From: a virus
Lineage: Duplodnaviria; Caudoviricetes
Length of the DNA stretch: 42,411 nucleotides
IMG/VR virus record: IMGVR_UViG_3300046778_000114
Location: 1 to 42,411 of that record
Strand: one strand, 5' to 3'
In this document: piece by piece, positions 1 to 42,411 of the stretch
Layout of the letters: each line of letters begins with the position of its first letter
Numbering within the stretch: the first letter of the stretch is position 1
Position numbers and translations under genes: made by a program
The notes under the pieces: generated by a model
Databases searched by the model: none
The model's input: only the letters and a program-made list of their open reading frames with translations
Told to the model about the DNA's origin: nothing

Positions 1-350
1 CCCCCATACCGCCCCATATGCCCCCCTTATGTAAACTACATGATGCTGTAAAACACACTTGCGGGTTACATGTTTTGCCCGCCGCGCCACGCCGCGCCGT
101 ACGGGACTGTACGGATGCTGTAATAGTTACAGCATCCGTACAGCGTACGTACCGTCTGTTTTCGTTTTGTTCTTATACTATATTTTTTTTTTTTTTTAAT
201 TTCACAGAAAAAAGCGTGAATTAAAACATACCCCAGCCATACACCACTGTACGGATGCCCGCCCGCCACGGGGACAAACACACAACCCGCACACGCTTTT
301 TAGAGCATCATGTAGGTAATATAAGGGGGGCATATGGGTATTTATGGGGG
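1..350. repeat. Terminal ungapped imperfect inverted repeat (arms ~1-130 and ~221-350, axis 175/176); candidate origin, packaging or divergent control region
   Basis: Manual alignment of 1-80 with the reverse complement of 271-350 gives 62/80 identities without gaps (42/50 over the first 50 nt). In-register blocks continue to ~130. The centre is T-rich, with T15 at 183-197. Confidence 0.9.
107..143. repeat. Perfect 17-bp hairpin, containing copy 1 of the 33-bp dyad element (109-141)
   Basis: CTGTACGGATGCTGTAA-TAG-TTACAGCATCCGTACAG; ACTGTACGGATGC (106-118) recurs directly at 246-258. Confidence 0.9.
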
Positions 351-418
351 AGCACGAGCGCATAGCACGGGGCGCATATCGAGACGCGAAAAAATCTACA
401 TAACCTGCAAATACGGGC

Positions 419-447
419 TTTACACCGCTTTCAGACCGTGGTATCGT
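419..447 (+). promoter_or_regulatory. Sigma70-type early promoter
   Basis: TTTACA-N17-TATCGT with an extended -10 TGn, upstream of an AAGGA RBS and the ATG at 470. Confidence 0.65.
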
Positions 448-469
448 ACGATATTGAAAGGAAAAGAAC

Positions 470-955
470 ATGCCACGCAACAGAAATATTCGTTTTAACT
501 GGGCAGCAATGGGCACAACGCCGCAAGAGGTTTTAGAAAACCTTGCACAATTCTTTAGTCCAGTGCCTCCTTGCATCTCCTGGGCGGATACGCCGCAGGG
601 CGCAAAGTTCTGGCACAACTATTTCACCAAGGGTGACAAACGCGCGGTTCTTGCCCTCGAGCGCATGTTTCGGCAAGCGCGGGAGGACGTGAAACGGCAG
701 CGCCTCGATCTCTACCGCTTTCCTGAGATAACTTCGCAGCCACAAGCGATAATTATGAATGAAAATTGGCTCAGAAACACAAGAAGCCCTGCGGTGAAAC
801 ATCCGCAAATAGGAATCAACTGGGGCGCAACTCCACAAGGCGAGGTTTTTTGGGCGCACTGGTTCGCCTCTTTCCCCCGCTCCCCCGAACCGCTTGATGA
901 ATTAATCGCCGCAGCAAAAAAGGAAACAAAATGCTTAAAATCTTCGCGCACGTAA
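470..955 (+). CDS. Early hypothetical protein with repeated W-x-x-TPQG-x-x-FW motif
   Basis: 161-aa ORF with RBS; contains ISWADTPQGAKFW and INWGATPQGEVFW, plus a degenerate N-terminal copy. Confidence 0.8.
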   Translation: MPRNRNIRFNWAAMGTTPQEVLENLAQFFSPVPPCISWADTPQGAKFWHNYFTKGDKRAVLALERMFRQAREDVKRQRLDLYRFPEITSQPQAIIMNENWLRNTRSPAVKHPQIGINWGATPQGEVFWAHWFASFPRSPEPLDELIAAAKKETKCLKSSRT

Positions 956-1035
956 TCGCCGCTGCAATCGCAGGAACTGTTCTTGTCAGCATCGGGCTCG
1001 GCCTCGGGCTTATGTTCATCTTTAACTTCATGTGA
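931..1035 (+). CDS. 34-aa single-pass membrane peptide
   Basis: Hand translation MLKIFAHVIAAAIAGTVLVSIGLGLGLMFIFNFM; AAGGA RBS; below the ORF-track length cutoff. Confidence 0.6.
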   Translation: MLKIFAHVIAAAIAGTVLVSIGLGLGLMFIFNFM

Positions 1036-1139
1036 CGGGGCTTGAAAGTTATTTTTTACCGCGAAACAGGGCTTTGCCCCTGTCTTACAGTACCCCTGCT
1101 ATCTGTAACTGATGAGCACAGCAGGGAAAGGACGAGAAA

Positions 1140-1298
1140 ATGACACAGAAAGAAAAGAACACCCTTATCGCCCTCGGCATTCGCTTCCAGCCTCTTTCAA
1201 ACGGGTGCATTCGCCTCCTCATCGCAGGGCGCGAGTACATCGTGCGCTCGTTCGACACAGCGCTTTCTCTCGCATCTCGCCACTATGGAGCGATGTAA
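1140..1298 (+). CDS. 52-aa hypothetical protein
   Basis: Hand translation MTQKEKNTLIALGIRFQPLSNGCIRLLIAGREYIVRSFDTALSLASRHYGAM; AAGGA RBS; TAATG overlap with the next gene. Confidence 0.65.
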   Translation: MTQKEKNTLIALGIRFQPLSNGCIRLLIAGREYIVRSFDTALSLASRHYGAM

Positions 1299-1897
1299 TG
1301 GAACTTTTCACATACGACGAGCTAGACGAAGATGCACAGCAAAAAGTTATGGATGATTTGGAGGGAGAAATAACCCCTTCCCTGTCAGAATTTTGTGAGA
1401 TACTTTGGGATCACGATGACATTAAAAACATGGAGAAATTACTAGGAATTACATCTTACCACGTAAACTTCACTGACACAAAAGAACCAGCTCCGCCTCT
1501 TACTTTCCTTAAGTTCAAGCGCACGCCAAATCTAAAATGGGAAGAGGCGCTTGCAAAATACTTCCCCCATGATCTCGTTATGCGCGAGATTGCAAATCTC
1601 TTTGCCGCCGAGCAGGACGCAGAAGCCAAGCGCGAGCTAGAAAAATGGCTTCACAACCTCTTTCACTACGAGTTTTTGTGGCAAACAAGGAGCGAAAACC
1701 TCGAAAACCACATTAGCAGTGAAGGTTATCTCTTCCACGCAGACGGCACTTTGTATACGGGGGTAGAATGCATTCCTCCTTTCACCCCCTCAGAGGCTTC
1801 TGCAAAAGCAAAGCTCTCAAAAGAAAGTGCTGTTACCTTTTTACAGGAAAAAGGTTTTTTAGATCACGAAGGAAAACTTAGCGAAAAATACAAATGA
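1298..1897 (+). CDS. Acidic early phage protein (start moved from 1112 to 1298)
   Basis: GGAG RBS and TAATG coupling. N-terminal FTYDELDEDAQQK and internal YLFHADG motifs resemble a common early phage protein family of unknown function. Confidence 0.7.
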   Translation: MELFTYDELDEDAQQKVMDDLEGEITPSLSEFCEILWDHDDIKNMEKLLGITSYHVNFTDTKEPAPPLTFLKFKRTPNLKWEEALAKYFPHDLVMREIANLFAAEQDAEAKRELEKWLHNLFHYEFLWQTRSENLENHISSEGYLFHADGTLYTGVECIPPFTPSEASAKAKLSKESAVTFLQEKGFLDHEGKLSEKYK

Positions 1898-1932
1898 AGC
1901 TTGTTTCTTTAGCCTGTTTTTTGGAGAGTAAA

Positions 1933-2154
1933 ATGTTCAATATAGAAGAATTTGAGACAAGTGTGCGAACGCTGGGGATGTCATTCACAATTCGCCTGAC
2001 AGACGAGAACGATCAAAAACCAGGAAAGTACTTAGTAAACATCCATAACACAGTGGCGAATGTATTTTTCCCTGTATATGCCAATGATCTTTGTAAGGCA
2101 GCCAAAGAAAGCCTCCGCCGCGCCGAACTTTTCCACTCAAAAGGAGTCCGTTGA
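1933..2154 (+). CDS. Hypothetical protein (alternative start 1894)
   Basis: GGAG RBS before the ATG at 1933; lies within the early operon. Confidence 0.6.
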   Translation: MFNIEEFETSVRTLGMSFTIRLTDENDQKPGKYLVNIHNTVANVFFPVYANDLCKAAKESLRRAELFHSKGVR

Positions 2155-2296
2155 TGATAGAAACCTCTGTAGCACTTCTATTTTTAGTCACCCTTTCTAT
2201 TACCCTCGGATTTACATCTATATACATCTGTATAGTACGAATTGAAAACCAGCTTTTCGAATTTAATTCTTTCTTAACAACCTTAAAGGGCAGAAA

Positions 2297-2539
2297 ATGA
2301 CAAAAACAGAAATCCAAATCGAAGCTATGATCCAAACTCTGCGCGAATTTTTGGATGTTTGATCTATGTGCAAAACAATAGACAGCGCAGAGTTTGCCCT
2401 GCAAAAACCCCTTCACGAGGCTACAATAGAAGAGGCTGCCGTAGTCCTTGTTCTTTACCAATCACTTAAAGAGTCCCCAGCGGCAAAAATTGCCGAGGGA
2501 ATGAAAACTTTAAAGGACAAAAAAATATGGAACAGTTAA
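2297..2539 (+). pseudogene. 80-codon ORF interrupted by an in-frame TGA at 2360-2362
   Basis: MTKTEIQIEAMIQTLREFLDV*SMCKTIDSAEF...KKIWNS; purine-rich RBS; overlaps the start of the next gene. Confidence 0.55.
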
Positions 2540-2883
2540 TAGGCTTAATACCTATAGAGATAAAACAAGAATATGACGAGATAACCTTCAAGTTTTCAAA
2601 TGGGGCTATATCTCGATGGTATCACCAGCAAGATTGTTGCGAGACTGTACACATAGAGGACGTAAACGGGAACTGGGACGACCTACTTAATCACCCTCTT
2701 CTTGTCGCCGAGGAAAGAGAAGGAAGTGATCCAGAAGGTTTTGAGCCCAGTGACGATAGCCGCACATGGACATTCTACACTTTTTGCTCGATCAAAGGAA
2801 CAGTCGATGTGCGCTGGCTTGGGGAGAGTAATGGGTATTATAGCGAAAGTGTAGATTTTTCTTTTCAGGAGCCAAAGCAATGA
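2527..2883 (+). CDS. Conserved phage protein of unknown function
   Basis: YHQQDCCE, TWTFY and RWLGESNGYYSE motifs, recognisable from many phage genomes. Confidence 0.85.
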   Translation: MEQLIGLIPIEIKQEYDEITFKFSNGAISRWYHQQDCCETVHIEDVNGNWDDLLNHPLLVAEEREGSDPEGFEPSDDSRTWTFYTFCSIKGTVDVRWLGESNGYYSESVDFSFQEPKQ

Positions 2884-3263
2884 AAAAATATATCCTAACC
2901 CTCTACGACGAAAAAGATGAGTATATACCTGAGACATGGAGAAAAGAGTTCCTCCACGAAAACCTCTACGCTTTTTTAAAATCACCTCAGTTCAAGGAAA
3001 ACCCTTCCGACTCTTATTTCTCCTCCCTTCTCGAGATAGACGAAAAAACCGAAACAGTGCACTTTGTTGAAATCTCGGAAATTCTCGACTACTACGAAAC
3101 TCACGAGTGGAACACCGCTTGGGACGACTTTCCTGAAATCGTACAGAACTTTCTTTCCGAACACAGTAAATTTAGGGGCGAGGATGAATGGGGCGACAAG
3201 ATAGACGAACGTGCCGAGCTCGCTTTTCGGGATGCAAAACAGACAGATTACAGAGTTCTCTAA
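2880..3263 (+). CDS. Acidic hypothetical protein
   Basis: 127-aa ORF; ATGA overlap; AGGAG RBS. Confidence 0.75.
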   Translation: MKKYILTLYDEKDEYIPETWRKEFLHENLYAFLKSPQFKENPSDSYFSSLLEIDEKTETVHFVEISEILDYYETHEWNTAWDDFPEIVQNFLSEHSKFRGEDEWGDKIDERAELAFRDAKQTDYRVL

Positions 3264-3354
3264 GGTTTCACTGCCACCGTAGGTTACTCCACTGTTAACA
3301 TAGTTTTTTCCGCGCTATTATTAAACCATACAGAAAATTTAAAGGATTAATTTC

Positions 3355-3560
3355 ATGTCCCTTACTCTTGATAAAATTTTAGAGGTAAAAAGCTTAAAAG
3401 TCCACGAAGCTAAAGAAGAAAATAAGAGGCTAAAAAAAAAAAAAAAAAAAAAAAAATAAAACGAGCTCTTCATGTCATCAACTGCATTCCAGAAAATCAA
3501 CTTAACGAACTCGCGGATCAGCAATTACAGGCGATTAAAAAAGAAATGGGACTGTTTTGA
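3355..3560 (+). pseudogene. Small ORF frameshifted at an A25 homopolymer (3432-3456)
   Basis: MSLTLDKILEVKSLKVHEAKEENKRL-K8-stop. The -1 frame continues IKRALHVINCIPENQLNELADQQLQAIKKEMGLF to a TGATG junction with the next gene. Confidence 0.65.
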
Positions 3561-3985
3561 TGGGTAAATTACACTCTTTAGAGGCTTGCATTTTAACAGT
3601 TGGCTTTGCAGCTAGTAAACCATTTTATTGGTTTACTGAAGGCGAGGTTGTGAAAAAAGCCGTAGAATTAAAAATCATAGAAGAAGTTACGCCGAAATCC
3701 ATTCAGCTTATTCGAAACACTCTTTCGAGAATGTACTTTAGAAAAAGATACGTGAAAAAACCTGCGCACACCCAAAAACTTTACATACTTACCCAGCTTG
3801 GGGTGGAAAAATTCAAAGAGTTTTATAGCACGGAAAAAGACAAACCTCTCATCATCAGTGATGATGGGATGAAAGAGGGGCAAGGACTTTTAATTAATGA
3901 ATACAACGAGTCTGACTCTTATAATGAGTTATCAATTAAAGTTAAAGCAATCGTCTCCGCAGCCCTACAACGCGAGGTGGAGTAA
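3560..3985 (+). CDS. Putative winged-helix DNA-binding protein
   Basis: SIQLIRNTLSRM...KLYILTQLG pattern resembles a wHTH recognition helix and wing (Y-x-L-T-x-x-G). Confidence 0.5.
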   Translation: MGKLHSLEACILTVGFAASKPFYWFTEGEVVKKAVELKIIEEVTPKSIQLIRNTLSRMYFRKRYVKKPAHTQKLYILTQLGVEKFKEFYSTEKDKPLIISDDGMKEGQGLLINEYNESDSYNELSIKVKAIVSAALQREVE

Positions 3986-4233
3986 TGCTGACGTATCATG
4001 AGTTAATCAGGATGGCTGACCAACTCTACACAAACGAGGCAATTAAACACTGTGTTATGCCAAAAGCATACTGGGAGCTATCGCTACGCATCTATAATCA
4101 GCTCAAACTTGACCCCTACTTGTGTTTTGCTACTCCGGCAAAAGAAATAAAGCTTATGGGGCTTCCTGTAAAAATAAAAGAACACGCAATTGATGATCTG
4201 CGATTGATCACTTTTAGCTCAACTCATTGTTAA
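3985..4233 (+). CDS. Hypothetical protein
   Basis: 82 aa; TAATG coupling; GGAG RBS. Confidence 0.7.
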   Translation: MLTYHELIRMADQLYTNEAIKHCVMPKAYWELSLRIYNQLKLDPYLCFATPAKEIKLMGLPVKIKEHAIDDLRLITFSSTHC

Positions 4234-4257
4234 AACTTTATCTTTAGGAACTTCCCA

Positions 4258-4365
4258 GTGAAAAAGAAATTTTCCCTCCCTGCCGAGTCCTTCATCTGGA
4301 TCGGCATCCCCCTCACCGCCCTGATAGTCTTTCTTTCGGGAAAACTTCTTACTTTACTTCTTTAA
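4258..4365 (+). CDS. 35-aa membrane peptide
   Basis: GTG start after AGGA; MKKKFSLPAESFIWIGIPLTALIVFLSGKLLTLLL. Confidence 0.5.
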   Translation: MKKKFSLPAESFIWIGIPLTALIVFLSGKLLTLLL

Positions 4366-4381
4366 CAGTCTATAGTATAAT
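4353..4381 (+). promoter_or_regulatory. Sigma70-type promoter
   Basis: TTTACT-N17-TATAAT upstream of an AAGGAG RBS and the ATG at 4407. Confidence 0.7.
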
Positions 4382-4406
4382 AGCATAATAGAAAAGGAGA
4401 CCCCCA

Positions 4407-4685
4407 ATGCCACTATCCCTCGACCTAGCCGCCAGCGGTAATTTCTCCCTCACCGACGAGTCCGGCCACACTATCGAAGTCTTAAACAACATCCAAGGAT
4501 TACAGTTCATCCACTCCCTTTTAATGGCGCGGAAAACTATTCCAGTCCACAAAATCGCCACGCCATCCCGCCCGCTACAATCTATGGTTGATATTATGCT
4601 GCGCCAACAAGTTAAGAAACACAAGAGGCAAAAACCCGCCCCCAGTCCTGCAATTTGCTTTTCCAACTTCGAAATCAGTCTTTAA
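4407..4685 (+). CDS. Hypothetical protein
   Basis: 92 aa; strong RBS. Confidence 0.75.
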   Translation: MPLSLDLAASGNFSLTDESGHTIEVLNNIQGLQFIHSLLMARKTIPVHKIATPSRPLQSMVDIMLRQQVKKHKRQKPAPSPAICFSNFEISL

Positions 4686-4699
4686 AGGAGTCCCTCTTA

Positions 4700-5047
4700 A
4701 TGTCCCTCGCAAAACATTCCTCCCGCTTCGCCGATGTGAAAGAAATCTTCGACGGAGCTCTTTCCAATAACGGGGCAAAGATCACTGCCGAAACTCTAGG
4801 CAAAGCTATTCGTTGGCGACAGCGTGCTTATCACTTCCGCAAAGTCCTCTGGGGCGAACTCAACGCCGACAATCCTGTTCCCCCTGTCCCTACCCCATAC
4901 GACTCTTTAACAATCCGTGTCGAGCACAATGTCTGCTTCGTCGACATTCAGACCCCTGATAGCATGGGCTTAGTCGTCGAGTACAATACACCGAAGTTCG
5001 ACCTCGAGGTAGAAGCTCTCCGCCAAAGCCTAGGTATTATCATTTAA
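4700..5047 (+). CDS. Hypothetical protein (start moved to 4700)
   Basis: AAGGAG RBS before MSLAKHSS. Confidence 0.75.
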   Translation: MSLAKHSSRFADVKEIFDGALSNNGAKITAETLGKAIRWRQRAYHFRKVLWGELNADNPVPPVPTPYDSLTIRVEHNVCFVDIQTPDSMGLVVEYNTPKFDLEVEALRQSLGIII

Positions 5048-5058
5048 AAGGAAATAAA

Positions 5059-5232
5059 ATGTTTAATTTTTTCAAGAAAAAAAAACCCGCCCTTATTCCT
5101 AGATACTGGGTATTTGCAGCTCGACCTGATCCAATGTCAATCACAGGAGGTTTTCGTAATCAGGAAGAACGCCGAGAATGGGTACACATTGTTGATACTC
5201 ACACTTATCAGGTGTGGAGAGATGAATGGTAA
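5059..5232 (+). CDS. 57-aa hypothetical protein
   Basis: Hand translation MFNFFKKKKPALIPRYWVF...QVWRDEW; AAGGA RBS; fills the gap between neighbouring genes. Confidence 0.6.
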   Translation: MFNFFKKKKPALIPRYWVFAARPDPMSITGGFRNQEERREWVHIVDTHTYQVWRDEW

Positions 5233-5483
5233 CGCCCTTGACCCCTGACGAAATCGAAGCCCACAAGAAAATCTACTCCAACCAGTCCAACATCCTCCTC
5301 CTTTCGTCGGGCAACTTCGCTCTTTTCCAATACGGACACGCTAACAGCGCTAGCGCAATGCAACTAATCCACATCGGAACCTGGGCGGAGTGTGAAGCAT
5401 TCGTTCGAGCTCATGAAGCCCTTCGCCCGCCGCCTTGGATGCCATCTACTAAATTAACTTTTGACTTTAACCTCGATCTTTAA
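5226..5483 (+). CDS. Hypothetical protein
   Basis: 85 aa; GGAG RBS. Confidence 0.7.
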   Translation: MVTPLTPDEIEAHKKIYSNQSNILLLSSGNFALFQYGHANSASAMQLIHIGTWAECEAFVRAHEALRPPPWMPSTKLTFDFNLDL

Positions 5484-5492
5484 GGAGCCGCC

Positions 5493-5768
5493 ATGATCCG
5501 TGTCTACCTTCTCCTCCACCGTGCTACAGGCAATTTCCTGCCTATTCTCCGCGAGGGCATGACTAGGTGGAACCCTGAAGGACAATCTCCAAAAATAAAA
5601 CCTCGAGTTTTCCCCTCCAAAAGCGCAGCAAGTCGATGTAAAAACATGTGGGAAACAGGTGTACTTGTTACCTCCCACAAACCAACTGCCCCGTACTTGA
5701 TCCTCGAAGAGGAAACCGACCGCAAGGTCGACGATCTCCGAATTGTAAAAGCTTATTTAACCTGGTAA
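5493..5768 (+). CDS. Hypothetical protein
   Basis: 91 aa; AAGGAG RBS. Confidence 0.75.
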   Translation: MIRVYLLLHRATGNFLPILREGMTRWNPEGQSPKIKPRVFPSKSAASRCKNMWETGVLVTSHKPTAPYLILEEETDRKVDDLRIVKAYLTW

Positions 5769-5781
5769 AGGAACCTCCGCC

Positions 5782-6048
5782 ATGCAAACTTTCTACTCAC
5801 ACGTTCGTTTTGTTACTCCTACTGGCAAATATTACTCCGCCCTTATTTCCTACTCGGCTGAGAACTTCACGAGCTCCGTAACAACTCTTACCGCTTTTTG
5901 TGCAGGGGTTGAGTTACTTAGCTCTTTAAAAGTAGAGGTCTACGGAATAAGTAAAAACAGACCGAAAGGAACAGCTGTTTCCCTTCACATCGGCGAGGCC
6001 TTAAAAGATCCAGGCCTCGAAGCATGGCTTTTGGAGAACCGCCCATGA
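5782..6048 (+). CDS. Hypothetical protein
   Basis: 88 aa; AAGGA RBS. Confidence 0.7.
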   Translation: MQTFYSHVRFVTPTGKYYSALISYSAENFTSSVTTLTAFCAGVELLSSLKVEVYGISKNRPKGTAVSLHIGEALKDPGLEAWLLENRP

Positions 6049-6362
6049 CTCTTGAAGAAATAAAAAACTGTCTGTGTGTTGGTACATTCTCTAACTTAAA
6101 AATTAGTTGGAACGAAGAGGCCTCAAACTATCTTAATGCGGAACAAACTTTAAATTACGATGCAAAAAAAAAAAAAGAAGAAGCTTACCGTTACTACAGC
6201 AAAAAATTTTTTGTTTCACCTGAAGAATACCAGAAATGTATAGCCACAAATTCTATTTGGACTGCACAATGGTATCCTAATTCACCAGTAGGTTTCAACC
6301 TTCTTCATGCTTCAACTTACGAAGCCCTTCACGCAGCGCTTACAGAAAGAGCTCGCTCATGA
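6045..6362 (+). CDS. Hypothetical phage protein (start moved to 6045)
   Basis: ATGA coupling; GGAG RBS; C-terminal W-x-x-QWYP-x-SPVGF motif; in-frame A13 run. Confidence 0.7.
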   Translation: MTLEEIKNCLCVGTFSNLKISWNEEASNYLNAEQTLNYDAKKKKEEAYRYYSKKFFVSPEEYQKCIATNSIWTAQWYPNSPVGFNLLHASTYEALHAALTERARS

Positions 6363-6562
6363 CCAAAGAAAAAGAAGCCTTCCTTGCTCGCTGGGAGTTC
6401 AACGGGAAGATTGGCGCATGTCGTTTCTTTCTACAGATAATAGAGAGAGACAAAGCAGGAAGCAGTAAGCTCGCTTCCTTCGAGATCCTCAACCAGGTTC
6501 AAACCGCCGTAGCCGAAGTAACAAAGCTCGAGCGCCTTTTACGAGAAAGATTTAAGAAATGA
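6359..6562 (+). CDS. Hypothetical protein
   Basis: 67 aa; ATGA overlaps on both sides. Confidence 0.65.
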   Translation: MTKEKEAFLARWEFNGKIGACRFFLQIIERDKAGSSKLASFEILNQVQTAVAEVTKLERLLRERFKK

Positions 6563-8004
6563 CCTTCACCCCCACAGCTGAACAACTTGCCATAGTAGAG
6601 GCGGCGGTTGAGACCAAGGACAACCTCCTCATCTCTGCCCTTGCAGGGGCAGCCAAGACCTCGACCCTTCTCCTCATCGCCCAAGCCCTACGCAAGACCT
6701 CCATCCTATGCCTCTCTTTCAACAAGAAGATCGCCGACGAGATGCGCGTGCGCTTGCCTGCCAACTGTGAGTCAAAGACCCTCAACGCCCTCGGGCACGG
6801 GGCATGGGGGCAAACCCTCGGAACCCGCCTCACCCTCAACACAAAGAAGAACTACGAGATCCTCACCGCCCTTCTAAACCTTCTTACACCAGAAGAAAAG
6901 GAGGAAAACTTCGAAGCCTTCGCCGACATGCTCCGAGCCATCGAAACAGGCAAGACCGCCGGCTACATCCCCGACAAAGAGTTCCCCAAAGCCAAGCCTC
7001 TTCTTGACGACCAGGAGTTCTTCGACTCCCACCTTGACATAGAGTTCACCTCCCTTCAGCGTCAACTAATCCGCGATGCCTCGATCCAATCCCTCCAGCG
7101 TTCCTTCGAGGGCATCATCGACTTCAACGACCAGATCCTCATGCCCACCTGCTTCCCTTGTTCCCTTCCCCAGTACCCCCTCGTCCTCATCGACGAGGCG
7201 CAAGATCTTTCCTCCCTCAACCACGCCTTCATGCGTAAGTTCTGTAAGAAACGCCTAATTGCAGTTGGTGACGAATGCCAGGCTATATACGGTTTCCGAG
7301 GCGCCCACGCTTCTTCCATGCACGAGCTAAAAAAAACATTTTCTATGCGCGAACTAAAACTTTCCATCTCCTTCCGTTGCCCCGTCTCTATCGTCGAGGC
7401 CGCACGTTGGCGGGCTCCTCACATGCTCTACCCTGAGTGGGCAAAGCAAGGCGAAGTCACCACTCTTGATCTTTGGAACACTTCCCACCTCCCTTCTTCT
7501 GAAGTCGCCATAATTTGCCGAAACAACGCCCCACTTTTTTCCCTCGCTATTAAACTTATACGCGCAGGACGCTACCCTAAACTCGTGGGCAACGATCTCG
7601 GCAAAACCCTTCTTACCATAATGAACCGCTTCGGCTCTGCCTCCCTTCCCATTGAAGAGGCAGAAAAGAAACGGGAACGTTGGCTCAAGGGCAGGCTAAA
7701 GAAAGTCCGAGACCAAGGGGCTATCCGCGATCAAGCCGAGTGTATCCGCATCTTCTTCGAGGGCGAAACAACCCTCGGCGGGGCTGTGACAAAAGCTCAG
7801 AACCTCTTCTCTATGTCAGGTCCAATCGAGTTAATGACTGGTCACAAAGCGAAAGGCCTTGAGTTCTCTCACGTTTTCTTTCTCAACCAAGATCTTTTGC
7901 GCGACACTGGTCAGGACGGTAACCTCCGCTACGTCATCCAGACCCGTGCGAAAGAAACCCTAACCTACATAACCTTAGAAGGATTTCAACTAGAACCCAG
8001 TTAG
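6559..8004 (+). CDS. UvrD/Rep-like superfamily 1 DNA helicase
   Basis: TAEQ Q-motif, ALAGAAKT (Walker A variant), LIDEAQD, GDECQAIYGFRGA, SFRCP, ICRNNA, MTGHKAKGLEF, YVIQTRAKE. Confidence 0.93.
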   Translation: MTFTPTAEQLAIVEAAVETKDNLLISALAGAAKTSTLLLIAQALRKTSILCLSFNKKIADEMRVRLPANCESKTLNALGHGAWGQTLGTRLTLNTKKNYEILTALLNLLTPEEKEENFEAFADMLRAIETGKTAGYIPDKEFPKAKPLLDDQEFFDSHLDIEFTSLQRQLIRDASIQSLQRSFEGIIDFNDQILMPTCFPCSLPQYPLVLIDEAQDLSSLNHAFMRKFCKKRLIAVGDECQAIYGFRGAHASSMHELKKTFSMRELKLSISFRCPVSIVEAARWRAPHMLYPEWAKQGEVTTLDLWNTSHLPSSEVAIICRNNAPLFSLAIKLIRAGRYPKLVGNDLGKTLLTIMNRFGSASLPIEEAEKKRERWLKGRLKKVRDQGAIRDQAECIRIFFEGETTLGGAVTKAQNLFSMSGPIELMTGHKAKGLEFSHVFFLNQDLLRDTGQDGNLRYVIQTRAKETLTYITLEGFQLEPS

Positions 8005-8037
8005 GTATGGCTCCTGTAATAGTTCCAACAACCATAC
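8005..8037 (+). promoter_or_regulatory. 33-bp dyad element, copy 2
   Basis: GTATGG-CTC-CTGTAATAGTT-CCAACAA-CCATAC; intergenic, just upstream of a putative promoter. Confidence 0.75.
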
Positions 8038-8058
8038 TAAACTCCTCCAAAAAAGTTC

Positions 8059-8086
8059 TTTACATTCGTTTGAGACTATGTAATAT
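8059..8086 (+). promoter_or_regulatory. Putative sigma70-type promoter for the recombination/replication operon
   Basis: TTTACA-N16-TAATAT; same -35 hexamer as the promoter at 419. Confidence 0.5.
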
Positions 8087-8125
8087 TAAATTCGTTACCA
8101 ACCCAAACCCATAAAGGATTGAACA

Positions 8126-8632
8126 ATGACAACTAAGACAGTAATCATCTCCGGCCAATCATTTGAACTCGCATCACCCTACAATGAAGGCCATGTTCTT
8201 ACTGCAGCAGAAGCAAACGCAATGAACCAGCTTCGCCACGAGAACATTCGCAACAACGTTGCAAAAGCAGTTAAAGAAGCTTACGAGCTAGACACAGAAG
8301 AAGCGATCATCGCCGTTCTCGAGAAAGTCGCCGCTTACGATGCTGAGTACGCATTCCGTATCAGTGGAACAGGTGGCTCATCTACTCGCCTCGATCCAGT
8401 AGAACGCGAAGCTCGTGCAATTGCTAAAGCTGGGATCCTCAACCACCTACAAAAGAGCGGTCGCAACTTTAAGTCTGTTCCAGTCGATATGACTACAGAA
8501 GAGTGGGATGCAAAAATCGAGGCACAGATCAACATCCTTGCTACTTCCGATCAAGTGCTAGAAGCTGCACGTCAAGCAATTGTAGAGAAGAAAAATCGCC
8601 TTAATTCTCTTTCAGATGCACTTGTGCTCTAA
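8126..8632 (+). CDS. Alpha-helical hypothetical protein, probably abundant
   Basis: 168 aa; AAGGA RBS; own promoter; followed by stem-loops. Confidence 0.85.
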   Translation: MTTKTVIISGQSFELASPYNEGHVLTAAEANAMNQLRHENIRNNVAKAVKEAYELDTEEAIIAVLEKVAAYDAEYAFRISGTGGSSTRLDPVEREARAIAKAGILNHLQKSGRNFKSVPVDMTTEEWDAKIEAQINILATSDQVLEAARQAIVEKKNRLNSLSDALVL

Positions 8633-8640
8633 CCGTCCTT

Positions 8641-8696
8641 CACAAGGTTACCCCTTATCCTTGTGTGACTTACGCCGGATGGAACAGTAATCCGGC
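8641..8696 (+). terminator. Tandem stem-loops (terminator, attenuator or mRNA processing/stabilising site)
   Basis: CACAAGG/CCTTGTG (8641-8665) and GCCGGAT/ATCCGGC (8674-8696); no clear U-tract. Confidence 0.45.
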
Positions 8697-8729
8697 AACG
8701 ATTTCACCCCCTTAACGGAGCCCACTCTA

Positions 8730-9032
8730 ATGATCCTCACCCTCGTCGGCGTCAGCCACCTTACTCTTGAAGAAAAACTTTTAGTAAAAGATCTCGCAGA
8801 GCGCGATGAAGTATTCCTTCTTAGAGATCCAGAAAACGAGTACGACAGCAACGCGATTAAAGTTATCGACGCAGATAATAACCACCTTGGTTTCATCGCA
8901 AGTAAAGAAGCAAAAGAGCTAGCTCCTTTAATCGACGACGACGACGCTCGCAGCGATGAGACATACCGCGCCACAATCTTCTCCAAGCGCACCCCTCTAT
9001 CCGCACAAATAGAGTTTAATTACTTTGACTGA
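8730..9032 (+). CDS. Stand-alone HIRAN domain protein
   Basis: LLRDPENEYDSNAIKV...HLGFI is the HIRAN signature (L-x-REPxNxYDxNAIxV...LGY/F). Confidence 0.85.
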   Translation: MILTLVGVSHLTLEEKLLVKDLAERDEVFLLRDPENEYDSNAIKVIDADNNHLGFIASKEAKELAPLIDDDDARSDETYRATIFSKRTPLSAQIEFNYFD

Positions 9033-9237
9033 CCTCACAGAATTTCTTTACCGAGCGGCTTCAACTCCGCTCGGTATCATCGTAAAGACAGATGATGTTA
9101 CCAAACTCCGTTCTGCACTTTACTCCATCATCCGCGCAAGGCCAGCGGAGTTCGGTAACATCTCACTCGTACCTTCCCCAATAAACCTGAATGAACTTTT
9201 CCTAATCAGGAAGGAGCCCTCTAATGAAAGAGATTGA
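9025..9237 (+). CDS. Hypothetical protein
   Basis: 70 aa; TTG start; tightly packed in the operon. Confidence 0.7.
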   Translation: MTDLTEFLYRAASTPLGIIVKTDDVTKLRSALYSIIRARPAEFGNISLVPSPINLNELFLIRKEPSNERD

Positions 9238-9406
9238 GCCAATACAAAAACATACACTGAACCTTTACGAGGGCGACTTTGACTGTATTCAGCGAATGTT
9301 CCCACAACTCGGGGCAGCTAAAGTTATCCGCACCCTCGTGCGCCGCTACGTCAAAGAAAACAAGGATAAGAACACTCAACAGATAAACATAGAGGTAGAA
9401 ATCTAA
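9224..9406 (+). CDS. Putative ribbon-helix-helix DNA-binding protein
   Basis: Alternating beta-strand QKHTLNL followed by two helices ending AAKVIRTLVRRYV; 60 aa; AAGGAG RBS. Confidence 0.55.
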   Translation: MKEIEPIQKHTLNLYEGDFDCIQRMFPQLGAAKVIRTLVRRYVKENKDKNTQQINIEVEI

Positions 9407-9609
9407 TGGACATTGCCCAGATCTTTGCGACCGACCCTCTTAAACTTACCAAAGAAGATATTTCCTCCATCGTATGCGAAATGCGCAAACGCCGTGCTTC
9501 TTTTGTCCTCGGCAGCGTTACCGCAGGTAAAGTAAAAGCGCCTACCGAAAAACAAAAAGCAGTCTCTGCCCTTATCGAGAAAATTATCCCAGGAGGGTTA
9601 GACCTTTGA
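9406..9609 (+). CDS. Hypothetical protein
   Basis: 67 aa; TAATG coupling; GAGG RBS. Confidence 0.75.
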   Translation: MDIAQIFATDPLKLTKEDISSIVCEMRKRRASFVLGSVTAGKVKAPTEKQKAVSALIEKIIPGGLDL

Positions 9610-10568
9610 CCCAAGTTAGCAAATCCTTCACCACCTCCGGTCAGTTCTGTTGGGACTCAACCTCCCTATCCCTTGCCGCCACTTGCCCTCGCAAATACTA
9701 CTACAAGCTTATCGAGGGTTGGCAACCCGACCGCAGGTCAGTCCACCTCGAGTTCGGCAGCCACTACGCAACCGCGCTTGAGCATTACTTCAAACATCTC
9801 GCCGCAGGACTTTCCTCCGACGATGCCCTGATCGAGATCGTTAAGGAAGCCCTTATTGCTACGTGGGAGTACGACCTCGACGAAGAAGATAATCCTATCC
9901 CTGATACAGGCGCACCTTGGGAGTCCATGCACAATCTTAAAACTCGCGAGACCCTTATCCGCACTATCGTTTGGTACTTCGATCATTTCCGAGACGACCC
10001 CACCTCAGTGATCATGCTCGCCAACGGAGTACCAGGTGTCGAGTACACGTTCAAACTACCAGTTGACAACGACCTTATTTTCTCCGGCCACATCGACCGC
10101 CTCGTATCTTACTCCGACGATCCCTACATCATGGATCAGAAAACAACAGGCACAACAATCTCTGCCCGTTTCTTTTCTGAGTTTGACCTATCCCTTCAGA
10201 TGTCAATGTACACCTTCGCCGGCAAGATTATCTACAACCTCCCCGTGAAGGGCGCAATCATTGACGGGGCACAGATAGCCGTTGGCTTCAGTCGTTTTGA
10301 GCGCGGTTTCACTTTCCGCTCCGAGCCACAGCTTGAAGAGTGGTACGAGGAAATGCAAGGCATCGCCGCAGGTGCACGAAAAAACTTTGTCCAGTGGCAA
10401 GACTCTGCAAATACCGAACGTGCCTTCCCCCGTAATCTCACTGCTTGCGGTAACTACGGCGGCTGTGAGTTCCGCGAGATCTGTTCCAAGCCCAAGCAGT
10501 TCCGCGATCAATTTCTCCGAGGCTCATTTACAAGGAAAACTCCATGGGATCCGATGAACAACAGGTAA
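9606..10568 (+). CDS. PD-(D/E)XK exonuclease, RecB/Cas4-like, with probable Fe-S cysteines
   Basis: CPRKYYY, FGSHYA, GVEY, SGHIDR, MDQKTT, QMSMY and C-terminal ACGNYGGCEFREIC. Confidence 0.88.
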   Translation: MTQVSKSFTTSGQFCWDSTSLSLAATCPRKYYYKLIEGWQPDRRSVHLEFGSHYATALEHYFKHLAAGLSSDDALIEIVKEALIATWEYDLDEEDNPIPDTGAPWESMHNLKTRETLIRTIVWYFDHFRDDPTSVIMLANGVPGVEYTFKLPVDNDLIFSGHIDRLVSYSDDPYIMDQKTTGTTISARFFSEFDLSLQMSMYTFAGKIIYNLPVKGAIIDGAQIAVGFSRFERGFTFRSEPQLEEWYEEMQGIAAGARKNFVQWQDSANTERAFPRNLTACGNYGGCEFREICSKPKQFRDQFLRGSFTRKTPWDPMNNR

Positions 10569-10732
10569 CTTACTACATAATGTACAGAACAAAAGAGGGG
10601 CGCTATGACGCCCTACCTTGGACAAGACATCTTCCTTTCCTTTTGTCGTGTCCAGAAAATTACGACCTTCCTTCTTCCGTTAAAATAGTTTTCGTTGCAG
10701 AAAACCTAACCCAACTTTACATAATGAATTAA
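10544..10732 (+). CDS. Hypothetical protein
   Basis: 62-aa ORF filling the gap; AAGGA RBS. Confidence 0.5.
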   Translation: MGSDEQQVTYYIMYRTKEGRYDALPWTRHLPFLLSCPENYDLPSSVKIVFVAENLTQLYIMN

Positions 10733-10743
10733 GGAAAAATAAA

Positions 10744-11529
10744 ATGGCCAGTCTCGCAGACCATCACGGATCAAAGTTTGTAAAGCTTGCCTTCATCGGC
10801 GACAGTGGAACAGGAAAGACCGGCGCACTTGTCTCCCTTCTCAAGGCGGGATACAAACTTAAGATCCTCGACCTCGATAACGGCCTCGACGCCTTGCGTG
10901 AGTGGGCAAAAGTTGAATGCCCAGACAAACTCGCCAACGTCGATTACGAAACCCGCCGCGACAAGTACAAAGTCTCTGGTTCCCAGGGTCTGATCCTTGA
11001 TGGTCAGCCTAAAGCCTTCACCGACTCCCTTAAGCTAATGGAAAAATGGACTGACGAAACCAAGCCTAGTGAGTGGGGGGAAGAAACTATCTTCGTTATC
11101 GACTCCTTAACCGCTTACGGCAAGGCCGCTTTCGAGTGGGCAAAGGGGATGAACTCCTCGGCAAAAGATCCTCGCCAGTGGTTCTATTCCGCACAGCAAG
11201 CAATAGAGGATACAGTTGCGTTACTAACTGGGGAAGCGTTTAAAACAAACGTAATCATAATCTCACACGTCACTTACGACGAGTGGGCAGACGGTACAAC
11301 CAAAGGTACGATGTCAGCAGTTGGTAAAGCCCTCGGCCCAAAGCTCGCTAAGTACCTCAACACCCTTGTGCTAGCAGAGAAAACCGGCACCGGTTCCCTC
11401 GTCAAGCGGGTCATCCGCACCGCCCCTACCTCAGTAATTGATCTTAAAACTCCCGGCCCAGGTTTCCATGTTACCCTTCCCCTCGGAACTGGACTCGCGG
11501 AGATTTTTAAAAAGCTTAAGACGGCGTAA
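10744..11529 (+). CDS. AAA_24 / Sak4-like ATPase (putative single-strand annealing recombinase)
   Basis: GDSGTGKT, ILDLDNG, FVIDSLT, IIISHV; located between an exonuclease and an SSB-like gene. Confidence 0.8.
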   Translation: MASLADHHGSKFVKLAFIGDSGTGKTGALVSLLKAGYKLKILDLDNGLDALREWAKVECPDKLANVDYETRRDKYKVSGSQGLILDGQPKAFTDSLKLMEKWTDETKPSEWGEETIFVIDSLTAYGKAAFEWAKGMNSSAKDPRQWFYSAQQAIEDTVALLTGEAFKTNVIIISHVTYDEWADGTTKGTMSAVGKALGPKLAKYLNTLVLAEKTGTGSLVKRVIRTAPTSVIDLKTPGPGFHVTLPLGTGLAEIFKKLKTA

Positions 11530-11586
11530 CGTACTCGTCTAAGAGGTGAGCCGAGCACCTTCCTCGGTATTTAATGGAGAACTTAA

Positions 11587-12054
11587 ATGGTAAATTTTGC
11601 TGCGATCGCAAACAAGAAACTAGCAGATGTTGAACGCCCACCTATCCCACCACTTGGCATGTACCGCTTCACTATAACAAAGCCAGCGCAGATTGAAGAG
11701 ATTGCAAACGGCGCGTACACAAACATAACACTGATTTGTAAAGCGCTAGAAGCATACGAGAACGTTGACACAGATGAACTCGCTACATTTGGAGGAGTTT
11801 CTAACGTAGTTTCTTCAGTAAAGTTTCTTTACGATAATAACGATGCAAACAAGGGGGCGCAAATTGAGTTCCGTATTCGCCAGTTTCTTGAGAAACATTG
11901 TGCGATTGAAGGCGTTGCAGCCATGACGATTGGCGAAGGACTGGCTAAAGCAGTTAACTGTCAATTCGACGGCGAGATCAAGCACCGTGCTGATAAGAAC
12001 GATCCGGAAGTAAAGTATGCCGAGATCCAAAGAACAGCGCCCATTCGTGAATAG
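11587..12054 (+). CDS. Putative ssDNA-binding protein (DUF669-like OB fold)
   Basis: PIPPLGMYRFTITK N-terminal motif and C-terminal KH...YAEI; follows the Sak4-like gene. Confidence 0.65.
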   Translation: MVNFAAIANKKLADVERPPIPPLGMYRFTITKPAQIEEIANGAYTNITLICKALEAYENVDTDELATFGGVSNVVSSVKFLYDNNDANKGAQIEFRIRQFLEKHCAIEGVAAMTIGEGLAKAVNCQFDGEIKHRADKNDPEVKYAEIQRTAPIRE

Positions 12055-12130
12055 AGTCCTCCCGAGAGGACTCTAAAGGCAGGCCAGGGGAGCGGACCCC
12101 ATTCGATGGTTGAACCAATTCCCTGGTCTT
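12052..12130 (+). terminator. Tandem stem-loops, probable terminator or processing site
   Basis: Perfect 10-bp stem TAGAGTCCTC-CCGA-GAGGACTCTA (12052-12075), then AGGCCAGGG...CCCTGGTCT followed by TAATTTTT. Confidence 0.6.
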
Positions 12131-12152
12131 AATTTTTCTCAAGGAGAATGTA

Positions 12153-12344
12153 ATGAAATCTAGCTATCTTATCTGGTCAATTCGCTTAGGTGCGTGGTTA
12201 TCAGCATCCGGCGGAACTTCCGACTGGAAACTCGCACGAAAGTTTGAGGAAGCAGCTGCCATCACCTTTTGCTCTTCCCAGTCTGATCCAGACGGAAACC
12301 TTTCCGCTTTCCCTGTCCCTCTTTATTTAATCGAAAGCCTTTAA
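12153..12344 (+). CDS. Hypothetical protein
   Basis: 63 aa; AAGGAG RBS. Confidence 0.7.
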   Translation: MKSSYLIWSIRLGAWLSASGGTSDWKLARKFEEAAAITFCSSQSDPDGNLSAFPVPLYLIESL

Positions 12345-12346
12345 GC

Positions 12347-13582
12347 ATGATCACCGCTGGCCAGCCTTTAGCTATTTCCTCCATCACCATCGATCGCGAG
12401 AACCGTCAGCGCCGTGAGCTAACTGACATCCCAGACCTCGCCGCTTCGATCGCGCGTTACGGCCTGTTTCACCCTATCGTAGTAGATCGGGAAGGCAACC
12501 TCGTAGCAGGTGAACGCCGATTAACCGCCGTCACCTCCCTTGGCTGGTCACATATCGAGGTGCGGTACGTTGACGAACTCGAACCCGAAGATCTGCACAT
12601 GATCGAGCTGGAAGAAAACATCAAACGCAAGAACCTTACATGGCAGGAAGAAGCAACCGCTGTTGGAAAGTACCACGATCTAAAACAAAAGCAAGAACCT
12701 GGCTGGACTAAAGAAGCAACCGCGCAGGAACTTAATGTATCAAGCTCTTTAATTTCCAAGAAGCTCGATCTCGCGAAAGAGATCGAAAAAGGAAATGAAA
12801 AGATTATAGCGCAGCCGCAAATGAAAACTGCCCTAAACGTTCTCCATAGAAGTAAAGAACGAGAGAGAAACTCTATTCTTTCTTCTCTTGCAGGTACTAA
12901 TAAAGATGCGCCTGTAGTCCCACTTCTAAACACGGACTTCAACGAGTGGGCGCAATCTTACACAGGCAATAAGTTCAACCTTATTCATTGCGATTTTCCT
13001 TACGGTATCAACGCAGATGGACAGAAGCAGGGCAGTAACATTGATAACTACGGCGGGTATGCGGACGGGAAAGAAGTTTACTTCACCCTCCTTAAAACCC
13101 TCAAGACCGCTATGTCAAACGTAGTAGCAGACTCCGCTCACCTTATCTTCTGGTTTTCAATGGACTACTACCGAATTACTTTATCTCTCCTTACTGAAAT
13201 GGGCTGGAAGGTTAACCCGTTCCCCCTCATCTGGCACAAGTCCGACAACACAGGACTACTCCCCGATCCAAAACGAGGACCTCGCCGAATTTACGAGACA
13301 GCTTTCTTTGCCTCACGCGGAGATCGTCTAGTAGTTCAAGCCGTCTCCAACGTCTTTTCTCACCCAGGTAAAGATAAGGAAATTCACATGAGTGAAAAGC
13401 CAGTGCCAATGCTCAAGCACTTCTTTCGTATGGTGTGCGATGCAAACAGCGTGATGCTAGATCCGACCGCCGGCAGTGCTAACTCACTCAAAGCCGCCAA
13501 AAGCCTGAACGCTAACTACGTTCTCGGACTAGAAAAGAGTGAAGAGTTCTATAAACGTTCTTGTGAAGCATGGGAGAAATAA
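12347..13582 (+). CDS. ParB-N/HTH fused to a beta-class N6-adenine/N4-cytosine DNA methyltransferase
   Basis: ParB box (SIARYGLFHPIVV, LVAGERRL, ELEENIKRKNL), HTH (WTKEATAQELNVSSSLIS), catalytic DFPY, HMSEKP, SAM motif LDPTAGS. Confidence 0.85.
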   Translation: MITAGQPLAISSITIDRENRQRRELTDIPDLAASIARYGLFHPIVVDREGNLVAGERRLTAVTSLGWSHIEVRYVDELEPEDLHMIELEENIKRKNLTWQEEATAVGKYHDLKQKQEPGWTKEATAQELNVSSSLISKKLDLAKEIEKGNEKIIAQPQMKTALNVLHRSKERERNSILSSLAGTNKDAPVVPLLNTDFNEWAQSYTGNKFNLIHCDFPYGINADGQKQGSNIDNYGGYADGKEVYFTLLKTLKTAMSNVVADSAHLIFWFSMDYYRITLSLLTEMGWKVNPFPLIWHKSDNTGLLPDPKRGPRRIYETAFFASRGDRLVVQAVSNVFSHPGKDKEIHMSEKPVPMLKHFFRMVCDANSVMLDPTAGSANSLKAAKSLNANYVLGLEKSEEFYKRSCEAWEK

Positions 13583-13601
13583 GATGACGGAGGAGGTAGA
13601 A

Positions 13602-13997
13602 ATGGCTAGAAGCATCGAAAATCATATTAAAAGACAAATAGAAGCAGAAAAAAATAAAAGCGGCGACTGGAAAGACTTACCAGCGGATGCCTCGATACCA
13701 GCAGAGAAAGAATTGTTTACCGAGAGGAAGGAGGTACTTAAGGTATTAGGCAAACAACTTTTACCGCAACCGGCTACTACAAAACACGATCAAGTTGAGT
13801 GCCCCGTTCACTACAATTCTCACCCTAGTGGCATTGAATGCATAGAGATAACGCGGCACATGAACTTCAATCTCGGCAACGCTATCAAGTACATCTGGCG
13901 GGCGGATAGTAAAGGGGCTGCGTTAGTTGATTTAGAAAAAGCTGCATTTTATATTCGGGACGAGATATCAAGAAGGAAGAACCAAATTGCAGAATAA
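13602..13997 (+). CDS. DUF3310 protein (related to T7 gp1.7 nucleotide kinase / SaV)
   Basis: DQVECPVHY...IECIEI...FNLGNAIKYIWRA..KG...DLEKAAFY; GGAGG RBS before 13602. Confidence 0.85.
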   Translation: MARSIENHIKRQIEAEKNKSGDWKDLPADASIPAEKELFTERKEVLKVLGKQLLPQPATTKHDQVECPVHYNSHPSGIECIEITRHMNFNLGNAIKYIWRADSKGAALVDLEKAAFYIRDEISRRKNQIAE

Positions 13998-14994
13998 AAT
14001 CTTAATCTGCGGTGAAGCCTTCGGGCGACAAGAGGAAGAAGCCGGCCAGCCTTTCGTGGGGGCTGCCGGTTTTCTCTTATCTCAAGTCCTTGCACAAAAC
14101 GGGATTGAGAAAAAAGATTGCTACCTCACAAACGTGTTTAACTTCCACCTAGCTGGTGGGGATATTAAAAGCATTACTGTATCAGATAAACGCGCAGCTA
14201 TAGTCGGTATACCTAAGCACCCCTCGGGCTGGATAAGTAACGAGTACACCCACGAACTAACCCGCCTCAAGAAAGAGATCGCCACGATCAAGCCCAACCT
14301 GATCCTTGCTCTCGGCGGCACAGCTTCTTGGTTCTTCCTCCAAGACTCCCGGATTTCAAAAGTCCGAGGGGCGTCTGTGCAAACAGAGTTCGGCAAGGTA
14401 CTTTGCTCCTATCATCCGGCAGCGGTTCTGCGCGATTACTCTTTGCGCCCGATCCTTACCGCCGACTGTGCTAAAGCAGCAAGGGAACAGGAGTATCCAG
14501 ACGTTCGCCGCCTCCGGCGCTTCGTTCACATCGAGCCGTCTTTGTCCGACATCCTTTCTTTCCACGAAACTTTTATCGAGCCTTCCCTCGTCCTATCCAC
14601 CGACATCGAGACTATAAGTAATCAGATAACTTGCATCGGGCTTGCGCCTACCAAGGATCGCGCCATTGTAATTCCCTTCTACGACCCTACAAAACCAGGG
14701 GGAAACTATTGGTCGACACTCGAGGAAGAACTTAAGGTTTGGGATTACCTCAGGAAACTCTTTCGCTCCCCGCGCATAAACGTAGGACAAAACTTTATGT
14801 ACGATGCAGGTTTCTTGTGGCGTTCATACGGCATTCCAGTTCACGGAATGATTAACGGTGATGACACAATGCTAATGCACCACGCGCTTCAGCCGGAACT
14901 ACAAAAAGGCCTCGCTTTTCTCGGCAGCATATACACTGACGAAGCGGCATGGAAAATGGAGCGGAAAAATACATCAGTTAAAAAGGAGGACTGA
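13987..14994 (+). CDS. Family-4-like uracil-DNA glycosylase fused to the N-terminal part (ExoI, ExoII) of a PolA 3'-5' exonuclease
   Basis: GEAFG, PFVGAAG, YLTNV, LALGGTA, YHPAAVLR; then STDIET (ExoI), GQNFMYD (ExoII), DDTMLMHH. Confidence 0.88.
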   Translation: MQNKILICGEAFGRQEEEAGQPFVGAAGFLLSQVLAQNGIEKKDCYLTNVFNFHLAGGDIKSITVSDKRAAIVGIPKHPSGWISNEYTHELTRLKKEIATIKPNLILALGGTASWFFLQDSRISKVRGASVQTEFGKVLCSYHPAAVLRDYSLRPILTADCAKAAREQEYPDVRRLRRFVHIEPSLSDILSFHETFIEPSLVLSTDIETISNQITCIGLAPTKDRAIVIPFYDPTKPGGNYWSTLEEELKVWDYLRKLFRSPRINVGQNFMYDAGFLWRSYGIPVHGMINGDDTMLMHHALQPELQKGLAFLGSIYTDEAAWKMERKNTSVKKED

Positions 14995-14995
14995 G

Positions 14996-15136
14996 ATGCA
15001 AGAGCAATGGAGCGATTGGCAACCTGTAAAAGGTTTTTGGAGGTTGTTCGGTTGGAAGTCCCGCCGATCGTTTGCCTGTAGAAACGTTTCTGATTTAGTC
15101 ATTTATTACGAGTACTCAAAAGAAAGGAAGCACTGA
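14996..15136 (+). CDS. 46-aa Trp-rich hypothetical protein
   Basis: Hand translation MQEQWSDWQPVKGFWRLFGWKSRRSFACRNVSDLVIYYEYSKERKH; GGAGG RBS. Confidence 0.6.
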   Translation: MQEQWSDWQPVKGFWRLFGWKSRRSFACRNVSDLVIYYEYSKERKH

Positions 15137-15138
15137 CA

Positions 15139-15285
15139 ATGGAAGTACATGAAACAGCTACAGATCATTTTTTACAAAGTAATGAAGTCAATCGAGAACG
15201 GGAATTGCATACGCTTTTAATACAGGAAAGAAAAGAACTCAATGAAAAATATCTCGCTATAATAGAAAATCTTTCAAAAGGATGA
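15139..15285 (+). CDS. 48-aa coiled-coil-like hypothetical protein
   Basis: MEVHETATDHF...IIENLSKG; AAGGA RBS; ATGA overlap with the next gene. Confidence 0.6.
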   Translation: MEVHETATDHFLQSNEVNRERELHTLLIQERKELNEKYLAIIENLSKG

Positions 15286-15620
15286 AGAAGATGATCTACC
15301 TCGCTTCCCCCTACTCACACGAAAACTCTATCATACGGGAACTCCGCTACCACCAAGTTTTGCTCCACTGCGAGACCCGAATGAAGGAGGGCAAATCGAT
15401 ATTCTCCCCGATCGTGTACGGCCATCAGTTCGCTGTAAACTTTGACTTCCCTTATGCTGCAAAGACCTGGGAGTTCTTCAATTTCGAGATGCTTGGTGCC
15501 GCTAATAAAGTTGAGGTGCTTTTGCTAGATGGATGGGACGAGTCCCTTGGTGTTGAAACAGAGATAGATTGGGCTCAAAGGTTCGGTAAACCCCTCACTT
15601 ACGTTGAGTTTAACAAATGA
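15282..15620 (+). CDS. DUF1937 protein (nucleoside 2-deoxyribosyltransferase-like fold)
   Basis: IYLASPYSH, FSPIVYGH, LDGWDESLGVETEI...A...GKP. Confidence 0.8.
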   Translation: MKKMIYLASPYSHENSIIRELRYHQVLLHCETRMKEGKSIFSPIVYGHQFAVNFDFPYAAKTWEFFNFEMLGAANKVEVLLLDGWDESLGVETEIDWAQRFGKPLTYVEFNK

Positions 15621-17218
15621 AAATAATTGACACAGAGAAACTGCGCTTTGACACCGGCACATACGGCGAGCAGTCCCTAACAAGTAATGAACGGGAGTGG
15701 ATATACAACGGCTTCGACGCCGCAGTTACTCTTGAGGTTCGTGACGCTTTACTTCCTCAACTCGACTCAGTAGCCCGCCATACTTACGACTTCTCCCGCG
15801 CCCTACAAGGCCCGATTATGGAGATGACTCTTCGCGGGCTACTCGTTGACCAGAACAGGCGCGGAGCTGTACTTCATTCCACAGTGCGGGACATCGAAAT
15901 CCTCAACACACAGTTGATGGAAATCGTTTCCGAGGGCGTAGGCTTTCCTTGCTCTTCTCCACTTTGGTGGCGCAGTAACGCACAGCTACAGAACCTTTTT
16001 TACAAAGTAATGGAGCTAAAGCCTATTAAGAAGCGCAACGCCAACGGTATCTTCGCTCCAACTGTTAACCGCGAAGCTATAGAGAAGCTTTCCATAAATT
16101 TCTACGCCGAGCCTATTTGCAATCACATCCTAGCCCTGCGCGACCTTGACAAGAAACGGTCGTTCCTCGAGACCGGCATCGACTCAGACGGACGCTTCCG
16201 GTACGGCTTTAACATCGCCGGCACAAACACGGGTCGTCTTTCTTCCTCCGCTTCCGACTTCGGTACTGGAAGTAATTCACAGAACATCAGTCGTTCTCTC
16301 CGCTCAATCTTTTGCGCAGACCGTGGCATGAAGTTCTGTAACATAGATCTCGAGCAAGCAGACTCCCGTAACCTCGGCGCTATGTGCTGGAATATTTTCA
16401 AAGGAACAGAACACGATGCAGTTATCGGCCGCTACCTTGACGCTTGTGAGTCCGGCGACCTTCACACTTTCGTCTGCCGGATGGCAAACCCACAGCTACC
16501 GTGGCCGAAAGAACGGAAAGGCTGGCGGGCTATAGCGGATGAGATCGCCTACCGAGACTTTTCTTACCGCGATATGGCGAAGCGACTCGGACACGGCACA
16601 AACTTCTACGGCACTGCCCCGACAATGGCGATGCACACCAAGATCCCTGTGTCAAACGTTCGGGAATTTCAGTCGGGTTACTTCGAGGGTTTTCCAGAAA
16701 TCCAGCTATTTCACAAGTGGGTAAGGGAACAGCTTCATACACATTCTTCCCTCACCACCCTGTTTAATCGCCGCCGCCACTTCTTTGGTCGTGCACAAGA
16801 CGACAGCACCTTGCGGGAAGCAATTTCTTTTTGCCCACAGTCAATGACGGGAGAAGAAATTAACATCGGCCTCCTTAACATCTTCCGCTCCGGTAAGGTA
16901 CAGATCCTTGTCCAGGTTCACGACTCTCTTCTCTTCCAGTACCCTGAAGAACTCGAGGACGAAATTGTACCGTGGGCGATCGAGGCAATTAAAGCCCCGC
17001 TCGTACTTAAGGGCGGCCGCGAGTTCTGCGTACCAACCGAGGCCAAAGTAGGCTGGAACTGGGGAGACATCGAGATGTGGAATAAAGACCATGTTAGGCG
17101 GGGAATGTGTTTACCTTCCCAGGTCGGGAGCGTCAAGGACAACCCAGATGGGCTGATAAAATACAAAGGTAATGATAGCCGCAAAAGAACTTCCCACTCT
17201 AAACTCCGGTTTAAATGA
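15617..17218 (+). CDS. Family A DNA polymerase, C-terminal subunit (ExoIII plus polymerase domain)
   Basis: YNGFD (ExoIII), GTNTGRLSSS, NSQNI, motif A IDLEQADSR, motif B RDMAKRLGHGTNFYG, motif C QVHDS. Confidence 0.93.
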   Translation: MKIIDTEKLRFDTGTYGEQSLTSNEREWIYNGFDAAVTLEVRDALLPQLDSVARHTYDFSRALQGPIMEMTLRGLLVDQNRRGAVLHSTVRDIEILNTQLMEIVSEGVGFPCSSPLWWRSNAQLQNLFYKVMELKPIKKRNANGIFAPTVNREAIEKLSINFYAEPICNHILALRDLDKKRSFLETGIDSDGRFRYGFNIAGTNTGRLSSSASDFGTGSNSQNISRSLRSIFCADRGMKFCNIDLEQADSRNLGAMCWNIFKGTEHDAVIGRYLDACESGDLHTFVCRMANPQLPWPKERKGWRAIADEIAYRDFSYRDMAKRLGHGTNFYGTAPTMAMHTKIPVSNVREFQSGYFEGFPEIQLFHKWVREQLHTHSSLTTLFNRRRHFFGRAQDDSTLREAISFCPQSMTGEEINIGLLNIFRSGKVQILVQVHDSLLFQYPEELEDEIVPWAIEAIKAPLVLKGGREFCVPTEAKVGWNWGDIEMWNKDHVRRGMCLPSQVGSVKDNPDGLIKYKGNDSRKRTSHSKLRFK

Positions 17219-18432
17219 TGAGAAAACAACGTAAATTAGTAAACTGGATAGACGGCTTTTACGCCTACACAGCAGGCCTACCCTCGCCGGATTTGTTCCG
17301 GAAGTGGGGGGCGATTTCGGCTGTCGCAGGGGCGCTTGAACGGAAGGTTTGGATAACTACAAACGTAGCCCCGCTTTATCCGAACCTTTTCTGCGTACTA
17401 GTCGGGCCTCCAGGTGTAGGGAAAACAGTAGTCACAAGAACTGTACAAAAGTTATGGCAGAGTCTTGACGACCACCACCTCGCTTCCTCTTCTGTTTCCA
17501 AAGCCTCCCTCATGGATGAGCTGCGAGAAGCGGAACGCAAGGGGGTGGTAACGAACAAAGACGACCAAGGTGGTTTTGGGCAATTCAATTTTAACTCGTT
17601 AAAGATCCTCGCCAATGAACTCGGTGTGTTGATCCCGGGTTATGATAACGAGTTTATGAACGTACTCACAGACGTGTATGATGGACACCCGTACTCGGAG
17701 CGGAAAAGAAGCGCGGCACTTAAGTTTATGATTGATAAGCCACAGTTAAATCTTCTGGCCGCAACAACCCCGTCTTACCTCAACAACGTAATGCCAGAAG
17801 GCGCTTGGACACAAGGGTTTATTTCCAGGGTAAATCTTATCTATTCCGGCGACAGCCATTTACAGGATCTTTTCAGCGACAACTCGAGGAACGAGAAGCT
17901 AGGAAAGGAACTTACCTTCGATCTTAATTCTATTGGCAAGCTGTATGGCCCGATGCAATTTGAACCTGATGCAAGAATAGGATTTACCCAGTGGCATCTT
18001 GCCGGTGGTCCTCCGCAACCAGACCACCCAAAACTCGCCACGTATAATATCCGCCGTAGTGCGCACCTGCTTAAGTTGTGCATGGTTGCCAGTGCAAGTT
18101 CCGGCGACAGTCTAAGCATTACGTTAGAGAATTTTACCGAGGCACTTGACTGGTTACTCGAAGCCGAGTCTCACATGCCCGACATCTTCAAAGCAATGAA
18201 CGCCGGCGGCGACAGCACGGTTATTAACGAGGCGTGGCATTTCCTCTACACCCTTTATATCAAGGACAAAAAGCCGATCCTTGAGAACCGGCTGGTAAAC
18301 TTTATTCAACAAAGAACTCCGGCCCACAACGTAATGAAGATTGTAGAAATTATGCAGAAGGCCGGACTGATTAAAAGACAGATGAATAATATGGGATTGT
18401 ATGAGGTTGTTCCTGAAGGCAGGAAGAACTAA
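17215..18432 (+). CDS. DUF3987-like P-loop ATPase, probable replicative helicase, with no primase domain
   Basis: YPNLFCVLVGPPGVGKT, Walker B-like ILANELG, LTDVYDG, LNLLAATTP, GFISR arginine-finger-like motif. Confidence 0.75.
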   Translation: MMRKQRKLVNWIDGFYAYTAGLPSPDLFRKWGAISAVAGALERKVWITTNVAPLYPNLFCVLVGPPGVGKTVVTRTVQKLWQSLDDHHLASSSVSKASLMDELREAERKGVVTNKDDQGGFGQFNFNSLKILANELGVLIPGYDNEFMNVLTDVYDGHPYSERKRSAALKFMIDKPQLNLLAATTPSYLNNVMPEGAWTQGFISRVNLIYSGDSHLQDLFSDNSRNEKLGKELTFDLNSIGKLYGPMQFEPDARIGFTQWHLAGGPPQPDHPKLATYNIRRSAHLLKLCMVASASSGDSLSITLENFTEALDWLLEAESHMPDIFKAMNAGGDSTVINEAWHFLYTLYIKDKKPILENRLVNFIQQRTPAHNVMKIVEIMQKAGLIKRQMNNMGLYEVVPEGRKN

Positions 18433-18650
18433 GCCTTCGGTAAGGAAGAAACTTGTGAGTTAATAACCTGCGCCATTTGCAGCATATCAAGATGAGCTTT
18501 AAGCGGTAAGTTTCCCTGTTCATCGTAAAGACTAGCACAAGGGGGGCGCGGGCAGACTGGAGCTACGTTGCCAAATACAGCGTCGTCTGCTTTAAAAAGT
18601 TCCAGTTGTTCTGGAGCACGCGGCCCGAGTAATTTTTCATTCCATTCCAT
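18429..18650 (-). CDS. Hypothetical protein, last gene of the late arm
   Basis: AAGGAG RBS before the ATG at 18650; its stop overlaps the stop of the opposite-strand gene. Confidence 0.65.
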   Translation of the reverse strand: MEWNEKLLGPRAPEQLELFKADDAVFGNVAPVCPRPPCASLYDEQGNLPLKAHLDMLQMAQVINSQVSSLPKA

Positions 18651-18660
18651 TTTAATCTCC

Positions 18661-19557
18661 TTAATAAGTAACATAGTTAGTTACATTTGCCCCAGTAGAA
18701 ACCGTAGTGGTTATTCCATACAGACCTGTTCTATCGCAATCAGAGATAGCCAGAGTTCCGTTGATAGAACCACCAAAAAACTTGTTGTCGTACGAAAGTT
18801 TTCCAGCCGGTGCGTAGATCGCAGCACCTGCAATCCCCGCTCCGCCGTAAAGGTTTATATCCATATAATGTCCTGTTCTCACATGGTTAATTTCTAGCGC
18901 CCGATAAGTCGCATTAAATCCTATGATGCGCTCGAGCTTTATGCTGCGGAGGCCGATAGCAACAGTGCCACTGACATTGTTAACGCGAGATGATCCGTTG
19001 AGAAGGATGTTATATTGCGCTCTGCTTCCGTTGTATCCAGTAAGATTGAGTCGTGCAAGCTCAAGAAAATCAGGGCTGTAGTGTATTGTAGGTGTCCCAA
19101 CGTTTTGGAAATTTGTCACTAAGATATGCGCAACACTAATTCCCCCTGCAGTATCAAAGCCTAGTGTCATATCGTACCATCTCGGCCCAGTTCCAAACTC
19201 GCCATCTATCAGAAGGATCGACCCAAGGTGTGTTGCTAGAATAACAGAAAGAGAGAAGCCATCCCCGTACACAAACACAGGGTATTTTTGTGTAAGCAGC
19301 CCTGTTACGGTGTAACTTCCACCAGGAAAATGTAGCCGTTTATCTGCGTTCTGGCCGACATCCGCAAGCGCTGTGTTGATCGCCGAAGTCCAGTCTGTTG
19401 TCCCTGCTGCGGCGTAATCAAGAATACTTACTGGAAGCCCGAGCGCCCGTTTCACGGCCCTCCTGTCGCTTCGATTTTGTGTAGTCGATCTGTCTGGAAG
19501 AGAAGCGCTAGTTAGGAGTAAAGATTGAACCATTGCCAGTGTAGTTGCTTTTGTCAT
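18661..19557 (-). CDS. Short tailspike / receptor-binding protein with pectate-lyase-like beta-helix
   Basis: VSILDYAAAGTTDWTSAINTAL...LHFPGGSY...VYGDG is the usual beta-helix entry motif; start MTKATTLA after a GAGG RBS. Confidence 0.75.
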   Translation of the reverse strand: MTKATTLAMVQSLLLTSASLPDRSTTQNRSDRRAVKRALGLPVSILDYAAAGTTDWTSAINTALADVGQNADKRLHFPGGSYTVTGLLTQKYPVFVYGDGFSLSVILATHLGSILLIDGEFGTGPRWYDMTLGFDTAGGISVAHILVTNFQNVGTPTIHYSPDFLELARLNLTGYNGSRAQYNILLNGSSRVNNVSGTVAIGLRSIKLERIIGFNATYRALEINHVRTGHYMDINLYGGAGIAGAAIYAPAGKLSYDNKFFGGSINGTLAISDCDRTGLYGITTTVSTGANVTNYVTY

Positions 19558-19559
19558 TG

Positions 19560-21113
19560 CTAATTCCTCAATCCATAAAGTTGCCAACGAGCTCCGGCTG
19601 CGATATTGCCAGAGGTATAAAGAAGTCTTATGTGGGTAGGAGTAGTACTTCCCCCCATACACTTGCCACCTGCCACAAGCATTGTACTCAACGGGCCAGT
19701 AAAGTCATGGTTAAAAAGCCAGTCTACTCTTGTCCAATATCCAGAGCTTATTGCTGATAGGGAAAGATTAAGGCGCGAGTTATTTCCCGCCAACGCAGGT
19801 TGTGTGCGTCCGAGAATAAAGCTCGTTGTGCCTGTGCTATTCCAACCAGCTGTCGCACCTCCTTCATCATCGTACCTTCCTGTGAACTTGTAATCAGAAG
19901 CCCCCACAACGTAAGTCGCCCCTCCATTAAAAGACAAGCGGGCAAGTAACGGTTGGTTAGCAGTAACCGGTTCAAGCTGATCAATAATAAGTTGATACCC
20001 TCGCCAGCCACTAGACAACGCTAGATCAAGCACTGCCTGTGCAGTAGTAACCCCTGAGTTAATCAATAGAACGGCAGGCGTTCCACCTGAAGCTAAGATT
20101 GCATCGCGCACCCCAAGCGGAGTTGTTGCTTTTGTATCGTCAACACCTGCAATTACTTCCGCACTAGTCGCCTTCGGCACAGCAAAAACACGATCACCAC
20201 TTAGCGCCCCGCCTCCAGTTAACAGTCCTGTTGTTGTTATCTGCCGGGTTGTTGGGACTTTTTCTGTATCAAGTTCTACCAACGCAGCTTGTACGTTAGT
20301 CGCCACGATCCCACCGGAAGGAATAAAACTAACCCCTTCAGCAGGAATGTTAGCAACATCAAAGTTTCGTTTCTTTGTCCACGAGATACAATCATTCGCA
20401 GCAAGCACCGAGGAAGGAAACACAATGTTAACCCCGTCAGTAGCTTGGCAATCAAAGTCTGTTACCCCTGTGCCGATTGGAGTTCCCTGCAGTTGTTCGA
20501 TGCCGTTGCGTCTTACAGTTAAAGTTCCTAGAACGTACCCGTCTGTAACCGGCACAACGGTTTGTCCCCCTGTAGCAAAAACAAAACCTGTTATGTCAAG
20601 TGTTGCTAATGCAGATGCGCCCGAAATCCAATCGGCTATGATGTCAAGTTGCGCTTGTTGTGCCCCTAGTTGAATTATCAGTGTGATTAACTCATCATCA
20701 CTGATAGTCACCGTTGGTGGAATAAGCAGGGCGGTGCTAACTTGTTCCGCTACCTGCTGGATCTGCATAACAATCCGATCGAGTTGCTGTTCTATTACAG
20801 TAGGATAAAACCCGTCTTGATTATCAATCTCTACATCTTGTACATATGCAACAGTGCGGTAGATTACTAACATCTGTGTTGAGGGAATAGGTATTCCGCT
20901 TGGGTTGTATGTAACAGCACCCCCCGTTGAAGTAGGTCCTACCCCTGTAACGCTATAATTTGCCGGCGAGATAACTATAAAACTATTGTTAGCTCTAGTA
21001 TAAAGTCGTACTTCTAAATCCGCGCTTTGACGGACAGAGAAAGAAAAAGGAAAAACGGTTGTGACTCCGTTGCCGATGGCAGTTGCCACCCTCGTAGTTG
21101 TTGCTAATGTCAT
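19560..21113 (-). CDS. Tail fibre with T7 gp17-like N-terminal anchor
   Basis: GNGVTTVFPFSF...LVIYR...IEQQLDRIVMQIQQ anchor; ATNVQAALVEL and ATSAEVIAG..TTPL fibre motifs. Confidence 0.88.
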   Translation of the reverse strand: MTLATTTRVATAIGNGVTTVFPFSFSVRQSADLEVRLYTRANNSFIVISPANYSVTGVGPTSTGGAVTYNPSGIPIPSTQMLVIYRTVAYVQDVEIDNQDGFYPTVIEQQLDRIVMQIQQVAEQVSTALLIPPTVTISDDELITLIIQLGAQQAQLDIIADWISGASALATLDITGFVFATGGQTVVPVTDGYVLGTLTVRRNGIEQLQGTPIGTGVTDFDCQATDGVNIVFPSSVLAANDCISWTKKRNFDVANIPAEGVSFIPSGGIVATNVQAALVELDTEKVPTTRQITTTGLLTGGGALSGDRVFAVPKATSAEVIAGVDDTKATTPLGVRDAILASGGTPAVLLINSGVTTAQAVLDLALSSGWRGYQLIIDQLEPVTANQPLLARLSFNGGATYVVGASDYKFTGRYDDEGGATAGWNSTGTTSFILGRTQPALAGNNSRLNLSLSAISSGYWTRVDWLFNHDFTGPLSTMLVAGGKCMGGSTTPTHIRLLYTSGNIAAGARWQLYGLRN

Positions 21114-24100
21114 TAGTTCCTCTTTTCTGGTAAGTTTTGGCCTGCATTCTTTTCAATTTCGTCAAGAATATTCCGCCAAAGAATAAGGTTTTGCCACGGC
21201 ATCATCTGCCGAATACTCTTGAGAGTTGATTGTGTTGGTTCGTCAAGTCCTGTTAATACTTTATTTGCAGTCTTAGCTAAGCCGTAGCTTGGGCCGAGTA
21301 TAACTTCCAGTGCACCATCGCCCCCTCGCCGTGAAGTACGATCTCCGCTAAAACTTACATACGGCTGTGTTGCTGGAATGCGTTCAAGAAACCGCTGGCC
21401 GTCTGAAAAAATTCCCAAGATACCTGAACGGGCAATCGCCTCATCCGCCCATTTTCCAGGCGGCGCCTTCAACATCTTCTCGTAGCTTTCCCCTCCAGCA
21501 GATACTGCGCTGAGATAATAAGAAAGTGCACCGAGACCAAAGGACACCATAGTGCCATTAAAGAACGCAGCATCTCTTTGCTGTATTCCCGATAAAAGAA
21601 TTTTATAAGTCGAGGACATTCCGAAAGATTTAAACTGCCCTAGCATCCGGCCCGTCATAGAACTGTCTATCCACAACGGGCGTTCAACCCCAGGGGTTAT
21701 GATAGTGTTTCCCATCTCAGAAGCCAACGCACCACGAAAAACTCTCGTCGCTTCTGCATCAACCCAAGCCTCTGTGTTTGGATAAAGAACCCTTTTTATT
21801 CTATTGCCCCCTTCTGGAGTTAATAACTGATCATAGACGCGTCTGCCCAGAGGACCGTTAAGACCCTTTGCAGCAAGAAATTCAATCGCTTCTGCCGTGT
21901 CTTTCGCATTCGCTTTCACCCCTCCAACAACAATGTCAAGTGAGTCTGTCATCTTGCCAATAATAACCGAAGCACTGAATTGTTTCATTGCCACAGTCCA
22001 TTTATCAAACAAAGCTACTGCGCCCATTTGATTTGTAGCGTACTCAAGTCCACGCTCAAACTTCGAGTGACGACCGTAATCATCAAGAACATCGTTAACA
22101 GACTGTGCTCTTGTGTGCATGATAGCATCAAGTGCCCCGCCTGAAAGCTTAGCTTCTCGTGCTGATAGTTTTAAAGTACTGAGGTTAGTTATTAAAGGAG
22201 TAAATCCGTCTCTGAAAGTACGAGTCAAACCATATCGTTGAACAACTCGCGCGGCGTCTGGAATGCTTGAAATCAATGTACCTCCCATCAGACGAAGGAC
22301 GTTAAGGTTCATTACGGCTTTTCCCATTCTATAAGGTATAGCATCTGGATCATCTGGTATTCCCCAAGTCCCACGCAAGCGGCCGATCACAGCGTTGAGA
22401 TCACGTTGGTTATCCTCGAGATTTTTCTTAAGAATACTTTCTTCCTTCGACAGTTGTTCTGCGGTCATCTTACCTTCTTTTTGTAAAATTCCCAGCTTCT
22501 CAACCTTACTATTATAGTTCTGGATCATCTTGTCAAACAACGGTTGAGCCGTGACGCTGCCAAACTTCCGCTTAAGCTCGATGTCTGGTGCCATTGTACG
22601 AAGGTAAGCGCGGATAACTTTCTCTACATCCTTCTCAAGATAATCCATTAGAAGATTAGACTCGATATCAAGTACCCGCGCCATCTCTGCACCACGAGGG
22701 CTGGAAAGAATTTCCTGAAGAGGTATCCGACTTTGCGTGCCGATGATCTTGTTTGTTGTATCAGTGGCTAATTCACGGGCGTACTGGGCAAAGTCAGCAG
22801 TACGTGCGTTGAAGTCTATGTTAGCTGCACCACCGAGACGGGACTTTTCCAGAAAAGTTTCCCGACGAAGTTGCCCTTGTGTTTTAATCCCCGCGAGCCT
22901 CGCTGCACTTGCTTCAGGAGAAAGCTTTGCTGCCGCTTCTTCTAATCGCCCCTGCCTTGCTATACGGTTCTTAGTTAACTCAAGAGAACGTTCCTTGAGC
23001 AATTCAAGCGCTTCTCTTATATCGTTCCTTAAGGCTGCCCGATCAATCGTATCCAGTTCTTCCATCCGCGCGGCAATGTCAGACAACTGTCCCGTTTGTT
23101 TTACACTCACACTTTCCGCTTGTAACAACCGCTGCATGTCGGGATTTTCCGCTTCAAGCAAACGAGCTACCCGACCCTCGGATTTAGTTAGCCGCCCTTC
23201 CATTTCAGCAAAGTCGTTACCAAGTCCCTTCAACAATTTACCAAGTTCTTTATCTGAAACTGTTTCTAACTTGTTAAGTACCTTCTGTCCAGTCCGTGCA
23301 ATGCGTTCGAACTGGTTAAAGTTAAAGTCGTCGATCTTGTTAATCTCGGTGAACTTTTTCAGTTGTCGTTCCTCAAGAACAGAAGCTGCTTTAGAAAGCC
23401 CTGCTAGTCGACGGTTAATTTCAGCACGTTGCTCACGAAGCGAACTGAGGTCTTTACCTGCGTTCTTCTCAAGTTCTTTCGCTTGCGCAAGTGCATCTGT
23501 CGCTGCTTCTTTATCACCTGTCTTTGCGGCGAGACGAGCCTGAGAACGAAGCGCACTAATTTGATCCTCTACCCCCACAAGATCAGCATTGCGCCCTGCT
23601 TCAAGCGCAGCTTTTTCCCCTGTAAACTGCTCCTGCATTGCCGCAACTTCTTCCTTCGGTCGAACAAGATCTGCGATAAGGTTTGTATCGCGGCGCTCTT
23701 TCTCAGTAAGCCGCGCTAACTTTTCCCCAAACTCTTCGTTCAGTTTCTTCGCGTACTCGCCAGAAAGAAGTTCAATAAAATTGTTCTGATTTGCTTTTAT
23801 CTTATATGTGTCGTACATGCGGTGAAAGTAACTCGCGTCTTTCATCGGTTTCATTTCCCCGAAGAGCTTTACGTTCTGAGCTTCTTTCAGCATCGGATCA
23901 AAAATCCGCGTTCGAATGTCCTTCGCTACTTCCGCGACTTCTTTCATCTCATGTAGATCGCCGTTGAACAGTGCTTTAGTAACCTCTTCCCTAAACTCGC
24001 TTTTAGAAAACTTATTCGGATCAAGAAGTCCTTTAACCCCCGCCCGTAAATTAGGGAACAAACCGGGAACAGAATTTTCCCCGTAAATGTGTTTAGCATA

Positions 24101-25063
24101 ACTTTGATCTAGAGTTTCAGTAACAACCGCAAACTGTCCGTAGTAAGGTTTAACAAGGGACTCAACAGTCCCACCTTCTGACGTGTTAATTCCCTTTACG
24201 TTTCCTTCCATACGAAGGCCGCCACTATCGCTTAACTGTGACATCCCCCAAGAAGCTTCTTTATCTATATCTTGGTTGATAACTCGAGAAACAGGTCCAA
24301 GCCAATCCGCTGTTTTCATTGCCTTTGAATCTTTAAGTTTACCAGCGTATTCTTTTGCTACGGCAGCCGCGCCCATTGAGCCTGGTATGGCTCCTTGAAC
24401 CGTTACAACATACGTACCAGCCTCGGCTTCAAGTTGTTTAGTGAGTGCGGAAAGTTCCCCTTTACTCATAACACTAACCGCGCCCCCAAGAATGCCGCCG
24501 AGTACTGTTCCAGCGGAAATGGCCAACGCACTTTCCCCTGCCGTCCGTGTTTCTTGCTGCATCTGAAGCGGGATTTCTTGCAGCGCCGTACCTGCACCAA
24601 CTAACGCCGCGCCCTTGGCAACCGCAGCCGTCCCTTTTGCCTGCCCGATAAAAGGAATGAACAATGTTGGATCAGCAATTCCCATAGCGAGTCTAAGTAC
24701 TGTACCTGTCATTCCTGCTTGTTCCAGCGTCTGTGCTGCTTTTTGTTCCTCTTTAATCTTACCAACAATCCGCAAAAAGTCTGAGTCATTTCGCGCTCCG
24801 AGAAAGTTAGCGCGGTAATCATTAAACAGATTAGTTCCGTTTTCTTTATCCCACTCTTGCATTCTTTTAACTGAACTAAAGTTAAAATCAACAAGCGAAG
24901 GTGGTGCATTAGCTTCTAATACAAGATTATACGCAGCAAGTACACTGCTGTCTAATGTAGCGGCGGCACTTACTGTTTCACCAAAAGTCGGTGCAACTTT
25001 CTCTGGCTTAGGCTGGTAGCCAGAGCTAAATCCCAGGTTATCATTTTGTTCTACAAATTCCAT
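21113..25063 (-). CDS. Large internal virion (DNA ejection) protein
   Basis: 1316 aa, helical and coiled-coil; occupies the T7 gp16-like position before the tail fibre; GQFKSF motif. Confidence 0.75.
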   Translation of the reverse strand: MEFVEQNDNLGFSSGYQPKPEKVAPTFGETVSAAATLDSSVLAAYNLVLEANAPPSLVDFNFSSVKRMQEWDKENGTNLFNDYRANFLGARNDSDFLRIVGKIKEEQKAAQTLEQAGMTGTVLRLAMGIADPTLFIPFIGQAKGTAAVAKGAALVGAGTALQEIPLQMQQETRTAGESALAISAGTVLGGILGGAVSVMSKGELSALTKQLEAEAGTYVVTVQGAIPGSMGAAAVAKEYAGKLKDSKAMKTADWLGPVSRVINQDIDKEASWGMSQLSDSGGLRMEGNVKGINTSEGGTVESLVKPYYGQFAVVTETLDQSYAKHIYGENSVPGLFPNLRAGVKGLLDPNKFSKSEFREEVTKALFNGDLHEMKEVAEVAKDIRTRIFDPMLKEAQNVKLFGEMKPMKDASYFHRMYDTYKIKANQNNFIELLSGEYAKKLNEEFGEKLARLTEKERRDTNLIADLVRPKEEVAAMQEQFTGEKAALEAGRNADLVGVEDQISALRSQARLAAKTGDKEAATDALAQAKELEKNAGKDLSSLREQRAEINRRLAGLSKAASVLEERQLKKFTEINKIDDFNFNQFERIARTGQKVLNKLETVSDKELGKLLKGLGNDFAEMEGRLTKSEGRVARLLEAENPDMQRLLQAESVSVKQTGQLSDIAARMEELDTIDRAALRNDIREALELLKERSLELTKNRIARQGRLEEAAAKLSPEASAARLAGIKTQGQLRRETFLEKSRLGGAANIDFNARTADFAQYARELATDTTNKIIGTQSRIPLQEILSSPRGAEMARVLDIESNLLMDYLEKDVEKVIRAYLRTMAPDIELKRKFGSVTAQPLFDKMIQNYNSKVEKLGILQKEGKMTAEQLSKEESILKKNLEDNQRDLNAVIGRLRGTWGIPDDPDAIPYRMGKAVMNLNVLRLMGGTLISSIPDAARVVQRYGLTRTFRDGFTPLITNLSTLKLSAREAKLSGGALDAIMHTRAQSVNDVLDDYGRHSKFERGLEYATNQMGAVALFDKWTVAMKQFSASVIIGKMTDSLDIVVGGVKANAKDTAEAIEFLAAKGLNGPLGRRVYDQLLTPEGGNRIKRVLYPNTEAWVDAEATRVFRGALASEMGNTIITPGVERPLWIDSSMTGRMLGQFKSFGMSSTYKILLSGIQQRDAAFFNGTMVSFGLGALSYYLSAVSAGGESYEKMLKAPPGKWADEAIARSGILGIFSDGQRFLERIPATQPYVSFSGDRTSRRGGDGALEVILGPSYGLAKTANKVLTGLDEPTQSTLKSIRQMMPWQNLILWRNILDEIEKNAGQNLPEKRN

Positions 25064-25082
25064 TTTGCTGTTTCCTTCGTTA

Positions 25083-28000
25083 CTATAGTGGAGAAGAATA
25101 TGTAGATTGTAGCTGGTCTAAGTACTGTTTACTTTTTTCTTTTTCCTCTTTTGCTAAAAAAGGTTTCTGTAACTCAAACCGCTCTTGTACTCTTCTAGCA
25201 TATTCCGCTCTAATTTCTTTTGGGACTGGAATTTGTTCTTTGAAAGCGGAACTAAATGGAGTTTCTTTTTCACCTGTTGGTAAAGAAGGGACAGGATCCA
25301 TAGCCCCTGTTCTTCCTATTTCAGCAAAAAATAAATCATTTTTAGCTATTGCTTCTTCTCTTGTTGCGTAGTCAAGGTCGGCTTGTATATCTGTTGGTTT
25401 TGGAGTAAATCTAACCCGTTTAGGTCTGCCTTTTTCATCAAAGACTCCTGCATGAGGAACCCCGTTGGCGTCGAGTTTTATAATATCATACGAGGGCAAA
25501 GGTCCTCTTCCTTCTTTCCACGCCTTATGTTCGAGTCTCGTTTGTTCTGTTGTTATCAGTTCATACTTTTCTTTTGGCTTGAGCTTAAGTCTTTCCCGAA
25601 TATCTTTATCAATCCAGTCAAAACTTCCACCAAGCGATCGATACCCTGCATTTTGCGGCGGCAGTTCCATCAGGATCTTTCCGTTTCCGCCGAGCTCGCT
25701 AACTCCAAAACGTTCTTTAACTCGCTCTTTAACTACCTTAGTAGCCGCATCCTCTTTTCCTGTTTTTATATACTCGGTAAGCCAAAGTTCTTCTGAGAAC
25801 CTTTCGATCGCCGTAGACATTGCAGCGGATTTTCCAAGCTGCGGTGCTGAGGAAAACCAGCCATCAAAGTCTCCCACAATTTCTTTTACGAGCGCGTCAA
25901 TCTTCGGAACTTTCCCGCTTTTTGTTGCGAGAAGTTTCTCCCCGTCTTTTCTTCTCATCTCAGAGGCAACGCGTTCTTCCTGACTGTTCCCGCCGTTGAT
26001 CGTGCGGATAAGTTCGTCCATCGGCACAGTGTTCTTTAGTGCTTGATACCGACTGACATCGTTCTTTGTTTCCTCGCTGATCCGGTCGGAATACGCTCGA
26101 GGTGAATTGTGCTGTAACTGGGTAAGGGAGTCAAGCGCATATTCTACCTGGCTTTGATCACGAGAGCGGATCATGCCGGTAAGCGTTCCAACTACGTCAG
26201 TAGGAATGTCGCGGGATCGTTCTACTACAGGGATAACAAAGTCAGTAAGATATGCTTTATCTTTTTGACCGAGGGCCTGTTGTCCTCTTTCCCCAATCAA
26301 GGCATTAAGCATCTTTTTATCTTCACTGTCAGTTGGCGACCAAACCGCTCCATTAGTCCCAAGCTTCTGCATCGCAGCTTGTTCCAGAGAAATTCCTTCC
26401 GCTTTCCTATTGAGTATCTCAGTTGCTTTTTTAATTCCCTCGTAGTCAGTAAGTATTCCCTGCATACGGGCGTTGTCAATATCAGCCTGTCCAGCTTTCC
26501 CATCAAACAGATCTGTGTAAAGTTTATTCCTTTGCTGCGTCATTGCAATTTGTTCTTGCTGAAGCTGGGCGTTTGATTGTGCCGCAGCTTCCCGTTGTCC
26601 ATCGGCGCGGAGAGAAACGCGATCTTCGTACGTAAGCGCACTGTAACGCGGATCAGTATCTAGTGCATCCTTGTTTCCGTCCGCCGCACGAGCCCAACCT
26701 CGTTGCACCGCTGCCGTCATAGCTGGCGCTGCAGTAGCCGATGTTTTATCCGGTCCCCATACAGCACGACTTCCGCCTCCCACATGCATTCCCCAGCTGT
26801 AGTGCCCGATCCCTGTAAAACCCTGTGCCGCCAGTTCTTCTGCCGCCCGTTCATAAAGCTTTGGATCTTCTTTAGGGGTTACTGGTTTTCCGCCCCGCGT
26901 GAGAACAAAGTCTGTTGTGTTGGCTTCACCTTTCTCGTTTACATCATGCCGGTGCGAGCCATACGCTTTTCCAGTAAAAGGATCTTGTCCTCCAGAAGTA
27001 ATTTTGATCCCAAGGTCAGGGGCGATATTTTTAAGCGCAGGCATAACCCGCTCAATGTATTCCTTAGTCGGAGGGATTGCACGAATTTTTCCTTGCAAAT
27101 CGTACTCGACGCCAGGTACTCGCCAATATCCTTGTTCGTCTTTTACTGCAGCTTCGCCTGCTGGAATTGGGGCATCGCCCATTTTTCTTTGCGCCCACGC
27201 CTTAAGCCCTGCAACGGTGGATGCATTAGAAAAGACTTCTTTATTTGCTTTCATAGAAGCGGAGTCGACTACTGTCTCAAGCGGCTGATCTTCTCGAGCA
27301 GTGAGCACACGCTTTGCCCCTTCAGCACCGAGAAAATGTGCGAGGTAAATGTTAGAAGGAGACGGAACGATCCCATTCTTCCGCAAGCTTTTCGCGTTCT
27401 CAATTGTAAAGTTCGTCAATACTTCGCGCTGTAGTTTAGGATCGAGTTTAAGCGCGAAAAGGTTTTCATCTGGCTGGCCTTGCGTGAGATCTGGTCGTGT
27501 CTTACGCAGTTGTTCAACCCAAGTAGAGTCTATGAATTGACCAAGGCCTGAAGCAGATGACTTCGGATTTTTCGCATTCGGGTTGCCCCCACTTTCAGCC
27601 CCGATTATGCGATCAACGAAAACCGAGACCGCGCCTTCAACCGGCGTGTTTGCAGGGGTGAACGTACCATTAGCAGAGGAGCGTTTGTAGTGAACCTGTT
27701 GCAGCCCTCGCTCAACATTCCGCTTTATTTCCTCTTTCTCGATAACCGAAAGCCCGCTTTTATCAATCGTTTCAAAGACTCGAGCGCGTTCAGCATCATA
27801 TAAGTCGGGTGTCTGATTAATTGTAATTTTCGATCTCGAAGTTTCATCGTCAATTCCTGTTTTATAAAACGCCCTGCCGGCGACCGTTTCGAATTGTGAG
27901 GCATCTACAACACGTTGCCCGCGCATACCCTCGAGTTTGTATCCATACTCCGCTTTGCTTCGCTCTGCCACTGTTCCGAGAAATTCGTTGAACCGTTTGT

Positions 28001-28316
28001 TAAACGCGCCTTCGATCCGCTCACGAACACCGACACCAGAGGGCGGCGCGGCTTTCTTTATTCCATCGACTTCGAGCGCGAACTCGGTGTTCTGCTCTGT
28101 AAGGCGGCGTGCCGTTTCAAAGTCCTCTACTTTTTCTCGTTGTGTTTTTTCCTCAACAAGAAACGCGTTGCCAAGTTTTTGTGCACCTTCCCCGAGGTTG
28201 ACGATGCCTTGCGCCGTGGCTGAACCAAAGGATGCAGCGGTCGCAGAGCCGTCAAGCGAGGCAAGTCCTCGTTCTGTTGGCTGAGTGCGCGTAGATACGG
28301 TAGTAGGTATTTTCAT
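25083..28316 (-). CDS. Internal virion protein with lytic transglycosylase and putative M15-like peptidase domains
   Basis: IIGAESGGNPNAKNPKSSASGLGQFIDSTW and YLAHFLG (SLT/lysozyme-like); ITSG...GSHRHD...TDF...GIGHY..GMHVG (Zn peptidase-like). Confidence 0.8.
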   Translation of the reverse strand: MKIPTTVSTRTQPTERGLASLDGSATAASFGSATAQGIVNLGEGAQKLGNAFLVEEKTQREKVEDFETARRLTEQNTEFALEVDGIKKAAPPSGVGVRERIEGAFNKRFNEFLGTVAERSKAEYGYKLEGMRGQRVVDASQFETVAGRAFYKTGIDDETSRSKITINQTPDLYDAERARVFETIDKSGLSVIEKEEIKRNVERGLQQVHYKRSSANGTFTPANTPVEGAVSVFVDRIIGAESGGNPNAKNPKSSASGLGQFIDSTWVEQLRKTRPDLTQGQPDENLFALKLDPKLQREVLTNFTIENAKSLRKNGIVPSPSNIYLAHFLGAEGAKRVLTAREDQPLETVVDSASMKANKEVFSNASTVAGLKAWAQRKMGDAPIPAGEAAVKDEQGYWRVPGVEYDLQGKIRAIPPTKEYIERVMPALKNIAPDLGIKITSGGQDPFTGKAYGSHRHDVNEKGEANTTDFVLTRGGKPVTPKEDPKLYERAAEELAAQGFTGIGHYSWGMHVGGGSRAVWGPDKTSATAAPAMTAAVQRGWARAADGNKDALDTDPRYSALTYEDRVSLRADGQREAAAQSNAQLQQEQIAMTQQRNKLYTDLFDGKAGQADIDNARMQGILTDYEGIKKATEILNRKAEGISLEQAAMQKLGTNGAVWSPTDSEDKKMLNALIGERGQQALGQKDKAYLTDFVIPVVERSRDIPTDVVGTLTGMIRSRDQSQVEYALDSLTQLQHNSPRAYSDRISEETKNDVSRYQALKNTVPMDELIRTINGGNSQEERVASEMRRKDGEKLLATKSGKVPKIDALVKEIVGDFDGWFSSAPQLGKSAAMSTAIERFSEELWLTEYIKTGKEDAATKVVKERVKERFGVSELGGNGKILMELPPQNAGYRSLGGSFDWIDKDIRERLKLKPKEKYELITTEQTRLEHKAWKEGRGPLPSYDIIKLDANGVPHAGVFDEKGRPKRVRFTPKPTDIQADLDYATREEAIAKNDLFFAEIGRTGAMDPVPSLPTGEKETPFSSAFKEQIPVPKEIRAEYARRVQERFELQKPFLAKEEKEKSKQYLDQLQSTYSSPL

Positions 28317-28813
28317 AGTAATGTCTCCGCTTTCTTAAACTTACTCGCAGAGGAAAGTAAACTCCCTCCTGCCGAGATCCATGAACCAAGAAGAGCGCTG
28401 CTCCCCTGAGCTTTTGCCAAACGTGCGCCGGCTTCTTGGTTCACCGCTTGTGTTTTGTATGTATACGCTTCCATCTCACCAGCTTGCCGAACGTTAAGCG
28501 CGTCACGGCGGCCAAGTTCCGCAGCGCCCTTCCGAGTAAGAATTTGTGAGCCACCAGAAAGACTAAGGCCGCTTGCCCCCTGAAGCGCTTCTTGCATCCC
28601 GATCTGCGCTTGCGTAAGACGATCTTGATCTTGTTGTTCGATTTGAGACCGCTCGATTGCACGGTTTGCATTTTCCTGTGCGATCTGTGCATTAATCCGC
28701 GCGACTTGTGCTTGATAGTCGGAAGCATTTTTCTGCGCCATGCCTCCCATGATAGTGCCACCTGCTGATGCAAGTGCCCCACCAACTGCTGCGATTACAG
28801 CTAATTCAGCCAT
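28313..28813 (-). CDS. Small internal virion protein (T7 gp14-like position)
   Basis: Ala/Gly/Gln-rich with hydrophobic N-terminus; GASGL..GS motif; conserved position. Confidence 0.75.
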   Translation of the reverse strand: MAELAVIAAVGGALASAGGTIMGGMAQKNASDYQAQVARINAQIAQENANRAIERSQIEQQDQDRLTQAQIGMQEALQGASGLSLSGGSQILTRKGAAELGRRDALNVRQAGEMEAYTYKTQAVNQEAGARLAKAQGSSALLGSWISAGGSLLSSASKFKKAETLL

Positions 28814-29222
28814 TGTTTACCTCATAAAATTGAAAACTGCGCCCGTGAATAGTTGTGAACTTTTCAAGCGGGACAAAGCCACAGACGGAAGCAAAGCGAT
28901 GACCAGCGGTATATCCGACCTCAACAACTGTTTGAAGGTGAGGGAACATCGGGGAAATTGCTTTTATTACTTTACAAAGTTCACGTGCGTGCCAACGATC
29001 AACAGAGGAGTTAAGCAAAAGCCACAACAACGGAGGGGAAAGAAGGGCGAAGCGGATTATTCCTGCGTGTCCTATGCAGTTATCGCCTACGTAAATCGCC
29101 CGAGATAGTGTGCTTTTTTTCAAAAGTTCTTCATCGAAAAGCGAAAACTCTTTCGCAGCATGTACCAAGAGTTTGCTTTCTAAATCAGAAGGAAAAGAGG
29201 TAAAGGGGACGAGCTTAATCAT
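28806..29222 (-). CDS. GNAT-like virion assembly protein (T7 gp13-like position)
   Basis: Position after the nozzle gene; C-terminal HRFASVCGF resembles the GNAT 'xxFxxxxGF' motif. Confidence 0.55.
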   Translation of the reverse strand: MIKLVPFTSFPSDLESKLLVHAAKEFSLFDEELLKKSTLSRAIYVGDNCIGHAGIIRFALLSPPLLWLLLNSSVDRWHARELCKVIKAISPMFPHLQTVVEVGYTAGHRFASVCGFVPLEKFTTIHGRSFQFYEVNNG

Positions 29223-31971
29223 CGCCGACCTCCATACTTAGCACGTGGCCGAGGATTGAAACGGGAAGCGGATCTTCAACCACGAAGTAAGTTTGCCCCT
29301 CCGTATTCCACTCCGGCTCAATTGCGGAATATCGCATATCAGAGTGAGGAAGGATTGGCTCACCAGCTAGTTCTACTGTGCGATCTTTTGCCTCGTAAAG
29401 GGAAGTTAAACTGCTTCCGGTTTTCAGTCCACGGCTGTTGTTGACCCGAGTGGCCACTCCAACAACCCGCTTCCGTTTTCCCTCCACAATTACACCCGAG
29501 GCCGTCGCCGGAAGTGTCTGCACAACGCACTTGTACGGAATGCCAATGATCGCCCGAACAACCCCTATTGGAAGAGTGATAGTGCCGTTAACAACAGTAA
29601 GAGGCGTGAACACGTTTCCGTCCCCAAGGATAGAAACAGTTTCACCCTCGAGATGCCACAAGCCCCGGATAACTGTGACAGGTTGGTCTTTAGTCCAAGA
29701 GCCAGAAGCGCTTACAATTGGAGTAGTGGTTTGAGGGATAAAGGAAGTGAAGGCTTGCAAGACGCAAAAAGTAACTTGTGTTGTGGAGATGTAGGTTTCG
29801 ATCCGAACCTTGCCGCCGGCTGCAAAGATAATCGCCCCTATGTCGGCAGGGGAAAATACTGCAGCACTAGCCGTTGCGGTTGTGCCGGAGACCGTAAGAC
29901 TTGCAGCTGGGTACGAAGGTGTAAGGGCAAGGGCGCAGTCGAGCCCCCATGCATCCTCGATCTTCGTGAACTCTCTTTCCGCTTCTTGCTCGATGTAGCG
30001 AACAGTCTTTCCGTTTATCGTCCTCACCACATCGAGGTAAACGCGGTCAAGGCGATCTTCCCGTACTGTAATAGCCTGCTTGTAAAAGCCTTTAGTCGAT
30101 GCGAGAGTCCATGCGAAAATGTTCTGGTCTTTAACAATTGTTCCGAGTAGCCTGTAACCGTCCTCACGGATCGCGTGCACGAGTTTGTACGGCTCTTGTG
30201 CGTAAGTCCACGAGATAATCTCTTTACCTTTTCCAAAGAAGTGGGAGGAAAGAATTGATATATCTGTGCCGGCGTAAAGTTTTGCCAGATCGTTATAGGC
30301 GAGTTGCCGAACTGTGTACCCTTTGCTTTCGACGTAGAGGACATCAGTCTCAATACGGATCGGGGTCAGGTTTGAGATGCCGGTGAAGGACTGAGGCTCG
30401 GCAAGAGCGTTTGTCGGTGTGACTGCATTTTGATTTCCGCCGGAAAGCTGCCAGATGCCAATGTTGTTCATGACAAGAAGGCCGCCACGGGTTGGAAACA
30501 GGTGACGGATTAAAGAAACTTTTGCGGCATCGACTTCGAAATCGTAACTGTCGTTATCAACTACAATTGAAGAAGTGTCAAAGTTATTAAACCGCTTCGG
30601 GCGCGATCCCCATATGCCGAGTGGAGCAGCTAACGTTCCGGCGTACACTTGACGTTGCTGAAATACAGCGGAAACAGCTGGGTAATTTTGACCAACAGGC
30701 CCGACCTCGGTTGTGAACACTGTTCCCGTTCCGATAGAAAGGTTCACAACAGGTGCGGTATAGTTTTTCCCGCCGTTAACTACAATAGCGCCGAGAACCT
30801 GCCCTGCGGAAGATATAACAGCGTAACCGCTGAAACCTGTTCCAGTTGGATCTGTTATAGAAAGAACAGAAGAAGTTGTATAACCTGTTCCTGAGGAGGC
30901 TACATTGATCCAGAGAATTGCGCCGTCCTCAAAAGGGTTGTTAAACTGAGGCGGCATCTTGGTGAAGTTAGGGATTATGTTTGTGTCGAGAAAAAGAGTG
31001 CCGAAAGCCCGCCCAAGAAAACCTAACTGCATTGAACGAGTTACTCTTGCCCCGTCTACTGCGACAGTTGAGCGATAGACGTTGTAGTACGCCGTGCCAG
31101 GTACAGGTGACCAAAAAACTTCGAATGAACCTGCGGTGACGGTAAAGTTAACAGTGTTCTGTACTACAAGGGAAGCGGAAGGAAGACTTTCCGCGCCAGA
31201 GTAATCTACAGCTGTAACAGCATAAACTACACCCGCACTGCCAGGGGAAGAAGAACTGCCCCCGATAGAGGAAGGAGCGGGGACTTGGGAGTTAAAAACA
31301 GTTTCGCCAATTGTCCAACTATCAGCTGCGAGACGAGTAAGATCCCGTGTCTTGTATCCGTAGTGTGTGAGGCGAAGGGTGTCACGAATTTGCTCTACGT
31401 TCAGGTCGGGAAGATCTGTATGCGTGTATGGAGAAGGGAGAGTGTACACGCGGGCAAAAGTGCCGGACACGAAAGCGGTTGCGTCAGTTACCGTATTGCC
31501 AAACTGATCTTTCAGACTGAATGTGTTTGCAGAAAGAACGGTTATCTCGAAAAGTCGGCCGGCGTATGACACAGGGCCTGTTATGGAAGGGAACCGCCCG
31601 AGATCACCGGTAGTGTAACCGTGAGAGGCAATCGTTACAACTCCGCTCGCCAGCACGGTAACGGTTTTCGCTGTCTCAAGAATATAGTTTCCCTCTTGTG
31701 TGAAGCGGATGTAGCCGTTACCGAAGATGACAAAGTTTGTATTCGCAACGTTAGAGGAGAACTCGAAAGGAAACCAGCGAATTGTGTCGTTAGGGAACTG
31801 CTGCCATTCTTTGAACTCAGTACCTGGTCGGGTGGAAATCCCTCCACGGTAATCAACAAACCAGTCCCGCGCGAGGGCAAGCCCGAGATCGAACTTCTCG
31901 AGATCACTGCGGGAGTAAAGCTTGGGGGAAAGTTCGCCGGAAACGTAAGCGTACTGGATCACATTAGACAT
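29215..31971 (-). CDS. Tail tubular protein B / nozzle
   Basis: SGELSPKLYSRSDL...GGISTRPGT N-terminus; YPAVSAVFQQR; GLWHLEGETV; DPLPVSIL C-terminus. Confidence 0.88.
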   Translation of the reverse strand: MSNVIQYAYVSGELSPKLYSRSDLEKFDLGLALARDWFVDYRGGISTRPGTEFKEWQQFPNDTIRWFPFEFSSNVANTNFVIFGNGYIRFTQEGNYILETAKTVTVLASGVVTIASHGYTTGDLGRFPSITGPVSYAGRLFEITVLSANTFSLKDQFGNTVTDATAFVSGTFARVYTLPSPYTHTDLPDLNVEQIRDTLRLTHYGYKTRDLTRLAADSWTIGETVFNSQVPAPSSIGGSSSSPGSAGVVYAVTAVDYSGAESLPSASLVVQNTVNFTVTAGSFEVFWSPVPGTAYYNVYRSTVAVDGARVTRSMQLGFLGRAFGTLFLDTNIIPNFTKMPPQFNNPFEDGAILWINVASSGTGYTTSSVLSITDPTGTGFSGYAVISSAGQVLGAIVVNGGKNYTAPVVNLSIGTGTVFTTEVGPVGQNYPAVSAVFQQRQVYAGTLAAPLGIWGSRPKRFNNFDTSSIVVDNDSYDFEVDAAKVSLIRHLFPTRGGLLVMNNIGIWQLSGGNQNAVTPTNALAEPQSFTGISNLTPIRIETDVLYVESKGYTVRQLAYNDLAKLYAGTDISILSSHFFGKGKEIISWTYAQEPYKLVHAIREDGYRLLGTIVKDQNIFAWTLASTKGFYKQAITVREDRLDRVYLDVVRTINGKTVRYIEQEAEREFTKIEDAWGLDCALALTPSYPAASLTVSGTTATASAAVFSPADIGAIIFAAGGKVRIETYISTTQVTFCVLQAFTSFIPQTTTPIVSASGSWTKDQPVTVIRGLWHLEGETVSILGDGNVFTPLTVVNGTITLPIGVVRAIIGIPYKCVVQTLPATASGVIVEGKRKRVVGVATRVNNSRGLKTGSSLTSLYEAKDRTVELAGEPILPHSDMRYSAIEPEWNTEGQTYFVVEDPLPVSILGHVLSMEVGDD

Positions 31972-32638
31972 TCGACACCGCCGTAATCATCGGACCAGCC
32001 GCGTAAATGTAGCGAGGCGTTGAGTTAGAATAGATACTTCCCCTTGCCGCGATCCAATCCGGCGGAACGTCGAGGGGCTCGTAGCTTTCATTCGCCGCTT
32101 GCTCTCGAGATGTGAGGATCAGGGAATTAGCTTGCGCCTGTGCGCGAGCGGCCATCTGGGCTTTGCCGTTGAGTGGAAGGCAAATATACGCGCCGAGGGC
32201 GTGGGCGATTGAAAGATACAGGTCGGGCGACCACATTGAGATCAAGGTCTGGTCGAATGTATAGTAAAGAAGGGCGGCTTCACTGTTCGTCATCAACGCG
32301 CTTTCGTTCTCTGAAAGAAGCGAGATATCGAAACGGGCATAGTCTACGAGGTAACGTGCTTGAAGATAGCGAAAGGGAAGGGCGTATGCGAAACGGTACT
32401 CTGGGTTCGGATCGCCGGCTACCCACGTTTCTACTGTGCGTTCGGTTTTCAAAGCAAGTCGGGCTTGTGCACGAGCGGCTGCCCAAGGTGCGGCGCGAAG
32501 TACCTGCCGCCTGACAGGTTCATACCACAGGCGGCAGATCTCTGCTTCACGAGATTGTTCGGTCGGACTGCTTATTTTAGAGCGAGCCCCTGCAATACTC
32601 AATGCGAGATTGTAAAGGGTAACTTCATCCTGAGCCAT
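31964..32638 (-). CDS. Tail tubular protein A / head-tail adaptor
   Basis: NLALSIAGA..ISS..E.S.EA..C..WYEPVRRQVLRAAPW..A; AYALP. Confidence 0.88.
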   Translation of the reverse strand: MAQDEVTLYNLALSIAGARSKISSPTEQSREAEICRLWYEPVRRQVLRAAPWAAARAQARLALKTERTVETWVAGDPNPEYRFAYALPFRYLQARYLVDYARFDISLLSENESALMTNSEAALLYYTFDQTLISMWSPDLYLSIAHALGAYICLPLNGKAQMAARAQAQANSLILTSREQAANESYEPLDVPPDWIAARGSIYSNSTPRYIYAAGPMITAVSNV

Positions 32639-32653
32639 CCGACCGAACCTTTG

Positions 32654-32833
32654 TTAAAGTTTTTTAGTAACTTCTTCTTTAGAAGGGGCTTTGAAAGGAA
32701 CACCGTCTACAGTTGCATCTGATGGGAGGGCGGAAAGGACACTCGCATCTTCAATGTTGTACGGACCTTTTTTGGCGATCCAGAAAGTCCCGTTACTATC
32801 GTAAAAGTCTCGTTTAAAATTTACTTTTGCCAT
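32654..32833 (-). CDS. 59-aa hypothetical virion-module protein
   Basis: Hand translation MAKVNFKRDFYDSNGTFWIAKKGPYNIEDASVLSALPSDATVDGVPFKAPSKEEVTKKL; AAGGA RBS. Confidence 0.7.
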   Translation of the reverse strand: MAKVNFKRDFYDSNGTFWIAKKGPYNIEDASVLSALPSDATVDGVPFKAPSKEEVTKKL

Positions 32834-32844
32834 TTTATTTTTCC

Positions 32845-33300
32845 TTAGTTAACTGCGTCAGGGTAAGCTGTCCAACCTGCAGGGGCGAGTGTGAGAAAAG
32901 CGTTAAGTTTTCCGGCTGTGAAAGCAGCCGTTCCTGTTGTTTGTAAGATACCGAGGTAGCGTTCGTAAACCGGCCCCTGAAGTGGAAGCGGAATAACGAA
33001 ACGGTTTGCTGTTGTTAAGCCACTTAGTGCCTGTGCCCCCGTTTGCGCGTGAACAGTAGCTGATCCATCTGTTGCAATAGCCGCCTGTGCGTCTGAAGCA
33101 AGGATGAAGTTACCTGTAGCAGCTCCAGCGGAAGTTGCCGCAGTATCTACTGTGATAACAAGGTACATAGGCTGCCCGTTTCCGAGATCGCCCGAAGCTA
33201 CTGCTCCAAGATCGATAACGTCGCCGAGTAAGTAAGTACCTGCTGCACCTGTGTTAAGGGGAGTGGCATCGAGAAATTCAGTTCTTTCATCAATAAGCAT
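32845..33300 (-). CDS. Capsid cement/decoration protein (BPP-1 Bbp16-like)
   Basis: MLID...DVIDLG..GDLGNG.PMYLVITV...RYLGI...GKLNAFL; immediately follows the major capsid gene. Confidence 0.85.
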   Translation of the reverse strand: MLIDERTEFLDATPLNTGAAGTYLLGDVIDLGAVASGDLGNGQPMYLVITVDTAATSAGAATGNFILASDAQAAIATDGSATVHAQTGAQALSGLTTANRFVIPLPLQGPVYERYLGILQTTGTAAFTAGKLNAFLTLAPAGWTAYPDAVN

Positions 33301-33316
33301 TTTCAATTCTTTCCTA

Positions 33317-34312
33317 TTAAATTACACGTGCTTCATCAGCGGCTAATGCATCAACCCTGCGAACAGGAATACCGTCGAACATTAGAACTTGTTTGCCGGA
33401 GAGGCCGTCGACAGTGAGGGTAGAGTTCTTTGTCGCGTTGATTTGCTGCCGGCGGAGCATTGATCTGATAGTCCGATTTACGTAAAATACAGGACGCCCA
33501 TTAAGACCTTGCAGCCGCTCAATAGCTTGAACCATAAGGTCGGAAATATCCGCGCCAGTCGCCGCAGTGTTCAAAAGGTTCGACTTATCAATGTTGGCGA
33601 TGCGAACTACGTAGCGCCAATCACGAACACTGAGACCGCAATCCCAACGGTAGTGAGAGCGATACGCTTCCATTCTTCCACCTTGGCCGTCAATGTCCTC
33701 GATAGTGACTTCGCCTTTGTCTTTTTGTTGTAGACCTGCTTGCGAGCCTTTAGGAATAATCCCGTGGCACTTGTCTGAGTCCCAAACAACAAGCCAGATA
33801 GAAGTGTTATCTGAACCTGTTCCACCAGCGTCGATAATATTCTGACCGTTTTCCGCTGAAAGAAGGTTAAAACGTGGCGTAAAGCCTGTGAAAGACTCTG
33901 GTGTAGTGATCTCGCTACCATAGAAAAGTGTGGTAGTCATCCGCTGCATCATACCTTCAATATGCGCTTTTTCTTCTGACATACGGAAAGCAACGGTGTT
34001 GCCGTTAAGATCAGCGAGGGCTTTATCGACCTCCGCGTAAGCCTCGAGCATACCAATGTTGTCAGTGATTTGGCGTGTTGTTGACTTTGTAGGTTGAACG
34101 CCGCCGTACATCTTGCGCCAAGTAGGAGCAGGAAGTCCTGTGCGAACTGTTGTGCGGTGACTTGTTACACCGTTAGCCTCGACCCAGGTCATATCTTCGA
34201 GAATGCCATTTTCCTGGTCGAGAAGTTCTACGATCCCGGCGATTTTGCCATCAGGATCTGTTCGCTTTGCGAGATCTAAAAGAGTTGGATTGGTAGTTGC
34301 TAGAACAGCCAT
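33317..34312 (-). CDS. Major capsid protein (BPP-1/epsilon15 type)
   Basis: PTLLDLAKR.DP, HRTTVRTGLP..TWR, TSIWLVVW, GLSVRDWRYVVRIANID, FDGIPVRRVDAL. Confidence 0.95.
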   Translation of the reverse strand: MAVLATTNPTLLDLAKRTDPDGKIAGIVELLDQENGILEDMTWVEANGVTSHRTTVRTGLPAPTWRKMYGGVQPTKSTTRQITDNIGMLEAYAEVDKALADLNGNTVAFRMSEEKAHIEGMMQRMTTTLFYGSEITTPESFTGFTPRFNLLSAENGQNIIDAGGTGSDNTSIWLVVWDSDKCHGIIPKGSQAGLQQKDKGEVTIEDIDGQGGRMEAYRSHYRWDCGLSVRDWRYVVRIANIDKSNLLNTAATGADISDLMVQAIERLQGLNGRPVFYVNRTIRSMLRRQQINATKNSTLTVDGLSGKQVLMFDGIPVRRVDALAADEARVI

Positions 34313-34315
34313 TGT

Positions 34316-34936
34316 TTATTTTCCTTGTGTTGGGAATAAGAGGGCGGCAATATCGGTGGGAGCGGAAGCAGAACTACCTAAAACAGGGGTTGGATCCGAA
34401 AACTCTTTGCCGACTTTAACCAGAAACTTGATAATCGCAGGATGGTTACCTGCACCGGTGTAGGAAAACGCCTCTTTAATAGCTTGTGCTTGAGGACCGC
34501 CGATGCGGTCGATAAGCTTGACTACGTGAGAGAGGTTTTCGTCTAACTGCTGGCCGCCGATTTCAGGGTCTTTTTTGACCTCGGCTTGCCAGCTCCCTTG
34601 CGTTTTTTCCCAAAGTTCGCTAGCCTGTTGAGACGCTTGCTTTGTAAGTTCCGCTTGAAGTCCAATTAGTTTCTCGGTCACATCGACGGGGAGTTTTGCC
34701 CCGTTAGTGATCTCGAGAAACTTTCCGAGGTTCTCTTCATTCGCGGTGAAGCCCTCAGGAAGTTTAAGGTCGGCTACAGCGAGCGGTGTGTACGCAACTT
34801 CTGGCGCTGCTGTAGCCTTAGTGTCTAGTAAACTCAGGGGGTTATTCGTCGTCTCCGTAGAGGGAGGGGTCGTATCCGTTGTTGTCGCCGGAACCTGTTC
34901 CATCGTTGTCGGGGCCGGTGCTTGCTCTTGTGTCAT
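34316..34936 (-). CDS. Capsid scaffolding protein
   Basis: Thr/Pro-rich N-terminus; W...VKKDPEIGG; TGAGNHPAIIKFLVKVGK; directly upstream of the capsid gene. Confidence 0.8.
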   Translation of the reverse strand: MTQEQAPAPTTMEQVPATTTDTTPPSTETTNNPLSLLDTKATAAPEVAYTPLAVADLKLPEGFTANEENLGKFLEITNGAKLPVDVTEKLIGLQAELTKQASQQASELWEKTQGSWQAEVKKDPEIGGQQLDENLSHVVKLIDRIGGPQAQAIKEAFSYTGAGNHPAIIKFLVKVGKEFSDPTPVLGSSASAPTDIAALLFPTQGK

Positions 34937-35219
34937 GTGCCTGTGCTCTTTCAGCTTGCATTCGAATGAACGCTAAAGGATCTGTTTGTGTTATTCGCGC
35001 AAGGGTTAGAAGGCCTACTTCCCTTTTACCTGCGTTGAAGGAAGAAAGTAGGGCGTTGGAGGAAAAAGACTGCTGAAAAGTTCCACTTATTTCCAGTACC
35101 CACCAAAGAAGAGCTCGGCCTTCTGGAGAAGAAAGTGCGGCGGAAATTCCGGCGGTTACCTTTGCCGCCTCGATAGCGGCCTCCCGTTTTGCCGCGCGTT
35201 CGGCTTTTATATCATTCAT
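34842..35219 (-). CDS. Bbp19-like conserved head-module protein
   Basis: LSSPEGRALLWWVLE..G.F..SF......FNAGKREVGL; GGAG RBS before 35219; acidic tail overlaps the scaffold gene by 95 nt. Confidence 0.8.
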   Translation of the reverse strand: MNDIKAERAAKREAAIEAAKVTAGISAALSSPEGRALLWWVLEISGTFQQSFSSNALLSSFNAGKREVGLLTLARITQTDPLAFIRMQAERAQAHDTRASTGPDNDGTGSGDNNGYDPSLYGDDE

Positions 35220-35256
35220 AACATACTCCGAAGGGGTTAGCAAGTGATTTATTTAG

Positions 35257-35289
35257 GTATGGCTCTTTGAACCATTACAGGAGCCATAC
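35257..35289 (-). promoter_or_regulatory. 33-bp dyad element, copy 3
   Basis: Minus strand reads GTATGG-CTC-CTGTAATGGTT-CAAAGAG-CCATAC, in the gap between portal and the head genes. Confidence 0.75.
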
Positions 35290-35296
35290 AGTACTA

Positions 35297-36952
35297 TTAC
35301 GCACCAAGAAGCATTTCCACTGCGTTTTGTCCCCCGCCGACTTCCGTCTTGGAAAGGTTTGCGCCTGCTTTTGCAAGAGCTTCGCCTTGTGCCGCGCCTT
35401 CTCTTTGTTGCTGAAGTTTGTCTTGGTTTTCTTTGTCTTGTTGCGCCGCTTCGCGAGATTTAATTGCACGAGCCGGTACACCGATATCCTCACAGTACAT
35501 GCGGAAAGCTTCCTCAGGATCGAGGACGTTAAGGACGCCAGGATAGACGGCGGAAAGATTGCCGGACAAACCGAAGGCGCGTTCAAGTGGGGCTACGCCT
35601 ACAGCTCGCTGAGCAGTTGAAAGGATCGAGACGTATTGGATCTCAACCTTCTTTCCAGCGAAACGTTCTGGGGCTGGAGGAAGAAGATCACCGCGCAGGG
35701 ATATGCTGAAGATGCGGTTGATTGCGGGGTCAAGGGCTTCGTTTTCAAATCGATTAAGGACTGATCCGAGAAGGACAAGTTTCTCTTGTTGCCGCGCGTC
35801 GATTTCGGTGGCGGATCGCACCGTGCTGAGCATGGAGATGTCACGGAAAAGTTGGTTGAAAAAGGTCTCGCGGATGCGGGTCTGCACATCGCGGATGTCG
35901 AGGGTCATCTCGCCAAGGGGAGGGTTTACGGTGTAGAGGGGTTTTGCCCCAGCTTCGTTTATATCCGCCGCAAAAGTTACGCCGCCTGGGAGAAGGGAAA
36001 GCGGCCGGTTCTGCATGTGGAGCGACGCGATCATCGGAGGAGACACGAGTTTGTCAAGGCTCTGCGCTTTCCGTTTTGTTTCCTGTTGGAGCTGGATGAT
36101 GTCGGCCAATGCATCGGAAGCAGGGCCAGTTCCGTAGGCGTCGTTGCCACAAAGTTCCCACCGAGGGAAAATGCCAGGAATTTCATCGAAACCTTTCCTG
36201 CGCAAAATCATTCCGCTGGTCTGGCCTTTTTCCCAGTAGACTTCCCGAAAAGCCCATCGATCAGGTAGAATACCGTCCTTACCTAAGTTAGGCTCGATTA
36301 AGTGGTGAATGATTACATCTTTTTGTCGCGCACCGCCTCCTTGTTTCCACAGATTACGAACCTGTTCAGAACAGTTTTCTTCCCCGAACTCACCTACGAC
36401 TTGGTGAACTTTGAGGCAAAAAGTACGGGCAAAGGTGTTAACGCTCTGGCCGAAATCTTGTCCAAGGTAGAACTCACCGAGGGCTGGGTTCGAACAGCGA
36501 ATTACGTTCTTGTAGTCCTCATAGATGATCATCGCCCCAGTTCCAAAGATCACGAGGTCGAGGTAAAGAACTGCTATAGCGTTGTAAAAGTTAGACTCGG
36601 CCATGATAAGAAGGATGCGGCGTTCGACTTCGTCTAGCCATATGCGGAGTTCGTGATCGGCTTCTTCTGCCCCCTGTACACGGAGCTTGAACCATGGACG
36701 GGCGGGAGAGGTTACGCCGTTCATCATGCCGGAAGCAAGAGTGCGGGCGGCGTTCGTGCCGGTGCTGTCGAGAATGTGGGCGTTTCGCGTGGCGCGTCTG
36801 GCTGCTTCCGTTTTTGAGAGTAGCCACGAATACCGACGGGGTAGAATGTAATCAGAAAGGTCACGCCAATGCTGCCACCAAGGAAGCCGATCGGCCTCTA
36901 AGGTGGAGATTGTCCCCAGCATTTTTTGGTGGGTTTCTACAGAGATCTTCAT
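35297..36952 (-). CDS. Portal (head-to-tail connector) protein
   Basis: DSTGTNAARTLASGMMNGVTSPARPWF, SNFY, YGTGP..DAL.D...LQ, RSATEI..R..EKL..LG.VL.R. Confidence 0.95.
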   Translation of the reverse strand: MKISVETHQKMLGTISTLEADRLPWWQHWRDLSDYILPRRYSWLLSKTEAARRATRNAHILDSTGTNAARTLASGMMNGVTSPARPWFKLRVQGAEEADHELRIWLDEVERRILLIMAESNFYNAIAVLYLDLVIFGTGAMIIYEDYKNVIRCSNPALGEFYLGQDFGQSVNTFARTFCLKVHQVVGEFGEENCSEQVRNLWKQGGGARQKDVIIHHLIEPNLGKDGILPDRWAFREVYWEKGQTSGMILRRKGFDEIPGIFPRWELCGNDAYGTGPASDALADIIQLQQETKRKAQSLDKLVSPPMIASLHMQNRPLSLLPGGVTFAADINEAGAKPLYTVNPPLGEMTLDIRDVQTRIRETFFNQLFRDISMLSTVRSATEIDARQQEKLVLLGSVLNRFENEALDPAINRIFSISLRGDLLPPAPERFAGKKVEIQYVSILSTAQRAVGVAPLERAFGLSGNLSAVYPGVLNVLDPEEAFRMYCEDIGVPARAIKSREAAQQDKENQDKLQQQREGAAQGEALAKAGANLSKTEVGGGQNAVEMLLGA

Positions 36953-37149
36953 TAGTTACCCCCGATCAAAGAGGTCTTGGCTGTTGCTGCTTTTCTTGTC
37001 AAGCCTTGTGGGGTTGTGGAGATAAGGGAAGTAAGGCCGCCCCGTTGCATCTGTCCTGCTTGTACGACAGAAGCATCTGCGGCAGTCGGGGCTGTAGGAG
37101 GCGGTGGCGGGGCTACAGGCGGCTTTGGTTTTGGCATCAAGGAACTCAT
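36952..37149 (-). CDS. Small Pro-rich protein between terminase and portal
   Basis: PKPKPPVAPPPPPTAP...SLISTTPQGL...KTSLIG; ATGA and TAATG coupling; usual position in this phage type. Confidence 0.75.
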   Translation of the reverse strand: MSSLMPKPKPPVAPPPPPTAPTAADASVVQAGQMQRGGLTSLISTTPQGLTRKAATAKTSLIGGN

Positions 37150-38663
37150 GCGCTTAATCTTTCTCTAGCAAGGGGGTCGTATTCGGTTTCAGGTTTTGTT
37201 TCTTCTGGAACAGGGGAACCAGGAAGGACTTCGTAAGAGGGAAAAGCGAAGGTACACGCGAGGGCATCTGCTACGTTCGGGGAAGGAACTCCACGACTTC
37301 GCATGTCTTTCTTGGCCTCGAGGAGGATTTCTTCTTTATTGTTGAGGCCGTAGTTCGGACCAATTAGTTCGTCCTCGAGAGTGCAATGTTCGCCGGTCTT
37401 AAGGGAAGGGATCGAGCCGGTGGCGAGCCAGTCTCGCATTAAGCCCCAGATCTCGGCCCTCTTGTTCGCGTACTTAACGCCTTTCGCGTCGAGGGTTTTT
37501 GAGCCAGAACCAAAGTCTACTGAGTGGACGGGAATGCGGAGCTGTTCAAGCCGATCCACTACACCACCACCTACGCCGCCGGAGTCAACGAAACATATTG
37601 CGGCACGAAGGCGAAGGAACTCACTAGCGACCTTAGCAGCGAGTTCCATTGTGGACAGGCCCTGAAGGATAAGCGGCGGGCGAGAAAAAGCGTCGCGCCC
37701 TTGTCGAGGATAGATGACCGAGGGATCGTCCCCGAAGCGGCCCACGTCTACGCCGAGGACAATTGCACAACCTGTTTGCGGAAGGATCTCGCGGTTAAGT
37801 GCGCCGCGAGCAAGGTCAAAGGGGATGAAGGAGGAAGCGTCTACGCGAGGGAAGATACCTCGAACACGGATGCGAACAAAGTCGGAGTCCTCGCCGTAAT
37901 CGGCGATCCAGCGGGCGATCTGTTCTTTGTTTGTAAACCGTACCTCGCGAGAGTCAATCGCGGCATATTGCCAGCGGTGGGAAAATCGGCCGCCTGCAAA
38001 ACACTCACGGAAGCGCCCTTTGTTACGAGTCGGGTTTCCAAAGCAAAGCCAAATGATCTGAGTGTTTTCATCCGTAAGTGCGCCCTCGGTTACCTCCCAG
38101 ATAACGTCGGGGATCGCAGAGGCTTCATCGAAGATGATAAGAATGCGTTTGCCTTCGTTGTGTAGGCCTGCGAACGCTTCCGTATTTCGTTCACTCCAAG
38201 GAACCATGTCAATCCGCCAGGTTTTTTCATGGAGAGGATCTACGGAAAAAATAGAGGTGGCGGTGAATTTAAAAAGCTCTCGGCCGATAAATCGGCGATG
38301 CCACTTAGCAACCTCTGCCCAGGTTTTTGTCTTCAACTGGTTCTCTGTGTTCGCGGTTATGACCCCCTTGGTGTCCTCGAATGTGGAGATAGCCCACCAA
38401 ATGATGATTGCAACAAGGGCGGATTTGCCGATCCCGTGGCCGGAGGTACGGGCGATCTGGATTGGTTCTACGGACTGGGCGGTGAAGATGGCCTCTTGAA
38501 TGGAGATGATCCCGCGCCCGAGATCGATTAGAAGTTCTTCTTGCCAGGGCGCGAGCGTGTCGTGTTTCGAAAGTTCCCCCTCGCCCCAAGGAAACGCATA
38601 GTATGCGAAGCCGAGAGGGTCGGAAGAAAACGAAGCAAGTTCGACGATAAGGTCTTGTAACAT
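37146..38663 (-). CDS. terL: Terminase large subunit
   Basis: APWQ, SGHGIGKS (Walker A), IIFDEAS (Walker B), FGNPTR coupling motif, GVDVGRFGDD and SPNVADALA nuclease motifs. Confidence 0.96.
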   Translation of the reverse strand: MLQDLIVELASFSSDPLGFAYYAFPWGEGELSKHDTLAPWQEELLIDLGRGIISIQEAIFTAQSVEPIQIARTSGHGIGKSALVAIIIWWAISTFEDTKGVITANTENQLKTKTWAEVAKWHRRFIGRELFKFTATSIFSVDPLHEKTWRIDMVPWSERNTEAFAGLHNEGKRILIIFDEASAIPDVIWEVTEGALTDENTQIIWLCFGNPTRNKGRFRECFAGGRFSHRWQYAAIDSREVRFTNKEQIARWIADYGEDSDFVRIRVRGIFPRVDASSFIPFDLARGALNREILPQTGCAIVLGVDVGRFGDDPSVIYPRQGRDAFSRPPLILQGLSTMELAAKVASEFLRLRAAICFVDSGGVGGGVVDRLEQLRIPVHSVDFGSGSKTLDAKGVKYANKRAEIWGLMRDWLATGSIPSLKTGEHCTLEDELIGPNYGLNNKEEILLEAKKDMRSRGVPSPNVADALACTFAFPSYEVLPGSPVPEETKPETEYDPLARERLSA

Positions 38664-38666
38664 TTT

Positions 38667-39089
38667 TTACCCTCCCGCCTTGAGTTTTACGGCGCTTTTA
38701 ATTGCGGTCCAGACAGTATTCCAGAAATCTTCCTTCGCTGTGAAGTAAGGGGCGCCGAAAGTTATTAGAAGAATTGTGACAAAAGTACCAGCGGTCACGA
38801 CTATGGTATCAATAGTTTTCTCTGTTTTAGATTTAGAACTCACTGCAAGGTTTACTAAAACAGTTATTTCTTTAACTAGTTCTTCTAAGTGTTGAACTCT
38901 TTCTTGTGTCTTACCTGTTACACCTTTGAAGTGGTCGAAACTAGAATGAACTGTTTCGCGCATTTCTACGTGCCAAGCGTTGACGGAAGTTTTTACTTCA
39001 GTAACTTCACGGGCAAGGCTGTGTAGTTCTTTCCCGTGTTCGTCTAGTCGGCGGAGAAAATCCCCGAGATAAACCTGCTCTGCTTGCAT
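38667..39089 (-). CDS. Putative holin or other lysis-associated membrane protein
   Basis: Coiled-coil N-terminus and one C-terminal TM segment (IVVTAGTFVTILLITFGAPYF); follows the endolysin. Confidence 0.5.
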   Translation of the reverse strand: MQAEQVYLGDFLRRLDEHGKELHSLAREVTEVKTSVNAWHVEMRETVHSSFDHFKGVTGKTQERVQHLEELVKEITVLVNLAVSSKSKTEKTIDTIVVTAGTFVTILLITFGAPYFTAKEDFWNTVWTAIKSAVKLKAGG

Positions 39090-39090
39090 T

Positions 39091-39912
39091 TTAGTTCCCT
39101 AATTCTTTTTCTGCCTTCTTTTTCCGGAGGGTGGCGAAGTAACGCCAAGCTATTCCGCCAACGGTGAGGGCTACGCCAGTGACAGTTAACCCTGCAATAA
39201 AGGTGTCGATGGAAGGGGACGTGCCGGCAAGGGGAGTAAGGGAATTTACCGCCTGTGAAATTGTAACAGTGGCTACACCCGCACCGCTAACCGCATCGGA
39301 AGGGGCGACGGAAGGAAGAGGGGCGGCCTCGGTAGGATTTGCTTTACGTGCCCCCTGTTCGTTCCAGCGGGGTTCGTTAATCGTTCTTGCTCCACTCGCT
39401 TGTTGTTGTGCAACGGTAAGGACGTTAAGAACGCGGGACATCCAGCCTTTGCCGAAAGTAGGCCATGTGCTGAGGCGCTTAAGGAATGCTAAGCGTTTGT
39501 CGATGTAGATTTTGATTAGTAGATCGTGGTTAGGGTAGGAAGTAACGGCGGCGAGGGTTATAGCCCCTATTTGCCCATCGACAGTGACGTTAACAGTCTG
39601 TTGAAGAAAACGAATGGCGCGGTTTGTTCCGGAGTTTACAGAGAAGTCAAACACTGCGTAGTCGATCCCGAGAGGAAGGTTGTCGCCGCGAACTGCGTCC
39701 CAGTATTGTTTTTTGTAAATGTCCTCTATTTCAGTGGTTTGAATGTGCTGAACAGACTGAGTAGGGAGACTTTTCCCTTTGCGATAGCCGTCGTAAACGC
39801 GCTGCGTCACGCCTTTGTTTGTTGGGCCTCCAGGATCCCGAGGATGATTTACGTATCCTCCCTCGTGGAGGAGAACGCGGCGAAGGCTGTCTTTAAAATT
39901 ACTGGCTACCAT
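39091..39912 (-). CDS. Endolysin, glycoside hydrolase family 108 with PG-binding domain and hydrophobic C-terminal tail
   Basis: HEGGYVNHPRDPGGPTNKGVT, FDFSVNSG, LQQ...VTVDGQIGAITL, FGKGWMSRV; AAGGA RBS before 39912. Confidence 0.92.
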   Translation of the reverse strand: MVASNFKDSLRRVLLHEGGYVNHPRDPGGPTNKGVTQRVYDGYRKGKSLPTQSVQHIQTTEIEDIYKKQYWDAVRGDNLPLGIDYAVFDFSVNSGTNRAIRFLQQTVNVTVDGQIGAITLAAVTSYPNHDLLIKIYIDKRLAFLKRLSTWPTFGKGWMSRVLNVLTVAQQQASGARTINEPRWNEQGARKANPTEAAPLPSVAPSDAVSGAGVATVTISQAVNSLTPLAGTSPSIDTFIAGLTVTGVALTVGGIAWRYFATLRKKKAEKELGN

Positions 39913-39926
39913 CTTTATGTTCCTTA

Positions 39927-41342
39927 TTATTGCCACGCTGTGCGCGGGTCAGGGATTTTGAAAACGCCCATTCGGGAAAGCTTGACTACGAAAGTGCCGG
40001 AAGTAGCCGGCCACGAAATCACGAGGTTTGCACGGAGGCGGGCGATTGTGAAACCAGAGGGGACGAGGGCAGGACAACCGACGAGGAGGAAACGAGAGGA
40101 AGGAGAGCCGAGTTCCGGCCCTTGTGCGCGAAGGAAGTCAGGAGAATACACCTGAAACGCGTTGGATGCGGCGCGAACTGTACTCGTCCCCTCCGTAACC
40201 CGTCCTTGAAGCTGTATCTGTGTCCAGCGCCCGAGGCCGTCGTCTTCGATCTCGCAAAACGCTTGATACCAGTCGCCAGCTGCGAGGGCAGGGGATAAAA
40301 TCTGGGACTCGAAAGTGATTGAACCAGAAACGTTGTTTGGGGTGATAGTGAATACTTGTTTTTCTTCTGAACCAGAGACGACCTCTTTCGAAGCAACAGT
40401 GCGATCAGCGGTTGCGGCAGCACCAGCAAGTGAACCGTTTGTGCAAACAACCCCTGAAATTGTTACTCCAGCACCTGTGCTAAGCGCCCCTCCTGCGCCG
40501 AGCATCCCCGGCTGCATTGTGAGGAGGGAAGTTCCGGCCCGAACTGTGGCGAAGATGTCGGTAGAAGGGAGGATGGCGGAGATGGCAGTGTCGAGGGTAA
40601 GGGAGGCTTTCCACGCGCCGTAGGCGGAGAAGTGAACCGTGTCGGACTGGAAGCAGTTTGTGTTTATTGTGCCGTCCCCGTTTTCACAAGCAGCTGCGCG
40701 ATCCCACGCGAACACGCGATTAGCTGGGTTGTGCATAGCGAGAATACCTGTGTTCACGGCGCGGCGTAGAAGGTCGGATGTGCTGTCTTTCGCATACGTC
40801 CCGCTTATAGGGATCGTGGCGATGATGACGGCAGAGCCTCCTGCGCGAAGTACAGCAACGCCGGAGTCAAGTGCGGTTAAGAGGTAAGCGGTGTTTGCGG
40901 CAAGAAAAGCAGGGTCGGTTGAGAGACCTGGTTGGAGATCGTCTTTGCTGAGGATGTTGTTTGTGCCGGCGGCGTAAATGACGACTGCAGGGCGGCGGCT
41001 GACTACGTCAGGAATAAAACTGTTGATGCCGGCGAAACCAGGGCTCGGGCCGATGCACTGACTACCGCGCCCGAAGTTTGAACCGTATGCGCCGTTGAAA
41101 GGGGCTGAAGCATTATTCCATGTATTCTCATTAAAACTTCTGAGACGCCCAAGAGAATAACCAAGTACATCAAACCCAGTGCGGATTTTCAGCGCAGGGC
41201 TGGACCCGACAAAAGTCTGCGTTGCATTGGCGACAAGGCTATCGCCGAGGGCCGCGACTCGAGGAACCGCTTCCGTCGCGCCTGCGCCGGTTATTACCCC
41301 CGCGTCGAGGGTAGAGTAGATGTGAGTGTACGCGCCCGTCAT
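39927..41342 (-). CDS. SGNH/GDSL esterase with a beta-rich C-terminal domain; probably a virion polysaccharide deacetylase
   Basis: Block I LGDS, block II NFGRGS, block III AGTNN, block V DTVH; start at 41342 after a GGAG RBS. Confidence 0.8.
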   Translation of the reverse strand: MTGAYTHIYSTLDAGVITGAGATEAVPRVAALGDSLVANATQTFVGSSPALKIRTGFDVLGYSLGRLRSFNENTWNNASAPFNGAYGSNFGRGSQCIGPSPGFAGINSFIPDVVSRRPAVVIYAAGTNNILSKDDLQPGLSTDPAFLAANTAYLLTALDSGVAVLRAGGSAVIIATIPISGTYAKDSTSDLLRRAVNTGILAMHNPANRVFAWDRAAACENGDGTINTNCFQSDTVHFSAYGAWKASLTLDTAISAILPSTDIFATVRAGTSLLTMQPGMLGAGGALSTGAGVTISGVVCTNGSLAGAAATADRTVASKEVVSGSEEKQVFTITPNNVSGSITFESQILSPALAAGDWYQAFCEIEDDGLGRWTQIQLQGRVTEGTSTVRAASNAFQVYSPDFLRAQGPELGSPSSRFLLVGCPALVPSGFTIARLRANLVISWPATSGTFVVKLSRMGVFKIPDPRTAWQ

Positions 41343-41632
41343 GTTATGAACTCCAAGCGGGAAGTGATAGAGGGGCTTGTGCCGCCGAGAACTCGGGCGC
41401 GAACGCACTTTCCCTGCTCGATTAGGATCGGGACACGGGAGGTGACGGAAGAAAACACGACCGTCTGCCATGTTACGCCATCCGCGCCGAGGACTTCGAA
41501 GTAAACAATAGAGCCGCCGAACGTTCCTTCGGTTACCCAAGCGTAGATACCTGGGGTGAGGATAGTGACGAGGGAACCTGTGCCGGATGCGTTCTGAAGA
41601 AGTACGCGGGTGAGGTTAGTGAGGGAGGTCAT
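41339..41632 (-). CDS. Small beta-strand-rich protein coupled to the SGNH gene
   Basis: GTFGGSIVYFEVLGADGVTWQ...VRARVLGGTSPSI; ATGA overlap with the esterase. Confidence 0.7.
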   Translation of the reverse strand: MTSLTNLTRVLLQNASGTGSLVTILTPGIYAWVTEGTFGGSIVYFEVLGADGVTWQTVVFSSVTSRVPILIEQGKCVRARVLGGTSPSITSRLEFIT

Positions 41633-42206
41633 CTGAAGAACTTTCCTGCAAAGGGGTGACGTTGATTGTGCGACGACGCGCCTCGACACGTTCACGGGCG
41701 GCTTGCATACCAGAGGCGAGGTTAACGTTAATGTTGTGGTCTTGGGAACTCTTCGGACCGAACCCTGTGCGATCCGCGCCCATCTTAGTGATCTCGAGAA
41801 GCTGGCCTACCGTGATTTCATCAGGGTTGTCTTCGAGCCGTTCGCGTAAGACGAGGGTAGCGTCGAGGGAAAGTCCGGCAAGGGTTGAATGCATGTCTGA
41901 GTAGGCGATGTTTACTTTTTCTCTGTAGAACTCGACAAGGGAGATGAAAGCGGGGTCGGATTTTAATACGCTCACGCGGGAATTGCAGAGGCCGACGACG
42001 ATAGCGGCTTCTCCAGGGGGAGTTCCTTGAGCAAGAAGTCGTGCGAGGGAGTGGTGACGTTCGCCGAGGCGTTTGATTGGGATTGCTTCTGTCCCCCGCT
42101 CGGTGGAAAGCAGGGCGAGGTCGGATGTATCGAGTTCGCGTAACTCCACGGCCACAAGGGGTTTTGCTGCGCGTCCTGAAAGGCGGAAGGGAAGATCAAG
42201 GTTCAT
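41616..42206 (-). CDS. Probable terminase small subunit (HTH)
   Basis: HTH-like RHHSLARLLAQG..PGEAAIVVG...SRVSVLKSDPAF, helical core, DRTGFGP...HNINVNL tail; first gene of the late arm; start uncertain. Confidence 0.6.
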   Translation of the reverse strand: MNLDLPFRLSGRAAKPLVAVELRELDTSDLALLSTERGTEAIPIKRLGERHHSLARLLAQGTPPGEAAIVVGLCNSRVSVLKSDPAFISLVEFYREKVNIAYSDMHSTLAGLSLDATLVLRERLEDNPDEITVGQLLEITKMGADRTGFGPKSSQDHNINVNLASGMQAARERVEARRRTINVTPLQESSSDDLPH

Positions 42207-42411
42207 CGGGGTGCTCGGGCTAGAGGGCGGTATGGCTGTCTCGCGGGGGGTCGCGCCCGCCCCTACTCTACCACATCCGGCGGGCGTGGGCAAGGAGTAA
42301 AAGCGGATATGGCTCCGGTACGTATGCAGTAAAAACCACATTTTACCTGAAGGTGTTGGTAGGGGGAAAGAGGGGTGCCGCCACCAGCGAAGTGGGGGGT
42401 GGGAGCTGGAG

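Follow-up and report, generated by a model that had tools for sequence, protein, structure and literature searches.

The window analysed here, a 42,411-nt stretch of DNA from an uncultured freshwater phage, raises the question of how a proofreading DNA polymerase is put together when it is encoded by two separate genes whose boundary falls inside the proofreading domain. The first gene (N) starts with TTG and stops with TGA at 14992-14994, and the second (C) starts with ATG (Table 1). In a Pfam scan, UDG matched residues 3-153 of N (E 8e-21), PF00476 (DNA_pol_A) matched C (E 8e-28), DUF1937 matched the ORF at 15282-15620, and DNA_pol_A_exo1 gave a match below its cut-off on N 224-318 (E 4e-4). 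The PHROG polymerase profile phrog_17 is shared out between the two products in adjoining stretches (positions 480-788 on N, 808-1241 on C), and an AF2 model of N covers residues 328-486 of the Klenow fragment (Z 14.6, rmsd 2.6, 146 residues) and ends there, short of what we take to be the ExoIII pair of that enzyme, Y497/D501. N and C are two halves of a single UDG-PolA, and the split inside the proofreading domain proposed by the first-pass annotation was verified at all its coordinates, with support from Pfam, PHROG and structure.

Table 1. Features of the divided polymerase locus (positions in the 42,411-nt window; A1 and A2, top-hit alignments of N and C).
Feature	Position	Strand	Remarks
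Gene N	13987..14994	+	335 aa; family-4-like UDG domain and DnaQ exonuclease core (ExoI, ExoII), without the ExoIII helix
UDG domain	13987..14502	+	N aa 1-172; pocket residues kept; Fe-S-binding N-terminus absent
ExoI (D206, E208)	14602..14610	+	chain N; 120/120 in A1
ExoII (N269...D273)	14791..14805	+	chain N; 120/120 in A1
New C-terminal tail of N (T-x-K-[KR]-E-D-stop)	14974..14994	+	codons double as a Shine-Dalgarno-like site
Passenger ORF, 46 aa	14996..15136	+	no family; broken in L003 (stop at codon 2)
Passenger ORF, 48 aa, 31% G+C	15139..15285	+	no family; cleanly missing from L003
DUF1937 / nucleoside 2-deoxyribosyltransferase-like gene	15282..15620	+	overlaps C start (ATGA)
Gene C	15617..17218	+	533 aa; new N-terminal segment, ExoIII helix, family A thumb, palm and fingers
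New N-terminus of C (M-[KR]-I-I-x-T)	15617..15637	+	conserved; predicted to touch first exonuclease strand of N
ExoIII (Y30...D34)	15704..15718	+	chain C; 119/119 in A2; 131/131 clusters
Polymerase motif A (D244, Asp249)	16346..16363	+
Polymerase motif B (R318, K322, His326)	16568..16609	+
Polymerase motif C (H435, D436)	16919..16927	+
DUF3987 / primase-like AAA gene	17215..18432	+	overlaps C stop; replication-operon context

By fold and motifs C is a family A DNA polymerase, for which templated synthesis is predicted: Foldseek matched it to KlenTaq and BF (E about 1e-19), residues D244, R318, K322, H435 and D436 are invariant in the C alignment, and Asp249 and His326 stand at what we take to be the E710 and 762 positions (E. 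coli numbering). The DEDDy set of the exonuclease (ExoI D-x-E, ExoII D, ExoIII Y-x3-D) is likewise complete, distributed over the two chains, and all four of its acids are invariant across the top-hit alignments of N (120 rows) and C (119 rows). A heterodimer in which the exonuclease is kept as a structural scaffold without proofreading could be imagined if the new termini flanking the ExoIII helix distorted the site; we consider this very improbable, as D206, E208 and D273 are found in 120/120 rows and Y30 and D34 in 119/119, despite a mean column identity of just 51% (N) and 59% (C).

The same stop of N occurs in a second assembly (L003, whose proteins are 99% identical) and is retained in contig X3, from another run, which argues that the split is neither chance nor an assembly slip. 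Survey of further relatives bore out the idea of a conserved split point, the same loop being cut in 131/131 clusters. In a first set (80 of 460 hits, from 25 of the 64 parts of the collection), N ended no more than 15 codons from a common position in 80/80 loci and C was a separate ORF in all 74 loci that had C in view; a further 85 loci comprised 80 split, one fused and four with one half missing or inverted. All 157 split loci, which fall into 131 clusters at 90%, are cut in the loop preceding ExoIII; this motif lies on C in 131/131 clusters and in the N tail in 0/128. An identical cut, with two unrelated ORFs between the halves, is present in the cultured Caulobacter phage Kuura (N and C being gp029 and gp026), which has been grown to 2.3e10 pfu/mL (PMC9959647), so that the lineage with a divided proofreading site is a large one having a cultured member. 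A broken or misassembled pseudogene, a suspicion nourished by the metagenomic origin of the window and by relatives with an inverted locus (L155) or a frameshifted N tail (L090; one relative each), is refuted by the recurrence of this cut, with intact motifs, in 131 independent clusters and a cultured phage.

No fused protein was found among the best 120 matches of a polymerase search that admitted up to 933 aa: 119 were 496-553 aa long, and the remaining one, of 816 aa, contains an intein. Among longer relatives, the best 120 show 29-38% identity, and in most of the rows listed a loop of ~16 residues joins the halves; distant relatives (<=38% identical) are mostly single-chain. In trees from which the N4, SPO1, phiLo and YerA41 polymerases are absent, one clade nested among fused sequences holds 44/45 N and 40/41 C split sequences (SH-like support 99 and 100; SH-aLRT 100 with 33 rows), a clade that is partly search-defined because the loci were gathered by similarity to the window proteins. 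When 50,697 phage records were searched at the protein level, SP-15 was matched through its UDG domain only. As judged from these sequences, the cut is old and clade-wide. In one relative (L093) the same loop was cut independently a second time, and other sites in the UDG-PolA family are also cut, making the fixation of essential-gene fissions testable. The split explains a likely annotation gap: database entries call one half 'uracil-DNA glycosylase' or 'hypothetical' and the other 'DNA polymerase'.

Prediction of the N+C complex gave a score of 0.91, compared to 0.00 for the best of three controls, and placed the ExoIII helix of C in the exonuclease core of N; the score mark was passed by 116/157 solved pairs and 2/215 mismatched pairs, and it reports fit rather than binding in the cell, because halves of split genes tend to pass by their likeness to solved single-chain enzymes. 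At least 91% of the contacts agreed between runs, with a partner pLDDT of at least 88. The predicted interface (232-244 contacts) runs through the domain core and includes C27-46; C35 contacts N204, N206 and N220, and C4 contacts N aa 179-180, whereas D273 of N is not among the interface residues listed by the prediction, which holds no metal positions. The N tail (pLDDT about 50) is unplaced in this complex. Both new termini are conserved at the protein level and are ~23 residues extra compared to fused forms. A purely protein role for the tail motif of N was rejected, as part of its conservation is that of a ribosome-binding site, and a MAFFT pairing of the first residues of C with the first UDG strand of fused proteins was treated as an alignment artefact.

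As to the DNA between the halves, the three intervening ORFs that had been reported are all present in the window, yet when compared to L003 only DUF1937, the most frequent gap occupant in the split clade, looks like a stable gene. DUF1937/DUF7768 was considered as a required third subunit and rejected (missing from 56/131 gaps and never co-occurring), and in the fused Mel-JY34 locus it sits upstream of an intact polymerase gene. The intervening ORFs are exchangeable passengers outside the mechanism, though DUF1937/DUF7768 may have a metabolic link. Among the 131 clusters the two genes overlap by as much as 4 bases or lie up to 5,080 bases apart (gap <=15 nt in 11, 16-200 in seven, >200 in 113), with the three frames represented 47/33/51 times. 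A homing endonuclease as the cause of the cut is not established: HNH genes occupy only 11/131 gaps, and an HNH profile search of the Kuura locus returned no match.

These gaps also bear on the possibility that a single polypeptide is made after all, whether through splicing of the RNA, trans-splicing of the proteins, or ribosomes that shift frame or bypass the gap. Phage polA genes are known to carry group I introns (PMC10580990), inteins occur elsewhere in the UDG-PolA family, and the HNH genes in some gaps could be read in the same light. However, Rfam gave no match at gathering scores in the window or five related loci, at E up to 1 over 14700-15900, or on the L093 insert; neither the length nor the frame of the gap is constrained, an intron would not fit in 11 clusters, and the extra conserved termini set the two genes apart from an intron-interrupted polA. 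Inteins are recognized by Cys1 and His-Asn ends. A split-intein 'fractured gene' was rejected on these grounds, as only ~13 and ~29 residues flank the cut, too few for an intein and lacking both kinds of end, and the Pfam scan shows no intein family. The single-polypeptide reading is largely refuted, and we give it hardly any weight; the initial impression of a locus free of intron or intein features has held.

How tightly the two products are coupled is a separate matter. AAGGAGG, a Shine-Dalgarno-like site at 14983-14989, lies in the tail codons of N and serves the next ORF, and such sites in N tails are commoner than the amino acids alone demand. A consensus scan found no promoter- or terminator-like site between the halves on the coding strand (counts overall were at shuffle level), and N and C abut or overlap in 11/131 relatives; together these features are consistent with coupled genes in a single operon and with an enzyme of fixed 1:1 composition. 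The first-pass annotation had proposed a heterodimeric replicase whose site is completed in trans, a part that is supported by conservation, phylogeny and complex prediction, and had added that subunit stoichiometry could tune fidelity and uracil scanning, a part that is unsupported.

In its fullest form the latter idea makes the split itself a switch: with loose subunits, C would copy without proofreading or N would act as a free uracil glycosylase, and their ratio would set fidelity. The cut is retained across a deep clade without reversion in the sampled rows, the halves can be up to kilobases apart, N and C each fold confidently in silico when modelled singly (pLDDT 93.5 and 92.1), and CCPol, a PolA with just three exonuclease helices, binds a different partner (PMC10201439). 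On the other hand, the size and course of the predicted interface, the abutting genes and the gap devoid of regulatory sites in the consensus scan speak against such a switch, and the exonuclease domain is described as needed for PolA stability in the same study (PMC10201439). We consider a ratio-set enzyme improbable. An assembly-dependent switch at the proofreading site is a shade less so, while still unlikely: here the exonuclease would be active only when docked, because the polymerase chain bears the last catalytic acid, and the UDG-exonuclease chain could be put on, taken off or directed to a different base. If true, editing and base scanning by this replicase would be entrusted to a separately made subunit that can be exchanged.

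We therefore favour, with good confidence, gene fission leading to a constitutive 1:1 heterodimer whose proofreading site is composed from both chains. The ancestral gene, encoding UDG, exonuclease and polymerase in a single chain, would have been cut between the exonuclease core and the ExoIII helix, likely by an insertion or frameshift in the tolerant loop that connects them, and the gap would afterwards have served as an ordinary slot for small genes. Both halves would be made from a single operon by coupled initiation; the ExoIII helix of C and the helices that follow it are predicted to dock in the exonuclease core of N in the manner of a single-chain PolA, with the new N-terminal strand of C as an additional clasp. 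The active site would draw D206, E208 and D273 from N and Y30 and D34 from C, such that neither half alone would proofread. Akin to phiLo and YerA41, in which uracil is removed from the template before synthesis (PMC13697223), the UDG domain carried on the complex would likely clear template uracil ahead of the polymerase. The established sequence basis of this proposal consists of two ORFs, one conserved cut point, retained catalytic residues, single-chain distant relatives and changing filler genes.

Split polymerases and split active sites are already known. The closest case, the S-SBP1-like split PolA of T7-like cyanophages (Czernecki et al. 2023, PMC10201439), is likewise a PolA fission into two genes with a predicted re-associated complex. 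However, the S-SBP1 exo gene carries ExoI, ExoII and ExoIII on one chain, and the two genes overlap and have no UDG domain; we rejected assignment to that type, as its cut follows the whole exonuclease domain, whereas here ExoIII is on the polymerase chain, the cut crosses the exonuclease site and unrelated genes usually separate the halves. CCPol in the CCPol-MP complex (PMC10201439) likewise starts at the last exonuclease helices, but the rest of its exonuclease was not located in the vicinity, and an unrelated protein is predicted to substitute, with no rebuilt proofreading site. The single-chain UDG-PolA enzymes (N4-like cluster 17, SPO1-like, SP15-like; phiLo 9qhs, YerA41 9qlh; PMC13697223) share the UDG-exonuclease-polymerase order, and the pocket residues kept here are those of the active SPO1/SP15 types, but each is one polypeptide rather than two ORFs, the SP15-like ones exceeding 1000 aa with large inserts; the word 'split' is absent from the main text of that paper. 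In other families, NrdA-a/NrdA-b of Aeromonas phage Aeh1, split by mobE (PMC3045599), set a precedent for a composite active site on two unspliced chains with new tails and a gene inserted between, albeit in a ribonucleotide reductase and with a homing endonuclease as the cause. Split gp43 (PolB) of T4-like phages and split archaeal PolB (reviewed in PMC3061061) are replicative polymerases encoded by two genes that lie 2 bp to 3 kb apart, the intervening DNA being variable, but belong to family B and are cut in the finger tip or palm. Our literature search, mostly of open-access main texts, found no paper describing a PolA cut before ExoIII, and a PolA with its proofreading site divided between two gene products appears to be unreported; its natural split point would be usable for two-part or switchable proofreading polymerases.

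The UDG domain of N, N-terminal to the exonuclease as in the SPO1-like, SP15-like and N4-like enzymes, superimposes on T. thermophilus UDG (1ui0; Z 19.9, rmsd 1.8, 151 residues). What we take to be the motif A/B pocket residues of family 4 are largely retained (per 120 rows: E10 114, E16 110, F23 119, N49 118, H143 116, R149 116), and uracil excision is a putative activity of this domain. Against it, the presumed hallmarks of family 4, 4Fe-4S cysteines and a GE(A/G)PG motif, are lacking, since the first residue of N corresponds to T. thermophilus residue 32 and an aromatic replaces the Pro: motif A of the split clade reads GEA[W/Y/F]G, with W/Y/F at position 12 in 111/120 split rows, compared to Pro in 111/120 fused rows. 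This clade-specific aromatic and the conserved free acidic tail of N are the features invoked when the proofreading site is read as a switch. No thymidine-modification gene was recognised among the 25 window proteins scanned. At UDG residues 54, 55 and 58, the window copy differs from the rest of the clade, which likewise weighs against uracil excision.

The window, which covers most of a phage genome, carries a single UDG-PolA as two separate ORFs, gene N (UDG domain, ExoI and ExoII) and gene C (ExoIII and polymerase core). The first-pass annotation had proposed this two-gene layout, two small ORFs and a DUF1937 gene included, and ORF and domain calls bore it out; its ExoI, ExoII and ExoIII coordinates were exact on re-check. 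One PHROG polymerase profile is matched in consecutive parts by N, then C. Modelled with AF2 (pLDDT 93.5), N superposes over residues 1-172 on a family 4 UDG (Z 19.9) and aligns over residues 178-331 to residues 328-486 of the Klenow fragment (Z 14.6); because this alignment stops at Klenow residue 486, N ends just short of Klenow's ExoIII, which we take to be Y497/D501. The model of C (pLDDT 92.1) has helices at its start and matches KlenTaq and the Bacillus fragment. A 44,263-base IMG/VR contig codes for proteins 99% identical to those of the window, and the runs containing window DNA are freshwater metagenomes.

Features of the window and of related loci (L numbers)
Feature	Position	Description
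Gene N	13987-14994	335 aa, UDG domain and partial DNA_pol_A_exo1 match
Between N and C		two small ORFs and DUF1937 gene
Gene C	15617-17218	533 aa, family A polymerase
Upstream of N	12347-13997	ParB-N6/N4 methyltransferase fusion and DUF3310 gene
Window, both strands	6559-12054 and 19560-41540	+ strand: UvrD-like helicase, HIRAN, PD-(D/E)XK nuclease and Sak4-like genes; - strand: podovirus-type portal, capsid, tail, terminase and glycoside hydrolase 108 lysin genes
PolA '710' position (our assignment)	16361-16363	Asp
PolA '762' position (our assignment)	16592-16594	His
L080	8002-13083	5-kb gap between halves, with two tail-fibre or baseplate-like genes inside
L093	8939-9356	9-base direct repeat GGATGAATC at 8939 and 9348
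L155	700-4537	N gene inverted relative to polymerase gene, beside truncated methyltransferase; possibly misassembly
L170 (Vibrio phage vB_VspS_VS-ABTNL-3, MF497422)	4462-7596	related UDG-PolA, apparently split in palm after NLQN motif; 184-aa ORF between the two polymerase parts
L171 (MW202554)	1727-4364	related UDG-PolA split after ExoIII, 151-base gap

The survey of homologues for a conserved split point that the first-pass annotation had suggested did find one. In an IMG/VR scan with the N alignment (25 of 64 collection parts covered, best 80 of 460 confirmed hits kept), N ended no more than 15 codons from a common point in 80/80 loci, and C was a separate ORF in all 74 with C in view, the other 6 contigs ending too early. 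A further 85 loci came from a polymerase-side scan and a GTDB contig scan: 80 of these are split and one, L094, is fused, and in the others N was out of view (2), N was inverted (1) or the hit covered UDG alone (1). The 157 split loci (duplicates, window and the Caulobacter phage Kuura included) fell into 131 clusters at 90%. ExoI was recognised in 126/128 and ExoII in 128/128 full-length N from these clusters, and ExoIII on C in 131/131. The best 120 protein-database relatives of N measured 327-363 aa in a search unable by its set-up to reveal fused forms; the polymerase search, which could reveal them, had no fused protein among its best 120. A search for longer relatives returned 359 proteins, the best 120 being just 29-38% identical. 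Among annotated phages, Mel-JY34, ctMlz233, LS06-2018-MD01 and vir526 are single-chain, and Kuura is cut at the same point, its halves separated by two unrelated ORFs and its N annotated as hypothetical. A pseudogene or assembly error is ruled out by the clade-wide cut and by cultured Kuura, which is reported to plaque well (PMC9959647).

Eleven clusters have an N-C gap of ≤15 bases, 7 one of 16-200 and 113 one of >200 (median 514, maximum 5,080), and all three frames occur. Restoration of one product by splicing, recoding or trans-splicing is contradicted by this freedom of length and frame, by genes that abut in some clusters, by the conservation of the extra termini and by the lack of Rfam matches in the window and five related loci, in line with the earlier remark that intein termini and intron features are not seen. 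The D-T-M motif and the ExoIII tyrosine lie 49-50 residues apart in most of the fused rows listed, where a W-K pair is followed by a loop of ~16 residues; the corresponding count for the window is 43 + 29 = 72, which makes ~23 residues new termini.

Separate trees were built for N (45 split rows) and C (41 split rows), the split rows being picked for diversity and set against 44 fused rows and 2 that are split in other ways. All split rows but one formed a single clade nested among fused enzymes (support 99 and 100), in agreement with IQ-TREE on 33 rows. The exception, L093 (MAG contig JAGWIG010000017.1), has a polymerase that groups with a fused Desulfofustis phage enzyme (support 98) and a placement in the N tree that carries a long-branch warning. 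Its direct repeat brackets an insert of 409 bases that holds two small ORFs, which is why its N ends ...KDES and its C begins MKMDES.... We infer that L093 is a second, younger, independent fission at this same loop, which seems recent enough to preserve the accompanying duplication. As relatives are cut at other sites too (L170, L171), the UDG-PolA family seems to tolerate fission at several sites.

Residues D206, E208, N269 and D273 of N are invariant in the alignment of its best relatives (120/120), as are Y30, D34 and the polymerase motifs of C (119/119). The N-C complex prediction scored 0.91 (best control 0.00; runs agreeing to 91% or more, partner pLDDT 88 or higher) on a scale whose mark is reached by 116/157 solved and 2/215 mismatched pairs, a measure of fit rather than binding because the halves of a split gene are apt to pass by resembling solved single-chain enzymes. 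The predicted complex places C residues 27-46 against N 204-228 and 266-316, with C35 touching N206 and C4 touching N179-180. The proofreading site assembled in trans that had been proposed earlier is favoured by invariant acids and predicted fit. Conservation and models indicate that the function of the split enzyme is kept, and that it would work like a single-chain UDG-PolA. The cut is genuine, an old and widespread gene fission whose products most likely pair as a fixed heterodimer: the halves would re-form one enzyme, with a proofreading site shared by both chains. A regulated, dissociable pair seems unlikely; nothing in this analysis supports it, nor the earlier suggestion that subunit stoichiometry sets fidelity or uracil scanning.

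Splits of polymerases and composite sites are already known. The first split PolA was reported in S-SBP1-like phages by Czernecki et al. (PMC10201439); the translated S-SBP1 exo gene bears ExoI, II and III, placing its proofreading site on one chain, and the window enzyme, unlike L171 with its S-SBP1 type of cut, does not belong to that group. T4-like gp43 has variable spacers between polymerase halves (PMC3061061), MEP401-type phages are described with PolA split within the polymerase domain (PMC10580990), and Aeh1 NrdA, reported to form a composite active site after gene fission (PMC3045599), resembles the window enzyme in its assembly. A cut between ExoII and ExoIII appears undescribed in the literature searched, chiefly the main texts of open-access papers.

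To judge by sequence, the gap genes are passengers. In L003, a second assembly, codon 2 of the first gap ORF is a stop, the second ORF is missing and DUF1937 is divergent, and a contig from sequencing run X3 departs from the window five bases past the N stop. Across the 131 clusters the gap holds DUF1937 in 56, DUF7768 in 19, HNH in 11, KTSC in 6, and other genes or nothing in the remainder. DUF1937 and DUF7768, two different deoxyribosyltransferase-like families, alternate and never co-occur, one or other standing immediately before the polymerase gene in 69 cases; they may provide a nucleotide-pool or base-removal step tied to the UDG domain. A Shine-Dalgarno-like 4-mer lies in the last five codons of N in 96/131 clusters, against 55.8 ± 4.4 (maximum 68 in 500) after synonymous resampling; given this excess, and its absence from 25/108 clusters bearing the protein tail motif, the N tail serves coupled translation and may have a protein role too.

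Between 110 and 119 of 120 rows retain each UDG pocket residue. At position 12, 111/120 split rows have an aromatic residue and 111/120 fused rows have Pro; N lacks the Fe-S segment that free family 4 enzymes carry. By analogy with phiLo and YerA41, whose fused UDG domains are reported to excise uracil ahead of synthesis (Missoury et al., PMC13697223), the split-clade domain would probably do so too.

His occupies the '762' position in 119/119 split and 112/120 fused enzymes, in family A numbering as we assign it. The UDG-PolA family would therefore have dropped out of a virome survey that retained only F, L or Y there (PMC9069017). Intein-like inserts occur in a fused relative, directly at ExoIII (P0343), and in the palm of a split polymerase (P0176); five further loci (L019, L072, L085, L091, L095) have polymerase ORFs of 780-830 aa with candidate intein-like inserts. 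Five of the annotated relatives likewise have a methyltransferase or ParB-like gene upstream.
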